Of a DNA stretch of 64,000 bases, positions 1 through 64,000 are shown one piece after another. Origin of the DNA: Candidatus Brachythrix odensensis. Its GTDB lineage: Bacteria > Chloroflexota > Anaerolineae > J036 > Brachytrichaceae. The notes under the pieces are model-generated. The model worked only from the letters and a program-made list of their open reading frames with translations, searched no databases and was not told the DNA's origin. How positions within the stretch are numbered: the first letter of the stretch is position 1; each line of letters begins with the position of its first letter. Both the position numbers and the translations under genes were made by a program. The stretch covers positions 58,186-122,185 of the forward strand of contig JADKDT010000005.1 of NCBI GenBank assembly GCA_016714465.1, read 5' to 3'.

Positions 1-3000
1 CGCTCTTCGCGCCCGCGCCCCTTCCCTGGTTGGCCCGCGCCGAGGCGCACGCGAGAGAGCCGATCATGGCCCTGGCCCCACCCGCCGCACCCGGCGGCAG
101 CGTCGACTGGTCACCCGCCCTGCCCTCCGGACTGATCGGGCAACCCATCACCCTGACCGCCCGGGTGACGAACGCGGGATCGGCGACCGATACCTATCTG
201 CTCACCCTCGCCGAATCCTCGGGCGCCATGAGCGCCTTCACCCCCTCCCTGGCCGCCGGCGCAGCCATCGCTTACAGCTTTGTCCTGACCCCGGCCGGCC
301 AGGGCATCCATCCCGTCACCGCCACGCTCAGCAGTTCAACATACGGGCCGGCCATGACGGCGGTCGCCAGCGTATCGGCCCTCCCCCGGCTGGTCGACCT
401 GCTGACCGTCGCCGGCACGCCCGACTACGTGCTCGGCGCCGTCACCAGCGCCTTTACGGCAACCCTGTGGAATCGCTCGCCGACCGAGCAGCCCTACACC
501 GTCCGGGTTAGCGTGACGACCGCGTCGAACACGAACCTTTACAGCCAGACGTTCACCGGCACGATCCCGCCTGGGGTCAGCGCGGTCGGCGCGGGGAGCC
601 GGCTGTTTGTCGAGAATGAGCCGGGCGAATATCGCCTGATCGCCCGTCTGATCGGCGCCGATCAGACCGTCACCAATACGGTCTCGGTCAACACCCTGAT
701 CAAGGGCCAGGTTCAGACCCGCCACGACGCGCTGACCCCGACCAACACCATCAAGCGCCCGGATGCGGCCGAGGCCCTCACCGCCCAGGCCGTCCTGCCG
801 ATCGTTCCGCCCGGTGACGTGACCGTGACGACCGTGCTGACCAGCGAACGGGCCTTCTCGCCCGACGAGTTCGCCGGGGTGGGCGTGCCGATGTCGGGCG
901 GGCTGCAGATCACCTTCACCCTCACCCCCCAGGCGAACATGGGGGCCGCAGTCGGCGTCGCGCAGATCTACACCGTCCCGCCGGGGCTCTACGACATCCA
1001 GATCATCTCGGGCGCTGTCCGGCCGGGCAGCTCGCGCTACTGGTTCTCGCCGCTGGTGGCCGACAACTACAGCGGCACGACCAACCTGAAGCGCTACATC
1101 CTCGGCCTGGGCGAGGACTACATGACCGGCGGGCACGCCTCGTTCGAGACTGCCAACGCCTACGTGTATGGCGGGCTCAGGAGCTTCAACCGGGTCCGGG
1201 TCGCCAACGCCAGCCAGATGCGCTTCTGGATCTACGATGGCGGCACGCCCCTGCCCCTGCTGGGGCCGGAGCCGGCCGGGCCGCCGGCGAAGCGCGCGCT
1301 TCCATATGAACTTCCCCCGCTGGACGACAAGCCCGCCGAGGCGCCGCCACCCGAGGAGGCGGTGGCCGAGCTTCCCCTGGACCCGGTGACGGCCTCCCAG
1401 CGCGAGCCGCCACCCCTTCCAGCGCTCGACCCAACCGTTGAAGATCTCGAGGCCCTCAAGGCCGCCGAGGCCGCTTCACTTCGGATGGCGCCGATCGAGG
1501 ACTCGCCGGACATCCAGGCGCCCGCCGCGCCCCTGGTCAACGTCGTCCTTGTCCAAACCCTCATCGACGATCTCACCGACCAGCCGGTCAAGAGCAGCGC
1601 CGGCACGTTGACGGTTTACAACAGCGCCGGGACCAGCATGGGGGCCAAGGCCTTCACCACCAATGCGAATGGCGTCTTTACCGTCACCTATACCAACCTG
1701 ACCACTCAGAGCGTGCGCTTCAATTACTCCGCGCTCGGGCTGTATCTCAACCAGTACCACGACCGGGTCTTCGCCCTCGCCAGCGCTACGCCGGTCACCG
1801 TGCAGGTCGACGGCGCGAACACCCAGACCGTGCGCCTGACGCCCCGCACGCGGCTCGTGGCGACGGTCACCGACGCCGAGACCGGCGGGCCGGCCTTCGG
1901 CGCGGCAGGCTCGCTATCGGTCTTCTCCGGCACCACCCTCATCGACTTCAAGGCGTTCTCCGTTGACGCCAGCGGGGTCTACACCGTGGTGATGACGCCC
2001 ACCCTGGCCATCAGCCGGGTGGTCGTGCTGCGCCACTCGGGGACGATCACCTGGCCGACCCAGTATGTCGACCAGTCCCTGTCGATCAGCGGAGCCCTCT
2101 CGATCCCGCTGGTCTCCGGCGACAACACGGCCGCCTTCACCCTCGCCCGCGGGGTGCAGCTCGTGCACACCCTGAGCGATGCCGCCACCGGCGCCCCGGC
2201 CAGCGGCGTGACCGGCACCCTGGGCATCTACAGCAACACCACCCTGCTGCAAAGCCGGACCTTTGCCGCCGACGCAAACGGGGCGATCACGCTGGCTTTC
2301 AGCAGCGCCGTCACCCAGAACCTGCGTTTCAGGTACTCGGGCATGCCCGGGTTCATCGATCAGTACTATGACCAGAAGATCGCAATTGGCCAGGCGATCA
2401 GCCTGCCCGTGGCCTTTGGCTACAACTCCCTGGCTGTGGCCCTCACCCCGCGCATTCGACTGAAGATCAGCCTGGTCGACGATTTCACCGGCCTGCCCAT
2501 CACCAACAGCGTCGGCACCCTCGCCGCTTACACCGGCACCGCCCAACTCGACAGCGAGCCCTTCACCACCAATGGCAATGGCCAGTACACCGCCACCTTT
2601 GGCGCGACGATCTGGTTCTCGGGCTTCACCAAACTCCTGCACACAGGCCTGGTGAACTACGCCGACCAGTTCTTCGACCGTTCGCCATCGTTCAGCGCGG
2701 CAACCTATTTGCCGCTGCGCCCCGGCGACAACGCCTGGGTCATTCGGATGCGTTCAAAGTCGCGGCTCAAGAACAGGCTGATCGACAGCCTCACCGGCGC
2801 GCCGATCGCGGCCCGCCCGGGCACGGTCAGCGTCTACACCAGCACCCAGCGCGCGCTGGCCGAACAGCCCGCCCAGTCCCTCGCCTTTACGACTGACGCG
2901 CAGGGCTACTACACGGTCACGTTCACGCCCTTGCTCAACCAGAGCGTCTACATCAAGCACGCCTTTACCAGCTTCGTCTATCCCACCCAGTGGGATGACC

Positions 3001-5279
3001 GCGCCCCGGTCGCCCAGCTTGCCGCCCAGCGGGTGTTCACCAGCGGGCTCAACACACTGACCACCCTGATCGCCCCGCTCACCCGCCTGCGCGGGCTGCT
3101 CATCAACGACGAGACCGGGCTGCCGATCACCAGCACCGCCACCACCGTTGACGTCTTCACCGACTTTTCGGCCTCGCCTCTCAACTCGAAGGCCGTCACC
3201 ACCGACAAGAACGGCTGGTACACCATCACCTTCGACTACGCGCTCAGCCAAACGGTCAACCTCAAGCATCGCAGCTTCACCAACTACGCCGACCAGTTCG
3301 TCGACCGGGTCCGCAATCAGGCCGAGGCGACCGACCTCGGCCTGATTGCGGGCACGACCACCCAGACCTTTCAGATCCAGCCGCGGGTCAAGCTCATCAA
3401 CCGCCTGATCGAAAACTTCACCGGCGAGCCCATCACGAACACAACGGGAAAGGTTAACCTGATCGTCAACAACGCCTGGGTCGCCCAGCAGAGTTTCACC
3501 ACCGACTGGGACGGCGTCTATACCGTCACCTATGCCTACACCACCTTTGTGAACGGCTTCGCCACGCTCCAGCACGTCAGTTTTGGCAACGGCATCCAGA
3601 ATCAGTATCTGGGCATGACGCCGTTCGTCAGTCAGGCGACAAAGATCACCCTGCATGGCGGGACGAACATCCTGTCTGAGACGCTGATCCTCCCCTTGAA
3701 ACGCCTGTTCGTGACGTTGCAGGATGAACTGAGCGGGTTGCCGATCTCCAACATCACGGGCACGATGTATCTCTATTCGACCACCCTCGGGCCGTCAAAC
3801 AACTGGAATCGGGCCTTCGATCTCCAACGCTCGGCGGCTTTCACCACCGACGCATCCGGCATGTTCACCTCGTCCATCACCAAGGTCGACGCGTTTACGA
3901 CGACCGACAGTTTCCTCCGCATTACACCGGGCCGCGACTATCTGGACCAGTACAACGACCGGGAAGGGTCGGTCTTTCGCGCCACGCCAATCACGCTGAT
4001 TGGCAACTACGGCTATGTCACGTTCCGACTCGCCCCGCGCCAGCCCATTTCGGGATTCCTGACCATTCGCCTGACCCAGGTCAAACCCATCACCGACAGC
4101 CTCTTCCAGCGGATCGAAGGCGCCATCAACCAGAGCATCCAGCGGATGGGCTTCGATGCCGGCCAGTGGGATTCCAACATCGTCGGCACACTCGATCCGA
4201 ACAAAATCAACGACACGAACAACCAGTGCTACGGCTGCCATGTGCAATCCCAGGCCCTGGTCGGGCTCATCAACACCCGGGCCAAAGTCAAGCCCAGTAC
4301 CGTCGACATGCGCCTGGTCGATTGGCTGAGCGACCGTATGGCGACCTGGCAGGCCACCAACCCGCCGGACACTCAGTATCACGGCTCGGTCAGAGAAGAT
4401 ACCTACGGCTACAACAACCAGAATGCGCTGGCCGCCTGGGCCTGGGCCGAGCACAGCCGCTGGCAGCGCGCCCACGGCACGGTTGATTCCGATCTGGCCT
4501 TCCGCCTGCGCGAGAGCGCCGACTATCAGTTGCTTCCGACCACTCAGCGCACGATCTCCAACGTCTGGAAGCTCAACACTGATTTGCTGGGGCAATGGTT
4601 CGATTCGGCCGCGCTGTATTGCGGGGCGCCGGCGGCATACAACGTTTCGCCCAACATCACCTATAACTCGATGACCGCCCTGGCCGAGGTGTTCGCGCTG
4701 ACCGGCGATCCGAAATACCGCGACGCGCTCCTGGCCGCGGCCGAGACCCTCACCCGGATCAACTGGCGCGACACCTGCCCAAGCGGCGAGCGCTATCCGG
4801 GCTTCGCCGCCCAGACCATGCTGGCATTACAGGAGGCCCAGCCCTACATCACCGACCCGGCTTTCGCCAGCCTGGTTCGCACCCACATCATTTCGTATGA
4901 GCTGGACTTGCGCAGCACCCAGCACATCTACACCGGCACGACCAACAACGATGGCGGCTGGCGCTTTGCCAACGCCGGCTCAAATCAGACCTCGGTCTCA
5001 GATGTGCTGGTCACCGCCGCCGCCACCTGGGCCCTGACCCGGCGGGGCGTGAAGCCGAACGACACCGCCGTCCAGCGCGCGGTGGCCTTCCTGCTCAGCC
5101 AGCAGAGTTCGATCGGGCGCTGGGATTCGGTCTATTACGCCAACACGACGATGGCCACCTCGTGGGTCGACATCGCTCTGCCGCTCATTTACGAGACCCT
5201 GGGCAGCCTGTATGTCGATCTCGCCCACGACACGCCAGATGCCGCAACGGTGCTGACTCAGACCGTCACGCGAGCCTGA
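1..5279 (+). CDS. Giant secreted/surface repeat protein, 5' end probably off-window: CARDB-like N-terminal beta-sandwich domains, 8 tandem ~110-aa carboxypeptidase-regulatory-like repeats, C-terminal alpha/alpha-toroid (prenyltransferase/squalene-cyclase-repeat-like) domain
   Basis: ORF track 30..5279 (1749 aa). The frame stays open back to base 3, so the TTG at 30 is probably not the true start. Motif G(T/S)LxVY..FTTDxxGxYTVTF..(Y/F)xDQ(Y/F)xDR recurs 8 times (about nt 1560-4050). The C-terminal third has DGGWRF and IGRWDS toroid-repeat signatures and one CYGCH (CxxCH) at 4227-4241. Confidence 0.75.
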   Translation, partial: LFAPAPLPWLARAEAHAREPIMALAPPAAPGGSVDWSPALPSGLIGQPITLTARVTNAGSATDTYLLTLAESSGAMSAFTPSLAAGAAIAYSFVLTPAGQGIHPVTATLSSSTYGPAMTAVASVSALPRLVDLLTVAGTPDYVLGAVTSAFTATLWNRSPTEQPYTVRVSVTTASNTNLYSQTFTGTIPPGVSAVGAGSRLFVENEPGEYRLIARLIGADQTVTNTVSVNTLIKGQVQTRHDALTPTNTIKRPDAAEALTAQAVLPIVPPGDVTVTTVLTSERAFSPDEFAGVGVPMSGGLQITFTLTPQANMGAAVGVAQIYTVPPGLYDIQIISGAVRPGSSRYWFSPLVADNYSGTTNLKRYILGLGEDYMTGGHASFETANAYVYGGLRSFNRVRVANASQMRFWIYDGGTPLPLLGPEPAGPPAKRALPYELPPLDDKPAEAPPPEEAVAELPLDPVTASQREPPPLPALDPTVEDLEALKAAEAASLRMAPIEDSPDIQAPAAPLVNVVLVQTLIDDLTDQPVKSSAGTLTVYNSAGTSMGAKAFTTNANGVFTVTYTNLTTQSVRFNYSALGLYLNQYHDRVFALASATPVTVQVDGANTQTVRLTPRTRLVATVTDAETGGPAFGAAGSLSVFSGTTLIDFKAFSVDASGVYTVVMTPTLAISRVVVLRHSGTITWPTQYVDQSLSISGALSIPLVSGDNTAAFTLARGVQLVHTLSDAATGAPASGVTGTLGIYSNTTLLQSRTFAADANGAITLAFSSAVTQNLRFRYSGMPGFIDQYYDQKIAIGQAISLPVAFGYNSLAVALTPRIRLKISLVDDFTGLPITNSVGTLAAYTGTAQLDSEPFTTNGNGQYTATFGATIWFSGFTKLLHTGLVNYADQFFDRSPSFSAATYLPLRPGDNAWVIRMRSKSRLKNRLIDSLTGAPIAARPGTVSVYTSTQRALAEQPAQSLAFTTDAQGYYTVTFTPLLNQSVYIKHAFTSFVYPTQWDDRAPVAQLAAQRVFTSGLNTLTTLIAPLTRLRGLLINDETGLPITSTATTVDVFTDFSASPLNSKAVTTDKNGWYTITFDYALSQTVNLKHRSFTNYADQFVDRVRNQAEATDLGLIAGTTTQTFQIQPRVKLINRLIENFTGEPITNTTGKVNLIVNNAWVAQQSFTTDWDGVYTVTYAYTTFVNGFATLQHVSFGNGIQNQYLGMTPFVSQATKITLHGGTNILSETLILPLKRLFVTLQDELSGLPISNITGTMYLYSTTLGPSNNWNRAFDLQRSAAFTTDASGMFTSSITKVDAFTTTDSFLRITPGRDYLDQYNDREGSVFRATPITLIGNYGYVTFRLAPRQPISGFLTIRLTQVKPITDSLFQRIEGAINQSIQRMGFDAGQWDSNIVGTLDPNKINDTNNQCYGCHVQSQALVGLINTRAKVKPSTVDMRLVDWLSDRMATWQATNPPDTQYHGSVREDTYGYNNQNALAAWAWAEHSRWQRAHGTVDSDLAFRLRESADYQLLPTTQRTISNVWKLNTDLLGQWFDSAALYCGAPAAYNVSPNITYNSMTALAEVFALTGDPKYRDALLAAAETLTRINWRDTCPSGERYPGFAAQTMLALQEAQPYITDPAFASLVRTHIISYELDLRSTQHIYTGTTNNDGGWRFANAGSNQTSVSDVLVTAAATWALTRRGVKPNDTAVQRAVAFLLSQQSSIGRWDSVYYANTTMATSWVDIALPLIYETLGSLYVDLAHDTPDAATVLTQTVTRA

Positions 5280-5596
5280 CGCCGTGTTGGATCTGCCCGG
5301 CGGCGAGGAGCGCCTGTGGGGATATCCGCAGCCCGAAGACCTCATGCTTCGGGTCATCACCTACACCAGCGAATTGCCCGCGATGCAACCGGGCGAGGGC
5401 GCGGGCTGCTCCACCCCGCACCCCAGGTGACCTACACTGTTGAGCCGGGCCAGGCTTCATCGAGCGCCCCGGCACCTATGTCCAGGCCGCCCGGCTGGTC
5501 CGAATTGAGCCTGCCCTCGTCACCGTCCGGCCCGGGGCAACCGCCCGCTTCACCCTGACCATCAACAACCCGTTCCTCGCCCAGCGCGGGTTTGAG

Positions 5597-6883
5597 TTGG
5601 CGATCAGCGGTCTCGAGCCGTATGGCGGCCTGCCCGGCCTGCTCGTCGTGGTCCCGGGTGGCAGCGCCACCCAGCGCGTCATCGAGGTGAAAGCGCCGGA
5701 GTGGATGCCGGCGCGCGCCGACGGCGTCCGGGTCAAGGCTTCGATCACCGCCGGCGGCGACGCGCTGGAGGACAATGACTTCGCAACCCTGAGCGTTGTG
5801 CGCGACTTCGACTTCGGCCTGGCCCCTGCCGCGCAGTCGGCGAACGCCGGCGAGACGGTGACCTACACCGCCGTCATCAGCGACCTGAGCGGGTTGGGCG
5901 GGAACGTTGACGTGCTTGGAATCGGCCCGCTCGGCGCGCCGGTCACCCTCGCGCTCGGCCTCAGCCTGCCTCCTTCGGGCACGGCCTCCCTGGCCTGGCC
6001 CGTCATCGGGCCGGTCGGCGGCGGCGCGTTCACTTTGCCGGTGACGACGACGAATGGGCTGATGGCGGTGGCGCGCAGCGCCCAACTCAATGTCATTGGC
6101 GGCGGGAGCCTGGGCGCGGCCCTGGCGGGCGGCGACACCTGGCCGGGTGTGCCGCTCGCCCTGAGCGCGTCGATCACCCAGGCCGGGCTGGGCCTGCCCG
6201 GCGCGGCGCTCACGCTGACGGCCCCGGCGGGCTGGGCGTATGCGCTCGAACCCGCGGCGCTGCCGCCGGGCCAGACCCAGATCAGCCTGACGGTCTGGCT
6301 CACCCCGCCGCTGGGCAGCCTGCCCAACGTCTATCCCCTGGCGCTGCAGGCCGTTCTGAACGGCGCGCCGATCGCGGCCCTGGCGCTGGCTGAAGTGCGG
6401 GTGCTCGCCCAGGGTCTGGGCGGGAGCGTGGCGCCGCTCACCCAGACCGTGCAAACGTATGAACACGTGACCTACACCGTCACCCTGAACAACCTTGGCG
6501 CGCTGCCCGACGACGTCGATGTCGCGCCACTCGGCGTCGCGGCCGCCTTCCTGAGCCCGGCGAGCCATATGCTCACGCTCGACGGCGCGGCCAGCGGCGA
6601 GGCGGTGTTCAGCGGGAATGTGCCGCCCGGCCTGAGCGGGGTGACGCCGTTGCTCTTCGTCGGCGTCTCGCGCTTCGATCCCAGCGTGCGGGTGACGCTG
6701 ACGGCTCAGATCGCGGTGATTGAAGGGGCGACCTGGACACCCACGCCGACCCAGTCGCCCACCGCAACCCCGACCCCGACACAGACGCCCACGCCAACAT
6801 CAACCGCCACAGCCACGCCGACCCCGACGTCGACGCCCGTCGTCAACGCCGGCGGGGCGTATTTGCCAATGGTGAATCGGTAG
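5597..6883 (+). CDS. Secreted CARDB/NEW3-like beta-sandwich repeat protein with Thr/Pro-rich C-terminal linker; N-terminus unresolved
   Basis: ORF track 5597..6883 (TTG start). The same frame reads protein-like sequence (VRIEPALVTVRPGATARFTLTINN) upstream to a stop at 5441-5443, with no canonical start there. Repeated GxTVTYTxxxxN-type strands. Tail is [33 protein letters not shown] followed by GGAYLPMVNR-stop. Confidence 0.65.
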   Translation: MAISGLEPYGGLPGLLVVVPGGSATQRVIEVKAPEWMPARADGVRVKASITAGGDALEDNDFATLSVVRDFDFGLAPAAQSANAGETVTYTAVISDLSGLGGNVDVLGIGPLGAPVTLALGLSLPPSGTASLAWPVIGPVGGGAFTLPVTTTNGLMAVARSAQLNVIGGGSLGAALAGGDTWPGVPLALSASITQAGLGLPGAALTLTAPAGWAYALEPAALPPGQTQISLTVWLTPPLGSLPNVYPLALQAVLNGAPIAALALAEVRVLAQGLGGSVAPLTQTVQTYEHVTYTVTLNNLGALPDDVDVAPLGVAAAFLSPASHMLTLDGAASGEAVFSGNVPPGLSGVTPLLFVGVSRFDPSVRVTLTAQIAVIEGATWTPTPTQSPTATPTPTQTPTPTSTATATPTPTSTPVVNAGGAYLPMVNR

Positions 6884-6901
6884 TCGGTTACCGATCCGGC
6901 G

Positions 6902-7906
6902 TCAGCCGAGCTTGATCGGCCGCTTCTCCTCATGGCTCTGCTTGGCCGCCACGGCCAGGGCCAGCGACGCCCGAGCGTCCTTGACCCCGACCTGCATCGG
7001 CGTGTTCTGCAGCAGGCAGTTCACAAACACCTGGATCTCATCCCGATACACGGCCTGATAGCGGTCGAGGAAATACGGCAGTGGCACCGAGTGATGCAGC
7101 CCGGCCGCGTTGCTCAGCACGGCGTTGTTCGGGTAGGTGTTGTCGATGCTGATTGCGCCCTTGCTCCCGATCACTTCGGCCCGCTGGTCATAGCCATACG
7201 CCGAGTCGGTGTGGTTGTCGATGGTGACGACCCCGCCGTTGGCGAAGCGCAGCACCATCACCGCCACGTCGACCTCGCCGAATTTCTCGAGACCCGGCGC
7301 GATCATCACCCCAGCCTGGGTGTAGATCTCGACCGCCTCGTCGTCCATCAGCCAGCGGGCCATGTCCAGATCATGAATTGCCATGTCGAACCAGATCCCG
7401 CCACCCAGCCCAACCGGCCCGACGTGGGGCGGGCCCGGGTCGCGGCTGATCAGATGCGCGATATGGGGCTTGCCGATCTCACCGCTGACGATGGCCTGCT
7501 TGATCCGGGCGAAGTTCGGGTCGAAGCGGCGCTGGAAGCCGATCTGAAACGGCACCCCGGCCCGCTCAACCGCGCCCAACGCGCGCTCCCCATCAGCGAT
7601 CGACTTGGCGATCGGCTTCTCGGAGAAGATCGCCTTGCCCGCCTTCGCGGCCGCCTCGACGATATCCGGGTGGGTGTCCGTGGCGCTGGCGACCACGACC
7701 GCATCCACGGCCGGATCGGCCAGCAACTCGTTGTAGTCGGTTGTCCAACGCACGCCGCCGTTCTGCTCCGCGCACGCTTTCGCCCCATCGGCGAACACAT
7801 CGGCCACGCCATGCAGGCGCGCCCCGTCGATGGCCCGCCACAGATGGCGGGCGTGCATGCGGCCGATCGTCCCCGCGCCAACAAGCGCGACATTCAATGT
7901 CTTCAT
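6902..7906 (-). CDS. Gfo/Idh/MocA-family NAD(P)-dependent oxidoreductase (inositol 2-dehydrogenase IolG-like)
   Basis: ORF 6902..8059 trimmed to ATG 7906 (MKTLNVALVGAGTIGRMH Rossmann motif); EKP motif (FSEKPIA); typical family C-terminal domain. Confidence 0.8.
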   Translation of the reverse strand: MKTLNVALVGAGTIGRMHARHLWRAIDGARLHGVADVFADGAKACAEQNGGVRWTTDYNELLADPAVDAVVVASATDTHPDIVEAAAKAGKAIFSEKPIAKSIADGERALGAVERAGVPFQIGFQRRFDPNFARIKQAIVSGEIGKPHIAHLISRDPGPPHVGPVGLGGGIWFDMAIHDLDMARWLMDDEAVEIYTQAGVMIAPGLEKFGEVDVAVMVLRFANGGVVTIDNHTDSAYGYDQRAEVIGSKGAISIDNTYPNNAVLSNAAGLHHSVPLPYFLDRYQAVYRDEIQVFVNCLLQNTPMQVGVKDARASLALAVAAKQSHEEKRPIKLG

Positions 7907-7916
7907 AATCGCCTTT

Positions 7917-7957
7917 TCCGAATCCATCCCCCGGCTCCGCCGGGGGATGGATTCGGA
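7917..7957. repeat. Hairpin repeat, CCCCGG-core family (copy 1)
   Basis: tccgaatccatcccccgg / ccgggggatggattcgga: 18-bp arms around a 5-nt loop, lying between two minus-strand genes. Confidence 0.7.
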
Positions 7958-7964
7958 GAACTTG

Positions 7965-8888
7965 CTAGATGCCAATCGAACGCAGATACGCCCGGTTGCG
8001 GGCGGCGCTTTCCTTGGGCGTGCCCATCCCCGGCAGCACATCCTGCTCGACCGTGACATAGCCGTTGTAGTTCCGGGTCTTCAACCAGGCCACGACCTTG
8101 TCAAACGGCACGCAGCCCTTGCCCAGCTCGCAGAAGATGCCATGCCCGACCGAGGCGTGGTAGTCCCACTCGCCCGCCCGCGATTGGGCGGCCACCGCCG
8201 GGTCGCAGTCCTTGAAGTGGATGTACCACAGGCGCGACGAGAAGCGCTCGAGCGCGTCCAAGACGCCCTGGGCAGTTGGGTTGGTTGTGCCAAAGGCGTA
8301 GTGGCCCGTGTCGAGCACCAGGCCAACCACAGCCGGATCGGTCAGCGAGAGTAACCGGGCGGTTTCCTCCGGCGTTTCGATGTAGCCGCCGGTGTGATGA
8401 TGAAAAACGCAACGCAGACCGGTTGCGGCGTTGACGGCCCGGGCGATCTTGTTGACGCCCTCAGCGTAGACAGACCACTCGGCCGGGGTCAGCATCAGCG
8501 CCGGCGTCACCCGGCCGGCGTTCTTCATCCGGGCCGGCATGTCGGCAGAATCGTCGGCGAGGACGACAAAGGGCGGGGTGGCTGGATCAGCCACCGCCGC
8601 GATCAGCTTGGCCGTGCGCAGAGCAAGTTCCTCGCCGGCCGCATGCGCCTCGCGCACCCGGAAGTTGACCGGGACAAAAGCCCCCGTCATCGTCAGCGTG
8701 CGCTTCGCCAACTCGGCCTTGAGTTCATCCGGGTTTGTGGGCATAAAGCCCCAGTCGCCCAGCTCGGTCCCGGTGTAACCGGCCTGGGTCAGCTCATCCA
8801 GCATGCGCGAAGAGGTCAACGAGCTTCCGCTCTTGTCTTCCCATTCGACATTCCCCCATGAGCAAGGGGCATTTCCAACGCGTATCAT
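7965..8888 (-). CDS. Xylose-isomerase-like TIM-barrel sugar-phosphate isomerase/epimerase (inosose dehydratase IolE-like)
   Basis: ORF 7965..8888, 307 aa. N-terminal GNAPCSWG and HHHTGGYIE / DTGH / VTVEQD metal-site motifs are typical of the family. Lies directly upstream of the IolG-like gene. Confidence 0.75.
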   Translation of the reverse strand: MIRVGNAPCSWGNVEWEDKSGSSLTSSRMLDELTQAGYTGTELGDWGFMPTNPDELKAELAKRTLTMTGAFVPVNFRVREAHAAGEELALRTAKLIAAVADPATPPFVVLADDSADMPARMKNAGRVTPALMLTPAEWSVYAEGVNKIARAVNAATGLRCVFHHHTGGYIETPEETARLLSLTDPAVVGLVLDTGHYAFGTTNPTAQGVLDALERFSSRLWYIHFKDCDPAVAAQSRAGEWDYHASVGHGIFCELGKGCVPFDKVVAWLKTRNYNGYVTVEQDVLPGMGTPKESAARNRAYLRSIGI

Positions 8889-9007
8889 GGTTCACCACCC
8901 GTTGTGTTGTGTAGGGCGCGCATGAAATGGCGCGCAGGGATGATTGTAGGCCCAACCAGGTTGTGATCGGAGGCGCCAGGTCCGCCCCGGCGCCTCCGTA
9001 TAAATCC

Positions 9008-10444
9008 ATGATTCTCACCGGCCACCTCTCAACCTCGGACAAAGCCCGCTCGGATTACGCCTACATTCCGTTTGACGTGCCGGCCGGGATCGTCCGCCTC
9101 GACATCCGCTACAGCATCTCCCACCCGCGCGACGCGGCCGACCTGCGCGGCGAGGGCAACACCATCGACATCGGGATCTTCGACCCGCGCGGCCACGAGT
9201 TCGGGACGGGCCGCGGCTTCCGGGGTTGGAGCGGCAGCGACCGCGATCGCTTCTTCATTGCCGAAGACGCCGCCACACCCGGCTATCTGGCCGGGCCAAT
9301 CCAACCCGGCGAGTGGCATGTGATCTTCGGGCTTTATCACCTCGCGGAGGAGGGCTGCGACTACCAGCTCGAGATCGAATTCACGCCGGGCCCGTCAACG
9401 TTGACTGCGGCAGATCCACCAACGCTGCCCGGCTTCCAGCCGGCCCTGAACGACACTCCCGGCTGGGTGCGCGGCGATCTGCAGTGCCACACCCAGCACA
9501 GCGACGCCAAGGGCTCGCTCGACACGCTGCTCGCCACCGCCCGGACGCGCGGGTTGGACTTCCTGGCCGTCACCGATCACAACACGGTCAGCCACATCCA
9601 CGAATTCCCCGCCCAGGCCGGCCAACGACCGCTGCTCATTCCCGCGACCGAGGTCACCACCTACGCCGGGCACATGAACGTGTGGGGGCTGCGAGCCTGG
9701 CAGGAGTTCCGCTGCAGCGCGGCCGATCGGGTCGCCATGCGGGCCATCATCGACCTCGCCCACGCCCAGGGCGGCCTGTGTTCGGTCAATCACCCCAAGA
9801 CCGACGGTCCGCCCTGGGAATACGGCGACCTGCCCTACGACTGCGTCGAGGCCTGGCAGGCGCCCTGGCCCTTCCGCAACGAGGAATCGCTGGCTTTCTG
9901 GGACGCGCTGCTCATGGCCGGCCGGCGGGTGATCGCGGTGGGCGGCAGCGACTATCACCAGCCCTTGTTGCCCATGCAGGGTCGCCCGCACCTGCTCGGC
10001 CAGCCCACGACCTGGGTGTATGCCGATGCCCTTTCGGTCGAGGGGGTGCTCGCCGGCCTGCGCCGCGGGCACGCCTGCGTCAGCGCGGACATTGATGGCG
10101 CTCGGCTCGACCTGCGGGTCTTCGATGGCGCGAACTGGCGCGAGATGGGTGACACCGCCAGGCCGCCCACGGGCGAAATCAGCGTCACCTGTCAGGTGTG
10201 GGCCGGCGCGGGCGGAATGCTGCGCCTGATCGCCGATGGCGCGGTTATTGCCGAAGCGCCGGTGGACGCCGATGACTGGCGGCGGGAATGGCCGCGGATT
10301 GCCTCGCCCGTGCGCTACCTCCGCTCCGAGCTCATCCGCCGCAACCTGTTGATCGGGGGCTGGATGATGCTGGCGCTGGGGAATCCGGTATTCATTCGAA
10401 GAGGGAGGCAGGTGGGCCCCACCTTAAAGGTGGAGCCCACCTAG
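9008..10444 (+). CDS. CehA/McbA-type PHP-domain metallo-phosphoesterase with N-terminal beta-sandwich domain (paralog 1)
   Basis: ORF 8927..10444 trimmed to ATG 9008. GDLQCHTQHSD and AVTDHN PHP motifs. Same architecture as 15626..16987. Confidence 0.75.
   Translation: MILTGHLSTSDKARSDYAYIPFDVPAGIVRLDIRYSISHPRDAADLRGEGNTIDIGIFDPRGHEFGTGRGFRGWSGSDRDRFFIAEDAATPGYLAGPIQPGEWHVIFGLYHLAEEGCDYQLEIEFTPGPSTLTAADPPTLPGFQPALNDTPGWVRGDLQCHTQHSDAKGSLDTLLATARTRGLDFLAVTDHNTVSHIHEFPAQAGQRPLLIPATEVTTYAGHMNVWGLRAWQEFRCSAADRVAMRAIIDLAHAQGGLCSVNHPKTDGPPWEYGDLPYDCVEAWQAPWPFRNEESLAFWDALLMAGRRVIAVGGSDYHQPLLPMQGRPHLLGQPTTWVYADALSVEGVLAGLRRGHACVSADIDGARLDLRVFDGANWREMGDTARPPTGEISVTCQVWAGAGGMLRLIADGAVIAEAPVDADDWRREWPRIASPVRYLRSELIRRNLLIGGWMMLALGNPVFIRRGRQVGPTLKVEPT
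10410..10441. repeat. GGTGGGCCC palindrome (same family as 63784-63856)
   Basis: aggtgggccccacctt|aaggtggagcccacct: two abutting 16-nt arms with 1 mismatch. Encodes the last residues (GPTLKVEPT) of the PHP gene and abuts its stop codon. Confidence 0.6.
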
Positions 10445-10450
10445 GGAGCC

Positions 10451-10520
10451 CCTCCGTGTCATCCGCAGGGTCCGTGTCGTCGGTGATTCAGACAGGCACG
10501 CCTCCGTGTCATCCGTGATC
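10451..10520. repeat. CACGGA-family repeat, two same-orientation half-elements
   Basis: cctccgtgtcatccgcagggtccgtgtcgtcggtgattcagaca, then cctccgtgtcatccgtgatc. These match the arms of the elements at 23003, 25131, 29061 and 63364. Confidence 0.75.
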
Positions 10521-10611
10521 TTGTTAACACAGATTTCACGCGCGGGTGTATATTCTCCCCGTCTCGGCGCTTCGTGCGCCTCCCACCCGTTTGTTTCGAA
10601 TAGGAGAAACC

Positions 10612-11947
10612 ATGAAATCCAGTTACTCCAAGCCCCTCGGGCTCGCAGTCGCAGCAGCCTTTGTGCTGTCGGCCTGCGCCGGCGCCGCTGCGCCCGCCCC
10701 GACTGCGGCACCCGCCGCCACTGCCGCTCCGGCCAAGCCGACCGAAGCGCCCAAGCCCGCCGCCACCGCCGCTCCGGCCAAGCCGACCGAAGCGCCCAAG
10801 CCCGCCGCCACCGGCGGCGCCTACAGTCGCTCCCACCCCCACCGTGAAAGTGCTGCCGACCATCGCGCCGCCGCCTTCCGGCAAGACCAACATCAACATC
10901 TACCTGGATGCTGATACGAATATCACCGACTGGTATTCCAACATCCTCATCCCCGCCTTTGAGAAGGAATTCACCGTATATAAGGTCAACTTGATCAACG
11001 TCAAGGGTGTCGGCAACGGCACGGGCACCTTCGTCGACCGCCTGGTCGCCGCCAAGCAGACTGGCGCGGACGGGCAGGCCGAGATCGTCGAGTTCGATGT
11101 CCGCGGCCGCCCGGAGACCGTCAAGGACGGCCTGTGGCTCAAGCTGGATGCCAGCAATGTCCCGAACGCCAAGGGCGTGCTGCCCGCCGCTGTCGTCAGC
11201 GAATACAACATGCCGTATCGTGGCTCACAGGTGCTCCTGGCCTATGACAGCGCCAAGATCAAGGAAAGCGATGTGCCCCGCACCTTCCCGGCCCTCCTGG
11301 AATGGGTTAAGAAGAACCCCGGCCAGTTCACCTATGGGCGCCCCGACAAGGGCGGCAGCGGCGGCAACTTCGTCATCCGCGCCATTCACGAGGTCACCGG
11401 CAAGGATCCCCAGAAGTTCTATGCCAGCGTCGACCCGGATCCCGCGCTGGTCAAGGACCTCGACAAGGCCTGGGAGCTCCTCCGCTCGATCCACGAGTCC
11501 ACCTATGACAAGGGCAGCTACCCCGCCGGCAACCAGCCCGCGCTGCTGCTCCTGGCCAATGGTTCGGTCAACATGGTCAGCGCCTGGAGTGACCAGGTTC
11601 TGATCAACATCGACAAGGGCGTCCTGCCGCCCACAATCAAGATGGCCCAGTTCACCGACCTGCCCATGTCGGGTGGATATGCCCAGTACGCTGTGCCCGC
11701 CGGGACCAAGAACAAGGAAGGCGCCCTGGCCTGGGTCAACTGGATGCTCAAGCAGGACCGCCAGGTCGACGTGATCAAGTCGCTCGGCGGCTTCCCCGCC
11801 CTGAAGTGGGACCAGTTCCCCAAGGAACTCCAGACCCAGTTCAACAGCGTTGTGGCCGACACGATCCCGACCTGGCCGGGCGGCAAGTGGGACGCTGAGC
11901 GCAACAAGGGTTGGTACGAGAAGGTCGCCACCAACATCAAACAGTAG
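10612..11947 (+). CDS. ABC transporter substrate-binding lipoprotein (PotD/Fe3+/2-AEP-type family-1 SBP); signal peptide and mature domain are in different frames (frameshift near 10813)
   Basis: GGAG RBS precedes ATG 10612. The lipoprotein signal MKSSYSKPLGLAVAAAFVLSAC is in frame 1 (ORF 10546..10914). The SBP body is in frame 2 (ORF 10661..11947, which has no signal peptide of its own). Confidence 0.7.
10723..10812. repeat. Perfect 45-bp tandem duplication (x2) in the SBP linker
   Basis: gccgctccggccaagccgaccgaagcgcccaagcccgccgccacc occurs twice back to back (AAPAKPTEAPKPAAT x2). Confidence 0.9.
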
Positions 11948-11962
11948 GTCTGTTCTTTCGCT

Positions 11963-11998
11963 CAAGAAGTCCTGCGCGGATGCGCGCAGGACTTCTTG
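11963..11998 (+). terminator. Intra-operon stem-loop after the SBP gene
   Basis: caagaagtcctgcgcg-gatg-cgcgcaggacttcttg: 16-bp perfect stem 16 nt after the stop. No U-tract, so it is more likely an attenuator or mRNA-stabilising hairpin than a strong terminator. Confidence 0.5.
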
Positions 11999-12017
11999 AC
12001 CCTCCGCGGAGGCCCCC

Positions 12018-12893
12018 ATGCTCGCCCCCCGCCCCTCATCGCAATGGAGAACCTGGCTGGCTGGCTACGCGCTGATCGCGCCGCCGCTCGCCCTGCTGGC
12101 GCTCCTGATCTTCTTCCCCGCCGGTCAGGCCATCGTTCGAACCGTCATGCTGGACCAGGACGCGGGAATCACTTCCGGCCTTACGCTCGATCGCTACCTC
12201 AACTTCTTCAACGACCCAATCGCGCGCAGCAACCTGAGCTTCACCATCACGGTCACGCTGATCACGGTCTTCTTCCAGTTCGCGGTGTGCTTCCCGCTCG
12301 CCCTGTATCTGCGCTTCTCGACCAGCCGGATCGCCGGCGCCGTCCAGGTTCTGGCCCTTTTTCCGCTCTTTGTCCCCGGCGTCATCCTCGCCTTTGCCCT
12401 TATCCGTTATCTCGGCCCGCGCGGCACGGTCGACACTTTTTTGCGGGTCGTCCTGAACTATGAAGGTTTTGTCACCCCCTATCTCCGCCCCTCGGGGATT
12501 GTGTTCGCCCTGACCCGGGATCACATCCCCTTCACCATTCTGGTTCTGACCGCCGGGCTGCGCCAGGTCGAGGATTCGGTGATCGAGGCCGCGCGCGATG
12601 TCGGCGCGACCTCGCTGCGGGCCTTTGTCCAGATCATCATGCCGCTCATGCAGCGCCCGCTGTTGATCGTCTTCTGTCTGAACATCATCGGGACTTTTGG
12701 CGCGTTCACCATCCCGTATCTGCTCGGTCCGGCCGCCCCGCAGATGATGGGCGTCTACATGCAGCAGACCTTCTCCGAGTATCTCGATCGGAGCGGCGCT
12801 GAGACCCAGGCCGTCATTTCCTTTGTCCTGTGCGCGCTGGTCGGCGCGCTGTATGTCCGCACGGTGACTCGCCGCCGAGGAGAACGCGCATGA
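12018..12893 (+). CDS. ABC transporter permease (PotB-like)
   Basis: ORF 12018..12893, 291 aa, about 6 hydrophobic segments, EAA-type loop (IEAARDVGAT). Confidence 0.85.
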   Translation: MLAPRPSSQWRTWLAGYALIAPPLALLALLIFFPAGQAIVRTVMLDQDAGITSGLTLDRYLNFFNDPIARSNLSFTITVTLITVFFQFAVCFPLALYLRFSTSRIAGAVQVLALFPLFVPGVILAFALIRYLGPRGTVDTFLRVVLNYEGFVTPYLRPSGIVFALTRDHIPFTILVLTAGLRQVEDSVIEAARDVGATSLRAFVQIIMPLMQRPLLIVFCLNIIGTFGAFTIPYLLGPAAPQMMGVYMQQTFSEYLDRSGAETQAVISFVLCALVGALYVRTVTRRRGERA

Positions 12894-13726
12894 ACCAACG
12901 TCTGCTCAAATCCACCTTTCGCACGCTGCGGCGCGAATCGTTTGGCGTCTTCGCCCTGATCGCGCTGGTCCTGCTCATCATCGGCCCGCTCACCACCGTC
13001 GTGATGTGGGCGTTCGCCGAGCGCTGGCGCCAGCCCTCGCTTATCCCGACCCAATGGGGACTCTCGTACTGGACTGAAACGCTTGGCCGGGCCGATGTCG
13101 TGTCGGCCCTGCCGGCAAGCGTCCTGCTGGCCACCATCGTCACGGTCCTGTCCGCCCTGATTTGTCTGCCGGCGGCCTACGCCTTCGCCCGTATCCAGTT
13201 CCCCGCCCGCCAGGGGCTGCTTCTGTCCTTCCTGGCCGTCAACGCCTTCCCCCGCTTCGGGCTATACATCGCCATCGCGGTGGTCTTCTTCCGGCTCGGA
13301 CTGGTCGGCACCGTGACGGGTGTTGTGCTGATCCAGCTCGTCAATACGTTGTTGACCATGATCTGGATCCCGACCAGCGCCTTCCAGGGCGTCGATCGGG
13401 CGCTTGAGGAGGCCGCCCTCGACGTGGGCGCGTCGCGCTTGCGGGTGTTCTTCCAGATCACCTTGCCCCAGGTGGCGCCGGCTCTGGCCGCCGCGCTGCT
13501 GCTCACCTTTGTGGCCACCTTCTACGAGGCCCAGGGCGCGTTGCTCATCGGTCTGCCCAACATCCGCACCATGGCCGTGCTGATGTACTCGTATATCAAC
13601 AACCAGATCGTCGTGCAATACGGCGCGGTCATTTCGATGATCCTCTGGATTCCCTCCCTGCTGCTGCTGAGCTTCGCCCAGAAATTCCTGCGCGGCAACA
13701 CGGTAAGCGCGGGATTTGGGGTCTAA
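12890..13726 (+). CDS. ABC transporter permease (PotC-like)
   Basis: ORF 12830..13726 trimmed to ATG 12890, which overlaps the upstream stop (ATGA). EAA-type loop (LEEAALDVGAS). Confidence 0.85.
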   Translation: MNQRLLKSTFRTLRRESFGVFALIALVLLIIGPLTTVVMWAFAERWRQPSLIPTQWGLSYWTETLGRADVVSALPASVLLATIVTVLSALICLPAAYAFARIQFPARQGLLLSFLAVNAFPRFGLYIAIAVVFFRLGLVGTVTGVVLIQLVNTLLTMIWIPTSAFQGVDRALEEAALDVGASRLRVFFQITLPQVAPALAAALLLTFVATFYEAQGALLIGLPNIRTMAVLMYSYINNQIVVQYGAVISMILWIPSLLLLSFAQKFLRGNTVSAGFGV

Positions 13727-14785
13727 TGTCAACTCTTCATCTCATCAACCTCCGCAAGCAATTCGGGGCGGTCGCCAACCCCGTCGTGGCTGTCAATGAC
13801 CTCAACCTCAAGGTTGAGGATGGCGAATTCCTATGCATCCTCGGCCCCAGCGGCTGCGGCAAATCCACTGCCCTGCGCATGGTCGCCGGCTTCGAGGAAC
13901 CCTCCTCGGGCGATGTCCAGATCGACGGACAGAGCGTCATCAACATGCCGGCCAATAAACGGCCGACCGCGATGGTGTTCCAGAAGTACACGCTTTGGCC
14001 GCACATGAGGGTGTATGACAACATCGCCTTCGGCCTGCGCCTGCGCCACCTGCCCAAGCAGCAAATCGACCGGGACGTCCGGGATGCGCTGGCGCTGGTC
14101 CACCTGGACGAGTACGGCGACCGCTACCCCGCCCAGCTCTCCGGCGGCGAGCAGCAGCGGGGCCATCGCCCGCGCCCTTGTCCTGCGCCCCAAGATCCTG
14201 CTGCTGGACGAGCCCTTCTCCAACCTCGACGCGCTGCTCCGGGTGCGCCTGCGCGAGGAACTCCGCTTGATCCAGCGCAGCCTCAAAATCACCGCGGTCT
14301 TTGTCACCCACGATCAGGAGGAGGCCCTCAGCCTGGCCGATCGCATCGCCGTGATGCGCAAGGGTGAGCTGCAGCAGCTCGACAAGCCCGCGATCATCTA
14401 TGCAACCCCGCGCAACTTGTTCGTCGCCGACTTTATCGGGGCGATGAATATGCTGGATGGGACCGCCGAGGGCGGGAACATCCGGGTGGGCGACAAACTC
14501 CTGCCCGCCCCAGCCGGCATCGCCCAATCGGCCACCAAGGTTGCCCTCCGGCCGGAGGACGTCACCGTCACTACCGGCGGAGATGGCGCCTGGAGCGGTG
14601 TTGTTACTTCGGCGAGCGACCTCGGCCACTACCGCAAGGTCTTCGTCAAGACCGAAAACCTGGGCGTGCTGAAGCTATTTCTTCCCAAATCGGTCGATGC
14701 GGTTGAGGGCGAGACGCTCGCCTTCAAGCCCACCCGCTATCTCGTCTTCCACGGCCAGGACAAACCGGCCGAGATGCACCTGTAA
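13726..14785 (+). CDS. ABC transporter ATPase (PotA-like, C-terminal TOBE-like domain), frame broken just after the LSGGEQQR signature (about 14159-14162)
   Basis: Walker [10 protein letters not shown] and LSGGEQQR lie in ORF 13726..14367. [23 protein letters not shown] (Walker B) continues in ORF 14015..14785. The start overlaps the upstream stop (TAATG). Confidence 0.75.
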
Positions 14786-14794
14786 CCTGCTGCC

Positions 14795-15523
14795 ATGCCC
14801 TATTCCATCGTCGCGCATCGCGGGGCGTCAAACTACGCCACCGACAACACGATCACCTCGTATCGCCTCGCCCACGCCCAGGGCGCAAAGTTCATCGAGC
14901 TCGACATCCGCCGCACTGCCGATGCCCAGCCGGTGGTCTTTCACGACAGCACGATCCCCATCCCGGGCGAGTGTGAGCAGCGGGTCGAGCGGCTGACCCT
15001 CGAGACCCTGCTGGGAATTCCCCTGGCGGGCGGCGAGCGCATCCCGCGCTGGGAGGAGGTCATCGCGTTGAGCAAGTCGCTCGATGTCGGGATCTACATC
15101 GAACTCAAGGACACCGATCCCGAGCTTACGTCCCATCTCGTCTACACGCTGCGCCAGACCCGCTGGCTCGAACGGTGCATCTTTCTCGGGTCGCGGCCCG
15201 ACCACATCTTCTTCGTCCGCGAGATCGCGCCCGAGGCGCAGACCGCCTTCAGCTATCGCAACGCCAGCATCGACCCGATCCGCATCGCCCAGGCCTGCAA
15301 CGCCACCGGCCTGAATCTGGCCTGGGAGGACTACCCGGACCCGTGCGCGCTGATCACACCGGACTGGCTGGCCCGCGTGCGCGCGGCCGGCCTGCGCATC
15401 ATGAGCTGGCATGAGGAGCGCGAGCCGGTCATGCGTCAACTGGTTGCGTTGGGCATTGAGGATCTGTGCACCAACGACCCGGCCATGACCCGGCGGGTGA
15501 TTGAGGCCGCCGGGCCAAAGTAG
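14795..15523 (+). CDS. Glycerophosphodiester phosphodiesterase (GDPD/UgpQ family)
   Basis: ORF 14795..15523. Motifs HRG (VAHRGAS), ELD (FIELDIR) and HD (VFHDSTI). Confidence 0.8.
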   Translation: MPYSIVAHRGASNYATDNTITSYRLAHAQGAKFIELDIRRTADAQPVVFHDSTIPIPGECEQRVERLTLETLLGIPLAGGERIPRWEEVIALSKSLDVGIYIELKDTDPELTSHLVYTLRQTRWLERCIFLGSRPDHIFFVREIAPEAQTAFSYRNASIDPIRIAQACNATGLNLAWEDYPDPCALITPDWLARVRAAGLRIMSWHEEREPVMRQLVALGIEDLCTNDPAMTRRVIEAAGPK

Positions 15524-15547
15524 AGACGCGCCGTGGCGCGTCTCTAC
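15520..15547 (+). terminator. Stem-loop overlapping the GDPD stop codon
   Basis: gtagagacgcgcc-gtg-gcgcgtctctac. Confidence 0.45.
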
Positions 15548-15625
15548 CCCGCGGCCGCGCATGCCCCGCTGCCGTGACATCGTCGGGGCGCATCCAGTTA
15601 TTCTGGCGAATCGCCCGTTGTCAAG

Positions 15626-16987
15626 ATGAACGGCATAACGCAATTCCCAAATTCGTCGCGCGAAACCTTTGTTGGCGTACTCACCGGCGCCGACGTCAAG
15701 CGCAATATTGCCCACGTCTTCGAGGCGCCCGAGGGCGCCACCCGGCTGCGCATCCGGCTGTCGTTCAACCCGCACCGCGTAGCCGGGTTCAACAACATGA
15801 TCACGCTGAGCGCCTTCGATCCGCTTGGCTTTCGGGGGGCCGGCCACCGCCACGGCTGCGTCCACGAGGTCTTTCTTGACTCGCTGGGCGCCACACCCGG
15901 GTTCGTCCCCGGACCAATCCGGGCCGGCCCCTGGCAGATCACCCTCGATACCCACATGGTGATGCCCGACGCGCCCGTCGCCTACACCCTCGAGGTCACG
16001 GCCAGCGCCGAGCCCATCCCACTTCGCCCTGAACCGACTGCGCCGCTCCTTCGTCCCCAAGCTCTCGTCCCACCCACCGCGGGTCCCCGCTGGTTCCGGG
16101 GCGACCTGCATGCCCATACTGTCCATTCGGACGCGATCTGGACCGCCGCCGATCTCGCCGCCTGGGCGCGCGCCGAAAAGCTTGACTTTGTCAGTTTGAC
16201 CGACCACAACACGGTCTCGGGACTGGCCGAAATGCTGGCCCTGGGCGGACCCGATTTGCTTGTCCTGGGCGGGATGGAGTTCACCACCTTCTGGGGCCAC
16301 GCCTTGATGCACGGGTCGCACGACTGGATGGACTGGCGCACGCGGGATGGCCAGGGCATGGCGGCGATCGCGACGGCCGTCGCCGCCCGGGGCGGGACCT
16401 TCATCATCGCCCACCCGCGCGCCCAGGGCGATCCACACTGCACGGGCTGCCGCTGGGTCTACGACGAAGTCTTCCCTGGCCCGGCCCGCGTCGTGGAAGT
16501 GTGGAACACCGCCTGGAGCAGCGACAGCCACAACGAGGACGCGCTCGCCTTGGCCTATGACTGGCTCAATGCCGGGTATCGGATGGCCCTGACCTCGGGC
16601 ACGGACAATCACGGGCGGGATCTGCGCCTGCGCTACGGCTTCGACCACGTGTATGCGCCGGCGTTGACCGAAGCCAACATCCTGGCGGCGGTGCGGGCCG
16701 GGCGGCTCTACATTTCGGCCGGGCCGCGCCTGGAGATTACCGCCCGGGCCGGCGGGGAGTCCGTCATGATGGGCGACGCGCTCAGCCCGGAGGCGGGCGC
16801 GGCCGAGATCCAGATCGCCTGGGCGGATGCGCCACCCGGCGCGCAGCTCAGTCTGATCGCCGATGGCGAGGCCCGCCAAACCTGGGCGATGGGCGAAAGT
16901 GGCGAGGCGCGCGCAACGCTTGGGGTTGATGACGCGCGCTGGTGTTTGGCAACCCTGCGCGGGACCGATGGCCAGTGCTTGCCCTGA
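15626..16987 (+). CDS. CehA/McbA-type PHP-domain metallo-phosphoesterase with N-terminal beta-sandwich domain (paralog 2)
   Basis: ORF 15626..16987. GDLHAHTVHSD, SLTDHN and TSGTDNH motifs. Confidence 0.8.
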   Translation: MNGITQFPNSSRETFVGVLTGADVKRNIAHVFEAPEGATRLRIRLSFNPHRVAGFNNMITLSAFDPLGFRGAGHRHGCVHEVFLDSLGATPGFVPGPIRAGPWQITLDTHMVMPDAPVAYTLEVTASAEPIPLRPEPTAPLLRPQALVPPTAGPRWFRGDLHAHTVHSDAIWTAADLAAWARAEKLDFVSLTDHNTVSGLAEMLALGGPDLLVLGGMEFTTFWGHALMHGSHDWMDWRTRDGQGMAAIATAVAARGGTFIIAHPRAQGDPHCTGCRWVYDEVFPGPARVVEVWNTAWSSDSHNEDALALAYDWLNAGYRMALTSGTDNHGRDLRLRYGFDHVYAPALTEANILAAVRAGRLYISAGPRLEITARAGGESVMMGDALSPEAGAAEIQIAWADAPPGAQLSLIADGEARQTWAMGESGEARATLGVDDARWCLATLRGTDGQCLP

Positions 16988-17116
16988 CCAACCCGATTTT
17001 CCCTCTCCGGCTTTCGGGCGCGATAGAAACTTTACATAACATATATACGTTTCCTGTTACCTTCATCCCGCGCTTTGCGCGGGCCCCATGCCACGGCCGG
17101 CCAAACGCGAAACGAA

Positions 17117-17149
17117 AGACCTCGCGGGTCTTGAAGACCCGCGAGGTCT
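17117..17149. terminator. Bidirectional stem-loop between convergent genes
   Basis: agacctcgcgggtct-tga-agacccgcgaggtct: 15-bp perfect stem. Confidence 0.55.
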
Positions 17150-17196
17150 GCGCGGAGAGACCCGGATTGACGGATCAGGAGATCGGCGGGCACCCT

Positions 17197-18240
17197 TTAC
17201 GCTTCACGCCCGCGCGCCGACGCGGCTTCGCCATACAAGCCAACGATCTCCTCCAGCCATCGCTCGCGCGAGTAGCGTTCGCGCGGCAAGGTTTGCGCCC
17301 GAGCGGCATAGTCCGCATAGTTCGCCATCAACCGAGTGAGACCAGCGCGCACGTCTTCAGGGCTGGCCCCCGGCGTCACGACTCCAGCACCCTCCCCGCC
17401 GACGTCGTCCGACATCGGGATCTGGGCGGAGACCAGCACCGGTCGGCCCACGACCAGCGCCTCCATGAGCGAATTAGGATAGGCCTTGACGATCGAGCTG
17501 TCGCTGACCAGCAGCGCAGCCGCTTGAGCGTCAGCAAGGGCGGCCGCCATGTCAACCCGCCCGTCGATGATCGTTACGCGCGCAGCCAGGCCATGCCCGG
17601 CGATGCGTGCGCGCATCGATTCGAGCAATCGTCCGCGCCACAAGAAACTCAGGCGCAGGCGATCATCGGCGGCTGCGGCGCCAAGCAGGGCATCAACACC
17701 TTTGCGGACAAAATCGATCTCCGACCACGGGGCCGAAGCGATCACCACCTTGAAGGGGTCACCCGACGAATATGCGCGCGCGGCCGCGCGCGGGAATCGC
17801 GCCAGATCAATCCCCGGCCGCAGCGTCGCGACGCGTGTAGCGCCCCAGGCCCGCGCCAGGGCCGCGTCGCTCGGCCCGCTCACGGTCACCGTCGCCAACG
17901 CGCCAATGCGACGGGCATCGACTGGGCGATCAGCACGCAGCCCGGCGACAACGCTGTAGACGATCGGGCGTCTCAAGAATCCCAGCAACGGGAAGTGGCG
18001 CAGCCCGCCGTGAAAGAGATGGAAGATATCGGTCTCGGCCTCAATCCGCCGCAGGGCGCCCAGCAACCACAGCCCAAACAGCCGTTCCGGGAAGATCCGG
18101 CGCAGGCGCTCCGGCGGCGAAATGTGGATGCGCCGCCCGTCAACCCGCGTCAACAATCCGGCGATGTCCTGAGCGACCGCCTCGCGCGCGGGATCAACCT
18201 CACGCGGATAGGTGACCAGGAAGGTGACTCGCGGCCGCAT
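17197..18240 (-). CDS. Glycosyltransferase, GT4 (GT-B fold) family
   Basis: ORF 17197..18240, 347 aa. C-terminal half has a typical GT4 donor-binding region (YPNSLMEALVVGRPVL, E-x7-E-like). Confidence 0.75.
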   Translation of the reverse strand: MRPRVTFLVTYPREVDPAREAVAQDIAGLLTRVDGRRIHISPPERLRRIFPERLFGLWLLGALRRIEAETDIFHLFHGGLRHFPLLGFLRRPIVYSVVAGLRADRPVDARRIGALATVTVSGPSDAALARAWGATRVATLRPGIDLARFPRAAARAYSSGDPFKVVIASAPWSEIDFVRKGVDALLGAAAADDRLRLSFLWRGRLLESMRARIAGHGLAARVTIIDGRVDMAAALADAQAAALLVSDSSIVKAYPNSLMEALVVGRPVLVSAQIPMSDDVGGEGAGVVTPGASPEDVRAGLTRLMANYADYAARAQTLPRERYSRERWLEEIVGLYGEAASARGREA

Positions 18241-18257
18241 CCCGACGATGGTAGCAC

Positions 18258-19194
18258 CTACCCCATCCGGCGCGGCACATGCCAGGGCGCCACCAACGGA
18301 CTGAGTCCGCGGGCGCGCGCTCCCGCGCCCGCCCGGGCACGAAGCGCCGCAGGCAGACCGGCAATCGCATCAAACCGCCCAAGCATCGGCCCGGGATCGC
18401 GCCGCGCCACCAGGGCGTAAAACACGGCCGCCAAGTCATAGCCAGCGACGATGGGCAGATCACGCCACCGGCTGTTCTTGGCCGCCAGCCACACCTTGTT
18501 CCGCCCAAGCATGCGGCTCTTGAACCGCGACCTCGCCCGCCGTGGCGGACGTGACGTGACGGACGACGGCGGCGGGCGCGTAAACGCAGCGCCAGTGGGT
18601 GCGCTGGGCGCGCCAGGCCAGGTCCACATCCTCCAGATAGGAGACAAAACGCTCGTCCAGCATCCCGATTTGGTCCAGCATGGCCCGCCGATAGAGGGCG
18701 GCGCCCCCCGACGCGCCAAACACTTCGGCCGGAGCCTGGGCCGCGATCACCGGATGTCCGCGCAGGCGATCCCAGGCGATGGCCGCCCGATCGACGCTAA
18801 TGCCCGCACTTTGGACGGTGCCGGGCGCGGCATCGAAAACCATCAGGGATGCGCAGGCGCCAACGTCGGGCGGTTCGGCGGCGCGCAAGAGCGCGTCCAG
18901 CCATCCCGGCGCGGGTTTGGTGTCGTCGTTGAGCAGCGCCGCAAACGCGCCCTCGCCGGCCCGCAGACCTTGATTCGCGGCGGCCGCAAATCCGCGATTG
19001 CTGGCGTTGACGATCCGGGTGATGGTCAACCCCGCGTAGCCATTCTCAAAACCGCGGGTGGCCTCGCCCCCCTTGTTGTCAATCAGAACGACCTCGAAAT
19101 CGGCCATGGTTTGCGCGGCAAGCGCGGCGAGGCATTCAGGCAACCAGCGTTGTCCATCGAGGGTGGGAATCACTACAGACACACGCGCCGGCAT
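18258..19194 (-). CDS. Glycosyltransferase family 2, frame broken near 18531
   Basis: VSVVIPTLDG, NDD and EDVDL motifs up to VVRHVTSATAGE lie in ORF 18460..19194. The expected continuation SRFKSRMLGRNKVWLAAKN is in ORF 18258..18719. Confidence 0.7.
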
Positions 19195-19202
19195 CCGGCT
19201 GG

Positions 19203-19222
19203 ATTATATCGGCCCGTATAAT
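19203..19222. promoter_or_regulatory. Back-to-back -10 boxes in a 38-bp divergent intergenic region
   Basis: TATAAT on the + strand at 19217-19222, 10 nt before ATG 19233. TATAAT on the - strand (attata at 19203-19208), 8 nt before ATG 19194. Confidence 0.45.
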
Positions 19223-19232
19223 CTTTCGTCGC

Positions 19233-20258
19233 ATGAACATCTTTATCACCGGGGGCGCCGGCTTCATCGGCTGCAACCTGGCCGCCCACCACCTGTCCCT
19301 CGGGCGGACTGTTACCGTTTACGACAATCTCTCCCGTCCGCGCACCAAGCACAACCTCGATTGGCTGATGGAGCGGGCCGACGGACGCCTGCGCTTCGTG
19401 CATGGCGATGTGCGCGATCACGAGCATCTGCGCAAGGCGATGGAACACGCCCGGCCCGATCTGGTCGCGCACCTGGCCGCCCAGGTCGCGGTGACGACCT
19501 CGCTGCGCGATCCGCGCGAGGACTTCGAGATCAACGCCCTGGGCACCTTCAATACGCTCGAGGCCGTTCGCGCCCAGGAGCGTCCGCCGGCTCTGATCTT
19601 CGCCTCGACCAACAAGGTGTATGGCGGGATGGAGGATGTGCCGGTGGTTCAAGAAGCGGATCGCTATCGTTATCGCGATCTCCCCAACGGCGTCTCCGAA
19701 GCGCAACCGCTGGACTTCCACTCGCCGTATGGCTGCTCCAAGGGCGCGGGCGACCAGTATGTGCGGGACTACGCCCGCATCTATGGGTTGCGCACCGTGG
19801 TTTTTCGGCAGAGCACCATCTACGGCACCCGCCAATTCGGGGTCGAGGACCAGGGCTGGCTCGCCCACTTCATCATCGCCATCGTCAAGGGCCGGCCACT
19901 CAGCATCTACGGCGACGGGCGACAGGTGCGCGACATGCTCAACGTGCGCGATCTGATCGCCGCCTACGATGCCGCCTGGGAGCGTATGGCGGCGGTCTCC
20001 GGCCAGGTCTTCAATGTCGGCGGCGGCGCGGACAACACCATCTCGATCTGGCGCGAATGTGGTCCGTTGCTCGAAACTCTGGCCGGCCGAAAAATCCCCG
20101 TCACCTACGGGGACTGGCGCCCGGGCGACCAGCCCGTCTTTGTCAGCGACAACAGCAAGGCGAACGCGCTTCTGGGCTGGAAACCCCAGGTAGACCTGCA
20201 AACCGGAATCCGGACGCTGTGGGACTGGGTGAGCGGAAATGCGGCGTTGTTCGATTGA
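19233..20258 (+). CDS. NAD-dependent sugar-nucleotide epimerase/dehydratase (SDR; CDP-paratose 2-epimerase / UDP-glucose 4-epimerase-like)
   Basis: ORF 19233..20258. GGAGFIG Rossmann motif and YGCSK catalytic motif. Confidence 0.8.
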   Translation: MNIFITGGAGFIGCNLAAHHLSLGRTVTVYDNLSRPRTKHNLDWLMERADGRLRFVHGDVRDHEHLRKAMEHARPDLVAHLAAQVAVTTSLRDPREDFEINALGTFNTLEAVRAQERPPALIFASTNKVYGGMEDVPVVQEADRYRYRDLPNGVSEAQPLDFHSPYGCSKGAGDQYVRDYARIYGLRTVVFRQSTIYGTRQFGVEDQGWLAHFIIAIVKGRPLSIYGDGRQVRDMLNVRDLIAAYDAAWERMAAVSGQVFNVGGGADNTISIWRECGPLLETLAGRKIPVTYGDWRPGDQPVFVSDNSKANALLGWKPQVDLQTGIRTLWDWVSGNAALFD

Positions 20259-20280
20259 ACTGGCAGTGCCATCCCATAGA

Positions 20281-20336
20281 TGTCTGGAAACAGCATCCCC
20301 GCCCAGCGCGCCGGGGCGGGATGCTGTTTCCAGACA
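20281..20336. repeat. Hairpin repeat, CCCCGG-core family (copy 2)
   Basis: tgtctggaaacagcatccccgccc...ggggcgggatgctgtttccagaca. Confidence 0.65.
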
Positions 20337-20367
20337 ATGTTCCACGTGAAACATTGCCCCTGAAGCA

Positions 20368-20441
20368 CGCGCCTAGCAGGATTTGAACCCACAACCCCTT
20401 GATCCGAAGTCAAGTGCTCTATCCAGTTGAGCTATAGGCGC
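20368..20441 (-). tRNA. tRNA-Arg (anticodon UCG)
   Basis: Hand-folded cloverleaf: acceptor GCGCCTA/TAGGCGC, D arm GCTC-AACTGGATA-GAGC, anticodon arm CTTGA-CTTCGGA-TCAAG, T arm GTGGG-TTCAAAT-CCTGC, discriminator G. 74 nt, CCA not encoded. Confidence 0.9.
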
Positions 20442-20499
20442 CGAGATTTTATGCTACCACATTTGACAGGAGATCAAACAGGCCGTATGATCATCCATT

Positions 20500-20604
20500 G
20501 TGTTGCTGGGTCCTGCGCGGCGGAAGCCTTCGAAACCCGCCAGGATCGGAAGATAGCAACGGTAAGGAGTCCCTTTCGGGTGTCGTGGGAGTGCCTGGCA
20601 ACAC
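20500..20604 (+). ncRNA. ffs: Signal recognition particle RNA, small (4.5S) type
   Basis: Single long hairpin closed by GUGUUGCUGGG / CCUGGCAACAC. The apex reads AGG-AUC-GGAA-GAU-AGCA (20542-20558), which is the conserved domain IV symmetric loop plus GGAA tetraloop. It is followed by ACGGUAAGGAG, similar to E. coli GCCAAGGCAG. Confidence 0.7.
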
Positions 20605-20681
20605 ACTTTCCCCTCAGAAACCGGCGTTAAGATAGCGCCTCGATGCCCTACAGGGCATCGAAACAGGTCGAGGGGTCGAGG

Positions 20682-22136
20682 ATGGAAGAAAGTATTCGAG
20701 TAGCAGCACCCGCCTTGCCGTCCGGCGCCGGACGGCGTCGTGCGTGGCTGGCCGTGCCAATCATCCTCGGGCTTCTGAGCCTCCTAACGGCGGGCTATTT
20801 CAGCACGCTCACCCCGGCTCAGATTGTGGACGGCGAGCGCATCCTGCCGATCAGCACGCACCAAACCACGGTTGGCGCCGCGCTTCGAGAGGCGGGGATC
20901 ACCCTCCTTGCCGAAGATGTTGTGTCGCCGGGCCTCGAATCCGTCCTCAACCGAAACGACGCGATCGTCATCAAACGCGCCCTCACCACCCGGGTTGTCC
21001 TTGAGAACCAAGAGCCCCGGCTCGTGCGGACCCAAAGCCGCTCAGCGCGTCAGGTGCTGGCCAAACTCGGGGTGAACGTCGGCAATTTCGATCTCGTCAC
21101 CGTGGACGGCAGTTTTAGCGAAGCGCTGCCCGATCAAGCGGCAGGAAAATCCGCCGGTGTGATCTCTGAAATTCGATATCGCCCGGCAATGACCCTGAAG
21201 ATCAGCGACCAGGGCCAGAACGTCACCCTGCAGACGACCGGCGCCACGGTCGGCGAGGCCCTGATGCAGGCCGGGCGCACTCCATATCTGGCCGATCGCA
21301 TCACACCGCCCGTTGGCGCACCGATCGAAAACGGGATGGCCGTGACGGTTGTCCGCGCCAAACCCGTCAATGTCGTCGTCGACGGCCGGCGGCTGCGGAC
21401 AAGAACCCACAGCGCGACCGTCGGCGATGTGTTGACCGAGCTCAATGTCGTGCTCTACGACCAGGACTTTGCCCGTCCGGCGCTTGGGACCCCGATCGCC
21501 GACGACATGGAAATCCGAGTCGTGCGGGTCAAACGCGAGCTTGTCATCGTCCAGGACATCATCCCCTTTGACACGCGTTACCAACCGGATGGCAACCTTG
21601 AACTCGACAATACGATCGTGGGCCAGGAAGGCGCGCCTGGGGTCAGGGAGAAACGCACCCTTCTCACCCTCGAGGATGGCGCCGAGGTCAAGCGCGAGCT
21701 GGTGGCCGACTTCATCGCCCGCGAAGTGCAGCCGCGCATCTACAAGTACGGCACGAAGATCGTCATTCGCAATGTGGACACGCCGAATGGGCCAGTCCAG
21801 TACTGGCGCACGATCCGAATGTGGGCGACGTCCTACTCGGCCAGCACCGCCGGCACATCCCGGACGGCCCGAAACTACGGCATCGTACGGTGCGGCATTC
21901 CGATGCGCCGTGGCATCGTCGCGGTCGACCCTGCCGTCATTCCCTTGCGCACCTACGTCTATGTCGAAGGATATGGCGAGGGCTACGCCTGCGACACGGG
22001 CGGCGCCATCCAGAACAAACGGATCGACCTCGGGTATGACGACGACAATCTCAAGTTGTGGCGCGGCTGGGTGACGGTCTACCAACTTGCGCCGCCACCG
22101 GCCAAGATTCAGTACATCCTCGATCCGGAGCAATAG
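20682..22136 (+). CDS. Membrane-anchored DUF348 (x4) / G5 / 3D-domain cell-wall protein (YabE / RpfB-scaffold-like)
   Basis: ORF 20643..22136; ATG 20682 is preferred. TM segment AWLAVPIILGLLSLLTAGYF. Repeated TVGxxLxxxG modules. G5-like segment. C-terminal 3D domain (GIVAVDPAVIPLRTYVYVEGYG...CDTGGAI). Confidence 0.8.
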   Translation: MEESIRVAAPALPSGAGRRRAWLAVPIILGLLSLLTAGYFSTLTPAQIVDGERILPISTHQTTVGAALREAGITLLAEDVVSPGLESVLNRNDAIVIKRALTTRVVLENQEPRLVRTQSRSARQVLAKLGVNVGNFDLVTVDGSFSEALPDQAAGKSAGVISEIRYRPAMTLKISDQGQNVTLQTTGATVGEALMQAGRTPYLADRITPPVGAPIENGMAVTVVRAKPVNVVVDGRRLRTRTHSATVGDVLTELNVVLYDQDFARPALGTPIADDMEIRVVRVKRELVIVQDIIPFDTRYQPDGNLELDNTIVGQEGAPGVREKRTLLTLEDGAEVKRELVADFIAREVQPRIYKYGTKIVIRNVDTPNGPVQYWRTIRMWATSYSASTAGTSRTARNYGIVRCGIPMRRGIVAVDPAVIPLRTYVYVEGYGEGYACDTGGAIQNKRIDLGYDDDNLKLWRGWVTVYQLAPPPAKIQYILDPEQ

Positions 22137-22140
22137 CGGC

Positions 22141-22993
22141 ATGGAAATCGTCAGTCGCAATCAACTTCAGAACCTCGGGATCGAGCCCAAGAAAAGCCTG
22201 GGACAAAACTTCCTGGTCGATGCGGCTGCCGCGGAACGGATTGTCGACGCCGTTGGCATCGAAACGAATGATCTCGTCTTCGAGATCGGGCCAGGCACCG
22301 GGGCGCTAACGCGCGCGCTGGTGAAGCAAGCCGGCCAGGTGATCGCGATTGAACTGGATCCACGTCTGGTCGAAACCCTGCGCGAGATCTTCAAGCGCGC
22401 GCCCAACCTGACGGTGGTTCACACGGACGCGCTCGAAGCAGATTACGCGGCGCTGGCCGCCGCGCACGCGCCCACGAACACGGGGATCCGCTTTGTGGGC
22501 AACCTGCCGCACCATTACCTCGGCGATTGTGCGAAAGATCCTGGAAAGCGGGCTGGCGTGGGAAAGCGTCGTTGTCACTGTGCAACTCGAGGTCGCCCAG
22601 CGCATGGTGGCTGGGCCCGGCGACATGGGCCTGCTGTCGGTGGCCACCCAGCTCTACAGCAAGGCCGAAATGCTGATGCGCCTGGCCGCCGGCGCTTTCT
22701 ATCCCCAGCCTGGGATCGACTCGGCGGTGGTCCGGCTCACCCCGCACCCCGCGCCGCTATTTGACCAACCCGAGATCCTGTTCAAGCTGGCCCGGGCCGG
22801 TTTCAGCCAACGCCGCAAACAGCTTATCAACACGCTGTCCACCGGGGTCGGGCTGAGCAAAATCGACGCCGCCGAATTGCTGCTGAAGGCAAAAGTAGAG
22901 CCCAGCCGACGCCCGGAGACACTGACCGTTGCCGAGTGGATCAGGCTGTCGCAGGTCTATTTGGCCTTCACGCCGTCAGAAGGCGCGGGGTGA
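22141..22993 (+). CDS. rsmA: 16S rRNA (adenine1518/1519-N6)-dimethyltransferase RsmA/KsgA, frame broken near 22510-22514
   Basis: MEIVSRNQLQNLGIEPKKSLGQNFL, EIGPGTGALT and FVGNLP lie in frame 1. ITSAIVRKILES and the rest to the C-terminus lie in frame 2 (ORF 22493..22993). Confidence 0.8.
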
Positions 22994-23002
22994 TCTCCCT
23001 GT

Positions 23003-23108
23003 CAGAATCACGGATAACACGGAGAGGACGGATTGCACGGAAAGGCTCGTGCTCGCACACTTCAGCCACCCTGTGTCATCTGCAGCGTCCGTGTCCTCCG
23101 TGATTCTG
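23003..23108. repeat. CACGGA-family inverted-repeat (MITE-like) element, complete copy
   Basis: Left arm cagaatcacggataacacggagaggacggattgcacgg. Right arm in reverse complement is cagaatcacggaggacacggacgctgcagatgacacagg. Confidence 0.8.
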
Positions 23109-23322
23109 CCGGAGGTGTCGCTGCGCTCGACTCCCCACCACCTTCACGCACCCCTGCCGGATGCTGCGCGTCGCTCCGTCCGTACCCGCATCCCGGACGG
23201 ATGCACAGGGGTAGCCGTTGGTGACACGATGTCAGTATCTGGCCCTGAAAGGGCGGCATGGCACACGGGGACTCTCGAGCAGCCAAGTCTTCACATTCAC
23301 GCAGAGGTAATGACGGGCCTGG

Positions 23323-24738
23323 TCAACAGCAACGCGCAGTCTCTGGCCTCGCCATTTCGAGCACGGGAATCGATGTCAGGGTGATCAATCCCGGCTTCGC
23401 GGACGGCGTGGCGCAGCAGCCCGTGTCGCAGCCACACGCCTCGGTTTGGGCGGCGGTGGCGCCGGCCACGGGATCGACCTCGCAACATCCACCCGCCGGC
23501 CCGGAACAAACGCCGGTCTCGGGCAGCACCAGGCGGGTGTCGAGGGCGGCCTGCATGTCTCCGGCGATCGCGGCGACGATGCTGCGGACCTGCTCGTAGC
23601 CGGTCAACATCAGAAAGGTCGGCGCGCGGCCATAGCTCTTCATCCCGGCGATGTAGAAACCGGGCTCCGCCTCATGCTTAAGTTCTGCCCAGCCATGCGG
23701 CGGGACACTTCCGCAACTATGCAGGTTCGGGTCGATGAGCGGCGCCAGCGCGGCCGGGGCCTCGTTCCGATCGTCGAGGTTCAGGCGCAACTCGCGCAGC
23801 ATCTCCAAGTTGGGGCGGAAGCCGGTGGCCGCGACGATCTCGTCGACGACGATGCGTCGGCCGTCATCGGCAACGACCTCAAGCGCGTCTGCGCGTTCGA
23901 TCCGCTCAATCCGAAATCCAGTGAGCAGGGTCAACCCACCCCGGGCAACCAGGGATCGAACGCGGTCGCCTAGTTCACCCCTGGCGCTGAGCTGATCGTC
24001 TGCCCCGCCCCCAAACATTTGCCCGGCCTCAGACCGCCGGACCGCCCAGGCCACCTGGGTGGCAGGCACCGCCTCCGCCAACTGGATCAGAGCGAGGACC
24101 GCGTTGAAGGCACTATGCCCGCTGCCCACAACCAGCACCCGTTTGCCGGCATAGCGAGCGCGGTCGCAGCCGGTGGCATCCGGTATGCCATACAGGATGC
24201 GCGCGTGGGCGGCGCGCTCGCCCGGTGCGGGCGTGCCACTCGCGCCAAGCGGGTTGGGCGAGGACCAGGTGCCGCTGGCGTCAATGACGGCCCGGGCCAG
24301 CAACACGCTTTCCTCGCCGGCGCTCTCAATCTGGAGGGCGAAAGGGGCGTCCTCGCGGCCGGCGCTCTTGAGCTTGTCGTAGCCCTTGCGCGAGACGCTG
24401 GTAACGCGGGTGTTCAGGCGGAGGGCAGCCTGGATGGGCCCGGTCGCCGCGAGCGGCTCAAGGTAGGCGGAGACGATCTCACCGCCGGTCGGATAGCCCT
24501 CAGGATCAGGCGCGGACCACTGGGTCGAGGCCAGGAGGGCGCGGGCGGCATCGTCGATCAGATAACGCCACGGGCTGAAGACCTGAACGTGGGCCCACGC
24601 GCGCAGGCTGACGCCGACGGCGTTGCCGGCCTCGAGTATGACGAAGGCCTCGCCGCGGGCATGCAAGTGGGCGGCGGCGGCCAGGCCGATCGGGCCGGCG
24701 CCGATGATGGCCACGGGCAGGGATGTCGTGTTTGGCAT
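23323..24738 (-). CDS. FAD/NAD(P)-binding pyridine-nucleotide-disulfide-oxidoreductase-like flavoprotein with Cys-rich C-terminal tail
   Basis: ORF 23323..24738, 471 aa. VAIIGAGPIGLAAA and VLVVGSGHSA dinucleotide folds. The last ~70 aa contain 9 Cys (VCSG, GGCC, CGC, GCC, terminal CC). Confidence 0.75.
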   Translation of the reverse strand: MPNTTSLPVAIIGAGPIGLAAAAHLHARGEAFVILEAGNAVGVSLRAWAHVQVFSPWRYLIDDAARALLASTQWSAPDPEGYPTGGEIVSAYLEPLAATGPIQAALRLNTRVTSVSRKGYDKLKSAGREDAPFALQIESAGEESVLLARAVIDASGTWSSPNPLGASGTPAPGERAAHARILYGIPDATGCDRARYAGKRVLVVGSGHSAFNAVLALIQLAEAVPATQVAWAVRRSEAGQMFGGGADDQLSARGELGDRVRSLVARGGLTLLTGFRIERIERADALEVVADDGRRIVVDEIVAATGFRPNLEMLRELRLNLDDRNEAPAALAPLIDPNLHSCGSVPPHGWAELKHEAEPGFYIAGMKSYGRAPTFLMLTGYEQVRSIVAAIAGDMQAALDTRLVLPETGVCSGPAGGCCEVDPVAGATAAQTEACGCDTGCCATPSAKPGLITLTSIPVLEMARPETARCC

Positions 24739-24745
24739 GGAACTC

Positions 24746-25081
24746 CTATCGCTTGTTGAGCGCGTGCTTTACGGTCTGGGTAACGTCTTCATCCGGGGCG
24801 AAACGGACCATGAGCTGGCCACAGCACACGCTGAGGCGCTCCTGGTTGAGCGAATAGAAGGTCTCGCGGCCCTGGTGCTCGGCGGTGACGAGCCCGGCTT
24901 CGCGCAGGATGGCCAGGTGATGGCTGACGGTGGGCTGGGCGACCCCGATCTTCGTGGTGATGTCGCCGACGGTCAGGCGCTCGCAGCAGCACAGGCTCAT
25001 GATGCGCTGGCGGGTGTCGTCGGCGAGGGCCTTGGCAAAGGCGACAACGTCCACCGGGGCGGACTTCTTATAGATACTCAT
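24746..25081 (-). CDS. ArsR/SmtB-family metal(loid)-responsive transcriptional repressor
   Basis: ORF 24746..25081, 111 aa. LADDTRQRIMSLCCCERLTVGDI (Cys cluster at the alpha3 site) and QPTVSHHLAILREAGLV recognition helix. Confidence 0.85.
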   Translation of the reverse strand: MSIYKKSAPVDVVAFAKALADDTRQRIMSLCCCERLTVGDITTKIGVAQPTVSHHLAILREAGLVTAEHQGRETFYSLNQERLSVCCGQLMVRFAPDEDVTQTVKHALNKR

Positions 25082-25090
25082 CGATGGGTT

Positions 25091-25118
25091 ATTATATAGA
25101 CGTACGTCTATTTGTCAA
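25091..25118 (-). promoter_or_regulatory. Consensus sigma70-type promoter with an operator palindrome in the spacer; leaderless arsR transcript predicted
   Basis: On the minus strand: TTGACA (25113-25118), 16-nt spacer, TATAAT (25091-25096), then 9 nt to ATG 25081. Perfect 16-bp palindrome atagacgtacgtctat at 25096-25111. Confidence 0.6.
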
Positions 25119-25130
25119 GGCCCTTTTGTC

Positions 25131-25232
25131 TGAATCACGGCCGACACGGAGGCCGCGGATTTCACGGAACAACTCGCGCTGACCCACTTGCGCTATCCGT
25201 GTAATCTGTCCCTTCCGTGTCATCCGTGATCG
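25131..25232. repeat. CACGGA-family inverted-repeat (MITE-like) element, complete copy
   Basis: tgaatcacggccgacacggaggccgcggatttcacgg ... ccgtgtaatctgtcccttccgtgtcatccgtgatcg. Confidence 0.8.
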
Positions 25233-25247
25233 TGGTTCTGGCGCGCC

Positions 25248-28200
25248 CTACCGCAGCACCCGCGGGACAAACGTCGCCCGGGTCTCGAAGCGGGCGGCGC
25301 AGGATGTGTCCGCCGTCATCGTCACCACCCCATCGGTGCAGTCCGCGTCGCCGCTCCAGCCGGCGAATGCCCAGCCCGCCTGGGCCGCCGCCCCGAGCAT
25401 GATGACCGATCCATACGAGAATGGGTTGGCCCCCACCGTTGGCGTTACGCCAGCGCTGCCCGCGCCAGGGGTCGTCACCGTGGGCGTGCTCGCGTTGACG
25501 ATGAAGGCCGTTGTCGTCATCGTCAACGTATAGGTGTTAATCCCAAACGCGGCCGTGATTGTGTGGTCGGCCGTAACGTTCGTGAATGTGTAGCCCTGCA
25601 GCGCCCCTTGTGAGACGCCGTCCACCCCCACGTCCACGACATGGTAGCCGGTGTCTGGCGTGATTGTGAACGCCGCCATGCCCGAGTAGTTCACCGTTTG
25701 CGGCGTGCCCGGCGTGATCGACCCGTTCGCCCCCGCCGTGGGCGTGATCGTGTAGGTGTTGATCGCAAACGTGGCCGTGATCGTGTGGTCGGCCGTCACG
25801 TTGGTGAACGTGTAGACCTGCAACTCACCCTGCGAGACGCCGTCCGCGCCCACATCCACGACGTGGTACCCCGTGTCGGGTGTGATCGCAAAGATTGCCG
25901 TCCCTCCCGTGTTCACCGTCTGCGGCGCAACCGGCGTGATCGACCCATTCGCCCCTGCCGTCGGGGTGATCAGCCAGGCCGGCAGCTCATCGTAGCCAAT
26001 GTCAAAACCCGCGCCTTGCGGGCGGACCTGCCCGTCAAAGTCGGCGTAGACGCCCGCATCGATCCCCGCATCCAGGGCCGCGCTGCCCAGGCTCAGGTGG
26101 TAGTCGGCGGCCATCGGGTTCACAAACCCGGCCGTTCCGGTGATGCCGCCCACGCTGATAACGGTCCCGCTATAGGGCGTCGTCACATTGTCAAAGAGGG
26201 TGTTCCAGTCCCCAGCCGTGATGGCGCTGGCGTCAATCCCGATGGTATGCGAGGCGATCAGGGTGTTGGTCATGAAAACCGCCGCCTGATCGTCGCCATA
26301 CACGGCCGAGCCGCTCGCGATAGTCGGGCTGGCGATGGTGGTGTGGACCAGGCTCAGCGTGGCGTCCCCAACGTAGATGTCCAGTCCGCGCTTTGCGTCA
26401 GCCTGATTTGCGGCAAAGAGAGCGTTCACGACCCGTGAAGTGTTGCAGCACCGGATGGACAGCCCGCCGCCAACTTTGGCAATATTGCCGATGAACTGGG
26501 TGCCCGTCAGCTCAAGCTTGTAGTAGACATATAGACCGCCGCCCCCGCCATTGCCGCCGCTGCGATTGTCCTGGAACAGCCCGCGCTCGACCGTCGCGCC
26601 ATCATCGGCAAAGACGCCACCCCCGTCGCCGTCGCTGCTGTTGCCAATAAAGCGCGTATCGGCCAGCGTCAGCGCGCCCCTCGCGTAAAGGCCGCCGTGC
26701 TTGGTGTTCCCCCGATTGCCGATGAACGCCCCGCCCGTCACGTTCACGATGTCGCGCGCGTTCACCCCGCCGCCCTCATTGGCGGTATTGCTGATGAACT
26801 GGGTGTCGGTCAGCGTCAGTTCGCCCTCAACATACAGCCCGCCGCCTCGCGCGGCGCTGGTGTTGCCCTGGAAGACCGCGCCGTTCAAGCTCGCCGCGTC
26901 GCCTGCGTAAGCGCCGCCCGCCCAACCCCCTTGCAGGGCGGTATTGCTCACGACCCGGGTCGCGGTCAGCGCGAGTGTGCTATTTGCATACACGCCGCCG
27001 CCGTCCTGACCCCGATTGTTCTCGATGGCGCCGCCCACGAGCGATAGCGCGCCGGTCGCGTACAGACCCCCGCCTCCGGCTTTGGCAGTATTGTTGCTGA
27101 ACGTTGTGTTCTCCGCAAACACCGCTCCCAGACCAAACACCCCGCCGCCTTGATGGCCCCCCGCCGTTCCCGTGATCGCATTCCCGCGCACGCTGAGGTC
27201 GGTCAGGGTCAGCGCGCCGCCGGCATAGATGCCCCCGCCATGCGCGGTGCCTGGTGTGCTGAGGGAACCGTTGGTGGCCGTGAATCCGCGCAGCGTGGCG
27301 GCCACAGACGCAAAGATGACCCGTCCGCCCGCAAGCGCGTCGAGGGTGGTGGGATTTGCGACCGGAGCGTAGGTCGTCCAGTCGGTAGTGGTGTAGCCGC
27401 CCGAGAGGGTCACCGACTTCGTGATGAGGGCCACCTGGGTCGTGCCGCCCTGGGTCTGCGCGCCTGCGCAGTAGCCTGCCACTTTCACCGTGCCGTTTGG
27501 CGCGACTGCGCCGAGGGCATCCCGGACCGCCCGCGCGTTGGCGCTGCCGAAAACGGTCGTGCCGTTGTCGGGTGTGGCGAAGCAGATATGGGCCCCAAAG
27601 GCCGCGGTGATGACATGGTCGGCCGTCACATTGGTGAACGTGAAGCTGTCAAGCGCCCCCTGCGAAACCCCGTCCACGCCCACATCCAGCACGTCATAGT
27701 TGGCACTGGGCACGACCGTGAATCTGACGGAAGTACCGGGCGAGACCGTCTGGGGCGTTCCCGGCATGATGGCGCCGCCGGCCCCCGCCGTCGGGGTGAG
27801 GACGTAGAAGATCGCCTCAAACGCGCCCAGGTCAACAATGCCGTTTTGCGGGCGGGCCACCCCACGCTGGTCGGTCGCGGGGCCAGGCCGTTGCTGCCCT
27901 GGTTGATCGCGGATGAACCCAGGAGCACGGCCATCGTCCATGTCGCGCCGCCGTTGTCGGCCAGCGGCTGCAGGCTGGGGTCGCCCGAGTAGCTGGCGTT
28001 GCAGCTGCCATCCTCGATCAAGGTGGTGATGGCGGTCGAACTCCCCGCAACGCAGTCGTTCGGGCCGTTGTTGGCGATGAGCGTGTTGGTGAGGTAAACC
28101 GTCCCGGATACCCACAGCCCGCCACCCGTGCCTGCGGCGGTCCGGTTGTCCGAGAAGGTGCTGTTGAGGGCGTTGATCGTGTTGAGCGCATTCACCGCCC

Positions 28201-28927
28201 CGCCATCGCCGGCCGAGGTGTTGCTATAGAACGTGCTATTGATGAGGGTGGCCCGGCCGGCATAGACGGCACCCCCGCCGCTTGCGCCAGCGATGTTGTA
28301 GGCAAACGTGCTGTTGGCGATGGTGACGGGGCCATTGGCCGCCACCCCGCCACCCCAGCCGCTGCTGGTGAATCCGCCGTTGTTGTTGCGCAGGGTCGAG
28401 GAGTAGATGCTCACCCCCGCCGAGGAACTACTGTTCCAGATGCCGCCGCCGGGAGAGGCCGAGGAGAGGCCATTCAGGATGTTGAGGTTTTCCACCGTCA
28501 GGGCCCGATTGGTGCGGATGACGCGCCCGGCGTTGACCCCATCCAGGGTGGCGGGTTGGGTGATGGGATAAGCGCTGCTCCAGTTTGTGTCGGTATACCC
28601 GCCGCGCAGGGTGAGTGCCTTGCCGCTGATGTCGACCAGATGCCCGGCGCTGATCCCGGCGCAGTAACCGGCGACTTTGATCGTGCCGCCTGCAGCGGCC
28701 GCCGCCACGGCATCACGAACAGCTTGAGAGTCTGCGCTGGCAAAGTCGGTGACGTTGTCGCCGGTGTACTCGGTTAAGCAGTTCTGCGGGAAAACCAGGC
28801 CATCGGGCGGGGTCGGGGCCCATACCAAGGGCGCGAAGACCGCGCCCTCCCACGCAGATACCGGGGCCGCGCTGAAGAGCGCGACAGCAAGCGCGAAAAC
28901 ATACCGAACGGCGAGCGTTGGGGACAT
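25248..28927 (-). CDS. Large secreted surface protein (~1226 aa): two right-handed beta-helix (choice-of-anchor-Q / Pmp-repeat-like) modules plus four Ig-like (divergent InlB-B-repeat-like) domains; frame broken at the run of four G at 27879-27882
   Basis: Signal peptide MSPTLAVRYVFALAVALFSAAPVSAWEG from ATG 28927, preceded by a GGGAG RBS. GGG(A/L)(Y/W)-type repeats. ..SAINQGSNGLA is in ORF 27626..28966, and ATDQRGVARPQNGIVDLGAFE continues in ORF 25248..28115. Adding one C to the CCCC run restores a single frame. Confidence 0.8.
25528..25971. repeat. Intragenic 222-bp tandem repeat (x2), 74-aa Ig-like module
   Basis: INTYT(I/L)TPTAGANGSITP..PQTVN..TPDTGYHVVDVG.DGVSQG.LQ.YTFTNVTADHTITA.F is duplicated with high nucleotide identity. 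A diverged third copy lies near 27590-27800. Confidence 0.8.
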
Positions 28928-29060
28928 GTCTATCTCCCAGATGGCCCGCGGGTCAGGGCCGGCCACCGCGTTTGTACAACGTTGCGCGTGCTATTTCTCC
29001 CCCCGGGAGACAGCTGATACCGAGAGACTATAACGCCGAACCGATGAATGCGGGCGCGGG

Positions 29061-29236
29061 CTGAATCACCGAGCACACGGAGACTGCGGATTACGTGGAT
29101 CCGCTGACGAATGAACCTCGCGGGTAGACGCCCTCGAGTTGGGGTTGGATAGAGCTGTTGGCGCCTACCCGCGAGATTTTCCCGACGCCCAGGCGCAAAT
29201 CGGTGTCATCGACTGCGTCCGTGTCATCCGTGATCC
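29061..29236. repeat. CACGGA-family element carrying a nested second palindrome
   Basis: Outer arms ctgaatcaccgagcacacggagactgcggattacgtgg / cggtgtcatcgactgcgtccgtgtcatccgtgatcc. Inner inverted repeat ctcgcgggtagacgcc (29117-29132) / ggcgcctacccgcgag (29160-29175). Confidence 0.75.
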
Positions 29237-30234
29237 AGGGCGTGGATGGGCTTGAAACGATCAGACAGGCGCTCGCGGACGGAGGCCTCGAGGGTCTCGT
29301 TGCAGGCGCCCAGAATCGCAAAGCCGATGTCGCCGTAGTCGAGGTCCTTGATCAGGGGGAAGAGGCCCTCGGACAAATTCGAAGCGACCTGCGCGCCGGC
29401 CGCCCGCACGATCGGCCACATGGCGGCCACATCCCAGACGTGGACGGACTGCTGAATAACGCCCACAACCGACCCGCGAGCGAGCATGGCCAGATCGAAA
29501 CCGGTCGAACCCGAGATGCGGGCTTTCATCGGCAGGTTGGGCTTGCCGAACTTGAGCGTGCGCGAGCAGGCCGAGAAGAGCTGGGTGGGCTGCAGGCTGT
29601 CGGCCTGCGCAGCTTTGATCGGCTCGTCGTTGAGCCAGGCCCCGGCCCCTTCGATCCCGTAGTACTGATGCCCGATCATCGGAAAATCCGCCACGCCCAT
29701 GACCGGCGTGCCGTGATGAAGAAGGCCGATGAGCACCCCCCAGGTCGGAAAGCCCCAGGTGAAATTCGAGGTGCCGTCGATGGGGTCGATCACCCACACC
29801 CACTCCTCGCCGCCGAAGACCTGGGCCTGCTCCTCCGACAGCACCCCGTGGTCCGGATAGCGCTCGCGGATGGCGTTCGAGATGTTGCGATCGGCTTCGA
29901 GGTCGAACTCGGTGACCAGTGTGCCATCCTTCTTCAAGGTGGCGACCAGCAGCCCTTCGACCTTACGCAGGCGGATCCCCGCGTCACGGGCCAACTCACG
30001 GGCGAAGGCGAGCGCGCCAGGAGGCAGGCCGTCGGTGCCGGGCGCGGCCCCGACGATCTCGAGGGCAAAGCCGGCGGCTCGGCGCTGCTCGATGACCCGG
30101 CCCTCGTCTGCGGCGATCTCGCGCAGGAGTTGGCGGACGGACTCCTGCTCCTCGGGCTCGAGCGCCTCCCAGGCGGCCCGGACATCGGGCGCCTCCTCGC
30201 TGAAGATGCGCTCCCAAAATAGGTCAAGGTTCAT
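29224..30234 (-). CDS. Inositol monophosphatase-family phosphatase (SuhB/HisN-like) with ~75-aa N-terminal extension
   Basis: ORF 29224..30294 trimmed to ATG 30234. Motifs EEQ.., WVIDPIDGTSNF and WDVAA. The last codons GAT CAC GGA TGA lie inside the repeat element. Confidence 0.8.
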   Translation of the reverse strand: MNLDLFWERIFSEEAPDVRAAWEALEPEEQESVRQLLREIAADEGRVIEQRRAAGFALEIVGAAPGTDGLPPGALAFARELARDAGIRLRKVEGLLVATLKKDGTLVTEFDLEADRNISNAIRERYPDHGVLSEEQAQVFGGEEWVWVIDPIDGTSNFTWGFPTWGVLIGLLHHGTPVMGVADFPMIGHQYYGIEGAGAWLNDEPIKAAQADSLQPTQLFSACSRTLKFGKPNLPMKARISGSTGFDLAMLARGSVVGVIQQSVHVWDVAAMWPIVRAAGAQVASNLSEGLFPLIKDLDYGDIGFAILGACNETLEASVRERLSDRFKPIHALDHG

Positions 30235-30360
30235 GGGCTTCTTTTCGCGGCGCGATGCGGCGCCGGGGAGAGTGATTGTAAACGGCCGCAGCATCGCCGG
30301 GTGAGGGGGAGGCCGGGCACCCTCAGGTCCACGCCTCGTATCGCGCCGGCCACGAACCCC

Positions 30361-31450
30361 TCACCCGCGCCCGGGGCCACGATCGCCGGTCAACAATCTC
30401 GCCATCTCCACCGCCAGCGCGCGCATAAGCAGGGGCGGAACCGCATTGCCGACCTGATGGGCCTTCTGGATGTAGGTGCCGCAGAAGGTAAAGCTGTCGG
30501 GGAAAGATTGCAGGCGGGCGGCCTCGCGAATGGTGATCACCCGCGGGTCGCGCGGGTGGCCATACCGCCCGCTCCCGGGATGAAACACCCAGCGGGTGAT
30601 CGTGGGCGCGGGCGCCTCCCACGTGAGGCGCCCATACGCGCCGCTGTAGCCCGAGCGCGGGCGCAGCGCGTCGGGCAGATCGCGCAAGCCCTGGCCCGGG
30701 CCGATGGAGGCCAGGCGGGCGGCCTGGGTGGGCCGGAGTGGCCGGGCGACGTGATCGCGCAGCAGGGGCGACCCAGCTCGCATGCCGATCTGATACGGGG
30801 TGGCCGGCGGATCGGCGTACTCAGTCTCGTCCGAGGCCTTCGCCGTGCGCGAGCGGCGGCAGATCGCCGATCGCATCGCGGACCGTGACGGGCATCTGCG
30901 CGGGAAGAGCGGGAAACGGCCGGGTGCTGTCGCGCCGGCCAATGAAGAAAGCCCGCCGGCGCTGTTGGGGCACGCCGTGTTCGGAGGCGCGCAGCACGCG
31001 GGCCTCGACGGCATACCCGGCCGCGCCCAGGCGCTCGGCGATCTCGCTGCTAAAGGCGCCCCCAAAGCCATTCTTCATTTCGGCCACGTTCTCCATGATG
31101 ATGGCTCGCGGGCGGAGAAACTCGACAAAGGCGAGGAAGCGCTGAACGAGCAGGTTGCGCGGATCTTCATGGGTGCGCTGGGCGCGCGGCACGTTTTTGC
31201 TGAAGCCCTGGCAGGGCGGCCCGCCGATCAGCAGGTCGAGCTCGCCCCGGCGCAGGCCGACGGAGCGGGCGAAGGCGCGCGGTTCGAGGGACGCGAGGTC
31301 GGCCAGACGCCCGCGCTCGGCCCCGAAATTGCGCTGGTAGGTCTGGATGGCGATCGGGTCAGTGTCGAGCCCGGCGACGACCTCGAAGCCCGCCTGGCGC
31401 GCCCCGAGCGACATGCCGCCGCAACCGCAGAAAAGATCGACCACTCGCAC
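30361..31450 (-). CDS. DNA (cytosine-5)-methyltransferase (Dcm-type), orphan, frame broken near 30833-30840
   Basis: Motif I DLFCGCGG, motif IV GGPPCQGFS and ENV lie in ORF 30821..31450. The target-recognition region and motifs IX/X (REAARLQSFPDSF, GNAVPPLL) lie in ORF 30361..31071. Confidence 0.8.
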
Positions 31451-31493
31451 GGAGCGAGTTTATCACCGACAGCAGAGGTCCTGGTGGTTTTCA

Positions 31494-31561
31494 CCACAAA
31501 GGCACCAAAGACACATCGCCGTTGTTCTTGTTTCCTTGTGAGTGTCTTTGTGCCTTTGTGG
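31494..31561. repeat. CACAAAGGCAC-family hairpin
   Basis: ccacaaaggcaccaaagacac ... gtgtctttgtgcctttgtgg. A half copy (ttgcctttgtggtgaaaaacc) occurs at 58591-58611. Confidence 0.65.
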
Positions 31562-31627
31562 CGAACGGCTTTCTATGCCATGCGTGGGCGATCACTGCTG
31601 GGTCGTCAGGTATCATCGTCCGTCGCC

Positions 31628-32698
31628 ATGACGACACGCATTCCCGTCGCGGTTCTGGGCGCCACCGGCGCCGTGGGACAGCGCTTTGTTCAACTGCTTC
31701 AGAACCATCCCCTGTTCGAGATCGTGGCCCTGACCGCCTCTGACCGGAGCGAGGGCAAGCGCTATGCCGAGGCCGCGCGCTGGGTGACCGACGGCGACAT
31801 ACCCGCCGAGCTGCGCGACCGGATGCTGCTGGCCACAGACGCCGGGGCGGTTCAGCGGGCCGCGCCCGAAACCCGTTTCGTCTTCAGCGCGCTACCCAAC
31901 GAGAGCGCCCAGGAGGCCGAACCCGCCTTTGCCCGGGCCGGGATGACGGTCTTCTCAAACGCGTCGGTCTATCGGATGGCCTCTGACGTGCCGCTGGTCA
32001 TCCCCGAGGTCAACGCCGGGCACCTGGCCCTGCTCCGTCATCAGCGCGCGGCGCGAGGCTGGACGGGCGGGATTGTGTGCAACACCAACTGCACCGTTTC
32101 TGGGCCGGCGATGTCCTTGCGCCCGCTGCACGACCGGTTTGGGGTGAAGCGGGTGTTCTGCGTGTCGATGCAGGCGATCAGCGGCGCGGGCTATCCGGGC
32201 GTGCCCTCGCTCGACATCACCGACAACGTCCTGCCCTTCATCAAGGGCGAGGAAGAGAAGGTCGGGGCCGAGACCCGCAAGCTGCTGGGCGCGCTGGGTG
32301 AGGATCGGATTCAGGATGCCGATATCGCGGTGAGCGCGCACTGCAACCGGGTGCAGGTCATCGACGGGCACATGGTGACGATGAGCGTGGAGCTCGAGAC
32401 CGCTGCGACGCCCGAGCAGGCCGCCCAGGCGATGCGGGATTACGCCTGCGCCGACGTGGCCGGCTTGCCCAGCGCGCCGGAGCACGCCATCATCGTCCAC
32501 GACGCGCTCGACCGGCCGCAGCCACGGCGCGACCGGATGAACGGTGGCGGAATGAGTACGAGCGTTGGGCGAATGCGGCGAGAGGAGCTGTTCGGCGAGC
32601 GCGGCATCAAATACATGACCCTGGCCCACAATACAATTCGCGGGGCGGCGGGCGGCAGCCTGCTGAACGCGGAGACCCTGCTGCGGATGCTGTGGTGA
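31628..32698 (+). CDS. asd: Aspartate-semialdehyde dehydrogenase (archaeal/fungal-type branch)
   Basis: ATG 31628 within ORF 30800..32698. VAVLGATGAVGQRF Rossmann motif, active-site CNTNCTV, SGAGYPG. Confidence 0.8.
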   Translation: MTTRIPVAVLGATGAVGQRFVQLLQNHPLFEIVALTASDRSEGKRYAEAARWVTDGDIPAELRDRMLLATDAGAVQRAAPETRFVFSALPNESAQEAEPAFARAGMTVFSNASVYRMASDVPLVIPEVNAGHLALLRHQRAARGWTGGIVCNTNCTVSGPAMSLRPLHDRFGVKRVFCVSMQAISGAGYPGVPSLDITDNVLPFIKGEEEKVGAETRKLLGALGEDRIQDADIAVSAHCNRVQVIDGHMVTMSVELETAATPEQAAQAMRDYACADVAGLPSAPEHAIIVHDALDRPQPRRDRMNGGGMSTSVGRMRREELFGERGIKYMTLAHNTIRGAAGGSLLNAETLLRMLW

Positions 32699-32715
32699 AC
32701 GTCAGAACCCATGCC

Positions 32716-33216
32716 GTCATTCCCGCGAAAGCGCAATGGCATAAAGTTAAGGTGCGCATGCGCAAGATGCCGCACGAACGATCCTCCATTCTTGTCATCC
32801 TGAGTGAGCCCCATAGGGTCTCGGGCGGGACGAGCGGTGGGGGCGAGCGAAGGACCCCTGTGACGTCAACCCGGGCATGGGTGGATCGGCATACGCGTGT
32901 TGTCACCGATATCCTACGCATACGCGCAACGTCACAGGGGTCCTTCGCGCGGCCCGTTACTCGCGTTTATGCATCGGCTCGGTGGGCCGCACTCAGGATG
33001 ACAAACGCGAGAAACTCGCGCCTGCTCCGGTCCGAAGGGCCCTTCAAGCTCGCGCTTTACGCTCACTTAGTGCCATTGCGCGCAAGAGAGAATCCAGAAA
33101 ACGATTCCGTGTCTTCCTCGTTCGTCGTTGGCCGCGGGCTCCTGCCCTGGATTCCCTGTCATCCCCGCGCAAGCGGGGAGTTCGCGGGAATGACGTACGT
33201 CGAGCGCGGGAATGAC
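32716..33216. repeat. Nest of long palindromic repeats (GTCATCCTGAG...CGAAGGAC family plus GTCATTCCCGCGAA family)
   Basis: Inner ~209-bp imperfect palindrome 32794-33002 (gtcatcctgagtg..cgaaggacccctgtgacgt / acgtcacaggggtccttcg..cactcaggatgac). It is flanked by gtcattcccgcgaa (32716-32729) and ttcgcgggaatgac (33181-33194), and by gcgcaatggca / tgccattgcgc. Confidence 0.75.
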
Positions 33217-33248
33217 GAGTGAGTCTGTCACAATCGGAGCTTACAAAT

Positions 33249-34586
<1,338 letters not shown>

Positions 34587-34597
34587 TCCTTCAACGC

Positions 34598-35926
34598 ATG
34601 CCAAAAACCACTCCGCGCCCGGCTGCCCTCATGCGGGTCCGCCATGACCGCGCCACCGGCGTCACCACGGCCAGCCTGTCCAACGGCTTGACGATCCTCG
34701 CCCGCGAAATGCGGGCCGCGCCAATCACCGCTTTCTGCGTGTGGTACCGGGTGGGGTCGCGCAACGAACACCTGGGCATCACCGGCGCCTCGCACTGGGT
34801 CGAGCACATGATGTTCAAGGGCACGCCCCAGCACAACGAAGCGGAGATGGACCGCCTGATCTCGCGCGAGGGCGGGCATCGGAATGCCTTCACCTGGATC
34901 GACTGCACCGCCTACTACGAGACGATGCCGTCGGACAAGATCGACCTGGCCATCGCGCTCGAGGCAGATCGAATGACCGGCTCGCTGTTCCGGCCGCGGG
35001 ATGTGGCCAGCGAACGTACCGTCATCATCAACGAGCGCCAGGGCAGCGAGAACAGCCCGGGCTTCCGGCTGGGCGAGGAAGTCCAGGCGGCGGCGTTTCG
35101 GGTGCATCCGTATGGGCACGAGGTGATCGGCCACATGGCCGACCTGCAGTCGATGTCGCGGGACGACCTGTTTGGGCACTACCGCCGTTTCTACGCGCCC
35201 AACAACGCCATCGTGTCAGTGGCGGGCGATTTCGACACGGCTGACATGCTGGCCCGCATCGCGCGCAAGCTCGGCCCGCTCAAGCGCGGGGTGGCGGCGC
35301 CGAAAGTGGCCGCCGATGAGCCCGAGCAGAAGGGCGAGCGGCGCGTGACGGTGAGGGGCGAGGGCAAGACCGATTACGTCACGCTGGCCTTTCACGCGCC
35401 CGGCGCCATGCACCCGGACGCGATGCCGTTGGTAGTCGTGGAGGCGGTGTTGAGCGGCGCGGGCGGGCTGACCTTCTTCGGGGGTGGCACGAGCAATCGC
35501 AGCTCGCGCCTGAGCAAGGCCCTGGTCGACACCGGCATCTCGGCCGACGCCGGCTGCAGCGTCGTGCCGACCATCGATCCGTTCTTGTTCTCTTTCTCGG
35601 CCACGCCCCAGGTGGGCGTGCCGCCCGCCGATGTCGAAGCCGCGCTGTGGCGCGAGATCGAGCGGATCAAGACCGAGCCGATCTCAGCCGAGGAGCTGGA
35701 GAAGGCCATCAAGCAGACCCGGGCCCAGGTCGCCTTCAACACCGAGTCGTGCACCAACCAGGCCTTCTGGCTCGGTTTCAGCCAGATCGTCGCCGACACG
35801 GCCTGGTTCACCGGCTATCTCGATCGCCTGCGCCAGGTCACCCCGGCAGAGGTTCAGCGCGTCGCGCAGACCTATCTGACCCGCGACAATGTCACCGTTG
35901 GCGTGTATGTAGCCGACGAGAAGTAG
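34598..35926 (+). CDS. M16-family zinc peptidase (pitrilysin-like, active subunit)
   Basis: ORF 34598..35926. Inverted zincin motif HWVEH, with the downstream E in NEAEMD. Confidence 0.85.
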   Translation: MPKTTPRPAALMRVRHDRATGVTTASLSNGLTILAREMRAAPITAFCVWYRVGSRNEHLGITGASHWVEHMMFKGTPQHNEAEMDRLISREGGHRNAFTWIDCTAYYETMPSDKIDLAIALEADRMTGSLFRPRDVASERTVIINERQGSENSPGFRLGEEVQAAAFRVHPYGHEVIGHMADLQSMSRDDLFGHYRRFYAPNNAIVSVAGDFDTADMLARIARKLGPLKRGVAAPKVAADEPEQKGERRVTVRGEGKTDYVTLAFHAPGAMHPDAMPLVVVEAVLSGAGGLTFFGGGTSNRSSRLSKALVDTGISADAGCSVVPTIDPFLFSFSATPQVGVPPADVEAALWREIERIKTEPISAEELEKAIKQTRAQVAFNTESCTNQAFWLGFSQIVADTAWFTGYLDRLRQVTPAEVQRVAQTYLTRDNVTVGVYVADEK

Positions 35927-35941
35927 CCGGCGGACGCACCC

Positions 35942-37216
35942 ATGAAGACACATCGCCCCGCGGCGGCCAGCGTGCCGCACACCGGCAACATCGCCCAGTT
36001 CAGCCTCGACAACGGGATCACCCTGCTGGTCTACGAGAACTTTGCCAGCCCGGCCGTGATCGTGAGCGGATATTTCACGGCGGGGATGCGGGATGAGGCG
36101 CCGCTCGGCACCGGCTTGTCCGGATTCGTGACGGACTGCCTCACCCGCGGCACGACCCGGCGCAGCTATGCCCAAATTTACGACGTGACCGAGTCGATCG
36201 GGGCCAGCATGGGGGTCTCGGCCGGGACGCATACGAGCTCGCTGTATGCCAAGAGCCTGGCCGAAGATCTGCCGCTGATGCTCGACCTGCTGAGCGACGT
36301 CGTGCGCCATCCATCGTTCCCGGCCGAGGAGCTCGAGCGCGAGCGGGCCGAATGGATCAGCGCGCTGCGCGAGCGGGAGAACAGCACCCGGGCCCAGAGC
36401 GGGATGGCCTTCTACGATCTGTGCTACCCGGAAGGGCATCCGTATCACTACCCCGGCGGCACGCTGGAGACGGCGAGGGCGATCACGCGCGAACAGGTGC
36501 TCGAGCACCACCGGACGTTCTTTTCGCCCCGGGAAATGACGTTGTGCATCGTGGGCGCGGTGAAAGCCGAGGAGGCCCTGACCCGGGTGGTCGCTGCGTT
36601 TGGCGACTGGACGGCGACCCGGCCCGAGCGCGCGCCGATGATCCCCGCTCCGGCGATTGTCGGTCAACCGCGGCGGCACATTCCGTTGCGCAACAAAAGC
36701 CAGACCAGCCTGCAGTGGGGGTTCCCAGCCCTGCCCCGAAATAGCCCGGACTGGATTCCGGCTGTGCTGATGAACAGCATCCTGGGCCAGTTCGGGATGT
36801 ATGGGCGGCTGGGCGAGCGGGTGCGCAAGGAAGAAGGGCTGGTGTATTACATCGGCACGAGCTTCAGCGGGGGGATCGGGCCGGGCGCCTGGCAGTGCCA
36901 TGCCGGCACCCAGCCAACAACAGTGGACCGGGTGGTGGAGATCTCGCGCAATGAGGTCCGCCGAATTCAGGACAAGCGGGTGACAGCCCGCGAGCTGGAC
37001 GACAACAAACGGTATTTCGTCGGCTCGCTGCCGCTGCAAATGGAGACCAATGAGGGGATCGCCGGGCGGATTCTGGACATGCGCCGCTACAACCTTGGGT
37101 TTGACTATCTGCTGAACTACGCCGAGCGGATCAATTCGATCACGGCCGCGCAACTGCAAGGCGCCGCTCAGCGCTGGCTGAACGCCGACAACTTTGTGCT
37201 GACGTCGTCGGGCTGA
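35942..37216 (+). CDS. M16-family peptidase, non-catalytic (beta-like) subunit
   Basis: ORF 35942..37216. M16 fold-like sequence without HxxEH, 16 nt downstream of the active subunit. Confidence 0.8.
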   Translation: MKTHRPAAASVPHTGNIAQFSLDNGITLLVYENFASPAVIVSGYFTAGMRDEAPLGTGLSGFVTDCLTRGTTRRSYAQIYDVTESIGASMGVSAGTHTSSLYAKSLAEDLPLMLDLLSDVVRHPSFPAEELERERAEWISALRERENSTRAQSGMAFYDLCYPEGHPYHYPGGTLETARAITREQVLEHHRTFFSPREMTLCIVGAVKAEEALTRVVAAFGDWTATRPERAPMIPAPAIVGQPRRHIPLRNKSQTSLQWGFPALPRNSPDWIPAVLMNSILGQFGMYGRLGERVRKEEGLVYYIGTSFSGGIGPGAWQCHAGTQPTTVDRVVEISRNEVRRIQDKRVTARELDDNKRYFVGSLPLQMETNEGIAGRILDMRRYNLGFDYLLNYAERINSITAAQLQGAAQRWLNADNFVLTSSG

Positions 37217-37256
37217 AACACAACCGATGCCCATAGCTACCAATAGACCTCATTCT

Positions 37257-37308
37257 CGGATTCGATATCCCCGCCCCGGCGTACGCCGGGGCGGGGATAT
37301 CGAATCCG
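37257..37308. repeat. Hairpin repeat, CCCCGG-core family (copy 3)
   Basis: cggattcgatatccccgccccggcg-ta-cgccggggcggggatatcgaatccg. Confidence 0.7.
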
Positions 37309-37323
37309 GAAGGAGTTCAGTAA

Positions 37324-37710
37324 GTGGCCCTTAGCACCGGGGTCGACATTCTGCACGTGCCGCGAGTGGCCGAAGCCATCGCCCGGCATGGCGAGCGCTT
37401 TCTGGCCCGGGTCTACACCCCGGCCGAGATCGCGTATTGCCGCGGCCGCGCGCCGGAACTGGCCGCCCGCTTTGCGGCCAAAGAGGCCGTGGCCAAGGCG
37501 CTGGGGGTGGGGATGCGGGTGCTGTCGCGGCAGGGCGTGGGCTGGCACGAGATCGAGGTCGAGCGGGATGGGCTGGGCAAGCCGCACGTGCGGCTGAGCG
37601 GCTCGGCGGCCGAGCGCGCGGCACGTCTTGGGTTGAGCCGTTGGTCAATCTCGCTCGCCCATGAGCGCGAGTATGCGGTGGCGTTCGTGGTGGCGACGGC
37701 GGAGGCCTAG
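37324..37710 (+). CDS. acpS: Holo-[acyl-carrier-protein] synthase
   Basis: GTG 37324 with GGAAGGAG RBS. VGVDILHV.., [26 protein letters not shown]. Confidence 0.85.
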
Positions 37711-37736
37711 ATTCGCGCTTGCGGTCCGATTCTTAA

Positions 37737-37790
37737 CAGAAGAAGGGAAGAAAGAAGGCTCCAAAACACCTTCTTTCTTCCCTTCTTCTG
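37737..37790. terminator. Perfect 22-bp purine/pyrimidine hairpin between convergent genes
   Basis: cagaagaagggaagaaagaagg-ctccaaaaca-ccttctttcttcccttcttctg. Confidence 0.6.
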
Positions 37791-37809
37791 TTGAAAAAAC
37801 CGCTCCCCC

Positions 37810-38457
37810 TTACGGGTCGCGGCTCAGCTTCGTAGCCAGCGCATCGATGGCGGTCTTGAGCTCGGCCTCGCGGAAGCTGGTGGTAAGCTCGCCACGGGTG
37901 CGCTCGAGCACGCCCCGGACCATGTCGGTGTTGCGGCGCAGCCCGCCGGTAAGCGCATCAGGGAAGTCCATCCCGACCAGCACGTCGTAGATGTCGTCCA
38001 TCGCGCCGAGCAGGCGTTCGCATTCGGCGCTGTGGCCGGCCCTCATTTTGTCGAGGGTGCGCCGGCGCAGCTCGCCGGCCGACTCGGCCAGGCCATTCAG
38101 ATACGCGGCAAACTCGACTCCGATGTCCTCTGGCTGCGGGAAGGGTTGGCCCTGGGCAATGGCGATGGTAATGCGGGCCTCGGCCAGCTCCTTGAAGGCA
38201 TCCTGGGTGTAGCCGGTGAAGTACAGGTCTGGATACGGGCGGACGTGCCCTCCCAGTTCATCGGCGGCGCGGCGGGCCTCGCCGACCAAGCGCTCGGCGG
38301 CGTCCCAGTCGTCGCGGTGGGCGGCGCGAATGGCCAGCGAGCAGAAGCGGATGAGCTCGCGCGAGATGTTGACGGCCGCGTCACGGGCGGCGTTCTTGAG
38401 TTTGAGCGTTTCTCGGATGCGATCGGCGATGGCGGGCAGATTGTTGGCTTCGGACAT
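37810..38457 (-). CDS. All-alpha protein, tentatively translin-family (COG2178-like)
   Basis: ORF 37810..38457, 215 aa. The family assignment rests on my recognition of the overall pattern only. Confidence 0.55.
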   Translation of the reverse strand: MSEANNLPAIADRIRETLKLKNAARDAAVNISRELIRFCSLAIRAAHRDDWDAAERLVGEARRAADELGGHVRPYPDLYFTGYTQDAFKELAEARITIAIAQGQPFPQPEDIGVEFAAYLNGLAESAGELRRRTLDKMRAGHSAECERLLGAMDDIYDVLVGMDFPDALTGGLRRNTDMVRGVLERTRGELTTSFREAELKTAIDALATKLSRDP

Positions 38458-38503
38458 GTCATGAGCGTAATGCCGATCAGGGGTTTCGTCCAGCGCAAGT
38501 TTT

Positions 38504-38550
38504 CCCGAAAATGATGCTCCCCGGCAGAGCCGGGGAGCATCATTTTCGGG
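38504..38550. repeat. Hairpin repeat, CCCCGG-core family (copy 4)
   Basis: cccgaaaatgatgctccccggc-aga-gccggggagcatcattttcggg. Confidence 0.7.
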
Positions 38551-38604
38551 ATTATTCGCCGCTTTCGCGGGTGGCTGGAGAAACGATTTGTCCAGCTTGC
38601 GTCA

Positions 38605-39432
38605 TCATGGCCCGTCCACCGCCCGCTGGGCCAAGCGCTCCGCCACATCCTGGCGGGTCAGCCGTGGCGCCGTCTGCGGGGTCACCCGCAGCGCCCGCTC
38701 GGCGGCCGCTTCGCGGGCCGGGTTAATGGCGATCACATACTCGTACGCTGTTTCGCGCTCCGGCGGGATCCAGTTGGGCCCGTCCACCGCCCGCTGGGCG
38801 GCGCGCTCCGCCACGTCCTGGCGGGTCAGTCGCGGCGCCGTCTGCGGGGTCACCCGCAGCGCCCGCTCGGCCGCCGCTTCGCGGGCCGGGTTAATGGCGA
38901 TCACATACTCGTACGCTGTTTCGCGCTCCGGCGGGGTCCAGTTGGGCCCGTCCACCGCCCGCTGGGCGGCGCGCTCCGCCACGTCCTGGCGGGTCAGCCG
39001 CGGCGCAACCTTGGGTATTAGCAGCTGCGCCCGATCGGCCGGCGATTCCCGAGCCGGATTGATGGCGATCGCAACGACCGGCATCGGTGATCGCGTCTCG
39101 AAGTCACCGGCCCCTGGCGCCGGCCAGACCACCGACGGCAACACGTCCGGGATTACAACCGGCCGGAAGTCGCCGGCGCCTGGGGCCGGCCAGACCACCT
39201 GAGGAAGCGGCTGAGGGGCGGTCCGTGGATCCGCAACGATCTCCTCCCATGGATAGGCCCGGCTGTTCTGGCTCGGGCCTTGAACGAGCTTGCGCAATTG
39301 GTCAACGAACGTTTGGGTGTTCTGCTGTTGTTGCTGAGTCTGGACCGGCACCTGAACCGGCATGCTGCACGACGCCAGCAACACCATCGCGGTAGCGGCC
39401 GCTGCCTTGGCGATATGGGTGTGCGTCTTCAT
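38605..39432 (-). CDS. Lipoprotein of unknown function with three tandem 56-aa repeats
   Basis: AGGAGG RBS precedes ATG 39432. Lipobox MKTHTHIAKAAAATAMVLLASC. Poly-Q stretch, VVWPAPGAGDF x2, then AINPARExAAERALRVTPQTAPRLTRQDVAERAAQRAVDGPNWxPPERETAYEYVI x about 2.7. Confidence 0.75.
   Translation of the reverse strand: MKTHTHIAKAAAATAMVLLASCSMPVQVPVQTQQQQQNTQTFVDQLRKLVQGPSQNSRAYPWEEIVADPRTAPQPLPQVVWPAPGAGDFRPVVIPDVLPSVVWPAPGAGDFETRSPMPVVAIAINPARESPADRAQLLIPKVAPRLTRQDVAERAAQRAVDGPNWTPPERETAYEYVIAINPAREAAAERALRVTPQTAPRLTRQDVAERAAQRAVDGPNWIPPERETAYEYVIAINPAREAAAERALRVTPQTAPRLTRQDVAERLAQRAVDGP
38609..39071. repeat. 168-bp tandem repeat, about 2.7 copies (intragenic)
   Basis: Unit starts at 38609, 38777 and 38945 (ggcccgtccaccgcccgctggg...). 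The first two units are nearly identical. Confidence 0.85.
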
Positions 39433-39617
39433 GGAAATCCTCCTGAAGTGCCCTGCCCGCCGCCGCAAGCCAAAGACATGGTCTGACCCGTCATCCGGGC
39501 CGTTCTCGCTGGCGCTCCGGGCATCCGGGCACCACATTCAGACTAGGCGCGACGCGCATCGAAATCAAGCGGTTGACTGACATGAAAAGTCGTACTTTTC
39601 TCGTTGTATTGGCCCGT

Positions 39618-40692
39618 TCAGCGCGGGGTGGCCCCCAGTTTCTTCAAGGCATCAATCAGCGCCGGCCTGAACTCGGGGAAGAAGGTGCCATCGAGCTCCA
39701 CCACCGTCGTCTTGGACGAGAGCTTCTCGTAGAAGGCGATCCCGGCGCGCCAGGCCGCCGTCATCCTTGGGGAAGTAGTCCGGCTCGGGCGGCCACCCAT
39801 CACGGGGAAACATCAGCAAGCTCATTTCCTTTCGGTGCAGGATGAACACCGGCAGCTCGCCCAGGGTCTTCACCCCGGTCAGCAGCGCCTCACTGGCCGG
39901 TACGTCGATCATCTCGTCAACCTTGAGAGAGGGACTGACGAAGCGCGCCTGGGCGCGGTTCTCCCAGAAGGCGCGGAACGCGGTCACGCGCAGGCTCTCC
40001 CCCTCGGTCTTGGCCGGCGCCAGCCTGTCCATGTTCTGGTAGAACCCGGGCCCGTCGGGCTCGATCAGGATCAGCCCGGCGACCTCCCTGGGGTATTTGG
40101 CGGCGTACAGCACATCGATCATCGCGCCGTATCCGTTCGAGACCAGGATATAGGGCGGCTTGAGGCCGGCGGCTTTCATCATCAGGCGGGCATCCTCGAC
40201 CTGATCCAGCGCGGTGCGACGCGCAGACACGGGATCGCTCTTTGCATCGACTGTTGCGAAAGCATTGGCGTAAGCATTGGCGCGAAGGTAGCTGCAGGTC
40301 CGGGTGACCTTCATCTGCGCGGGGTTGAAGGAAGGCCAAGTTTCACCAACAAACTCGAGCAACCCTTCCTCGAACAACACGGCCGGCTCGCCGGCGCCAT
40401 GGCAGGTCAGGGCTATGGAGCGCCCGCCAATGTCGACCTTGCCGTCGAACAGGCGCTGGTCGGCGGCGATGAGGGGCGGAACCGCGGTCGGAAGCACCGG
40501 CGCAAGCGTCGGCAGGGCGGGCACGCCAGCTGGAAGGGCCGGCGCGGCGGTTGGAAGGGCCAGCGCCGGCGGCGCGGCGGGCGGCTTGACCTGGGGCGCT
40601 TGAACGGGCGCCGGAATCGGGGCGCTGCAGGCGGCAAGAAGCGCCAGCAGCAGCGCGGCGGGTGCGCGCAGGGCGATCTGAGAGGTCTTCAT
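39618..40692 (-). CDS. Alpha/beta-hydrolase-like lipoprotein, frame broken near 39757
   Basis: AAGGAG RBS precedes ATG 40692. Lipobox LLLALLAAC and a Pro/Ala-rich linker. ..EPDYFPKDD is in ORF 39652..40908. AAWRAGIAFYEKLSSKTTVVELDGTFFPEF.. continues in ORF 39618..39803. Removing one G restores the frame. Confidence 0.65.
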
Positions 40693-40896
40693 GGGGTGTG
40701 TCTCCTTTGCGGCCGCGCCTCCCACGCCCTCGCCGTCTCCTGGCGCCACCCCGGGGCGGCGCCAGGAGGAGCCCGAAGACACGCGGGAACCACGGCCATG
40801 GCTCCCGCATAACGCTATGCCGCCCGGGCGCGAAGATCCATGGGCCAACTCGTACGAAAAGTGGCATTTCCGGAACTGGGTATCATTCGCGCCCGT

Positions 40897-42480
40897 ATGA
40901 CATCTCAATCCCCCACCCCCGCTCAGAAGGACTGGCTGTGGCGCCCCGCGCTGATCGTCTTCATCAGCAACGTCTGCATCATGGTGATCGAACTGGTGGC
41001 CGGGCGCATGGTCGCGCCGATCATCGGCGTGTCGCTCTACACGTGGACGAGCATCATCGGGGTGATCCTGGCCGGGATCAGCCTGGGCAATTTCATCGGC
41101 GGCAAGATCGCCGACCGGATGGCCTCGCGCCGGACGCTCGGGATCATCTTCATCCTGGCCGGCCTCGGTGCGCTGAGCGTGCTGTTCTCGGTTGAAGCGC
41201 TCAGCGCGTCCGGGCTGCCCTCGCTGAGCTGGATGCCGCTGATCGGACGGATGGTGCTGTTCATCACCCTCATCTACTTCCTGCCCAGCACGATGCTTGG
41301 CCTGATCTCGCCGGTGGTCATCAAGCTCACCTTGCTGGATCTGAAGGCGACCGGCAATGTGATCGGCCGGATCTACGCGGCCTCGGCCCTGGGCAGCATC
41401 GTGGGAACCTTTGCCACGGGCTACTTCCTGATCTCGGCGTTTGGCACCCGGTTGATCAGCCTGGGCGTGGGCGCGCTGCTCATCTTCATGGGCGTCCTGC
41501 TCGGGCAGTGGTTTCGAAACCGGGCGGTGGCCGCCGTCGCCGCGGTTGTCGCCGCCCTCGCCGTAGGGGCGGCCTTCACCCAGAATCCGCGTCTGCGCGA
41601 TTCCATGGATTCAGGCTGCACGATCGAATCCAATTACTTCTGCATCAAGGTTCGCGATGAAACCCAGAACGACAAGGCCTACAAGGTTCTTTCGCTGGAC
41701 GCGCTGGTGCACAGCTACAACTCGTTGGAGGATCCGCGCGAGCTGCGCTACGCCTACGAGCAGGTGGGGGCCGAGGTGGCCGAGTTCCTGCAGAAACGCG
41801 ACAACCGGATCGACATGCTCCTGATCGGCGGGGGCGGCTACACCTTGCCGCGCTATCTGGAGTCGGTCTATCCAAACGTCAACATCGACGTGTCCGAGAT
41901 CGACCCGGCCGTGACCGCCACCGCCTACGACAGCCTGGGGCTGGCGCGCAACACCCGGACGGTGTCCTATAACGAGGATGCCCGCCAGTTTCTCGTTACC
42001 CTCGATCCCGCCCGGAAATACAACTACATCCACGGCGACGCCTTTAACGACTTCTCGGTGCCCTATCACCTCACCACCCGCGAGTTCAACGAGCTGGTCA
42101 AGCGCCATCTCACGCCCAACGGGATTTACCTGAGCAACGTCATCGACGGGCGGGATCTGCCCTTTGCGCGAGCGCTGCTGCGGACGCTGAAGGCGACCTT
42201 CACCCACGTCTACTTCATCCCGTCGAACAAGGCCTACCGCGACATTCGGGCGAACACCATGCTGGTGCTGGCGACCAACAGCCCGCTCGACACGCCGGCC
42301 TTCGCCACCCTCAACGGCCACGACAACCAGAGCCAGTTCAGCGCCTGGATCATCGACGACGCCGAACTCGACGCCTGGCTGGGGACAGGCCCGCAGTTCC
42401 TGCTCACCGATGATTATGTGCCGACCGACAACCTGCTGACGGGCGTGTTTGAGGTCAAGCTCGCGGTGCCTACTCCCTGA
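40897..42480 (+). CDS. Fused polytopic membrane domain + spermidine-synthase-like SAM-dependent aminopropyltransferase domain
   Basis: ORF 40840..42480 trimmed to ATG 40897. About 7 hydrophobic segments, then LLIGGGGYTLPRYL, VSEIDPAV and HGDAFND. Confidence 0.75.
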   Translation: MTSQSPTPAQKDWLWRPALIVFISNVCIMVIELVAGRMVAPIIGVSLYTWTSIIGVILAGISLGNFIGGKIADRMASRRTLGIIFILAGLGALSVLFSVEALSASGLPSLSWMPLIGRMVLFITLIYFLPSTMLGLISPVVIKLTLLDLKATGNVIGRIYAASALGSIVGTFATGYFLISAFGTRLISLGVGALLIFMGVLLGQWFRNRAVAAVAAVVAALAVGAAFTQNPRLRDSMDSGCTIESNYFCIKVRDETQNDKAYKVLSLDALVHSYNSLEDPRELRYAYEQVGAEVAEFLQKRDNRIDMLLIGGGGYTLPRYLESVYPNVNIDVSEIDPAVTATAYDSLGLARNTRTVSYNEDARQFLVTLDPARKYNYIHGDAFNDFSVPYHLTTREFNELVKRHLTPNGIYLSNVIDGRDLPFARALLRTLKATFTHVYFIPSNKAYRDIRANTMLVLATNSPLDTPAFATLNGHDNQSQFSAWIIDDAELDAWLGTGPQFLLTDDYVPTDNLLTGVFEVKLAVPTP

Positions 42481-42481
42481 C

Positions 42482-42536
42482 TTCTTGGGAGACAACATGC
42501 CCCGGCTTCGCCGGGGCATGTTGTTTCTCCCAAGAA
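42482..42536. repeat. Hairpin repeat, CCCCGG-core family (copy 5)
   Basis: ttcttgggagacaacatgccccgg-cttcg-ccggggcatgttgtttctcccaagaa (one bulge). Confidence 0.7.
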
Positions 42537-42555
42537 CCGAACCAGTGCTGCGCTT

Positions 42556-42918
42556 CTTCTTGTGCTATTGATTAACCGTATTCGTAGTAGGGGCGTGGAT
42601 GATGTGGATAACCGTCGGCTCGCCCAGCGCTGGCGGCAAGCGCCGGGCGAGCGCCAGATGTGCTGGTGATACGCGCTTTGGCCTGGGACGGGCTGTATAT
42701 CCCATGTGGGGGATTATTTATCGCAACTTGTGAGATGGATATCCCAAACGCCATGGGTGGGGTGGGATATCGCGAGGTCCGCGCCCGAGCCACACGCTGT
42801 GCGCAAAACATTCCGGCCAAACGTGGATAATCTCCGCAGCGGCCAGATGCAGGGTCAAGTCGAGACCGCGTCCGACGTCATCCACATGCGATTTCCACAG
42901 GCTCACCCAGAATCCACA
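42556..42918. promoter_or_regulatory. DnaA-box cluster with adjacent GC cluster, DnaA-trio-like triplets and AT-rich tract (candidate oriC / DnaA-binding locus)
   Basis: TGTGGATAA (9/9) at 42603-42611 abuts CGTGGATGA (7/9) at 42594-42602. CGTGGATAA (8/9) at 42822-42830. In the opposite orientation: TCATCCACA (8/9) at 42878-42886, ATTTCCACA (7/9) at 42891-42899, GAATCCACA (7/9) at 42910-42918. GGG at 42591-42593, then read 3'->5': GAT GAT GCT TAT GCC AAT TAG TTA. Local AT-rich tracts at 42556-42590 and 42692-42745. Confidence 0.5.
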
Positions 42919-42933
42919 GAGGCTATTCTGGTT

Positions 42934-42980
42934 TTCGGGAGCGATGTTCCCCGGCTTTGCCGGGGAACATCGCTCCCGAA
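42934..42980. repeat. Hairpin repeat, CCCCGG-core family (copy 6)
   Basis: ttcgggagcgatgttccccgg-ctttg-ccggggaacatcgctcccgaa. Confidence 0.7.
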
Positions 42981-43010
42981 GACAGATCCATCAAGAAGGA
43001 TGGCGCGCTG

Positions 43011-44465
43011 ATGGACACTGTCGCATCGCTGTGCGATCGTTATGGTGTCGATATGGCCCATGCGCGGCACGTCGCCGCGATGACGCGCCAGTTGCTTGAG
43101 GCCGCGCGGGCCCGGCTTCCTGATCCGGACCGCCTGGTCGCGCTGGGCGAGATCGCCGCGCTTCTACACAACGTCGGGATGAACCTGGACCCGGCCCGCC
43201 ATCACACCGTCGGGCGCGACATCGTCGCAGCGAGCGAGATCGAAGGGGTGGACGCCACCGAGCGGGCGATGCTTGCCTGCGCGGTGCGCTTCCATCGCAA
43301 GAAGGTCGACCCGGATGCCGAGCCATTGATGCAGGCGTTGACTGCCGCGCAGCGGCAGTCAACGCTACTGATCACGGCCGCGTTGCGGGTGGCGGACGGG
43401 CTGGACTACCACGGGCGCCAGGACACCCGGATCGTAGCCCTGACCCTCGACCCGGAAGGCGCGCTGTTGCGCGTGCGCGGCGCGTATTGCCACGAAAACA
43501 GGGCCCGGGCGCTCTCCAAGGCCGGGGTGTGGAACACCGTCCTGCCCCCGCTGCGCATCGAGGCCAGGATGGACCGGCCGGGCGCGGATGGGGATATAGC
43601 GCTGGGCGCGGCCGCCCGGCGGATTCTGCGCTACCTGGTCGACCGGCGCGGGCTGGACGCGCTTGTGAGGCGGGCAACCGGCCCGGGCGGCGAAACGGCT
43701 GATGTTTCAATCCGGGCGCTGCGGACCGGTTTTCGCCGGCTGCGGATCGGCGCGCGGGTTTTCGGACGTTATGCGCCTGCGCGCGTGATGCGCGGGCTCG
43801 AGGCGCGCCTGCGTGAGATCGGGGCGGCCGGCGGCCCGGCCCGCGAGACCGAGATGATGGTCGGGCTGCTCGACGCGTATCTGGCGGATGCCGATCCCGC
43901 CGCGCGCGCGGCGCTCGGGCCGATGCGGGCGGTGTGGGACATCGCCCGACGCGAGGCGCGCCGGGTGTATTTTGAGATGCTGCGCCGGTCTGGCGCGGAC
44001 GACTGGCTGAGCGGCCTGGCCGGGCTCGATCTCGCTGACGATGACAGCGCCGCCCTGCCGGCGGGGCAACCCTGGCTGATGCGGCACCTGGCCCCAGCTG
44101 TGCTGCAGCGCTATTTGACTCGGGTTCGGGCGTTTGACACCCTGGCCCGCGACGCGTCGATTGCGGACTGGCATCGCTATCGCATGGCCGTCCGGCAGCT
44201 GCGCACGGTGGCTGATCTGCTCCGCGACGCGCTGCCGGACGGGCAGATCAAGCCGATTCTGGCCCGTTGCCGCGAAACACAAGACGCGCTGGGCGAGCTG
44301 CGCGACGCGCACATCACGGCCCAGGCGGCGCTTCAGTTTGTGTCGGGGCTGCCCGCGCCAGATGCGGAGGGGTCGGATGCCGGGCGGGCGGGTTTGGCCT
44401 TCGCTGCCTGGCTGCAGGAGAAGGCGGCCGCGCTACAGCCGGAGAGGGTGGAGGCGTGGGGGTAG
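43011..44465 (+). CDS. HD-domain (Ppx/GppA C-terminal type) + CHAD-domain protein (polyphosphate-associated family)
   Basis: ORF 42957..44465 trimmed to ATG 43011. HNVG..HH..GRDIV HD-like N-terminal part and a long helical Arg/Ala-rich CHAD-like C-terminal part. Confidence 0.65.
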   Translation: MDTVASLCDRYGVDMAHARHVAAMTRQLLEAARARLPDPDRLVALGEIAALLHNVGMNLDPARHHTVGRDIVAASEIEGVDATERAMLACAVRFHRKKVDPDAEPLMQALTAAQRQSTLLITAALRVADGLDYHGRQDTRIVALTLDPEGALLRVRGAYCHENRARALSKAGVWNTVLPPLRIEARMDRPGADGDIALGAAARRILRYLVDRRGLDALVRRATGPGGETADVSIRALRTGFRRLRIGARVFGRYAPARVMRGLEARLREIGAAGGPARETEMMVGLLDAYLADADPAARAALGPMRAVWDIARREARRVYFEMLRRSGADDWLSGLAGLDLADDDSAALPAGQPWLMRHLAPAVLQRYLTRVRAFDTLARDASIADWHRYRMAVRQLRTVADLLRDALPDGQIKPILARCRETQDALGELRDAHITAQAALQFVSGLPAPDAEGSDAGRAGLAFAAWLQEKAAALQPERVEAWG

Positions 44466-44469
44466 GACC

Positions 44470-44880
44470 TCACTCCGAGCCGCTGATGCGCTCGGGCCGG
44501 ATGCGGTAGGTCACCCGAATCTCGCTGGGGCTGCGCCATTTGTAAGATGGGTTGCCGGTGTATTTCATCGAGAGGGCATCGATGATGGCATCCCCATCGG
44601 CCTCGGTGATCTCGATGACGCGCCCGCGGATGGTGAGATACCGGCCGGAGTTGGCGGGGTCCGATATTTCGAGCGCGATGCGCCCGTCGCGGCGCAGGTT
44701 CTTGTCCTTCAACCGGCCGCGGGCGCTGTTGATGACGAGCAGATCGCCTTCGCGCATGATCCAGACGGGTGTCACCTGGGGGCTGCCATCGGGCATCAGG
44801 GTGGCGACGTGGGCGATGGCGGGCTTGACCAGCAGGTCGGCGTATTCGGCCGGGATGGGGGCGGGGGGAAGAGAAGACAT
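44470..44880 (-). CDS. Pyridoxamine 5'-phosphate oxidase-family split-barrel flavin/F420-binding protein
   Basis: ORF 44470..44880, 136 aa. IAHVATLMPDGSPQVTPVW and RRDGRIALEI pattern. Confidence 0.7.
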   Translation of the reverse strand: MSSLPPAPIPAEYADLLVKPAIAHVATLMPDGSPQVTPVWIMREGDLLVINSARGRLKDKNLRRDGRIALEISDPANSGRYLTIRGRVIEITEADGDAIIDALSMKYTGNPSYKWRSPSEIRVTYRIRPERISGSE

Positions 44881-44930
44881 GTTCGCAGTGTAGCGGAGCC
44901 CCTTGAGGGGGCTTCTGATTGTCGCAGGGA

Positions 44931-45033
44931 ATCTATCCGCAGATTACGCAGATTCTCGCCGATCTTGTTTTGTAAGAGGCGCTCCGGACAACCAAGAATA
45001 ATCGGCGAGTATCTGCGTAATCTGCGGATAGAT
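44931..45033. repeat. 33-bp inverted repeat pair separated by 37 bp (MITE-like or bidirectional hairpin)
   Basis: atctatccgcagattacgcagattctcgccgat (44931-44963) versus the reverse complement of 45001-45033, with 2 mismatches (31/33). Confidence 0.8.
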
Positions 45034-45035
45034 GA

Positions 45036-45797
45036 TTAGCCCCGGACTTCGCCGCGCATGAACTGGGCGATGCGCCCGGCGGCGGGGTGGCCGAGTTTGT
45101 CGGTCAGGGCGATGACGGCGGCCTGGTCATAGGCGACCCGGCGGGGTTCAACCCGGTGAGTGCTCGCATCTGCATGCAAGATGGCGTATTTGGCCCGCTG
45201 GTCCTCAACCGGCGAATTGCTGACACTGCCAAGGTTAAAGACGCGCACGCCATCGACGGTCAGGTCCATCGGGATGTGGGTGTGTCCGGCAAAGACCAGG
45301 TCGGCGGCGCAGCCGGCCAAGGCGGCCCGCAGTTCGGCCTCGCTGAGCTTGGGTGAGAGGCCCTTGCCGTCGTCGGTGCCCGGCGCGGCGTGGACGCCCA
45401 GCACGCGCGTGCCGTCGGGCAGGGTCAGGCGCAGGTCGAGGGGCAGCTCGCGCATCCAACCCAGGAAACCGGCCGCGGTGACGGCGCCCATGGTCCAGGC
45501 CATCGAGCGGGCGAAATCCAGCACCCCTTCGATCTTGTCGGGATGGGCCCGGGCTTCAGCGAGCCAACCCTCGACAAGGCCCTGGGTCGTCGCATAACGA
45601 TCGGTGTTTCCGCGCAGGAAATGGGCGTTGGGCAGCGCCCGGATCTGCTCAAGCACGCCGACCGGGTCAGGGCCGATCGCGGCGAAGTCGCCGAGCAGCC
45701 AGTAGCCGTCCACCCCGCCCGCGTGCTCGATATCGGCGAGCACCGCGTCGAGGGCGATTGAATTGCCGTGAATGTCGGACAGGATGGCGAGTTTCAT
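45036..45797 (-). CDS. Calcineurin-like metallophosphoesterase (YfcE/MJ0936-like)
   Basis: ORF 45036..45824; ATG 45797 is preferred (MKLAILSDIHGN). GDFAA, GNTD and GHTH motifs. Confidence 0.8.
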   Translation of the reverse strand: MKLAILSDIHGNSIALDAVLADIEHAGGVDGYWLLGDFAAIGPDPVGVLEQIRALPNAHFLRGNTDRYATTQGLVEGWLAEARAHPDKIEGVLDFARSMAWTMGAVTAAGFLGWMRELPLDLRLTLPDGTRVLGVHAAPGTDDGKGLSPKLSEAELRAALAGCAADLVFAGHTHIPMDLTVDGVRVFNLGSVSNSPVEDQRAKYAILHADASTHRVEPRRVAYDQAAVIALTDKLGHPAAGRIAQFMRGEVRG

Positions 45798-45870
45798 TGT
45801 GTTTGGATCTCCCTCATACGACATACGTCATCCGTCATTGTTCAACGCGCCAAAAATCCTTGCAAGAGAC

Positions 45871-45928
45871 GGGAGAAAGGGAGAAAGGGGAAGGAGCCAG
45901 AACGCCCCTTCTTGCTTCTCCTTCTCCT
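45871..45928. repeat. Imperfect purine/pyrimidine hairpin (similar in style to 37737-37790)
   Basis: gggagaaagggagaaaggggaagg ... ccccttcttgcttctccttctcc. Confidence 0.5.
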
Positions 45929-45987
45929 GTTTCTGCAAGGGCCGTGGCCCGCTGAACAATGAAGGATCACGCATGACGTGTGACGCG

Positions 45988-46947
45988 TTATGCCACGGCT
46001 GCCTCGATGGCGGCCATGACATCGGGGGTGAGTTTGGGAACGACATCGAGCGCCTTCATATTCTCGCGGACCTGCTCGGCCCGGCTGGCGCCGGTGATGA
46101 CCGAGGTGACGTTGGGATTCTTCAAACACCAGGCCAGGGACATCTGGGCCAGCGTCGCGCCGAGGTCAGCGGCGATGGGGGCGAGGTTCGCGGCCTTGGC
46201 GAGCCGGGCCGGATCGGTCAGGGCGTTGCGCAGCCAGGTGTAGTCGGGCAGGGCCGCGCGCGAGTCGGCCGGGATGCCGGCGTTGTACTTGCCGCTCAGC
46301 AGGCCGGAGGCGAGCGGGCTCCAGGTGGTCGTGCCCAGCCCGATGTCGCGATACAGCGGGGCGTACTCTTTTTCGACCCGGTCGCGCCAGAGCAGGTTGT
46401 ACTGGGGCTGCTCCATCTGCGGTTTGCGCAGGTGGTGGCGCTCGGCGATCTGCCAGGCCTCAGCGATGCTGGCTGCGCTCCACTCCGATGTCCCCCAGTA
46501 GAGGGCCTTGCCGCTGGCGACGATGTCGTTCATGGCCCAGACCGTCTCTTCGACCGGGGTGTCGGGATCCGGGCGGTGGCAGAAGACGAGGTCGACGTAG
46601 TCGAGCTGCAGGCGCTTGAGCGAGTTGTCCATCGCCTGGAGCAGATACTTGCGATTGAGGGTGTTCTTTTCGTTGGGCCCGGAGTTCAACCCCCAGTAGA
46701 ACTTGGTGGAGATCACGTAGCTCGCCCGGCGCCAGGCGGCGCGCTTGAGGACGTTGCCCATGATGACTTCGGACTGGCCCTGGGCGTAGCCCTCGGCGTT
46801 GTCGAAAAAGTTAACCCCGGCGTCGTAGGCGGCCTTCATGCACTCAAAGGCGGTCTCTTCAGCCAACTGGTTTTTGAACGTCACCCACGATCCCAGCGAT
46901 AGCTCGCTGAGCTTCAATCCGGCGGAGCCAAGACGTCTGTAGTTCAT
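45988..46947 (-). CDS. Aldo/keto reductase (Kv-beta / Tas-like subfamily)
   Basis: ORF 45988..47046 trimmed to ATG 46947 ([21 protein letters not shown]). DNAEGY, STKFYWG and [13 protein letters not shown] motifs. Confidence 0.85.
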
Positions 46948-46992
46948 ACTACTTAGTCTACTTCCCCGCGGAAACAAGACATGAGGTTTTCT

Positions 46993-47044
46993 GGAGGCGA
47001 AATCCCCCGCCCCGGCGTCCGCCGGGGCGGGGGATTTCGCCTCC
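46993..47044. repeat. Hairpin repeat, CCCCGG-core family (copy 7)
   Basis: ggaggcgaaatcccccgccccggcg-tc-cgccggggcgggggatttcgcctcc. Confidence 0.7.
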
Positions 47045-47138
47045 ACAGAGCCCAGAACACGGCGGATTGGCTACAATCGCCCAGGCGAGTAACACGTTGG
47101 CCGCTTCATGCCAACAAGTACGTCTGCGACAAACCATC

Positions 47139-47945
47139 ATGGACGAAATTGCGGGCTACAACATCCAGCGCTGGAAGGCCCTGGTCAGGGTGAATGCGCT
47201 CTTTACTCGCCCAGATTGGACCCTGGATGCGGCTTCAGCCCGGGCGAAGCTAGATCCCGAAGGACGACTGGGGGAGATCGTTGGGAAGGCTGTGCTCTGT
47301 CTCGCGGGCGGCGGCGGGCAACAGTCAGCCGCCTTCGCGCTGCTGGGCGCGCGCGTAACCGTGTTGGATCTGTCGGAAGAACAGCTGCAAGGCGATCGTC
47401 AAGCCGCCAACCATTACAAGGTCAGCATCCAGACCCAGCAAGGCGATATGCGTGATCTCTCGCGATTTCCCGCGCACAGCTTCGACCTGGTGTGGCAGCC
47501 ATATTCACTCAATTTCGTTCCCGAAGCCCGCCAAGTGTTCCGCGAAGTGGCGCAGGTCTTGCGGCCGGGAGGTCGTTATCAATTCAGTTGCGCCAATCCC
47601 TTTGTCAGTGGCCTAATGGCATCCGATTGGACGGGTGACGGCTATCCCTTGAAGCATCCGTATCAGGAAGGCGCCGTCGTTTCTTATCCTGACCCAATCT
47701 GGGTGGCGGAGTCGCGTGAAGCGGTGCCATGGACACGCGAGTATCGGCACACGTTAAGCGCCTTGATCAATGGTTTGATTGGGCAGGACTTTGTGATACA
47801 ACACGTCTCAGACTATACGGATTTCCACCCTGATCCGGCGGCGACACCCGGGACATGGGATCACTTTACGGCCATTGTCCCCCCCTGGCTCAATTTTTGG
47901 GCGGCATATCAACCGCCGGTTTCAGAACTGGGCAATCAGCGGTAA
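47139..47945 (+). CDS. Class I SAM-dependent methyltransferase
   Basis: ORF 47067..47945 trimmed to ATG 47139. VLCLAGGGGQQS motif I, VLDLSEEQL and LRPGGRY. Confidence 0.75.
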   Translation: MDEIAGYNIQRWKALVRVNALFTRPDWTLDAASARAKLDPEGRLGEIVGKAVLCLAGGGGQQSAAFALLGARVTVLDLSEEQLQGDRQAANHYKVSIQTQQGDMRDLSRFPAHSFDLVWQPYSLNFVPEARQVFREVAQVLRPGGRYQFSCANPFVSGLMASDWTGDGYPLKHPYQEGAVVSYPDPIWVAESREAVPWTREYRHTLSALINGLIGQDFVIQHVSDYTDFHPDPAATPGTWDHFTAIVPPWLNFWAAYQPPVSELGNQR

Positions 47946-48001
47946 CGATGAGGGGAGAATCATGCGGAACAGCGTGCTCCGCAGATGATGGAGGCAACCA
48001 G

Positions 48002-48469
48002 ATGACGAACGAAATCCTGCTGCGGGAGGTGGTCGAAGAGGATCTGCCCGTCTTCTACGAGCACCAGATAGATGCGGATGCCGTTGAGATGGCGGCTCAC
48101 CTCCCCCGAGACTACGAGGCCTTCCAGTTGCACTGGACGGACCTTCTGGCCAAGAACGCGGTGGTGAAGAAGACAATCCTCGTTGATCAGCGGGTGACAG
48201 GGTATGTCATCAGCTTTGTCTACTTTGGTGTGCGCGAAGTTGGCTTCTGGATTGGAAAAGAATACTGGGGGCAGGGCATCGCCACGCGCGCGTTGTCAAA
48301 ATTCCTGGAGCAGGTCCCGTTGCGTCCGTTGCGGGCCAGTGCGGCGAAACACAATCGTAGCTCGCTGCGGGTATTGGAAAAATGTGGATTCAGGATTGTC
48401 GGTGAGGACAAAGCATTTTCCAACATGGGCGGGAGGGTGGTGGAAGGGATTATTTTGAACCTGGAATGA
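48002..48469 (+). CDS. GNAT-family N-acetyltransferase (RimJ/RimL-like)
   Basis: GGAGG RBS precedes ATG 48002. WGQGIATRALSKFL acetyl-CoA motif and NRSSLRVLEKCGF. Confidence 0.8.
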   Translation: MTNEILLREVVEEDLPVFYEHQIDADAVEMAAHLPRDYEAFQLHWTDLLAKNAVVKKTILVDQRVTGYVISFVYFGVREVGFWIGKEYWGQGIATRALSKFLEQVPLRPLRASAAKHNRSSLRVLEKCGFRIVGEDKAFSNMGGRVVEGIILNLE

Positions 48470-48645
48470 CGGAATAGGCCGTCGGCCGGTGACATGACCC
48501 GCCACCGAGCGCGCGGACGGGGCCTCCAGTGGGTGCCATGGCCGTCGTGGTGAAGCGACCCGGCGGTCGGTGGCGAGGTGGGCGTTGAAGGCGTCGGAAC
48601 CGTAGAGACGCGGCAGATTCGGTGTGATCGGTTACCATCACGAGG

Positions 48646-49230
48646 TTGAATGGCACATTTGGCGGCGTCGCCGTGCGTATACGTGTGGCCAGGCGAGAGG
48701 ATTGCCAGAACCTCGGCGAGGTCATTGTTGGCGCCAATCGCGCTGCATTTGAAGGGCGGGTTCCGGAACAGTGCCTGCTGGCGTTGCCGGTCTCCACGAG
48801 TGTCGCGAACTGGAAGCGCGCCTTTGACTCCGGTGCTTTCGATTCGGACGAGCAAGTTCTGCTTGTCGCGGAGGCAGCTTCCGATGGTGTTGTCGCGTTC
48901 GTTCTCGCAGGGGGCTACACAGCGAAGGTTTTTCGCGATCGAGATATTTCGGACATGTACCCCAGGGAGATCGTGAGTTTGCATGTCGCCCCAGGCTGGC
49001 AACACCGAGGAGTCGGTCGCAGCCTTATCGGGGCTTCTGCCGATTGGCTCATTGCGCACCAGGCGAAAACGCTAGCGGTTCGAGTGCTGGAACTGAATCC
49101 GAATCGTGCGTTCTACGCAAGGCTTGGGGCTCAGGAGCTTGGCTTGCAGCCCTACGATTGGGCAGGATTTGCGACACGCGAGGTTATCTATGGTTGGCCG
49201 GACATCAGCCGTCTTCGCCGTTTCGCCTAG
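48646..49230 (+). CDS. GNAT-family N-acetyltransferase
   Basis: ORF 48646..49230 (TTG; start uncertain). VAPGWQHRGVGRSLI motif A and NPNRAFYARLG. Confidence 0.7.
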   Translation: MNGTFGGVAVRIRVARREDCQNLGEVIVGANRAAFEGRVPEQCLLALPVSTSVANWKRAFDSGAFDSDEQVLLVAEAASDGVVAFVLAGGYTAKVFRDRDISDMYPREIVSLHVAPGWQHRGVGRSLIGASADWLIAHQAKTLAVRVLELNPNRAFYARLGAQELGLQPYDWAGFATREVIYGWPDISRLRRFA

Positions 49231-49255
49231 CGGTCAGCATGCAGCCAATACCCCA

Positions 49256-49295
49256 GACAGGCAGCAAATTTGCGCAGGCAAATCTGCTGCCTGTC
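49256..49295 (+). terminator. Stem-loop after the GNAT gene
   Basis: gacaggcagcaaatttgc-gcag-gcaaatctgctgcctgtc: 18-bp stem with one mismatch. Confidence 0.55.
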
Positions 49296-49512
49296 CGACG
49301 CGGCTCGACGCGGGCCTCGTCATCGGTGCGACCGTGCGGGGTGGCGCAGTAGTTGCTGACCCTCGAAAGGACATCTCACCGGCAAGACTCCGTTAACCCT
49401 TGCAGAAAGCGGATCGGGTAATATGGAAGGAACGGCAGCAATCGACCGGGATTTTCTGGCATAGGTCGCTGACCTTGGTCGTTAGGCATCGGAATGAACT
49501 CCCCACTTCGAG

Positions 49513-50211
49513 GTGGACAATATGAGACACATCGAAAGACACAGAACTCACCGGACAGGCTGGCTCCGCGCCGCCGTTCTCGGCGCGAATGACGGCATCG
49601 TTTCCACCGCCAGCCTCGTCCTGGGTGTTGCTGCGGCAGGCGCAGATACCAATGGCATTCTGGTTGCAGGCATCGCTGGCCTTGTCGCCGGCGCCATGTC
49701 AATGGCCGCAGGCGAGTATGTCTCGGTCAGTTCGCAAGCCGATACTGAGCGCGCAGACCTGGCGCGGGAGAGCAAGGAGTTGGCCGCGAATCCCACGCAG
49801 GAACACGCAGAACTCAAGGCCATCTACGTTAAGCGTGGACTGGATGAAGCCCTGGCGTCGAGCGTTGCCACTCAATTGATGCAGCACGATGCAATTGGCG
49901 CGCATGCGCGAGATGAGCTGGGCATATCGGACACGCAGGCCGCGAAACCCGTGCAAGCCGCATTCGCCTCGGCGGGCACGTTTGCGGTGGGCGCAGCACT
50001 GCCGATTCTGATGGTTCCCTTGCTTCCAGCTTCTCTACTCATGTGGGGTCTCGCCGGCAGCTCGCTCCTCTTTCTTGCATTGTTGGGCCTTCTAGCGGCA
50101 CGCACAGGCGGCTCACCCGTGATTGCGTCTGTAGCGCGCGTCACGTTTTGGGGCGCTTTGGCAATGGCATTGACCACTGGCGTTGGAGCCCTCTTTGGCG
50201 TGGCCGCTTGA
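49513..50211 (+). CDS. VIT1/CCC1-family iron/manganese transporter
   Basis: ORF 49513..50211. LRAAVLGANDGIVSTASLVLGVA, MAAGEYVSVSSQ, and C-terminal TM helices. Confidence 0.85.
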   Translation: MDNMRHIERHRTHRTGWLRAAVLGANDGIVSTASLVLGVAAAGADTNGILVAGIAGLVAGAMSMAAGEYVSVSSQADTERADLARESKELAANPTQEHAELKAIYVKRGLDEALASSVATQLMQHDAIGAHARDELGISDTQAAKPVQAAFASAGTFAVGAALPILMVPLLPASLLMWGLAGSSLLFLALLGLLAARTGGSPVIASVARVTFWGALAMALTTGVGALFGVAA

Positions 50212-50333
50212 GTAATAACGACATCTATTGCAGAAACCAGGGAAACAGCCCAGAATAGGCTTGGCAGGTTACAAACACCCGGATGAATCGCCAGTTCGGC
50301 CCCGGATGCTGATACAACCCAACGGAGCAATCA

Positions 50334-51497
50334 ATGCGACTGGCAAAGTTTATTATCGCGAACGTCGAGCCCATCCTCGCGGAATGGGAAGCGTTTGCGG
50401 CCACCCTCCCGTCAGGGGCGAACATGACAAAGCTCGCCCTGCGTGACCACGCCGCGGCGATCCTGCTGGCATCCGCGCGGGATATGGAGGTCAACCAGAC
50501 CCTCGCGCAGCAGGCGGGCAAGTCCAAAGGCAACGGCGGCGCGGACACCCCGGAGAGCGATCAGCTCGACATCGCCTCGGCACAGCATGCCGAGGAGCGC
50601 GTCGGCGCGGGATTCGACATTATCGAGGTTGTCTCCGAATATCGCGCCCTGCGCGCCAGCGTCATGCGCTTGTGGGGCAAGAGCGTTCTGCAGCCCGACC
50701 TCGACGACATTGACGACATCACCCGCTTTAACGAGTCGATCGATCAGTCACTCGCCGAAGCCGTCGACCGCTACACCGAGCGCCTCGATCGGTCCCGCCA
50801 ATTGTTCCTGGCGATCCTCGGCCACGATCTGCGCAATCCGCTGACCGTCATCCGCATGAGCGCGAAGCTTGTCTCGCGGACGAATGCAGACCCGCAGTCT
50901 ATTGAGGCGCTGTCGATGATCGGCACGGAATCGGAGGCGATGATAAAGTTGATCGGGGATATGATCGACTTCGCATCGACGTGGCTGGGCAGCGCCATGC
51001 CGCTGAATTGCGAGCCGGTCGATCTGCAAATCCTCTGTCGTGAAGTGGTTGACGGATTCCGCGCGTCGCACCCGCAGCGCACATTACATTTCAACCCGCG
51101 CGGCGACCTGACCGGCAATTGGGATGCGGCCCGAATCCGACAGGTCGTCTCCAACCTGTTGGGCAACGCGTTTCAGCATGGATCGCAAGAGGGGCCGGTC
51201 GAACTGTCGGCCGCTTCAGAAGGGTCGACCGTGGTGTTGAGCGTGCACAATGAAGGCGCACCGATCCCGCCCGAGGCGCTGCCGACGCTCTTCGATCCGC
51301 TGGTGCGTCATGCTACGGTTGAATCGGCGTTGCAGCGGGCTCCGGGGAGCATCGGGCTGGGCTTGTACATTGTGCGCGAGATTGTCAACGCCAAAGGGGG
51401 GACTATCGCGGTCGCCTCGACCGTGCGGCAGGGCACGACGTTCACCGTCCGCATTCCGCGTCAGCCCCCGCCCCCGGAGCGGACCGCGGCAGAGTAA
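50334..51497 (+). CDS. Cytoplasmic sensor histidine kinase (RsbRD-N-like sensor + HisKA + HATPase_c), no cognate response regulator nearby
   Basis: ACGGAG RBS. H-box LAILGHDLRNPL, N-box NLLGNAFQHG, G-box GSIGLGLYIV. No TM segment. Confidence 0.8.
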   Translation: MRLAKFIIANVEPILAEWEAFAATLPSGANMTKLALRDHAAAILLASARDMEVNQTLAQQAGKSKGNGGADTPESDQLDIASAQHAEERVGAGFDIIEVVSEYRALRASVMRLWGKSVLQPDLDDIDDITRFNESIDQSLAEAVDRYTERLDRSRQLFLAILGHDLRNPLTVIRMSAKLVSRTNADPQSIEALSMIGTESEAMIKLIGDMIDFASTWLGSAMPLNCEPVDLQILCREVVDGFRASHPQRTLHFNPRGDLTGNWDAARIRQVVSNLLGNAFQHGSQEGPVELSAASEGSTVVLSVHNEGAPIPPEALPTLFDPLVRHATVESALQRAPGSIGLGLYIVREIVNAKGGTIAVASTVRQGTTFTVRIPRQPPPPERTAAE

Positions 51498-51559
51498 TCA
51501 AAGCGTCTGGATGGGTCAGGACTCGTCAACTCAGCGATCACGATGGATAACACGGCCGA

Positions 51560-52312
51560 ATGAAATTTCTACTCACCTCTGCTGGCATCAAGAACGACAG
51601 CCTTCGCTCGGCCCTGATCGATCTGCTGGGAAAACCGATTGCGGAGGCCAGCGCCCTCTGCATTCCCACCGCGATCTACCCCTTCCCTGGCGGGCCCTCG
51701 ATGGCCTACCGGTTCATCAATGGCGAAACCGTGAACCACTTGTGCGGATTGGGATGGAAGTCGTTGGGCGTGCTGGAACTCACGGCCCTGCCCAGCATCA
51801 AGGAAGAGCACTGGATCGCGGCTGTCCAGGAGGTTGACGCCCTGCTGGTGATGGGCGGCGATGTCGTGTATCTCACCCGCTGGATGCGCGAGTCCGGCCT
51901 GGCCGCCCTCCTGCCGTCGCTGCGTGAGACCGTCTATGTGGGGGTGAGCGCCGGGAGCATGGTGACGGCCCCGGTTTTCGGCGAAACCTACGACGACCCC
52001 GACAGGCCCTTCGTCATCGAAAAAGGTCTGGGGCTGGTTGACTTTGCGCTGGTGCCGCACGTCGATCACGCGGACCACCCGGAAAGCAGCATGGCCAAGG
52101 TGGAAAGAATGGCCGCCGAGCTGCCTGTGCCGACCTACGCGATTGACGACGAGACCGCCATCAAGGTGGTCGACGGAAACGTCGAGGTCGTCTCAAAAGG
52201 CCATTGGAAACGGTTGGCCAGGCCGGCGTCACGCCATGAATTATGTTGTGCCTTCTCTACAAACGGAGTCTGCGCATGGGGGGGGGGGCACTGGCCGCGG
52301 CCCGATGAATAG
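51560..52312 (+). CDS. Peptidase E / S51-family dipeptidase with an atypical ~30-aa C-terminal tail
   Basis: ORF 51560..52312. MKFLLTSAG, GGDVVYL and GVSAGSMV nucleophile motif. The tail ARPASRHELCCAFSTNGVCAWGGGHWPRPDE runs through a run of 11 G. Confidence 0.7.
   Translation: MKFLLTSAGIKNDSLRSALIDLLGKPIAEASALCIPTAIYPFPGGPSMAYRFINGETVNHLCGLGWKSLGVLELTALPSIKEEHWIAAVQEVDALLVMGGDVVYLTRWMRESGLAALLPSLRETVYVGVSAGSMVTAPVFGETYDDPDRPFVIEKGLGLVDFALVPHVDHADHPESSMAKVERMAAELPVPTYAIDDETAIKVVDGNVEVVSKGHWKRLARPASRHELCCAFSTNGVCAWGGGHWPRPDE
52278..52288. repeat. Homopolymer G(11)
   Basis: A run of 11 G at 52278-52288, inside the 3' tail of the PepE-like ORF. Confidence 0.95.
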
Positions 52313-52621
52313 CCGAGGCGCAAGGCGACGAGCCGGTTGACGGACACCGTCAACGACAGCCCTCTTGAGGTGGTCTTGATTGACTCGGTCAGCAATGACG
52401 TGATGTTGCGGTTTGCAGGCGGCAAAGTGATGCGCAACTTTTCAAATTCAGGCTTGCATGACATAGCGGACACAAGCGGTTGAAGCGCGGACAGAGACGT
52501 AGCGTTGCCACAAAGCGGCGCAGCTCGGCAAGGCGCTGACTTTCTTCTTCTCGATTGAGCTGCGGCAATTCGTGATAATGGCAGGAACAACTGTGACCAG
52601 AAGCTACCCTGAAAAAGATTC

Positions 52622-52668
52622 GGCGAGATCACCATCCCCGCGCGCAGCGCGGGGATGGTGATCTCGCC
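52622..52668. repeat. Hairpin repeat, CCCCG-core family (copy 8)
   Basis: ggcgagatcaccatccccgcgc-gca-gcgcggggatggtgatctcgcc. Confidence 0.7.
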
Positions 52669-52699
52669 CATGATTCTCAGGATGACTTCCAGAGGCAAT

Positions 52700-53386
52700 A
52701 TGGCAAAACACAACCGAGTGACGCTGGAAATCGGCCCGAAAGGCAAGAAGGTGGTGGCGGTGGCGCCGGATTGGCCCGGGCTCGAGCGCGGGGGAAAGAC
52801 CGCGGAAGATGCCATCGAGAAGCTGCGTTCCTATGTTCCGCGCTATGCCCAGGTCGCAAAGCTGGCCGAAATGGGCGCGGCGTTTACCGCCGTGAAGAAG
52901 TTCGACGTCGTCGAGCGCTATCCAGGAACAGGCTCAACGGACTTCTGGGGCATCTCGTTCGCGTTTTCGAGCATCGACACGCAAAGCATGTCGGGTGACG
53001 AACTGGAACGCGAGCTGGCGCTCATGCAGGCGTGCTGGGCATTTTTCGACACGGTGCGCGGGCGGGTGTCGGCTGAAATGAAAAAGGGTCCGCGCGGGGG
53101 AGGGCGCGAGCGGGACCATATCGTCCGGCATACGCTTTCTGTTGAGCAGGACTGGGCGGGAGGGGTTGGCGTGCAGGTGCCCGAGGGTGAGATGCTGACG
53201 GGCGAGGGGCTGAAAGCGTATCGTGATGCGTATTGTCACGGAATACGGGACTACCACGCGCAAGGCAAGTGGGCCGGGAACAGGGCGAAATGGCCGCTTC
53301 GGTATCTCATTCGGCATACCGCTTTTCACACCCTGGACCACGCCTGGGAGATGGAAGACAAGGATATGACGCCCAAAGACGCGTGA
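52700..53386 (+). CDS. DinB/YfiT-like four-helix-bundle protein with an N-terminal extra domain
   Basis: ORF 52655..53386 trimmed to ATG 52700. The C-terminal YLIRHTAFHTLDHAWEMED pattern is typical of the DinB_2 superfamily. Confidence 0.6.
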   Translation: MAKHNRVTLEIGPKGKKVVAVAPDWPGLERGGKTAEDAIEKLRSYVPRYAQVAKLAEMGAAFTAVKKFDVVERYPGTGSTDFWGISFAFSSIDTQSMSGDELERELALMQACWAFFDTVRGRVSAEMKKGPRGGGRERDHIVRHTLSVEQDWAGGVGVQVPEGEMLTGEGLKAYRDAYCHGIRDYHAQGKWAGNRAKWPLRYLIRHTAFHTLDHAWEMEDKDMTPKDA

Positions 53387-53464
53387 AAATAGACGGAAGG
53401 GGGATCCAAGAGCACCCAAACTGAAGCGCTGAGACAGTTCTTCGCCGCTATCAATCGCAATGAC

Positions 53465-53815
53465 ATGCAGGCCATCACGAAGGACTTTGATCCGCAAATT
53501 GTGAGGGTTGACCCCGAGGGCTTCCCAACAGCCGGCACGTATCGTGGCATCGCGGCGGTGCAGGAGCACGTTGCGAAAGGACGCGGGACCTGGGCCGAGG
53601 GAAGTTGCGAGCCCGAGAAGGTCCTGGTCAATGGAGATAAGGTTGTCGTGTATCTCCACGCCCGAGTCCGCCTGAAGGATTCGACTGACTGGGTTGGCGG
53701 ACGCTTTGCGGATGGTTTCGCGTTTCGCGATGGCAGGATCACCCAATACCTCTCCTTTGGACAACGGTCGGATGCCTGGGGGGGCTGGAAATGGGCCGGA
53801 GTGGACTCTGAATGA
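53465..53815 (+). CDS. SnoaL/NTF2-like (ketosteroid-isomerase-fold) protein; annotated start probably too short
   Basis: ORF 53465..53815. In-frame protein-like sequence TEALRQFFAAINRND precedes the ATG but contains no ATG/GTG/TTG back to the stop at 53390-53392. Confidence 0.6.
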   Translation: MQAITKDFDPQIVRVDPEGFPTAGTYRGIAAVQEHVAKGRGTWAEGSCEPEKVLVNGDKVVVYLHARVRLKDSTDWVGGRFADGFAFRDGRITQYLSFGQRSDAWGGWKWAGVDSE

Positions 53816-54234
53816 ACACGCACGATCACATCAACGCGTATATTGCCGCTCAACCCGAATCAAAACGCAGTGACATGCAAGCGTTGCACGGCATGATTCT
53901 GAAGTTGATGCCGGGATGCAAATTGTGGTTCCTGGATGGGAAAGACGAGAAAGGGCGAACGGTGTCCAACCCCAACATCGGATATGGATCCCGGACCCAA
54001 CAATATGCCGATGGAAAGACCCGGGAGTTCTATCAAATCGGTATCAGCGCGAACACGACTGGCGTCTCTGTCTATATCCTCGGAATAGAGGACAGGAAAT
54101 ACCTGGCCGCAACCTATGAGAAAGAACTCGGCAAGGCGAGTGTTACGGGCTATTGCATCAAGTTCAAGACCCTGAAAGACATCAACATCGACGCGCTGAG
54201 AGCGGCAATGCAATACGGGATTGAGCAGACATAG
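53812..54234 (+). CDS. DUF1801 (YdhG-like) domain protein
   Basis: ORF 53812..54234. ATGA overlap with the upstream gene. INAYIAAQPE...Y.IKFK pattern. Confidence 0.65.
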   Translation: MNTHDHINAYIAAQPESKRSDMQALHGMILKLMPGCKLWFLDGKDEKGRTVSNPNIGYGSRTQQYADGKTREFYQIGISANTTGVSVYILGIEDRKYLAATYEKELGKASVTGYCIKFKTLKDINIDALRAAMQYGIEQT

Positions 54235-54238
54235 AAGC

Positions 54239-54706
54239 ATGGCTACACTCCATTTGATGGTTGGTCTTCCGTGCTCAGGAAAGACAACGCTTGCCCAAAA
54301 GCTTGAACGTGAAAGAGCAGCGCTTCGATTGACACCGGATGAATGGCAAGTGCGTCTCTTCGGTCAAGATGCAGATGCGCCCGAACACGACGCAAGGCAC
54401 AGCTTGATCGAGGCCATGCTTTGGAACATCGCAAGCCGGGCGCTTGAGTTGGGGACGAATGTGATTCTTGATTATGGCTTCTGGGCGCGGGAGGAACGCG
54501 AGTATTTCCGGCTGCAGGCGAAGCAGCTTGGGGCGAGTAGTGAAGTGCATTTTCTCGATGTGCCGGAAGATGAACTGATGCGGCGACTTGCGACACGGAA
54601 TTCGCAACCTTCGCAGGCAAGCTTCCACATTCCCGAAGACATGATGAAGCCATGGATCGCGTTCTTCCAGAAACCAACACCGGATGAGCTCGAGCGAAGA
54701 GAATAG
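54239..54706 (+). CDS. P-loop kinase (AAA_33 / zeta-toxin-like fold)
   Basis: ATG 54239. Walker A GLPCSGKTT and Walker B-like VILDYGFW. Confidence 0.7.
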   Translation: MATLHLMVGLPCSGKTTLAQKLERERAALRLTPDEWQVRLFGQDADAPEHDARHSLIEAMLWNIASRALELGTNVILDYGFWAREEREYFRLQAKQLGASSEVHFLDVPEDELMRRLATRNSQPSQASFHIPEDMMKPWIAFFQKPTPDELERRE

Positions 54707-54713
54707 ATGAGTA

Positions 54714-55142
54714 ATGAGACAAACAGATCGAAGTTGTAGCGAAACCCACGTGACCTTGTCAATAAACCCTGCACCGGGATCAAGCTTGGACGAGATTACC
54801 CACATCTTGTCAATTGCGCCGACATCTCAGACGATAGAGGGCCAGGTCCCGATCAATCGCCGAAATTCAAAGCGAGAAGCAAGACACACAGCGTGGTTTC
54901 TTGAGTCGGAGTCACTCGTTGACACATCTGACGTCAATGACCATATCGATTGGTTGATCAACAGGCTTGACGGCAAGGAACATCTGTTACGAGAGCTAAT
55001 CGCTCGCGGCTGTGCGGCAAGAATCTGGTGCTATTGGCTCTCGGCGCTTGGACATGGCGGCCCAATCTTGACAAGCAGACAGAGGGGTCGGCTTTCAATG
55101 CTGGGCCTCGACATTTGCTTTGATGTGTACGGCACTATCTGA
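54714..55142 (+). CDS. DUF4279-like small protein (tentative)
   Basis: ORF 54714..55142, 8 nt after the kinase gene. Family assignment is by recollection of the pattern only. Confidence 0.5.
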   Translation: MRQTDRSCSETHVTLSINPAPGSSLDEITHILSIAPTSQTIEGQVPINRRNSKREARHTAWFLESESLVDTSDVNDHIDWLINRLDGKEHLLRELIARGCAARIWCYWLSALGHGGPILTSRQRGRLSMLGLDICFDVYGTI

Positions 55143-55332
55143 TGGTCCTACATCTGCGAGTGGCTCACAACCCTAGTGCATGCGCAGGGCGCAATACGAA
55201 AATCGTGCTTCGGCCATGTCAGGCCAACCCGCGTTCGCAGCCGACTTGCAATGGCCAGCGCAAATTTGGGTCTTCCGGGCTGCTGGCGCTGGGCGGGCCA
55301 CGCCGGAGCGGCTGCTCGAGGTTGAGCCGGCG

Positions 55333-55360
55333 CTGACGACCAAATGGACTCCGCTACAAT
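55333..55360 (+). promoter_or_regulatory. Putative promoter of the mazEF-like module, leaderless geometry
   Basis: CTGACG (55333-55338), 16-nt spacer, TACAAT (55355-55360), then 9 nt to ATG 55370. Confidence 0.4.
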
Positions 55361-55369
55361 CTCACTACT

Positions 55370-55600
55370 ATGACAACCACGCATGTGACGGTTGAGGCTG
55401 TCATCGACCCGTCGGGTGTCGTGCGCATTCTGCAGCCGGTCGACATTCAGACTTCACGCAGGGCGCTTGTGACAATTCTCGACGAACCGGTCATTGAGAC
55501 GGCAGAGCCGGCTCTTTTGAGCGAAAACGCGCTTGCCGAAGATTGGTTGCGCCCCGAGGAGGACGCCGCATGGTCATACCTTCGCTCGGCGACATCGTAG
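55370..55600 (+). CDS. Type II antitoxin (pairs with the MazF/PemK toxin)
   Basis: ORF 55370..55600, 76 aa. The C-terminal LLSENALAEDWLRPEEDAAWSYL motif is typical of small antitoxins. Overlaps the toxin gene by 31 nt. Confidence 0.65.
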   Translation: MTTTHVTVEAVIDPSGVVRILQPVDIQTSRRALVTILDEPVIETAEPALLSENALAEDWLRPEEDAAWSYLRSATS

Positions 55601-55902
55601 TTCTGCCATTCCCGTTCTCTGATCTATCAGACAGTAAGCTGAGACCGGCTGTTGTTCTTGCGGAAGCCAGCAAGGGTGATTGGATTTTGTGCCAAATCAC
55701 CAGCAACCCCTATGGTGATGCGCAAGCGGTAACCATCGAGCAAACCGATTTCGAAACAGGAATGCTAAAACTGAAGAGCTTCGCTCGCCCACACAAGCTG
55801 TTCACAGCGAACCAGCAGCTTTTCATTTCGGTCGCAGGCCGACTAAAGCGTAGCAAGCTGAACGAGATTCGCTCAGCAATCATCGCTGTATTGTCCACGT
55901 AG
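55570..55902 (+). CDS. MazF/PemK-family endoribonuclease toxin
   Basis: ATG 55570 within ORF 55543..55902. GDIVVLPFPFSDLSDSKLRPAVVL and ..CQITSN.. motifs. Confidence 0.8.
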   Translation: MVIPSLGDIVVLPFPFSDLSDSKLRPAVVLAEASKGDWILCQITSNPYGDAQAVTIEQTDFETGMLKLKSFARPHKLFTANQQLFISVAGRLKRSKLNEIRSAIIAVLST

Positions 55903-56003
55903 GCTTGGCTTCCGTTGGGCAGTCCTGGACGCCACCTCGATCTTGATTGGGGGTATGTCGTGCGCGAGCGGCATTCTGTGTTCGCGCGGCTAAAATCCCC
56001 GCC

Positions 56004-56696
56004 GTGCTCACCGTCCTCGGCCCAACCACGCCCTTTCCGCCCCTGGCCCGGGCGATGCGCCGCCCCAACGGGCTGCTGGCGCTGGGCGGGCAGGCCACCC
56101 CGGCGCGCCTGCTCGAGGCCTACCGGCGAGGGATCTTCCCCTGGTCGGGGCCGGGCGAGCCGCTGCTGTGGTGGTCGCCCGATCCGCGGATGGTGCTGTT
56201 CACCGACGAATTTCATGCCAGCCGCTCGCTGTTGCGTGCGGTCAAGGCCGGCAAGTTTGAGATCCGAAGGGACACGGCCTTCCGCCAGGTGATGGAGGCC
56301 TGCGCGGAACCGCGCCCGGGCCAGGACGGAACCTGGATCACCCCCGAGATCCTCGATGGCTATTGCGGGTTGCACGCCCAAGGCTACGCCCACTCGGTCG
56401 AGAGCTGGCAGGACGGCGCGCTGGTCGGCGGGCTGTATGGGGTCCGCATCGGGCGAATGTTCTTTGGCGAGTCGATGTTCGCCCGGGTGACCGACGCGTC
56501 GAAGGTGGCGCTCGTCCACCTGGTTGAGGCCCTGCAGGCGGACGGCGTGCCGATGATCGACTGCCAACAGGAGACCGAGCACCTGGCCTCGTTTGGGGCC
56601 AGGCCGATCCCGCGGGCGGAGTTTGCGCGGCGGCTGGCGGAGTTGTGTGGAAGCGATGGGCCCGGCCGAGCCGGGCCCATCGTTTCCACAGTCTAA
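56004..56696 (+). CDS. aat: Leucyl/phenylalanyl-tRNA--protein transferase
   Basis: ORF 55947..56696; GTG 56004 is preferred. LLEAYRRGIFPW, WWSPDPRMVL, GESMF and DCQ motifs. Confidence 0.85.
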   Translation: MLTVLGPTTPFPPLARAMRRPNGLLALGGQATPARLLEAYRRGIFPWSGPGEPLLWWSPDPRMVLFTDEFHASRSLLRAVKAGKFEIRRDTAFRQVMEACAEPRPGQDGTWITPEILDGYCGLHAQGYAHSVESWQDGALVGGLYGVRIGRMFFGESMFARVTDASKVALVHLVEALQADGVPMIDCQQETEHLASFGARPIPRAEFARRLAELCGSDGPGRAGPIVSTV

Positions 56697-56705
56697 AATC
56701 AACGC

Positions 56706-58028
56706 GTGCCCGAGCTCCTCATCCCCGAAGACGGCATGCGCATTACGCGCGATGCCACCCTGGCGCCGGGCGTGCACTACCTGCCGCGCGGGATCGAGAT
56801 CGCCGCGGACGGGGTGACCCTCGACGGCAACGGGGCGGTCCTGGTCGGCGCCGACTTCTATGGCCGCGGGGTAACCTGCCGCCAGCGCAGCGGGGTGACG
56901 ATCCGCAACCTGCAGGTCGAGCGCTACGAGCACGGGTTGTGGTTCCAGGCCTGCGCCAATATCCGGCTGACCGCCAACCGGATCACCCGCACCCGCGAGA
57001 TCAGCGACACAAGCGTCTTCCTCGATGTGTGGCGTGACGAGCGGGACGCCTACGGCGGGGCGATCTATCTCAACGGCGTCATCGACAGCGTGCTCGAGCA
57101 CAACGATGTCCAGCATCAACAGAACGGAATCCTGCTCTACGGTTGCAACAAGATTGACGTGCTGGGCAACAACGCCTCGTTCAACAGCGGATTTGGAATC
57201 GGCCTATTCGGCTCATCCGACAACACGATCGACAACAACACCGCCGACTTCTGCTGCCGGATCCATCAGATTACCAAGGAGAGCGCCCTGACCGAGCGCT
57301 ATCACAACGGGGCCGACGCGGCCGGGCTGGTGCTGATGGGGTCGTCGTCGCGCAACATCGTCACCCACAACCGGCTGCGCGGGGGCGGGGATGGCGTCTT
57401 TCTGGGCGGCTTCCACAAGGACCTGATCCGGATGCCCTGCGACGACAACCTCTTTGAGGACAACGACGGGAGCTGGAGCCCGAACATCGCCTTCGAGGCG
57501 ACTTTCTCGGCCCGCAACGTCTTTCGGAACAACCGGGCCGACAACTGCAACTACGGGTTTTGGCTGGGCTACTCGTCCGAGACAACGGTCGAAGGCAACT
57601 CAATCTCGGGCAACCGCATCGCCGGGGTGGCGATCGAGCACGGGCATCACAACACGATCCGGGGAAATGCGTTCGAGCGCAACCGCGATGGCGCGCAGTT
57701 CTGGGTGAACGCCCAACCGGCCTTTCTCGATTACTACCCAGAGTGCGCCGAAAGCGGCGACACGGATGTGACAGGAAACACGTTTGAGCGCAACGACACC
57801 GCGGTCCGGATCTGGACCGGGCGGGAGGAAGGCGGGCCGGCCGCCGGGCCGCGCTGCCATCATTTCACCGTTGCGGGGAACACCCTGCGCGACAACCGGG
57901 TCGCGGCCCTGCTCGAGCGCGTGCGCGACTCGACCGTCTACGACAACCGGATCGCCGGCAATGTCGAGGCCGGGCTCAAGCTGGTCGGCTGCCGGGGAGT
58001 GAACACGGAAGGGAACAGATGGGTGTAG
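56706..58028 (+). CDS. Right-handed parallel beta-helix repeat protein (NosD/pectin-lyase-fold-like), no signal peptide
   Basis: ORF 56706..58028, 440 aa. Repeated N.I..N / GI.L motifs and many ..GN.. turns. Confidence 0.7.
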   Translation: MPELLIPEDGMRITRDATLAPGVHYLPRGIEIAADGVTLDGNGAVLVGADFYGRGVTCRQRSGVTIRNLQVERYEHGLWFQACANIRLTANRITRTREISDTSVFLDVWRDERDAYGGAIYLNGVIDSVLEHNDVQHQQNGILLYGCNKIDVLGNNASFNSGFGIGLFGSSDNTIDNNTADFCCRIHQITKESALTERYHNGADAAGLVLMGSSSRNIVTHNRLRGGGDGVFLGGFHKDLIRMPCDDNLFEDNDGSWSPNIAFEATFSARNVFRNNRADNCNYGFWLGYSSETTVEGNSISGNRIAGVAIEHGHHNTIRGNAFERNRDGAQFWVNAQPAFLDYYPECAESGDTDVTGNTFERNDTAVRIWTGREEGGPAAGPRCHHFTVAGNTLRDNRVAALLERVRDSTVYDNRIAGNVEAGLKLVGCRGVNTEGNRWV

Positions 58029-58030
58029 GG

Positions 58031-58458
58031 CTTGTCATGCTGAGCGCGCCCATGGAGCCGCGGTACAGCGTGCGTCCGGGCGCGCGAAGCATCTCTCCCT
58101 TGGCTGGGCGGGCTCTGACCTGCCGTGATAGAGACCCTTCGCCGGGCCATTCTGCGCGCGCCTGCTTAGTCTACGTGGCCCGGCTGCTCAGAAACCAGGC
58201 CCTTCTTCTACCTGCGGAAGCATCCTGAGCGGAGGGCGGCGGCCGAGATGAGCTCGGCCCCGGCCGTACCAGCCGCCCGCAGTCGAAGGACGCTTCCGCT
58301 GACGAATGGAGCGCAGGCGCCTTCGACTGCGCGCATCGACGCTTGCGCGCCGATGCGCTCCGCTCAGGATGCCTGCGCTTTTTGTGTGCGCGGTAGCGCA
58401 CACGCCGTTTCTGGTCGCCCTTTCCGCTGAAAGCGGTCCGGAACTCAGGGTGACAACG
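58031..58458. repeat. Second nest of GTCAT(C/G)CTGAG...CGAAG palindromic repeats
   Basis: Outer arms cttgtcatgctgagcg (58031-58046) / gaactcagggtgacaacg (58441-58458). Inner arms gcatcctgagcgga (58220-58233) / tccgctcaggatgc (58359-58372), with agtcgaaggacgc / gcgccttcgact inside. Confidence 0.7.
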
Positions 58459-58612
58459 GGCCGTTTCTGGCGGCCCCTCCCCTGATAGGGGTCAGGAACG
58501 GAGGATAGCAACCGTGTAGACAGCGCGGAAGCAATCCGCATGTTGTCGCTGAGGCCATCGTCGTGCCACATACGCCCTTGGCCTGAGCAGTTGCCTTTGT
58601 GGTGAAAAACCT

Positions 58613-59047
58613 CTATTCGCCGAACACCTTCCGCATCGTGATCGCGTAGTCGTGATAGCCAACCGCCCGGTAGAAGGCCTGGGCGGACGCGTTCTTGAGC
58701 CCGGTGAACAGGATGACCCCCGGCGCGCCGAGCGCGCGGGCCAGGGTCTCGGCCTCGGTTAGCAGCGCGCGGGCGATCCCGCGCCGACGAAAAGCCTCCT
58801 CGACGAAGAGCTCAGTCACCTCGGCATACGGCAGCGCGGTTGTGATCAACCGGGCAAAGCGCAGACAGGTGAAGCCGACTGCGCGCCCATCGACCCAGGC
58901 GAGGAGGGCCGCTCGGTGCGCGCCGCGGCGCGCAGATGCTCGGCCTGTTCGGCGGGGGGTGAGCGTCGCGCCGTTGAAGAGCCCGTTCAGGCGGGCCAGC
59001 TCGGCGGCATCGGTCTCCGCCGCGAGGCGGATGGAGAGCTCAGTCAT
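58613..59047 (-). CDS. GNAT-family N-acetyltransferase, translationally coupled to nhaA
   Basis: ATG 59047 overlaps the nhaA stop (ATGA). EEAFRRRGIARALL motif A and AQAFYRAVGY. Confidence 0.75.
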   Translation of the reverse strand: MTELSIRLAAETDAAELARLNGLFNGATLTPRRTGRASARRGAHRAALLAWVDGRAVGFTCLRFARLITTALPYAEVTELFVEEAFRRRGIARALLTEAETLARALGAPGVILFTGLKNASAQAFYRAVGYHDYAITMRKVFGE

Positions 59048-60222
59048 TCTTCCGTCACTGACATCGGCTGCCTCGCCAGGATGACGATTCCGACAACACC
59101 GGCCGTCAACGACGCGAGCAGGATGGCGATCTTGGACGCCTGGGTGATCACGGGGTCGGCGAAGGCGAGCAGGGTGATGAAAATCGACATGGTGAAGCCG
59201 ATCCCGCCCAGGAAGCCGCCGCCCAGGACGTGCTTCCAGGACAGATCGACGGGCAGGCGCGAGAGCCGGGCCTTGACCGCGGCCAGGCTGAACAGGGCGA
59301 TCCCGAGCGGCTTGCCCAGGACCAGGCCAAGGTAGATCCCCAGACCGTTGGACGAGAACAGCCCGCGGGCCCAGTCCCCGGTCAGGACGATCCCGGTGTT
59401 GGCCAGGGTGAAGAGCGGCATGATCAGAAAGGCAACCGGCCGGTGGAGAAAGTGCTGGAGCCGGGCGGAGGGCGACCCCTCCGCTCCACCGGCGAAAGGG
59501 ATGGCGAAGGCCAGCAGCACGCCGGTGATGGTCGCGTGAATGCCGGACTTGCCCATCAGGTACCACATCAGCACGCCCGGGATCAGGTAGAACGCCAGGC
59601 GGCGCACACCCAGCCGGTTGAGGACCAGCAGGCCGGCAAACACGGCCAGGGAGGCGAGCAAAAACGGGAGCGAGAAGTCCTTCGAGTAGAAGATCCCGAT
59701 CACGGCGATCGCGCCCAGGTCGTCGATGATGGCCAGGGCGGTCAGGAATATCTTGAGCGAGACCGGCACCCGCCGGCCGAGCAGAGACAAGGCGCCCAAC
59801 GCAAACGCGATGTCGGTGGCCATCGGGATCGCGATGCCGGGCTGGGTGGGCGTGCCCTGATTCAACAGAAAGTGAATGAGCACCGGGGTGAGCATGCCGC
59901 CGATGGCGGCCACGATTGGCAGCGAGGCGTTGCGCAGGTTGGACAACTCGCCGACATACAGTTCGCGCTCGATCTCCAGCCCGATCAGCAGAAAGAAGAC
60001 CGTCATCAGCCCGTCGTTGATCCAGTGCTCGAGGGTGTAATTCACCGAGATAACGCCGGCGATGTCGAGCGGGAGTTTGGCGTGCCAGAACTCGATCCAG
60101 GCCGGGCCGATGAGGACGTTGGCCAGCAGCAGCGAGGCGAGCGTGCAAGCGATCAAGATGACGCCCGAGGCGCGCTCGCTGTCGAAGAAACCGAGGAAAA
60201 GGCGGGTGAGTCGGGCAGGCAC
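59044..60222 (-). CDS. nhaA: Na+/H+ antiporter NhaA
   Basis: ORF 59044..60222 (GTG start). HWINDGLM, IPMATDIAFALG and AIIDDLGAI signature segments. Confidence 0.9.
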   Translation of the reverse strand: MPARLTRLFLGFFDSERASGVILIACTLASLLLANVLIGPAWIEFWHAKLPLDIAGVISVNYTLEHWINDGLMTVFFLLIGLEIERELYVGELSNLRNASLPIVAAIGGMLTPVLIHFLLNQGTPTQPGIAIPMATDIAFALGALSLLGRRVPVSLKIFLTALAIIDDLGAIAVIGIFYSKDFSLPFLLASLAVFAGLLVLNRLGVRRLAFYLIPGVLMWYLMGKSGIHATITGVLLAFAIPFAGGAEGSPSARLQHFLHRPVAFLIMPLFTLANTGIVLTGDWARGLFSSNGLGIYLGLVLGKPLGIALFSLAAVKARLSRLPVDLSWKHVLGGGFLGGIGFTMSIFITLLAFADPVITQASKIAILLASLTAGVVGIVILARQPMSVTEE

Positions 60223-60235
60223 GGCGCGCCCGAGT

Positions 60236-62656
60236 TTACTCGACCAGCAGCCGCCGGACGACCTTGCCCACGAAGTTCTTGGGCAGCTCCTTGCGGAACT
60301 CGATCTGCCAGGGCACGGCGTATTCCTCGAGCCGGCGCTTGCACAACGCGATCAGCTCGTCCTCGCTGGCGTCCTGGCCTGCCCGCAGCACGACGTAGGC
60401 CTTGACCCGCTGGAAGGGCCAGCGAGCGGGCTGCACCCCGACCACGGCGACTTCGCGGACCTTGGGGTGCTCATAGAGGACTTCCTCAACGTCGCGGGGG
60501 AAGACCTGGTAGTCGCCGGCCAGGATCATCTCGCGCTTGCGGGCCACGACTTCGCAATAGCCATCGGCGTCCATCCGGGCCACATCGCCGGTCAGCAGCC
60601 AGCCGTCGCGGGTGATGAACTCGCGCGGTGTCGGGTCGTTCCAGTAGCCCTGCATGACCTGCGGGCCGCGCACGGCCAACTCGCCGATCTGCCCGGGCGG
60701 CAGCTCCCGCCCGCTCGCCAGGTCGAGGATCTTCGCCTCGGTGCTGGGGACGGGAATGCCAATTGAGCCGACCTTGCGCCTGCCGTAGAGCGGGTTGGCG
60801 TGGGTGACCGTCGTGGCCTCCGTCAGGCCGTAACCCTCGACCAGCCGGCCCTTGGTCAGCTTCTCAAAGGCCTCCTGGACCTCGACGGGGAGCGGGGCAG
60901 CGCCCGAGATGCAGGCCCGGATGCTGCGGATGCCAAATCGGCGCGCGCCCGGGAAGTTGTTGATGGCGACGAACATGGTCGGCACGCCGGGGAAGATCGT
61001 GGGCTTGTGGCGTTTGATGGCCTCGAGCACATCCCGGGTGACAAATCCGGGCATGATCACCATCGTCGCGCCCATGGCGACCGGGACGTTCATCGCCCCG
61101 GTCATGCCATATACATGCGAGAACGGCAGCACGCACAGGAAGACCTCGTGGCCCTCGCGCAGATCGGGGATCCAGTGCCGGGTCTGCAGGGTGTTGGCGA
61201 TGAGGTTGCGGTGGGAAAGCATGACGCCCTTGGGATCGGCCGTTGTGCCGCTGGTGTACTGGATCAGGGCGAGGTCATCGGGGGCGATGGCGACGCCCGG
61301 CTCGGTTGCGGGCTGGCGGGCGAGCGCCTCGCGGTAGCGGAGCATCCCCTCGATGGCGGGCGGGCGGGTGAAGGGGCGGGCCCAGACCGGGAGGTAGTCG
61401 CCGACGTTGGCGAGGATGACCCGCTCGATCTTCGTGGCGTCCAGGGCCATTCGGGCGGCGGTGGCGTTACGGTCGAGGGTGACCAGCACCCGCGCCCCGC
61501 TGTCGTTGGCCTGGCGGATGAGCTCGGCGGGCTCGGACAGGGGGGTGGTGGAAACGGCCACCGCGCCGGCCCGCAGCGTGCCGTAATAGGCGACGACGGC
61601 CTGGGGCAGATTGGGCAGGAGCAGCAGGACCCGGTCGCCCTTCTTGACCCCCAGTTCGATCAGCAGATGGGCGAAGCGCGAGGCGTCCCTGTCCAACGCA
61701 CGATAGCTGATCTTGTTGGTGAGCGGCCCGCGCCCGAAGATCATGGCGTGGCGGTGGGGGAAGCGCCGGGCGGTGGCGCGCAGGACCTCGGGGAGCGCGA
61801 CCGGCGGGATGCTGATCGTGGGCGGGACGTCCTTGTCGTAGAAGGACAACCACGGCGCGGCCCGGGTCTCGGGCGCGGGCGCCGGGGAGCGGCCGCGCGG
61901 GCGCTCGGCGACAAAGCGCTCGATGGCCCGGTTGACGGCGGCGGTCCGCTCGAGCATGACCATATGCCCGCTCGCGCCGACGTCGACCTCCTCGGCCCCG
62001 GGGATGGTCCGGGCCACATCGGTGAAGTAGCGCGGCTCGAAGACGTTGTCGCGGTTGCCGCGGATGACGAGGGTCGGTGTTTGCAGGCTGCGAAAAGCGC
62101 TCCAGCCCTGCCAGACCGAGACCGCGTTGCGATACATGTCGGAAATGGCGTGCGGGCGGGCAAACATGGCCCGGTAGGCGTAAGCGCGGTGGATGGCGCT
62201 CAGCACGGGCAGGGGCAGACGGAGCAGGGCTTTGGCCGGGCCGGTGAGCTTGAACTCGCCGGCGGTGGCGAGCAGGACGAGCTTTTCGACCCGCTCGGGG
62301 TGGGCGAGGGCGTATTCGGTCACGATCGCGCCGCCAAAGGAGTGGCCGAGCAGGACGATGCGCCCAGTGACGCCGAGCAGGGTCAGGGCGGCGTCGAGGT
62401 CGGCGACGTGCTCGGCGACGGTATAGGCGCTGTGCGGGGCGTCGGATTGGCCATGCCCGCGCAGATCGGGGGCGATGACCCGGGCGGTGTCGGAGAAGGC
62501 CAGGAGTTGGTTGCGCCACTGAGTGGCCTTGCCCCCGAAGCCGTGGATGAAGACCATCGTGCGCGCGGGGGCTTCCGGCGCGATGTCGATGACGCTCAGG
62601 CGCAGGCCGGGGCTGATCTGCGCGTCACGGCGATAAAGCTCGATGTCGACCTGCAT
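60236..62656 (-). CDS. Fusion protein: N-terminal alpha/beta hydrolase + C-terminal AMP-forming acyl-CoA synthetase (FadD-like)
   Basis: ORF 60236..62656, 806 aa. HGFGG and GHSFGG nucleophile elbow in residues 1-270. YTSGTTADPKGV (AMP motif), GYGLTE and a GEL..RGP-like core follow. Confidence 0.85.
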   Translation of the reverse strand: MQVDIELYRRDAQISPGLRLSVIDIAPEAPARTMVFIHGFGGKATQWRNQLLAFSDTARVIAPDLRGHGQSDAPHSAYTVAEHVADLDAALTLLGVTGRIVLLGHSFGGAIVTEYALAHPERVEKLVLLATAGEFKLTGPAKALLRLPLPVLSAIHRAYAYRAMFARPHAISDMYRNAVSVWQGWSAFRSLQTPTLVIRGNRDNVFEPRYFTDVARTIPGAEEVDVGASGHMVMLERTAAVNRAIERFVAERPRGRSPAPAPETRAAPWLSFYDKDVPPTISIPPVALPEVLRATARRFPHRHAMIFGRGPLTNKISYRALDRDASRFAHLLIELGVKKGDRVLLLLPNLPQAVVAYYGTLRAGAVAVSTTPLSEPAELIRQANDSGARVLVTLDRNATAARMALDATKIERVILANVGDYLPVWARPFTRPPAIEGMLRYREALARQPATEPGVAIAPDDLALIQYTSGTTADPKGVMLSHRNLIANTLQTRHWIPDLREGHEVFLCVLPFSHVYGMTGAMNVPVAMGATMVIMPGFVTRDVLEAIKRHKPTIFPGVPTMFVAINNFPGARRFGIRSIRACISGAAPLPVEVQEAFEKLTKGRLVEGYGLTEATTVTHANPLYGRRKVGSIGIPVPSTEAKILDLASGRELPPGQIGELAVRGPQVMQGYWNDPTPREFITRDGWLLTGDVARMDADGYCEVVARKREMILAGDYQVFPRDVEEVLYEHPKVREVAVVGVQPARWPFQRVKAYVVLRAGQDASEDELIALCKRRLEEYAVPWQIEFRKELPKNFVGKVVRRLLVE

Positions 62657-62686
62657 GGTGGCCCAAGGGTAACCGGGAACGGGGAT

Positions 62687-62716
62687 TTGGCAAGCGCGAG
62701 ACCGCCATGCTATGAT
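62687..62716 (+). promoter_or_regulatory. Putative promoter of the MNT gene, leaderless geometry
   Basis: TTGGCA (62687-62692), 18-nt spacer, TATGAT (62711-62716), then 8 nt to ATG 62725. Confidence 0.4.
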
Positions 62717-62724
62717 CTTTCAGC

Positions 62725-63129
62725 ATGCTGGACACGATCAGGTGCGTCCTGCTTGAAGCGTTCCCCGACGCCCAGGCCATCTATCATTTCGGGTCAACCG
62801 CCCGCGGAGAAGGCGCGCCTGGCAGCGACATTGACCTTGCGCTATTGCTGCCCCACGACACCGCGAAGCATATCGACAGCCTCACGTTGTTGGACGTATC
62901 GGTGCGATTGACGCGAGCCCTGAGCCGGGATGTGGATCTCATCAACGCGCGTGACGTGTCGACCGTGTTTCAGATGGAGATTCTGCGCACGGGGCAGGTC
63001 ATTGATTGCGCCGATGAGCACGCCCGGCTCGAGTACGAGATGCGGACGCTGTCCAGCTATTTCAAACTAAACGAAGAGCGGGGCGATATTCTGCGGCAGT
63101 TTCAGGAGACACACCGGCGTGCCGTGTGA
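62725..63129 (+). CDS. MNT-type nucleotidyltransferase (type VII TA antitoxin, HepT partner)
   Basis: ORF 62725..63129. FGSTARGEGAPGSDIDLALL (GSx10DxD) motif. Confidence 0.8.
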   Translation: MLDTIRCVLLEAFPDAQAIYHFGSTARGEGAPGSDIDLALLLPHDTAKHIDSLTLLDVSVRLTRALSRDVDLINARDVSTVFQMEILRTGQVIDCADEHARLEYEMRTLSSYFKLNEERGDILRQFQETHRRAV

Positions 63130-63146
63130 TGCGTTGACTTGCGGCA

Positions 63147-63358
63147 CCGTCCCAAGTGGGATCCGGAACGAGCGCCGACGCTCGAAATGCTAGGCCGGCT
63201 CCAGAGCCCTCCGACGAATGGTGAGGATGGTCGGATTTCGCAATCTTGTCATCCATGCCTACCGCAAGGTCGATCTGGCCATCGTCGTGAGTGTGATTGT
63301 TGATCGTCTTGACGATGTGATTGCCTTTGGCGACAGAGTATTGGGTCTGACAGACTGA
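63147..63358 (+). pseudogene. HEPN/DUF86 (HepT) toxin remnant: only the C-terminal ~50 aa is readable
   Basis: RALRRMVRMVGFRNLVIHAYRKVDLAIVVSVIVDRLDDVIAF.. ends at TGA 63356-63358 and carries the Rx4HxY motif. The upstream part (..PTLEMLGRLQ) is in another frame. Only about 20 nt separate it from the MNT stop, so the N-terminal ~70 aa are missing. Confidence 0.65.
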
Positions 63359-63363
63359 CGCGC

Positions 63364-63469
63364 GATCACGGATGACACGGATGCTGCAGATGACACGGAG
63401 GCGCTCGAGTCGATGAGCGCGAGCCGTCCCGTGGAATCCGGCTCATCCGCGAAATCCGTGATTCAGACA
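63364..63469. repeat. CACGGA-family inverted-repeat (MITE-like) element, complete copy
   Basis: gatcacggatgacacggatgctgcagatgacacggagg ... ccgtggaatccggctcatccgcgaaatccgtgattcagaca. Confidence 0.8.
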
Positions 63470-63720
63470 GGGGCAGGGGCAACCCTCTGCCAACGCTTTG
63501 TGTCAAGTGCAATCGCCTGGAGCCGCTCGCGGCTGGCGTCATCGACAAACATCTCGACATAGCCGCAGGCGCGGCAGACATACGGCTCGAGCATCAGGAT
63601 GAGACCGGTGTTGTTGCGGATGGCGCTGAGGTGCAGCAGGCCGCTGCCGGCTTCGAGCGGGGCCTTGACCCCGCGGTAGACCTCGCTGGAATGGCACTTG
63701 GGACAGGTTCCGGTTTTCAT
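63463..63720 (-). CDS. Small zinc-ribbon protein (CxxC...CxxC), function unknown
   Basis: ORF 63463..63720, 85 aa. CPKC near the N-terminus and CRAC at residues 49-52. The stop codon lies inside the repeat element. Confidence 0.55.
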   Translation of the reverse strand: MKTGTCPKCHSSEVYRGVKAPLEAGSGLLHLSAIRNNTGLILMLEPYVCRACGYVEMFVDDASRERLQAIALDTKRWQRVAPAPV

Positions 63721-63783
63721 GGGCGAACTGTAGCGCGAAAGACGATTTCGCGGCGAGAGCCCAGGGCTCTGGACCCGTCATGC

Positions 63784-63856
63784 GAACACCCTAAAGGTGG
63801 GCCCCGATACGCTTTGATCGATTGCGTATTCATGCGGGCCCACCTTTAGGGTGTTC
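63784..63856. repeat. GGTGGGCCC-family hairpin
   Basis: gaacaccctaaaggtgggccc ... gggcccacctttagggtgttc: 21-bp perfect arms with a 31-nt loop. Confidence 0.8.
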
Positions 63857-63867
63857 GCCGTTCGGGT

Positions 63868-64000
63868 TCACGGCCGGGTGCGCGATTCTGCATTCCGCAT
63901 TCTGACTTCTGAATTCGCCCGCCGCCGCCGGGAGATGATGCTCCAGGCCGCGAAGGGGACCATCAGCAGCGCGATCTGCGCGGTACTCCGGCCGAGTTCG
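63868..64000 (-). CDS. 3' end of a gene continuing beyond the window (hydrophobic C-terminus, function unknown)
   Basis: Hand translation gives ..ELGRSTAQIALLMVPFAAWSIISRRRRANSEVRMRNAESRTRP-stop (TGA at 63868-63870). Not in the ORF track because no start codon lies within the window. Confidence 0.3.
   Translation of the reverse strand, partial: ELGRSTAQIALLMVPFAAWSIISRRRRANSEVRMRNAESRTRP

Follow-up and report, generated by a model that had tools for sequence, protein, structure and literature searches.

An arsR–flavoprotein operon of Candidatus Brachythrix odensensis encoding a probable ArsV-type oxidase with a conserved cysteine-rich tail

The flavoprotein described here is encoded in a 64,000-nucleotide stretch of the genome of Candidatus Brachythrix odensensis (contig JADKDT010000005.1, positions 58,186 to 122,185), referred to below as ‘the window’. 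It is an ordinary member of a very large, known-type family of arsenic-island flavoenzymes. The data directly support its placement in an NAD(P)H/FAD family of the type II flavin-monooxygenase/YpdA superfamily, which occurs in arsenic-resistance loci across many phyla. Together with the arsR gene that precedes it, the flavoprotein gene probably forms (at roughly 70%, in our estimate) a self-regulated, two-gene operon for arsenical detoxification, comprising an ArsV-type oxidase with a thiol tail for substrate capture. Judged from synteny, type of regulator and annotation, the family very likely corresponds to the published ArsV, an NADPH/flavin/O2 oxidase that turns the highly toxic trivalent species methylarsenite, roxarsone(III) and antimonite into pentavalent ones of far lower toxicity. 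The same genome carries arsN–arsM and arsR–arsC–acr3 loci, and the operon represents its third arsenic module, separately regulated. The main parts of the protein are as follows (window coordinates).

23323–24738, minus strand: flavoprotein open reading frame, 471 amino acids, translation free of stops
23527–24738, minus strand: catalytic core, residues 1–404, with FAD and NAD(P)H Rossmann domains and a family-specific insert containing an invariant HSCG
23713–23715, minus strand: codon of Cys342, in the motif IDPNxHSCGxVxPHG, unchanged across 119 homologues and alignment A1
23506–23526, minus strand: LPETGVC junction motif, residues 405–411, which marks the start of the tail and ends in the invariant Cys411
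23326–23505, minus strand: cysteine-rich, flexible tail, residues 412–471, with CC418/419, C435, C437, CC441/442 and a terminal CC470/471
23359–23391, minus strand: hydrophobic segment GLITLTSIPVL, residues 450–460, between the cysteine cluster and the terminal CC

The initial annotation had described a complete oxidoreductase with two dinucleotide folds, and this is borne out. The core matches Pyr_redox_3 (3.2e-21) and also Pyr_redox_2 in Pfam, both glycine-rich motifs are present (GAGPIG at residues 13–18 and GSGHSA at 205–210), and AlphaFold2 models this part of the protein with pLDDT values mostly above 90. Its nearest solved structures are the type II flavin monooxygenases 4usr, 4usq and 4a9w, and 7a76, a YpdA-type thiol–disulfide reductase that is the top-scoring PDB match of the profile (68 bits). 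Cysteines occur at positions 191, 342, 411, 418, 419, 435, 437, 441, 442, 470 and 471. Only two of these, C342 and C191, the latter not conserved, lie within residues 1–410; this region contains no CxxC, and the CxxxxC redox pair is absent from the FAD and NADPH domains.

The tail accounts for most of the remainder. Nine of the eleven cysteines fall within the final 61 residues, in the pattern C-x6-CC-x15-CxC-x3-CC-x27-CC, and the reading frame ends exactly as the initial annotation had quoted it. At a cysteine frequency of 1%, the binomial chance of finding nine or more in 61 residues is ~1e-8. In the AlphaFold2 model the tail is disordered, with pLDDT below 50 at residues 407–426, 436–454 and 459–471, and in a Pfam search the tail alone matched no family, even at E≤10. 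The tail is nevertheless genuinely coding, and under purifying selection. In one close relative (L001, 91% identity) its 60 codons carry 22 synonymous and 10 non-synonymous differences, and in another (L002, 84% identity) 20 and 11; all nine cysteines are kept in both. Origin by read-through, or as an artefact, is ruled out because close relatives keep the cysteines and show an excess of synonymous changes, and because the tail is present family-wide. A homology search had been proposed as the check on the tail, with its absence from homologues as the refuting outcome; instead, in all 119 full-length homologues that were examined, a cysteine-rich tail follows the LPETGVC junction. The tail with its vicinal cysteines is a conserved feature of the family and no accident, which supports the initial annotation. 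A scan of the genome for other CC-rich C-termini returned, apart from the flavoprotein, only out-of-frame, GC-rich noise.

The family is large: clustering at 90% identity gives 8000 groups or more, and at 50% identity, with E<1e-30, there are 873. The junction motif occurs also in 42 divergent representatives of the 50% clusters that reach this region, and in alignment A1 its L405, P406, G409 and C411 are invariant, the other residues nearly so. C342 and C411 are the two invariant cysteines of the family, both in the 119 homologues and in alignment A1. Beyond C411, tails are more variable: they range from 21 to 97 amino acids, with 3–12 cysteines and usually one to four CC pairs. CC418/419 is present in 79–91% of homologues, and further CC pairs in 52–66%, while some members have a single CC pair. 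Hydrophobic segments of the form h-h-x-h occur in 70% of the 119 tails (13% when shuffled), and after a CC pair in 65% (2% when shuffled), contrasts that are indicative only, the tails being kin. Members also occur as domain fusions, with ArsM, with an ArsN-type GNAT acetyltransferase and with an ArsR HTH; in the ArsM fusions, the tail is retained as a linker. In public databases the family is annotated variously as ‘NAD(P)-binding domain-containing protein’, ‘FAD-dependent oxidoreductase’ or ‘thioredoxin reductase’.

Several known flavoenzymes were compared with the window protein and rejected as its identity. The protein scores 64 bits against the ArsO model (NF040505; cutoff 425), and at 471 amino acids it is longer than the ~350 of ArsO. 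The founding ArsO is the flavin-binding monooxygenase of the arsRBOCT operon of Streptomyces sp. FR-008. Three separate genes of the FR-008 plasmid encode ArsO, another protein of ArsO-like type and one member of the family described here. ArsO and the window protein belong to one superfamily (30% identity over 334 amino acids, E 4e-11), and they share an N-terminal W-x-H/S-x-x-x-FSP motif and a location in arsenic islands, but ArsO has no HSCG insert, LPETGVC motif or tail. A C-terminal vicinal CC is a hallmark of MerA. The window protein, however, has no redox-active CxxxxC and no match to Pyr_redox_dim, and so is neither MerA nor another class I pyridine nucleotide–disulfide oxidoreductase. 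The likeness is one of concept: in MerA (C-terminal Cys–Cys arm, NmerA), likewise a pyridine-nucleotide flavoenzyme, a flexible arm with vicinal cysteines captures a thiophilic substrate and hands it to active-site cysteines. MerA belongs to another flavoprotein class, with the CxxxxC and a dimerization domain, and differs in acting on mercury rather than arsenic, and in catalyzing reduction where the window protein likely catalyzes oxidation. The YpdA/Bdr bacillithiol-disulfide reductases (TIGR04018) are likewise excluded as its identity (58.9 bits; cutoff 339.9). They and the type II flavin monooxygenases (7a76, 7a7b, 4usr, 4usq and 4a9w) represent the nearest folds, with FAD/NAD(P)H motifs in common, but these structures match the Rossmann parts only (E 1e-18 to 1e-10) and lack both the insert at residues 323–360 and the tail. 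Low-Mr thioredoxin reductase (TIGR01292) was dismissed also, at 31 bits against a cutoff of 343 and with CxxC missing from residues 1–410.

The arsenic connection comes from the genes that accompany the family. The typical module consists of an ArsR, or an arsenic-sensing MarR, the flavoprotein, and an ArsK-like MFS exporter, and lies beside arsC, acr3, arsH or arsM. Metagenome loci include (X being the family flavoprotein) ArsR-X::ArsM-MIP-GNAT, ArsR-ArsC-MIP-X-MFS and ArsR-ArsM-X-MFS. On plasmids of Afipia, Shinella and Neotabrizicola, arsR-X-MFS occurs near arsC/acr3/arsH or arsJ-gapdh, and in Ensifer adhaerens, arsR-X-arsK adjoins aio genes. By score, the MFS partners are ArsK or ArsK-like, and every proteobacterial plasmid inspected pairs the flavoprotein with an MFS. 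Among 401 sampled genomes of Chloroflexota, the family was found in 31; at the 29 loci from this sample, an MFS gene lies downstream in 20 and an ArsR gene upstream in 18. A Paenibacillus plasmid carries the family gene downstream of a MarR with the three cysteines of MarR_ars, all displaced by the same offset, 13. Terminal CC pairs are found on some regulators too, namely that of this plasmid and the ArsR of one related locus (L011). All of the loci examined have arsenic genes as neighbors or fusion partners, and mer, cad and sulfide-oxidation genes are never direct partners; a mer operon does occur near the Afipia copy. Because neighbors and fusions include arsC, acr3, arsH, arsM, arsN, arsJ, aio and ArsK-like exporters, arsenic and antimony are specifically indicated, and the substrate need not be left open, as the initial annotation had left it.

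The equation of this family with ArsV is based on synteny, on the type of regulator, and on generic product names and annotation. ArsV has reportedly been described from Ensifer adhaerens ST2, from Paracoccus sp. SY (arsR-arsV-arsW) and from Achromobacter sp. As-55 (marR-arsV). Like ArsV, the window protein belongs to the monooxygenase-like class of two-Rossmann flavoproteins, going by its Pyr_redox_3 match, PDB neighbors and AlphaFold2 core. Both are under ArsR or MarR_ars control, the window arsR having the CCC and a presumed promoter operator, with a predicted response to arsenic. In relatives, as with ArsV, an MFS exporter follows in a three-gene operon, and Ensifer, Paracoccaceae and Paenibacillus are hosts in common. 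The Achromobacter gene also bears the same generic product name as the family: it is annotated ‘FAD-dependent oxidoreductase’, has marR and aioR as neighbors, and responds to As(III) and Sb(III) by induction (PMC11719878 supplement). According to the MarR_ars paper, marR precedes arsV in Paenibacillus and Ktedonobacter, among other hosts, and ArsV gives resistance to MAs(III) and Rox(III) (bioRxiv 10.1101/2021.08.12.456183). In Paracoccus sp. SY, arsV oxidizes methylarsenite and arsW extrudes methylarsenate (reviews; PMC10080717). One ArsV trait is missing from the window, namely the operon-paired MFS exporter (ArsK or ArsW): no MFS gene adjoins the flavoprotein gene, and the rest of the assembly, which is 86% complete, yielded no ArsK-like gene. 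Such pairing may not be obligatory, because the Achromobacter arsV is described with marR only. No family member is named ArsV in the database sources, and the literature texts examined neither describe nor test, for ArsV, a cysteine-rich tail or the two invariant cysteines. A second, shorter, ArsO-like flavoprotein is often present in the same arsenic islands and could, in principle, be what the papers call ArsV. One recent survey of arsenic cycling recorded arsV in 1 MAG; surveys that rely on close similarity to a few published sequences probably undercount the family.

Upstream of the flavoprotein gene lie its partner gene and the signals that appear to control both.

24746–25081, minus strand: arsR, a 111-amino-acid ArsR/SmtB repressor, with CCC (31–33) where the classical CVC arsenite site would lie, plus CC at 86–87
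25091–25118, minus strand: promoter of arsR and the flavoprotein gene, TTGACA, 16-nt spacer, TATAAT, matching 12 of 12 consensus positions
25096–25111, no strand assigned: ATAGAC-N4-GTCTAT, a perfect palindrome of 16 bp within the promoter spacer and presumably the operator of ArsR

The neighboring ArsR was correctly credited with a CCC cluster. It matches HTH_5 (5.6e-14) and NF033788 (84.6 bits, above the cutoff of 55), and the orthologues at six related loci (L001–L004, L011 and L017) retain its LCCC and VCCG motifs. The two genes are close-set. The flavoprotein ATG lies 7 nt past the arsR stop, with a GGAG ribosome-binding site 5 nt before it, and the arsR ATG lies 9 nt past the −10 box. 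This promoter is the only promoter-like site in 22900–25300 (mean of 0.3 in shuffled sequence). The palindrome is unique in the 4.63-Mb assembly, with one mismatch permitted, so that an operator search of the assembly for a wider ArsR regulon found none; the same half-sites occur at the equivalent promoter position in two related loci (L003 and L004).

How the operon might work can be sketched from these features. ArsR presumably binds ATAGAC-N4-GTCTAT in its own consensus promoter, to judge from the position and conservation of the operator. Trivalent arsenic and antimony bind thiols, the classical two-thiol site for MAs(III) being a vicinal CC pair. We infer that the tail is a thiol arm that captures trivalent arsenic: 60 residues long, disordered and with four such vicinal sites, it would concentrate the metalloid. 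Thiol exchange could then move the metalloid from the tail to C411, at its root, and C342, in the family-specific insert, which would present it to the reduced flavin–oxygen species. The pentavalent product, having no affinity for thiols, would be released, and in most relatives the ArsK-like MFS pump encoded just downstream would then export the arsenical. The physiological substrate here is likely methylarsenite, from the cell’s own ArsM or from neighbors; inorganic As(III) is a less probable one, since its product would be re-reduced by the cell’s ArsC. More tentatively, the family may represent the first type of flavin monooxygenase with a tethered-substrate mechanism, in which a disordered vicinal-cysteine arm with a short, conserved hydrophobic docking segment would take up trivalent arsenic or antimony and relay it through thiol exchange to C342/C411 in the active site, where oxygen would be transferred. 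If so, such an arrangement would be the oxidative mirror image of the C-terminal arm of MerA, and in the ArsM fusions the arm would shuttle methylarsenite straight from methylase to oxidase. The invariant Cys342 and Cys411 and the CC-pair tail are clear, inexpensive targets for mutagenesis that might reveal what lets a flavoenzyme pick out thiophilic metalloids.

The chemistry could also run the other way. In a reductase, electrons would pass from NADPH via FAD to cysteine pairs (C342/C411 and the CC of the tail), and pentavalent (organo)arsenicals, or arsenic–thiol/disulfide adducts, would become trivalent and be exported by an ArsK-type pump, by the same logic as ArsC plus Acr3. The partner transporter, ArsK or ArsK-like, would suit; ArsK reportedly exports As(III), Sb(III), Rox(III) and MAs(III) (Shi et al. 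2018). The sequence is compatible with reductase chemistry because the best PDB match by score, 7a76, is a YpdA-type NADPH thiol–disulfide reductase. The protein has several redox-capable cysteine pairs, and Achromobacter ArsV also conferred resistance to Rox(V). We consider reduction unlikely, however. The FAD and NADPH domains have neither CxxC nor CxxxxC, the unconserved C191 and C342 being the only core cysteines; the YpdA model reaches 59 bits against a cutoff of 340; the published activity of ArsV is oxidation; and additional toxic trivalent species would be harmful in a genome with no adjacent pump. Nor, probably, is the tail a sensor, a sponge or a protective feature that buffers or sequesters thiophilic metals, trivalent arsenic among them, or switches the enzyme on, with the core sufficing for catalysis. 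Constraints on the tail do appear loose, because its length and cysteine number vary so widely and some members have one CC pair, and the terminal CC pairs of the L011 ArsR and the Paenibacillus plasmid MarR act as sensor sites. Yet nearly all members (79–91%) have one or more CC pairs within ~20 residues of C411, an enzyme made from a repressed operon could take up only a very small amount of metalloid by stoichiometric sequestration, and the tail is kept as the linker in ArsM fusions, for which hand-over between active sites is the simplest rationale. The initial annotation had suggested a pair for metal(loid) redox or sequestration. The metalloid biology, and an operon with a thiol-site ArsR, stand; catalysis is a more likely role than sequestration, given the high conservation of the flavoenzyme core and its pairing with an exporter in most genomes.

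It is very improbable that the substrate is another thiophile altogether, whether mercury or cadmium, handled in MerA-like fashion, or reactive sulfur, under a persulfide-sensing regulator of the BigR/SqrR type. Vicinal cysteines at the C-terminus are typical of MerA, the Afipia copy has a mer operon close by, and the ArsR weakly matches the CmtR, BigR and TsoR models (45–50 bits). Those scores are far under the cutoffs of 115–155, however, the CxxxxC and dimerization domain of MerA are absent, and the neighbors and fusion partners at every locus examined are arsenic genes. An ArsV-type oxidase of trivalent arsenicals remains the preferred reading.

The operon is bracketed by two copies of a repeat.

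23000–23108, no strand assigned: palindromic CACGGA element on the downstream side of the operon, assigned to repeat families D1 and I3 and present again at 25127–25232
25127–25232, no strand assigned: second copy of the CACGGA element, directly upstream of the promoter (families D1, I1 and I2)

The copies are 72% identical over 72 nt and in the same orientation (D1). Recent insertion of the operon was considered and excluded: an IMPase-like gene and ksgA flank it likewise in two related loci (L002 and L003). A CACGGA-like element also precedes arsR in both of the close relatives L001 and L002.

The flavoprotein gene encodes a protein of 471 residues. Its start codon falls 7 nt past the stop codon of arsR, and it has a ribosome-binding site of its own (GGAG). 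The features of the window discussed here are:

22087–22993, plus strand: ksgA/rsmA (16S rRNA dimethyltransferase)
23000–23108: CACGGA palindromic element, ~105 bp
23323–24738, minus strand: flavoprotein
23359–23391, minus strand: hydrophobic stretch GLITLTSIPVL of the flavoprotein tail
24746–25081, minus strand: arsR, a 111-aa ArsR/SmtB regulator (family model matches)
25127–25232: second CACGGA element, same orientation, 72% identical to the first over 72 nt
25248–28966, minus strand: a pair of large surface proteins, beta-helix-like and rich in repeats (955 and 446 aa)

The body of the protein is a two-Rossmann flavoprotein (Pyr_redox_3), and the closest solved structures are type II flavin monooxygenases (4usr, 4usq and 4a9w) and the YpdA-type reductase 7a76. 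The C-terminus quoted in the initial annotation matches the translation exactly, and the nine-cysteine tail described there is borne out: nine of the protein's eleven cysteines lie within the last 61 residues (C411, CC418/419, C435, C437, CC441/442 and CC470/471), and residues 1–410 contain only C191 and C342. Against a background of 1% cysteine, the probability of such a cluster by chance is ~1e-8.

Comparison with relatives shows that the tail genuinely belongs to the protein and is under selection. In 119 of 119 full-length homologues (57–99% identity) the junction LPETGVC (residues 405–411 here) leads into a low-complexity Gly/Ala/Ser/Pro tail of 21–97 residues, with 3–12 cysteines arranged mostly as one to four vicinal CC pairs. 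Two related loci from Thermoflexales/Anaerolineae metagenome bins, L001 (91% identity) and L002 (84%), retain all nine tail cysteines, and over the 60 tail codons synonymous differences (22 and 20, respectively) exceed non-synonymous ones (10 and 11). Read-through of a mutated stop, absent from homologues, had been raised as an alternative origin; the universal presence of the tail and the synonymous excess dispose of it. C411 and C342, the latter within the motif IDPNxHSCGxVxPHG, are invariant across homologues and alignment, CC418/419 is kept in 79–91% of homologues, and half of the 119 tails end in CC. The junction motif and Cys-rich features recur in the divergent representatives of 50%-identity clusters that cover the region. 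No Pfam model matches the tail, and AlphaFold2, run with a 70-sequence alignment, predicts a confident core (303 residues at pLDDT ≥90) and an unstructured tail (pLDDT <50 at 407–426, 436–454 and 459–471). A hydrophobic h-h-x-h stretch, GLITLTSIPVL in this protein, occurs in 70% of the 119 tails versus 13% of shuffled ones, a contrast that is indicative only because the tail sequences are related. The segment usually comes directly after a CC pair, and might be a strand by which the tail docks onto the core, onto a dimer partner or onto the exporter.

The family is very large, comprising no fewer than 8000 clusters at 90% identity (873 at 50%, E<1e-30), and goes by generic names only in public sources. 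It is carried on 153 plasmids (Streptomyces, Bacillus, Rhodococcus, rhizobia and others). Its distribution across the window's phylum is uneven, with members in 31 of 401 sampled genomes and 13 of 218 genera. Its gene context points to arsenic. In the phylum sample, an MFS gene lies immediately downstream in 20 of 29 loci and ArsR upstream in 18. Annotated plasmids of Afipia and Shinella carry arsR–flavoprotein–MFS directly adjoining arsC/acr3/arsH; in Neotabrizicola the same trio adjoins arsJ–gapdh, and in Ensifer adhaerens the locus adjoins aio arsenite-oxidase genes. The Ensifer MFS partner is an ArsK equivalog (515 bits; cutoff 400), the remaining ones being ArsK-like (130–200 bits). Metagenome contigs add the layouts ArsR–ArsC–aquaglyceroporin–flavoprotein–MFS, ArsR–ArsM–flavoprotein–MFS, MarR–GNAT–flavoprotein–MFS (one contig), and ArsR followed by a flavoprotein::ArsM fusion, an aquaglyceroporin and a GNAT. 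Fusion partners include an ArsN-type acetyltransferase, an ArsR HTH and, joined via the tail, ArsM. Several related ars clusters also contain metallophosphoesterase genes (L018:7769–8500; L019:3353–4129).

Synteny, regulator type and product name together suggest, with a probability of roughly 80%, that this family is ArsV. In Paracoccus sp. SY, ArsV is paired with the exporter ArsW (PMC10080717), and arsR–flavoprotein–MFS operons of three genes are found in Paracoccaceae and Ensifer. The arsV of Achromobacter As-55 is repressed by MarR_ars, and both Paenibacillus and Ktedonobacter have marR upstream of arsV (bioRxiv 10.1101/2021.08.12.456183). The gene that follows marR on a Paenibacillus plasmid is a member of our family, and cysteines 23, 24 and 144 of that MarR reproduce the published 36/37/157 pattern with an offset of 13. 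Achromobacter arsV, inducible by As(III)/Sb(III), adjoins marR and aioR and is annotated ‘FAD-dependent oxidoreductase’ (PMC11719878), the name also given to family members in Ensifer, Afipia and Bacillus; ArsO-like genes are named otherwise. If the protein is ArsV, then the published activity, NADPH-linked oxidation of trivalent organoarsenicals and antimonite, applies here.

Identity with ArsO itself was rejected (64 bits on the ArsO model; cutoff 425). The Streptomyces sp. FR-008 plasmid, source of arsRBOCT, carries a true ArsO (356 aa; 30% identical to our flavoprotein) and a second ArsO-like protein, and a family member and its MFS, separately encoded, adjoin these genes. Downstream of the MFS there is often a shorter ArsO-like gene (flavoprotein–MFS–ArsO-like). 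Such companions accompany the module repeatedly; with 243–270 bits on NF040505 they fall short of its cutoff of 425. They occur in L035–L038, L043 and at:

L020:9544–10584
L024:4100–5149
L025:7531–8601
L055:6805–7875

ArsI, ArsP and MAs(III)-selective ArsR proteins usually bind methylarsenite at a vicinal Cys pair. In the mechanism we propose, the vicinal pairs of the tail would capture the trivalent metalloid and pass it to C411 and C342 near the flavin, whereupon the pentavalent product would dissociate. By polymer reasoning, a disordered arm of 60 residues anchored at 411 could reach any point of the monomer or dimer partner. Fold-class topology alone would place C342 near the active-site cleft; the insert follows the second inter-domain crossover. 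The most serious rival, an unlikely one, is a reductase supplying ArsK with trivalent species: this would suit the substrates known for ArsK and the resemblance to YpdA, but the core has no redox disulfide and the published activity contradicts it. The initial annotation suggested that the flavoprotein and ArsR form a metal(loid) redox or sequestration pair; that interpretation is supported in part, the pair belonging to metalloid biology. A tail that purely senses or sequesters is improbable, and weaker than the reductase. A non-arsenic substrate such as Hg, Cd or persulfide, weaker again, is very improbable.

ArsR carries CCC at 31–33, where the classical arsenite site has CVC, and CC at 86–87. 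Upstream of arsR is a perfect TTGACA-N16-TATAAT promoter whose spacer contains a 16-bp palindrome, ATAGAC-N4-GTCTAT. This occurs once in the 4.63-Mb assembly, even with one mismatch allowed, and the orthologous loci L003 and L004 have it at the equivalent point of their promoters; ArsR thus appears, from its putative operator, to control only the two-gene operon. Terminal CC pairs recur in sensor, enzyme and, in fusions, methylase: the ArsR of L011 (3159–3497) has a C-terminal KCC, and the MarR of Paenibacillus (L024:5319–5768) has CC23/24 and CC144/145.

The operon here lacks an exporter gene, and arsR–arsC–acr3 (~405.4–406.7 kb) and arsN–arsM (~45.2–46.5 kb) lie elsewhere in the assembly, on contig C3; methylarsenite, self-made or environmental, thus makes the best sense as substrate. 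Because the acr3 match covers no more than the first 140 of the 351 query residues, that gene may be diverged or truncated. The same neighbors flank the operon in L002 and L003; it is therefore a chromosomal module inherited in this lineage, and recent arrival was rejected. The beta-helix-like genes, between arsR and the IMPase-like gene, are not present in these two otherwise syntenic relatives and, on gene order, are a ~4 kb insertion specific to this genome. The two CACGGA copies bracket the operon, and a similar element precedes arsR in L001 and L002; candidates for its role are a terminator, an insulator and a mobile element. ksgA is split over two frames near 22514, its halves 478 nt apart; in L002 they share a single frame, 480 nt apart, and the split reflects either a genuine frameshift or a mistake in the assembly.

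Follow-up and report, generated by a model that had tools for sequence, protein, structure and literature searches.

A conserved DnaA-box cluster as a candidate chromosomal replication origin in an uncultured Thermoflexales-like Chloroflexota bacterium

Results

Layout of the locus

The stretch of DNA analysed here, called the window, is 64 kb long. It has a gene-free gap at 42481-43010, and both genes that flank the gap are on the + strand. A first-pass annotation had read this gap as a candidate replication origin, with a DnaA-titration or regulatory locus as the alternative. The features are listed below, with the strand where a feature has one. Mismatches of DnaA boxes are counted against TGTGGATAA/TTATCCACA, and the six sequences are those of the window and of five relatives; the part that is conserved among them is called the element.

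40840-42480, + strand: fused membrane/spermidine-synthase-like gene, upstream of the gap and ending at 42480
42482-42536: long GC-rich REP-like hairpin, left bracket of the element, in this species only, outside the conserved element
42553-42592: candidate DNA unwinding element; in a nearest-neighbour stability scan no 40-mer of the gap is less stable, and it ranks in the top 0.14% of the window
42567-42590, + strand: DnaA-trio-like triplets, read 3' to 5' as GAT GAT GCT TAT GCC AAT TAG TTA
42591-42593: GGG, a GC cluster that separates the trios from the proximal box and is kept as GGG or GGA in all six sequences
42594-42602, + strand: proximal degenerate DnaA box CGTGGATGA, 2 mismatches (2-3 in 6/6 sequences)
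42603-42611, + strand: distal perfect DnaA box TGTGGATAA, 0 mismatches, abutting the proximal box and perfect in 5/6 sequences
42618-42652: GC-rich hairpin (inverted repeat), stem sequence varying among relatives with pairing kept
42653-42660 and 42842-42849, + strand: the two copies of a conserved direct repeat, GCCAGATG
42691-42727: near-invariant 37-bp block GGCTGTATATCCCATGTGGGGGATTATTTATCGCAAC, where conservation within the element is highest (6/6 sequences)
42697-42704: first ATATCCCA, inside the 37-bp block, with an imperfect inverted partner at 42707-42717
42737-42770: second ATATCCCA (42739-42746) and an inverted copy (42763-42770), found by motif count
42790-42806: conserved palindromic CCACACGCTGTGCGCAA, found by alignment conservation
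42822-42830, + strand: DnaA box CGTGGATAA, 1 mismatch (1-2 in 6/6 sequences)
42878-42886, - strand: DnaA box TCATCCACA, 1 mismatch, in the opposite orientation
42891-42899, - strand: DnaA box ATTTCCACA, 2 mismatches (1-2 in 6/6 sequences)
42910-42918, - strand: DnaA box GAATCCACA, 2 mismatches (2 in 6/6 sequences)
42931-42983: second hairpin of the same REP-like family, right bracket of the element, in this species only
From the ATG at 43011, + strand: Ppx-GppA_III (Ppx_III) and CHAD gene, downstream of the gap, its ATG preceded by the ribosome-binding site AAGAAGGA

Mechanical open reading frames are present in the gap (for example 42706-43011, 101 aa). The variable columns of the element alignment among the relatives are spread over the three phases as 31/32/28, which shows no codon periodicity, whereas the differences in the adjacent CHAD gene fall as 16/10/59 on codon positions 1, 2 and 3. 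A coding gene in the gap was ruled out on this ground, and the earlier statement that the gap has no credible reading frame stands despite the mechanical ones.

Pfam scans of about 50 ORFs in the 64-kb window found no dnaA, no dnaN and none of the other usual indicator genes (gidA, parAB etc.), in agreement with the first-pass annotation, which had reported no dnaA or dnaN nearby. An indicator gene, which is usual at oriC and not obligatory, is thus absent from the window. The window does carry chromosomal markers, namely SRP RNA, tRNA-Arg, asd, ksgA, acpS and aat. The tRNA-Arg(TCG) gene (- strand) lies back to back with the small SRP RNA (+ strand) at 20368-20603. The match to rRNA adenine dimethylase (ksgA/RrnaAD) at 22087-22993 falls on two ORFs, 22087-22764 and 22493-22993, which overlap and differ in frame, and this split reflects a frameshift, a pseudogene or a sequencing error. 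ORF 30361-31071 (- strand) matches the C-5 cytosine DNA methylase profile over no more than its final 60 positions and is probably a gene fragment. It is overlapped by the asd ORF (30800-32698), the domains of which begin only at residue 283, so that the true asd start is likely to be near 31.6 kb. At 52000-56000 the GC content is lower (0.54-0.59) and the ORFs have no Pfam hits. Metagenome contigs of the window species stop near this region, and the contig of another strain, L084, has an rve-family integrase gene (12141-12318) after a Peptidase_S51 gene. These observations suggest a strain-variable insertion region.

Enrichment of DnaA boxes

All six DnaA-box-like 9-mers of the first-pass annotation were recovered at the same positions, between 42594 and 42918, and the perfect box at 42603-42611 is the only one in the window, as had been claimed. 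Boxes with at most one mismatch number five in the 64-kb window, and three of these are in the gap. Within 331 bp there are six boxes with at most two mismatches where 0.47 would be expected (Poisson P = 9.5e-6; corrected for all windows of this length, about 0.002), and this is the densest cluster of the window. The gap thus holds what is expected of an oriC, a DnaA-box cluster well above background in non-coding DNA. No 350-bp window with six boxes including at least two good ones was found in a control of 1.5 Mb from other Chloroflexota loci. Four DnaA-box-like 9-mers (at most two mismatches) that lie loosely together at 44651-45100 were considered as a competing cluster and rejected, being inside coding DNA and at chance level after correction.

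Conservation among relatives

A scan with the upstream protein placed the window in the Chloroflexota, and the closest relatives in the genome collection are Thermoflexales/Anaerolineae metagenome-assembled genomes. The identity of the upstream protein is 87% in L001, 86% in L002, 80% in L003 and 71% in L004. The same strain occurs in many activated-sludge assemblies (for example ERZ27275390, ERZ27275353 and JGI 3300005656), on contigs of about 13 kb, and contigs of the species in the collection do not exceed about 14 kb. When metagenomes were scanned with an invariant 20-mer, three further copies from this species turned up, together with a new relative, L089, with a DNA identity of 82% across the locus; a 35-kb JGI contig was among the finds. 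A further 20-mer match, L087, was a chance hit in an AT-rich coding region and was discarded.

The first-pass annotation had named the absence of this spacer from close relatives as a finding that would speak against an origin. The core of the element, about 42545-42920 (about 375 bp), is retained in five related metagenome genomes (L001, L002, L003, L004 and L089). Its nucleotide identity is 82-83% in L001, L002 and L089, 71% in L003 and patchy in L004, and the sequence immediately beyond the core is unrelated among the relatives. The six boxes keep their positions with 0-3 mismatches in every sequence, and invariant columns make up 74% of box positions versus 34% of non-box positions. Enrichment together with this box-by-box conservation confirms that the cluster is real and non-random. 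Because substitutions are even over the three phases and the box columns are conserved, the element is, to judge from the alignment, non-coding DNA under selection that peaks on the DnaA boxes.

The left-hand neighbour of the element differs among the relatives. An intact gene for a cNMP-binding/DUF1003 membrane protein is present in L003 (8012-8872, - strand) and L004 (11572-12522, - strand). It lies between the spermidine-synthase-like gene and the element and starts at the left edge of the latter. Since this gene is on the minus strand in both, comparison of the sequences indicates that the ancestral setting of the element is a divergent intergenic region. The window species, like L001 and L002, has lost the gene. 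L001 and L002 keep a remnant of its ribosome-binding site and ATG, and the window has a mutated ATG.

The bracketing hairpins at 42482-42536 and 42931-42983 are absent at the locus in L001 and L002. The left one is likely to be the terminator of the upstream gene. Hairpins of the same family also occur at 7914-7960, 37257-37308, 38503-38551, 46985-47052, 52622-52668 and 56646-56690; they are about 45-65 nt long, nearly perfect and GC-rich, with a CCCCGGC-loop-GCCGGGG core, mostly intergenic and species-specific in position. They look like REP-type repeats or terminators.

The two species-specific hairpins around the element, and its location away from dnaA, might point to a second or relic origin. 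Either the chromosome would have two origins, of which this is one, or the element would have served a replicon that integrated long ago and would now be unused or only partly used. Dual-oriC predictions for other bacteria are among the contents of a recent preprint (bioRxiv 10.1101/2025.08.05.668638). We consider this explanation quite improbable. The boxes and the unwinding module are under purifying selection across relatives in which the identity of the neighbouring protein falls as low as 71%, the hairpins are not shared by these relatives, and the element is set among ordinary chromosomal genes whose synteny is conserved. A plasmid or phage origin was also rejected, as no similarity to any record was found in plasmid or phage collections.

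The unwinding module and the B. subtilis rule

The left end of the element reads 5'-TAG TAG GGG CGTGGATGA TGTGGATAA-3' on the + strand, or over a longer stretch 5'-...CCG TAT TCG TAG TAG GGG CGTGGATGA TGTGGATAA-3'. The first-pass annotation read both GGG at 42591-42593 and the string of eight triplets correctly. As a trio array the string holds only in part, since just the first two triplets (TAG TAG, 42585-42590) are canonical. The middle A is present in trio 1 in 6/6 sequences, in trio 2 in 5/6, in trio 3 in 1/6 (L089) and in trio 4 in 6/6.

The adjoining 40-mer, 42553-42592, has a GC content of about 40% versus 65% in the genome. It lies directly beside the box pair and abuts the trios, so that a low-stability element is present where an oriC should have one. 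The AT-rich string that had been reported here is real, and its coordinates need a 3-nt shift from 42556-42590 to 42553-42587. The claim that it is the most AT-rich stretch of the region holds for the 40-mer in terms of stability and not for 30-nt windows, among which 42713-42742 is slightly more AT-rich. As an unwinding tract it has the low stability required, but part of it has another origin. The minus strand at 42553-42592 reads AAGGAGA..ATG in L001, L002 and L004, and the intact cNMP-binding/DUF1003 gene of L003 and L004 starts there. On this comparison, the left part of the tract is a remnant leader and ribosome-binding site of the lost divergent gene.

In B. subtilis, the basal unwinding system (BUS) of oriC incC, at DnaA-box#6/#7, has the trio strand 5'-TAGTAGAAGTAATAGTAG GGCC TGTGGATT TGTGGATAA-3', and the scaffold oHM558 is 5'-TAGTAG...GGCC-box-box (Pelliciari et al., PMC8287927 supplement). 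The counterpart in the window is 5'-TCGTAGTAG GGG CGTGGATGA TGTGGATAA-3'. The two share the strand, the box orientation and the order of the elements. Both have tandem boxes with a consensus distal and a degenerate proximal member, a GC cluster of 3-4 bp followed by 5'-TAG TAG on the TGTGGATAA strand, a 12-nt spacer, the least stable DNA beyond the trios and further boxes at a distance on the other side. They differ in that incC has six trios and an AT-rich 27-mer, whereas the window element has two canonical trios, a much higher GC content and a short AT-rich tract that is only about 60% AT. Unlike the B. subtilis oriC, the window element is not located between dnaA and dnaN, and it has additional features (three copies of ATATCCCA, two of GCCAGATG and a variable hairpin).

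The published BUS rule (Richardson 2016/2019, Pelliciari 2021) asks for a box with at most two mismatches and an optional second box with at most four, a trio strand that reads 5'-trios-GC-TGTGGATAA-type boxes-3', a spacer of at most 16 nt from the better box to the first trio, and at least three consecutive NAN triplets with the consensus 3'-GAT-5'. The most frequent spacers are 10-13 nt, and the authors allow for deviant trios (Pelliciari et al. 2021). In the window, the boxes have 0 (TGTGGATAA) and 2 (CGTGGATGA) mismatches and are oriented exactly as in oHM558, and the spacer is 12 nt, made up of the 9-nt box and GGG. The triplets are GAT GAT GCT, and because only two consecutive NAN triplets are present the window falls short of the published rule. 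L089, with GAT GAT GAT TAT, satisfies it; L001, L002 and L003 have two such triplets each and L004 has one. The earlier comparison with the B. subtilis architecture therefore holds for order, strand, orientation and spacer, but not for the number of trios. A second module at the right-hand boxes (CTA TTC after GAATCCACA GAGG) was also considered and was rejected, as it is not conserved in the relatives.

The rarity of this signature was assessed on both strands of 1.52 Mb of other Chloroflexota DNA (L005-L080 and L087). This control contains 170 boxes with at most one mismatch, 29 of which have a tandem partner, and in none of these 29 is the tandem accompanied by a GC-only spacer and at least two trios.

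DoriC/BUS predictions exist for cultured Chloroflexi of the same phylum (Anaerolinea, Caldilinea, Roseiflexus, Chloroflexus and Dehalococcoides). Some predicted origins of the phylum are far from coordinate 1, for example at 1.05 Mb in Caldilinea and at 1.78 Mb in Thermomicrobium. Their predicted BUS have weaker boxes than the window pair (2-4 mismatches versus 0 and 2) and no sequence similarity to the window element.

Additional conserved motifs and structured RNA

The 8-mer ATATCCCA has three copies in the 64-kb window, all within 42697-42770, and the first two are invariant in the relatives. These repeats and the 37-bp block are more conserved than the DnaA boxes themselves. CCACACGCTGTG, at 42790, is likewise conserved among the relatives. 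The hairpin at 42618-42652 folds with z of -2.2 to -5.1 in four of the six sequences (the window, L001, L002 and L089) and more weakly in the other two, L003 and L004. Probable identities for the ATATCCCA repeats, the 37-bp block and the variable hairpin are weak DnaA sites, sites of a second origin-binding factor or promoters of the two flanking genes.

A hairpin that keeps its pairing while its sequence changes, next to a 37-bp block and ATATCCCA repeats unrelated to the box consensus, could also mean that the locus is not a DnaA element at all. It would then encode a structured non-coding RNA, or it would be bound by some other protein whose target site merely looks like a DnaA box. In Rfam searches the gap had no match at the gathering score, and the sub-threshold hits on the flanking hairpins were of the chance kind; the only Rfam matches in the window, the SRP RNA and tRNA-Arg, are outside the gap. 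A known RNA family was thereby excluded. The covariation term of RNAalifold was unfavourable on both strands (+3.8 and +5.5 kcal/mol), and the predicted helices are mostly invariant inverted boxes that pair with each other. We therefore rejected a novel structured RNA for the element as a whole, with one local hairpin (42618-42652) that does covary. A promoter scan found no promoter-like site. The repeated motif matches TTATCCACA six times with 0-2 mismatches, and conservation peaks there. On this evidence, an element unrelated to DnaA is very improbable.

Replication asymmetry

The raw GC skew is negative at 1-24 kb, near zero at 24-43 kb and positive beyond. The GC, RY and MK disparity curves turn within the window in the sense expected of an origin (minus to plus), with their extremes at 24-27 kb (raw minimum 27.2 kb), 15-18 kb from the element. 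The cumulative GC skew, which had been proposed as a check on the whole contig or genome, shows an origin-type switch in the 64-kb window, but its minimum is at about 27 kb and not at the element. No DnaA-box cluster was found near the raw minimum (24-27 kb) in the scan of the window. The 1749-aa ORF at 30-5279 (+ strand), which has no Pfam domain, has an unusually negative GC skew (-0.16 overall and -0.26 at third positions), which accounts for a large part of the negative values at the window's left end.

Because the raw skew largely follows gene strand, with coding strands that are C-rich at third positions, the GC skew at third codon positions was fitted with a strand term and a side term. 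With strand fitted, a real shift in the sense of an origin remained, with a side effect at the element of +0.074 (p = 2e-4). A change-point fit over the 64 kb of sequence had its optimum at 22 kb, on a plateau that extends from 16 to 43 kb. At the copies of the element in relatives, the side effect was +0.044 (p = 0.04) in L004 and none in L003. Most genes to the left of the element are on the + strand and would meet a fork that departs from here head-on, which is at odds with the usual co-orientation of genes and fork. Since the position of the shift is bounded only to 16-43 kb, the skew is compatible with an origin at the element and is not decisive.

Discussion

Our data favour the view that the core at 42545-42920 is the DnaA-dependent chromosomal oriC of this uncultured Thermoflexales-like Chloroflexota bacterium, and on the sequence evidence we regard this as probable. 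The reasons are the box cluster, its conservation, the non-coding substitution pattern, the BUS match, the rarity of the signature, the low-stability 40-mer beside the trios, the shift in skew, the divergent ancestral context and the chromosomal setting. The view is weakened by the skew extremes, which are 15-18 kb off, by the lack of a shift in L003, by the head-on genes, by the presence of only two trios and by the lack of an indicator gene. The candidate origin of the first-pass annotation therefore gains from the box cluster, the BUS scaffold and the skew switch in the window, and loses from the placement of the skew minimum and from the trio rule.

We infer DnaA binding, unwinding and origin use from the observed sites, their enrichment and conservation, the non-coding nature of the element and its architectural match to the BUS. 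DnaA would occupy the stronger boxes at 42603, 42822 and 42878, and the weaker ones at 42594, 42891 and 42910 would be filled cooperatively, so that the boxes would form two facing arrays. An oligomer of ATP-DnaA would then extend to the left from the pair at 42594-42611, over GGG and onto the + strand 5'-...TCG TAG TAG-3'. The low-stability tract at 42553-42592 would open, and the helicase would be loaded there.

The main rival to an oriC is a cluster of DnaA boxes that does not serve as an origin. Such a cluster would regulate the divergent flanking genes (cNMP-binding/DUF1003 and Ppx_III-CHAD) and/or titrate DnaA, with the real oriC elsewhere, for example next to dnaA. In B. subtilis, intergenic clusters of several DnaA boxes exist outside oriC. 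The window element resembles these clusters and datA/DARS of E. coli in that several DnaA boxes lie in intergenic DNA with ordinary genes on either side. Its place in L003 and L004 is a promoter region between divergent genes, its conserved non-box blocks could be promoters or operators, and the short trio run, a raw skew minimum 15 kb away and the lack of indicator genes nearby would all fit with this rival. Unlike the B. subtilis clusters and datA/DARS, the element also combines a box pair of the BUS type with a GC cluster, trios and a low-stability tract. We know of no description of a BUS-type module in non-origin DnaA-box clusters. From the tandem box through the GC cluster and GAT GAT to the AT-rich tract, the exact BUS orientation and spacing are present and conserved, an arrangement that neither regulation nor titration needs. 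The element is also intact in species that lack the left-hand gene, and the skew shifts across it. The box cluster proposed as a titration or regulatory locus is therefore present, but so is an unwinding-type module, and we consider it unlikely that the element acts in titration or regulation only.

The earlier remark that an origin with no dnaA or dnaN nearby would have an unusual context needs correction, as oriC is usually but not always next to dnaA (PMC10225481; likewise PMC6669920) and a location away from it is not very unusual (PMC10225481). The gidA-mioC oriC of E. coli and the hemE-linked Cori of Caulobacter are both away from dnaA. Like these, the window element has oppositely oriented box arrays, a DNA unwinding element at one end and no adjacent dnaA. 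Unlike these, it is flanked by a spermidine-synthase-like or cNMP/DUF1003 gene and a Ppx_III-CHAD gene, and no GATC, IHF or CtrA features were identified in the element. A search of the literature on origins in Thermoflexus or the Anaerolineae gave nothing useful. A more specific and rather doubtful idea is that oriC has moved from dnaA and works with a minimal two-trio BUS together with a second, lineage-specific factor, which might bind at the ATATCCCA repeats and the 37-bp block.

The element is of an ordinary kind, in a lineage without a previously mapped origin, and current concepts are unchanged by it. To our knowledge, no origin regulator is known in the phylum Chloroflexota. If the element is the origin, its extra conserved motifs would be a concrete target in the search for such regulators. 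If the oriC assignment is right, an origin would be mapped for uncultured Thermoflexales-like Chloroflexota from activated sludge. It would provide an anchor for genome orientation, for peak-to-trough growth-rate estimates from metagenome coverage and for strand-bias analyses. It would also provide a high-GC, dnaA-distal example with two canonical trios for testing the universality of the BUS.
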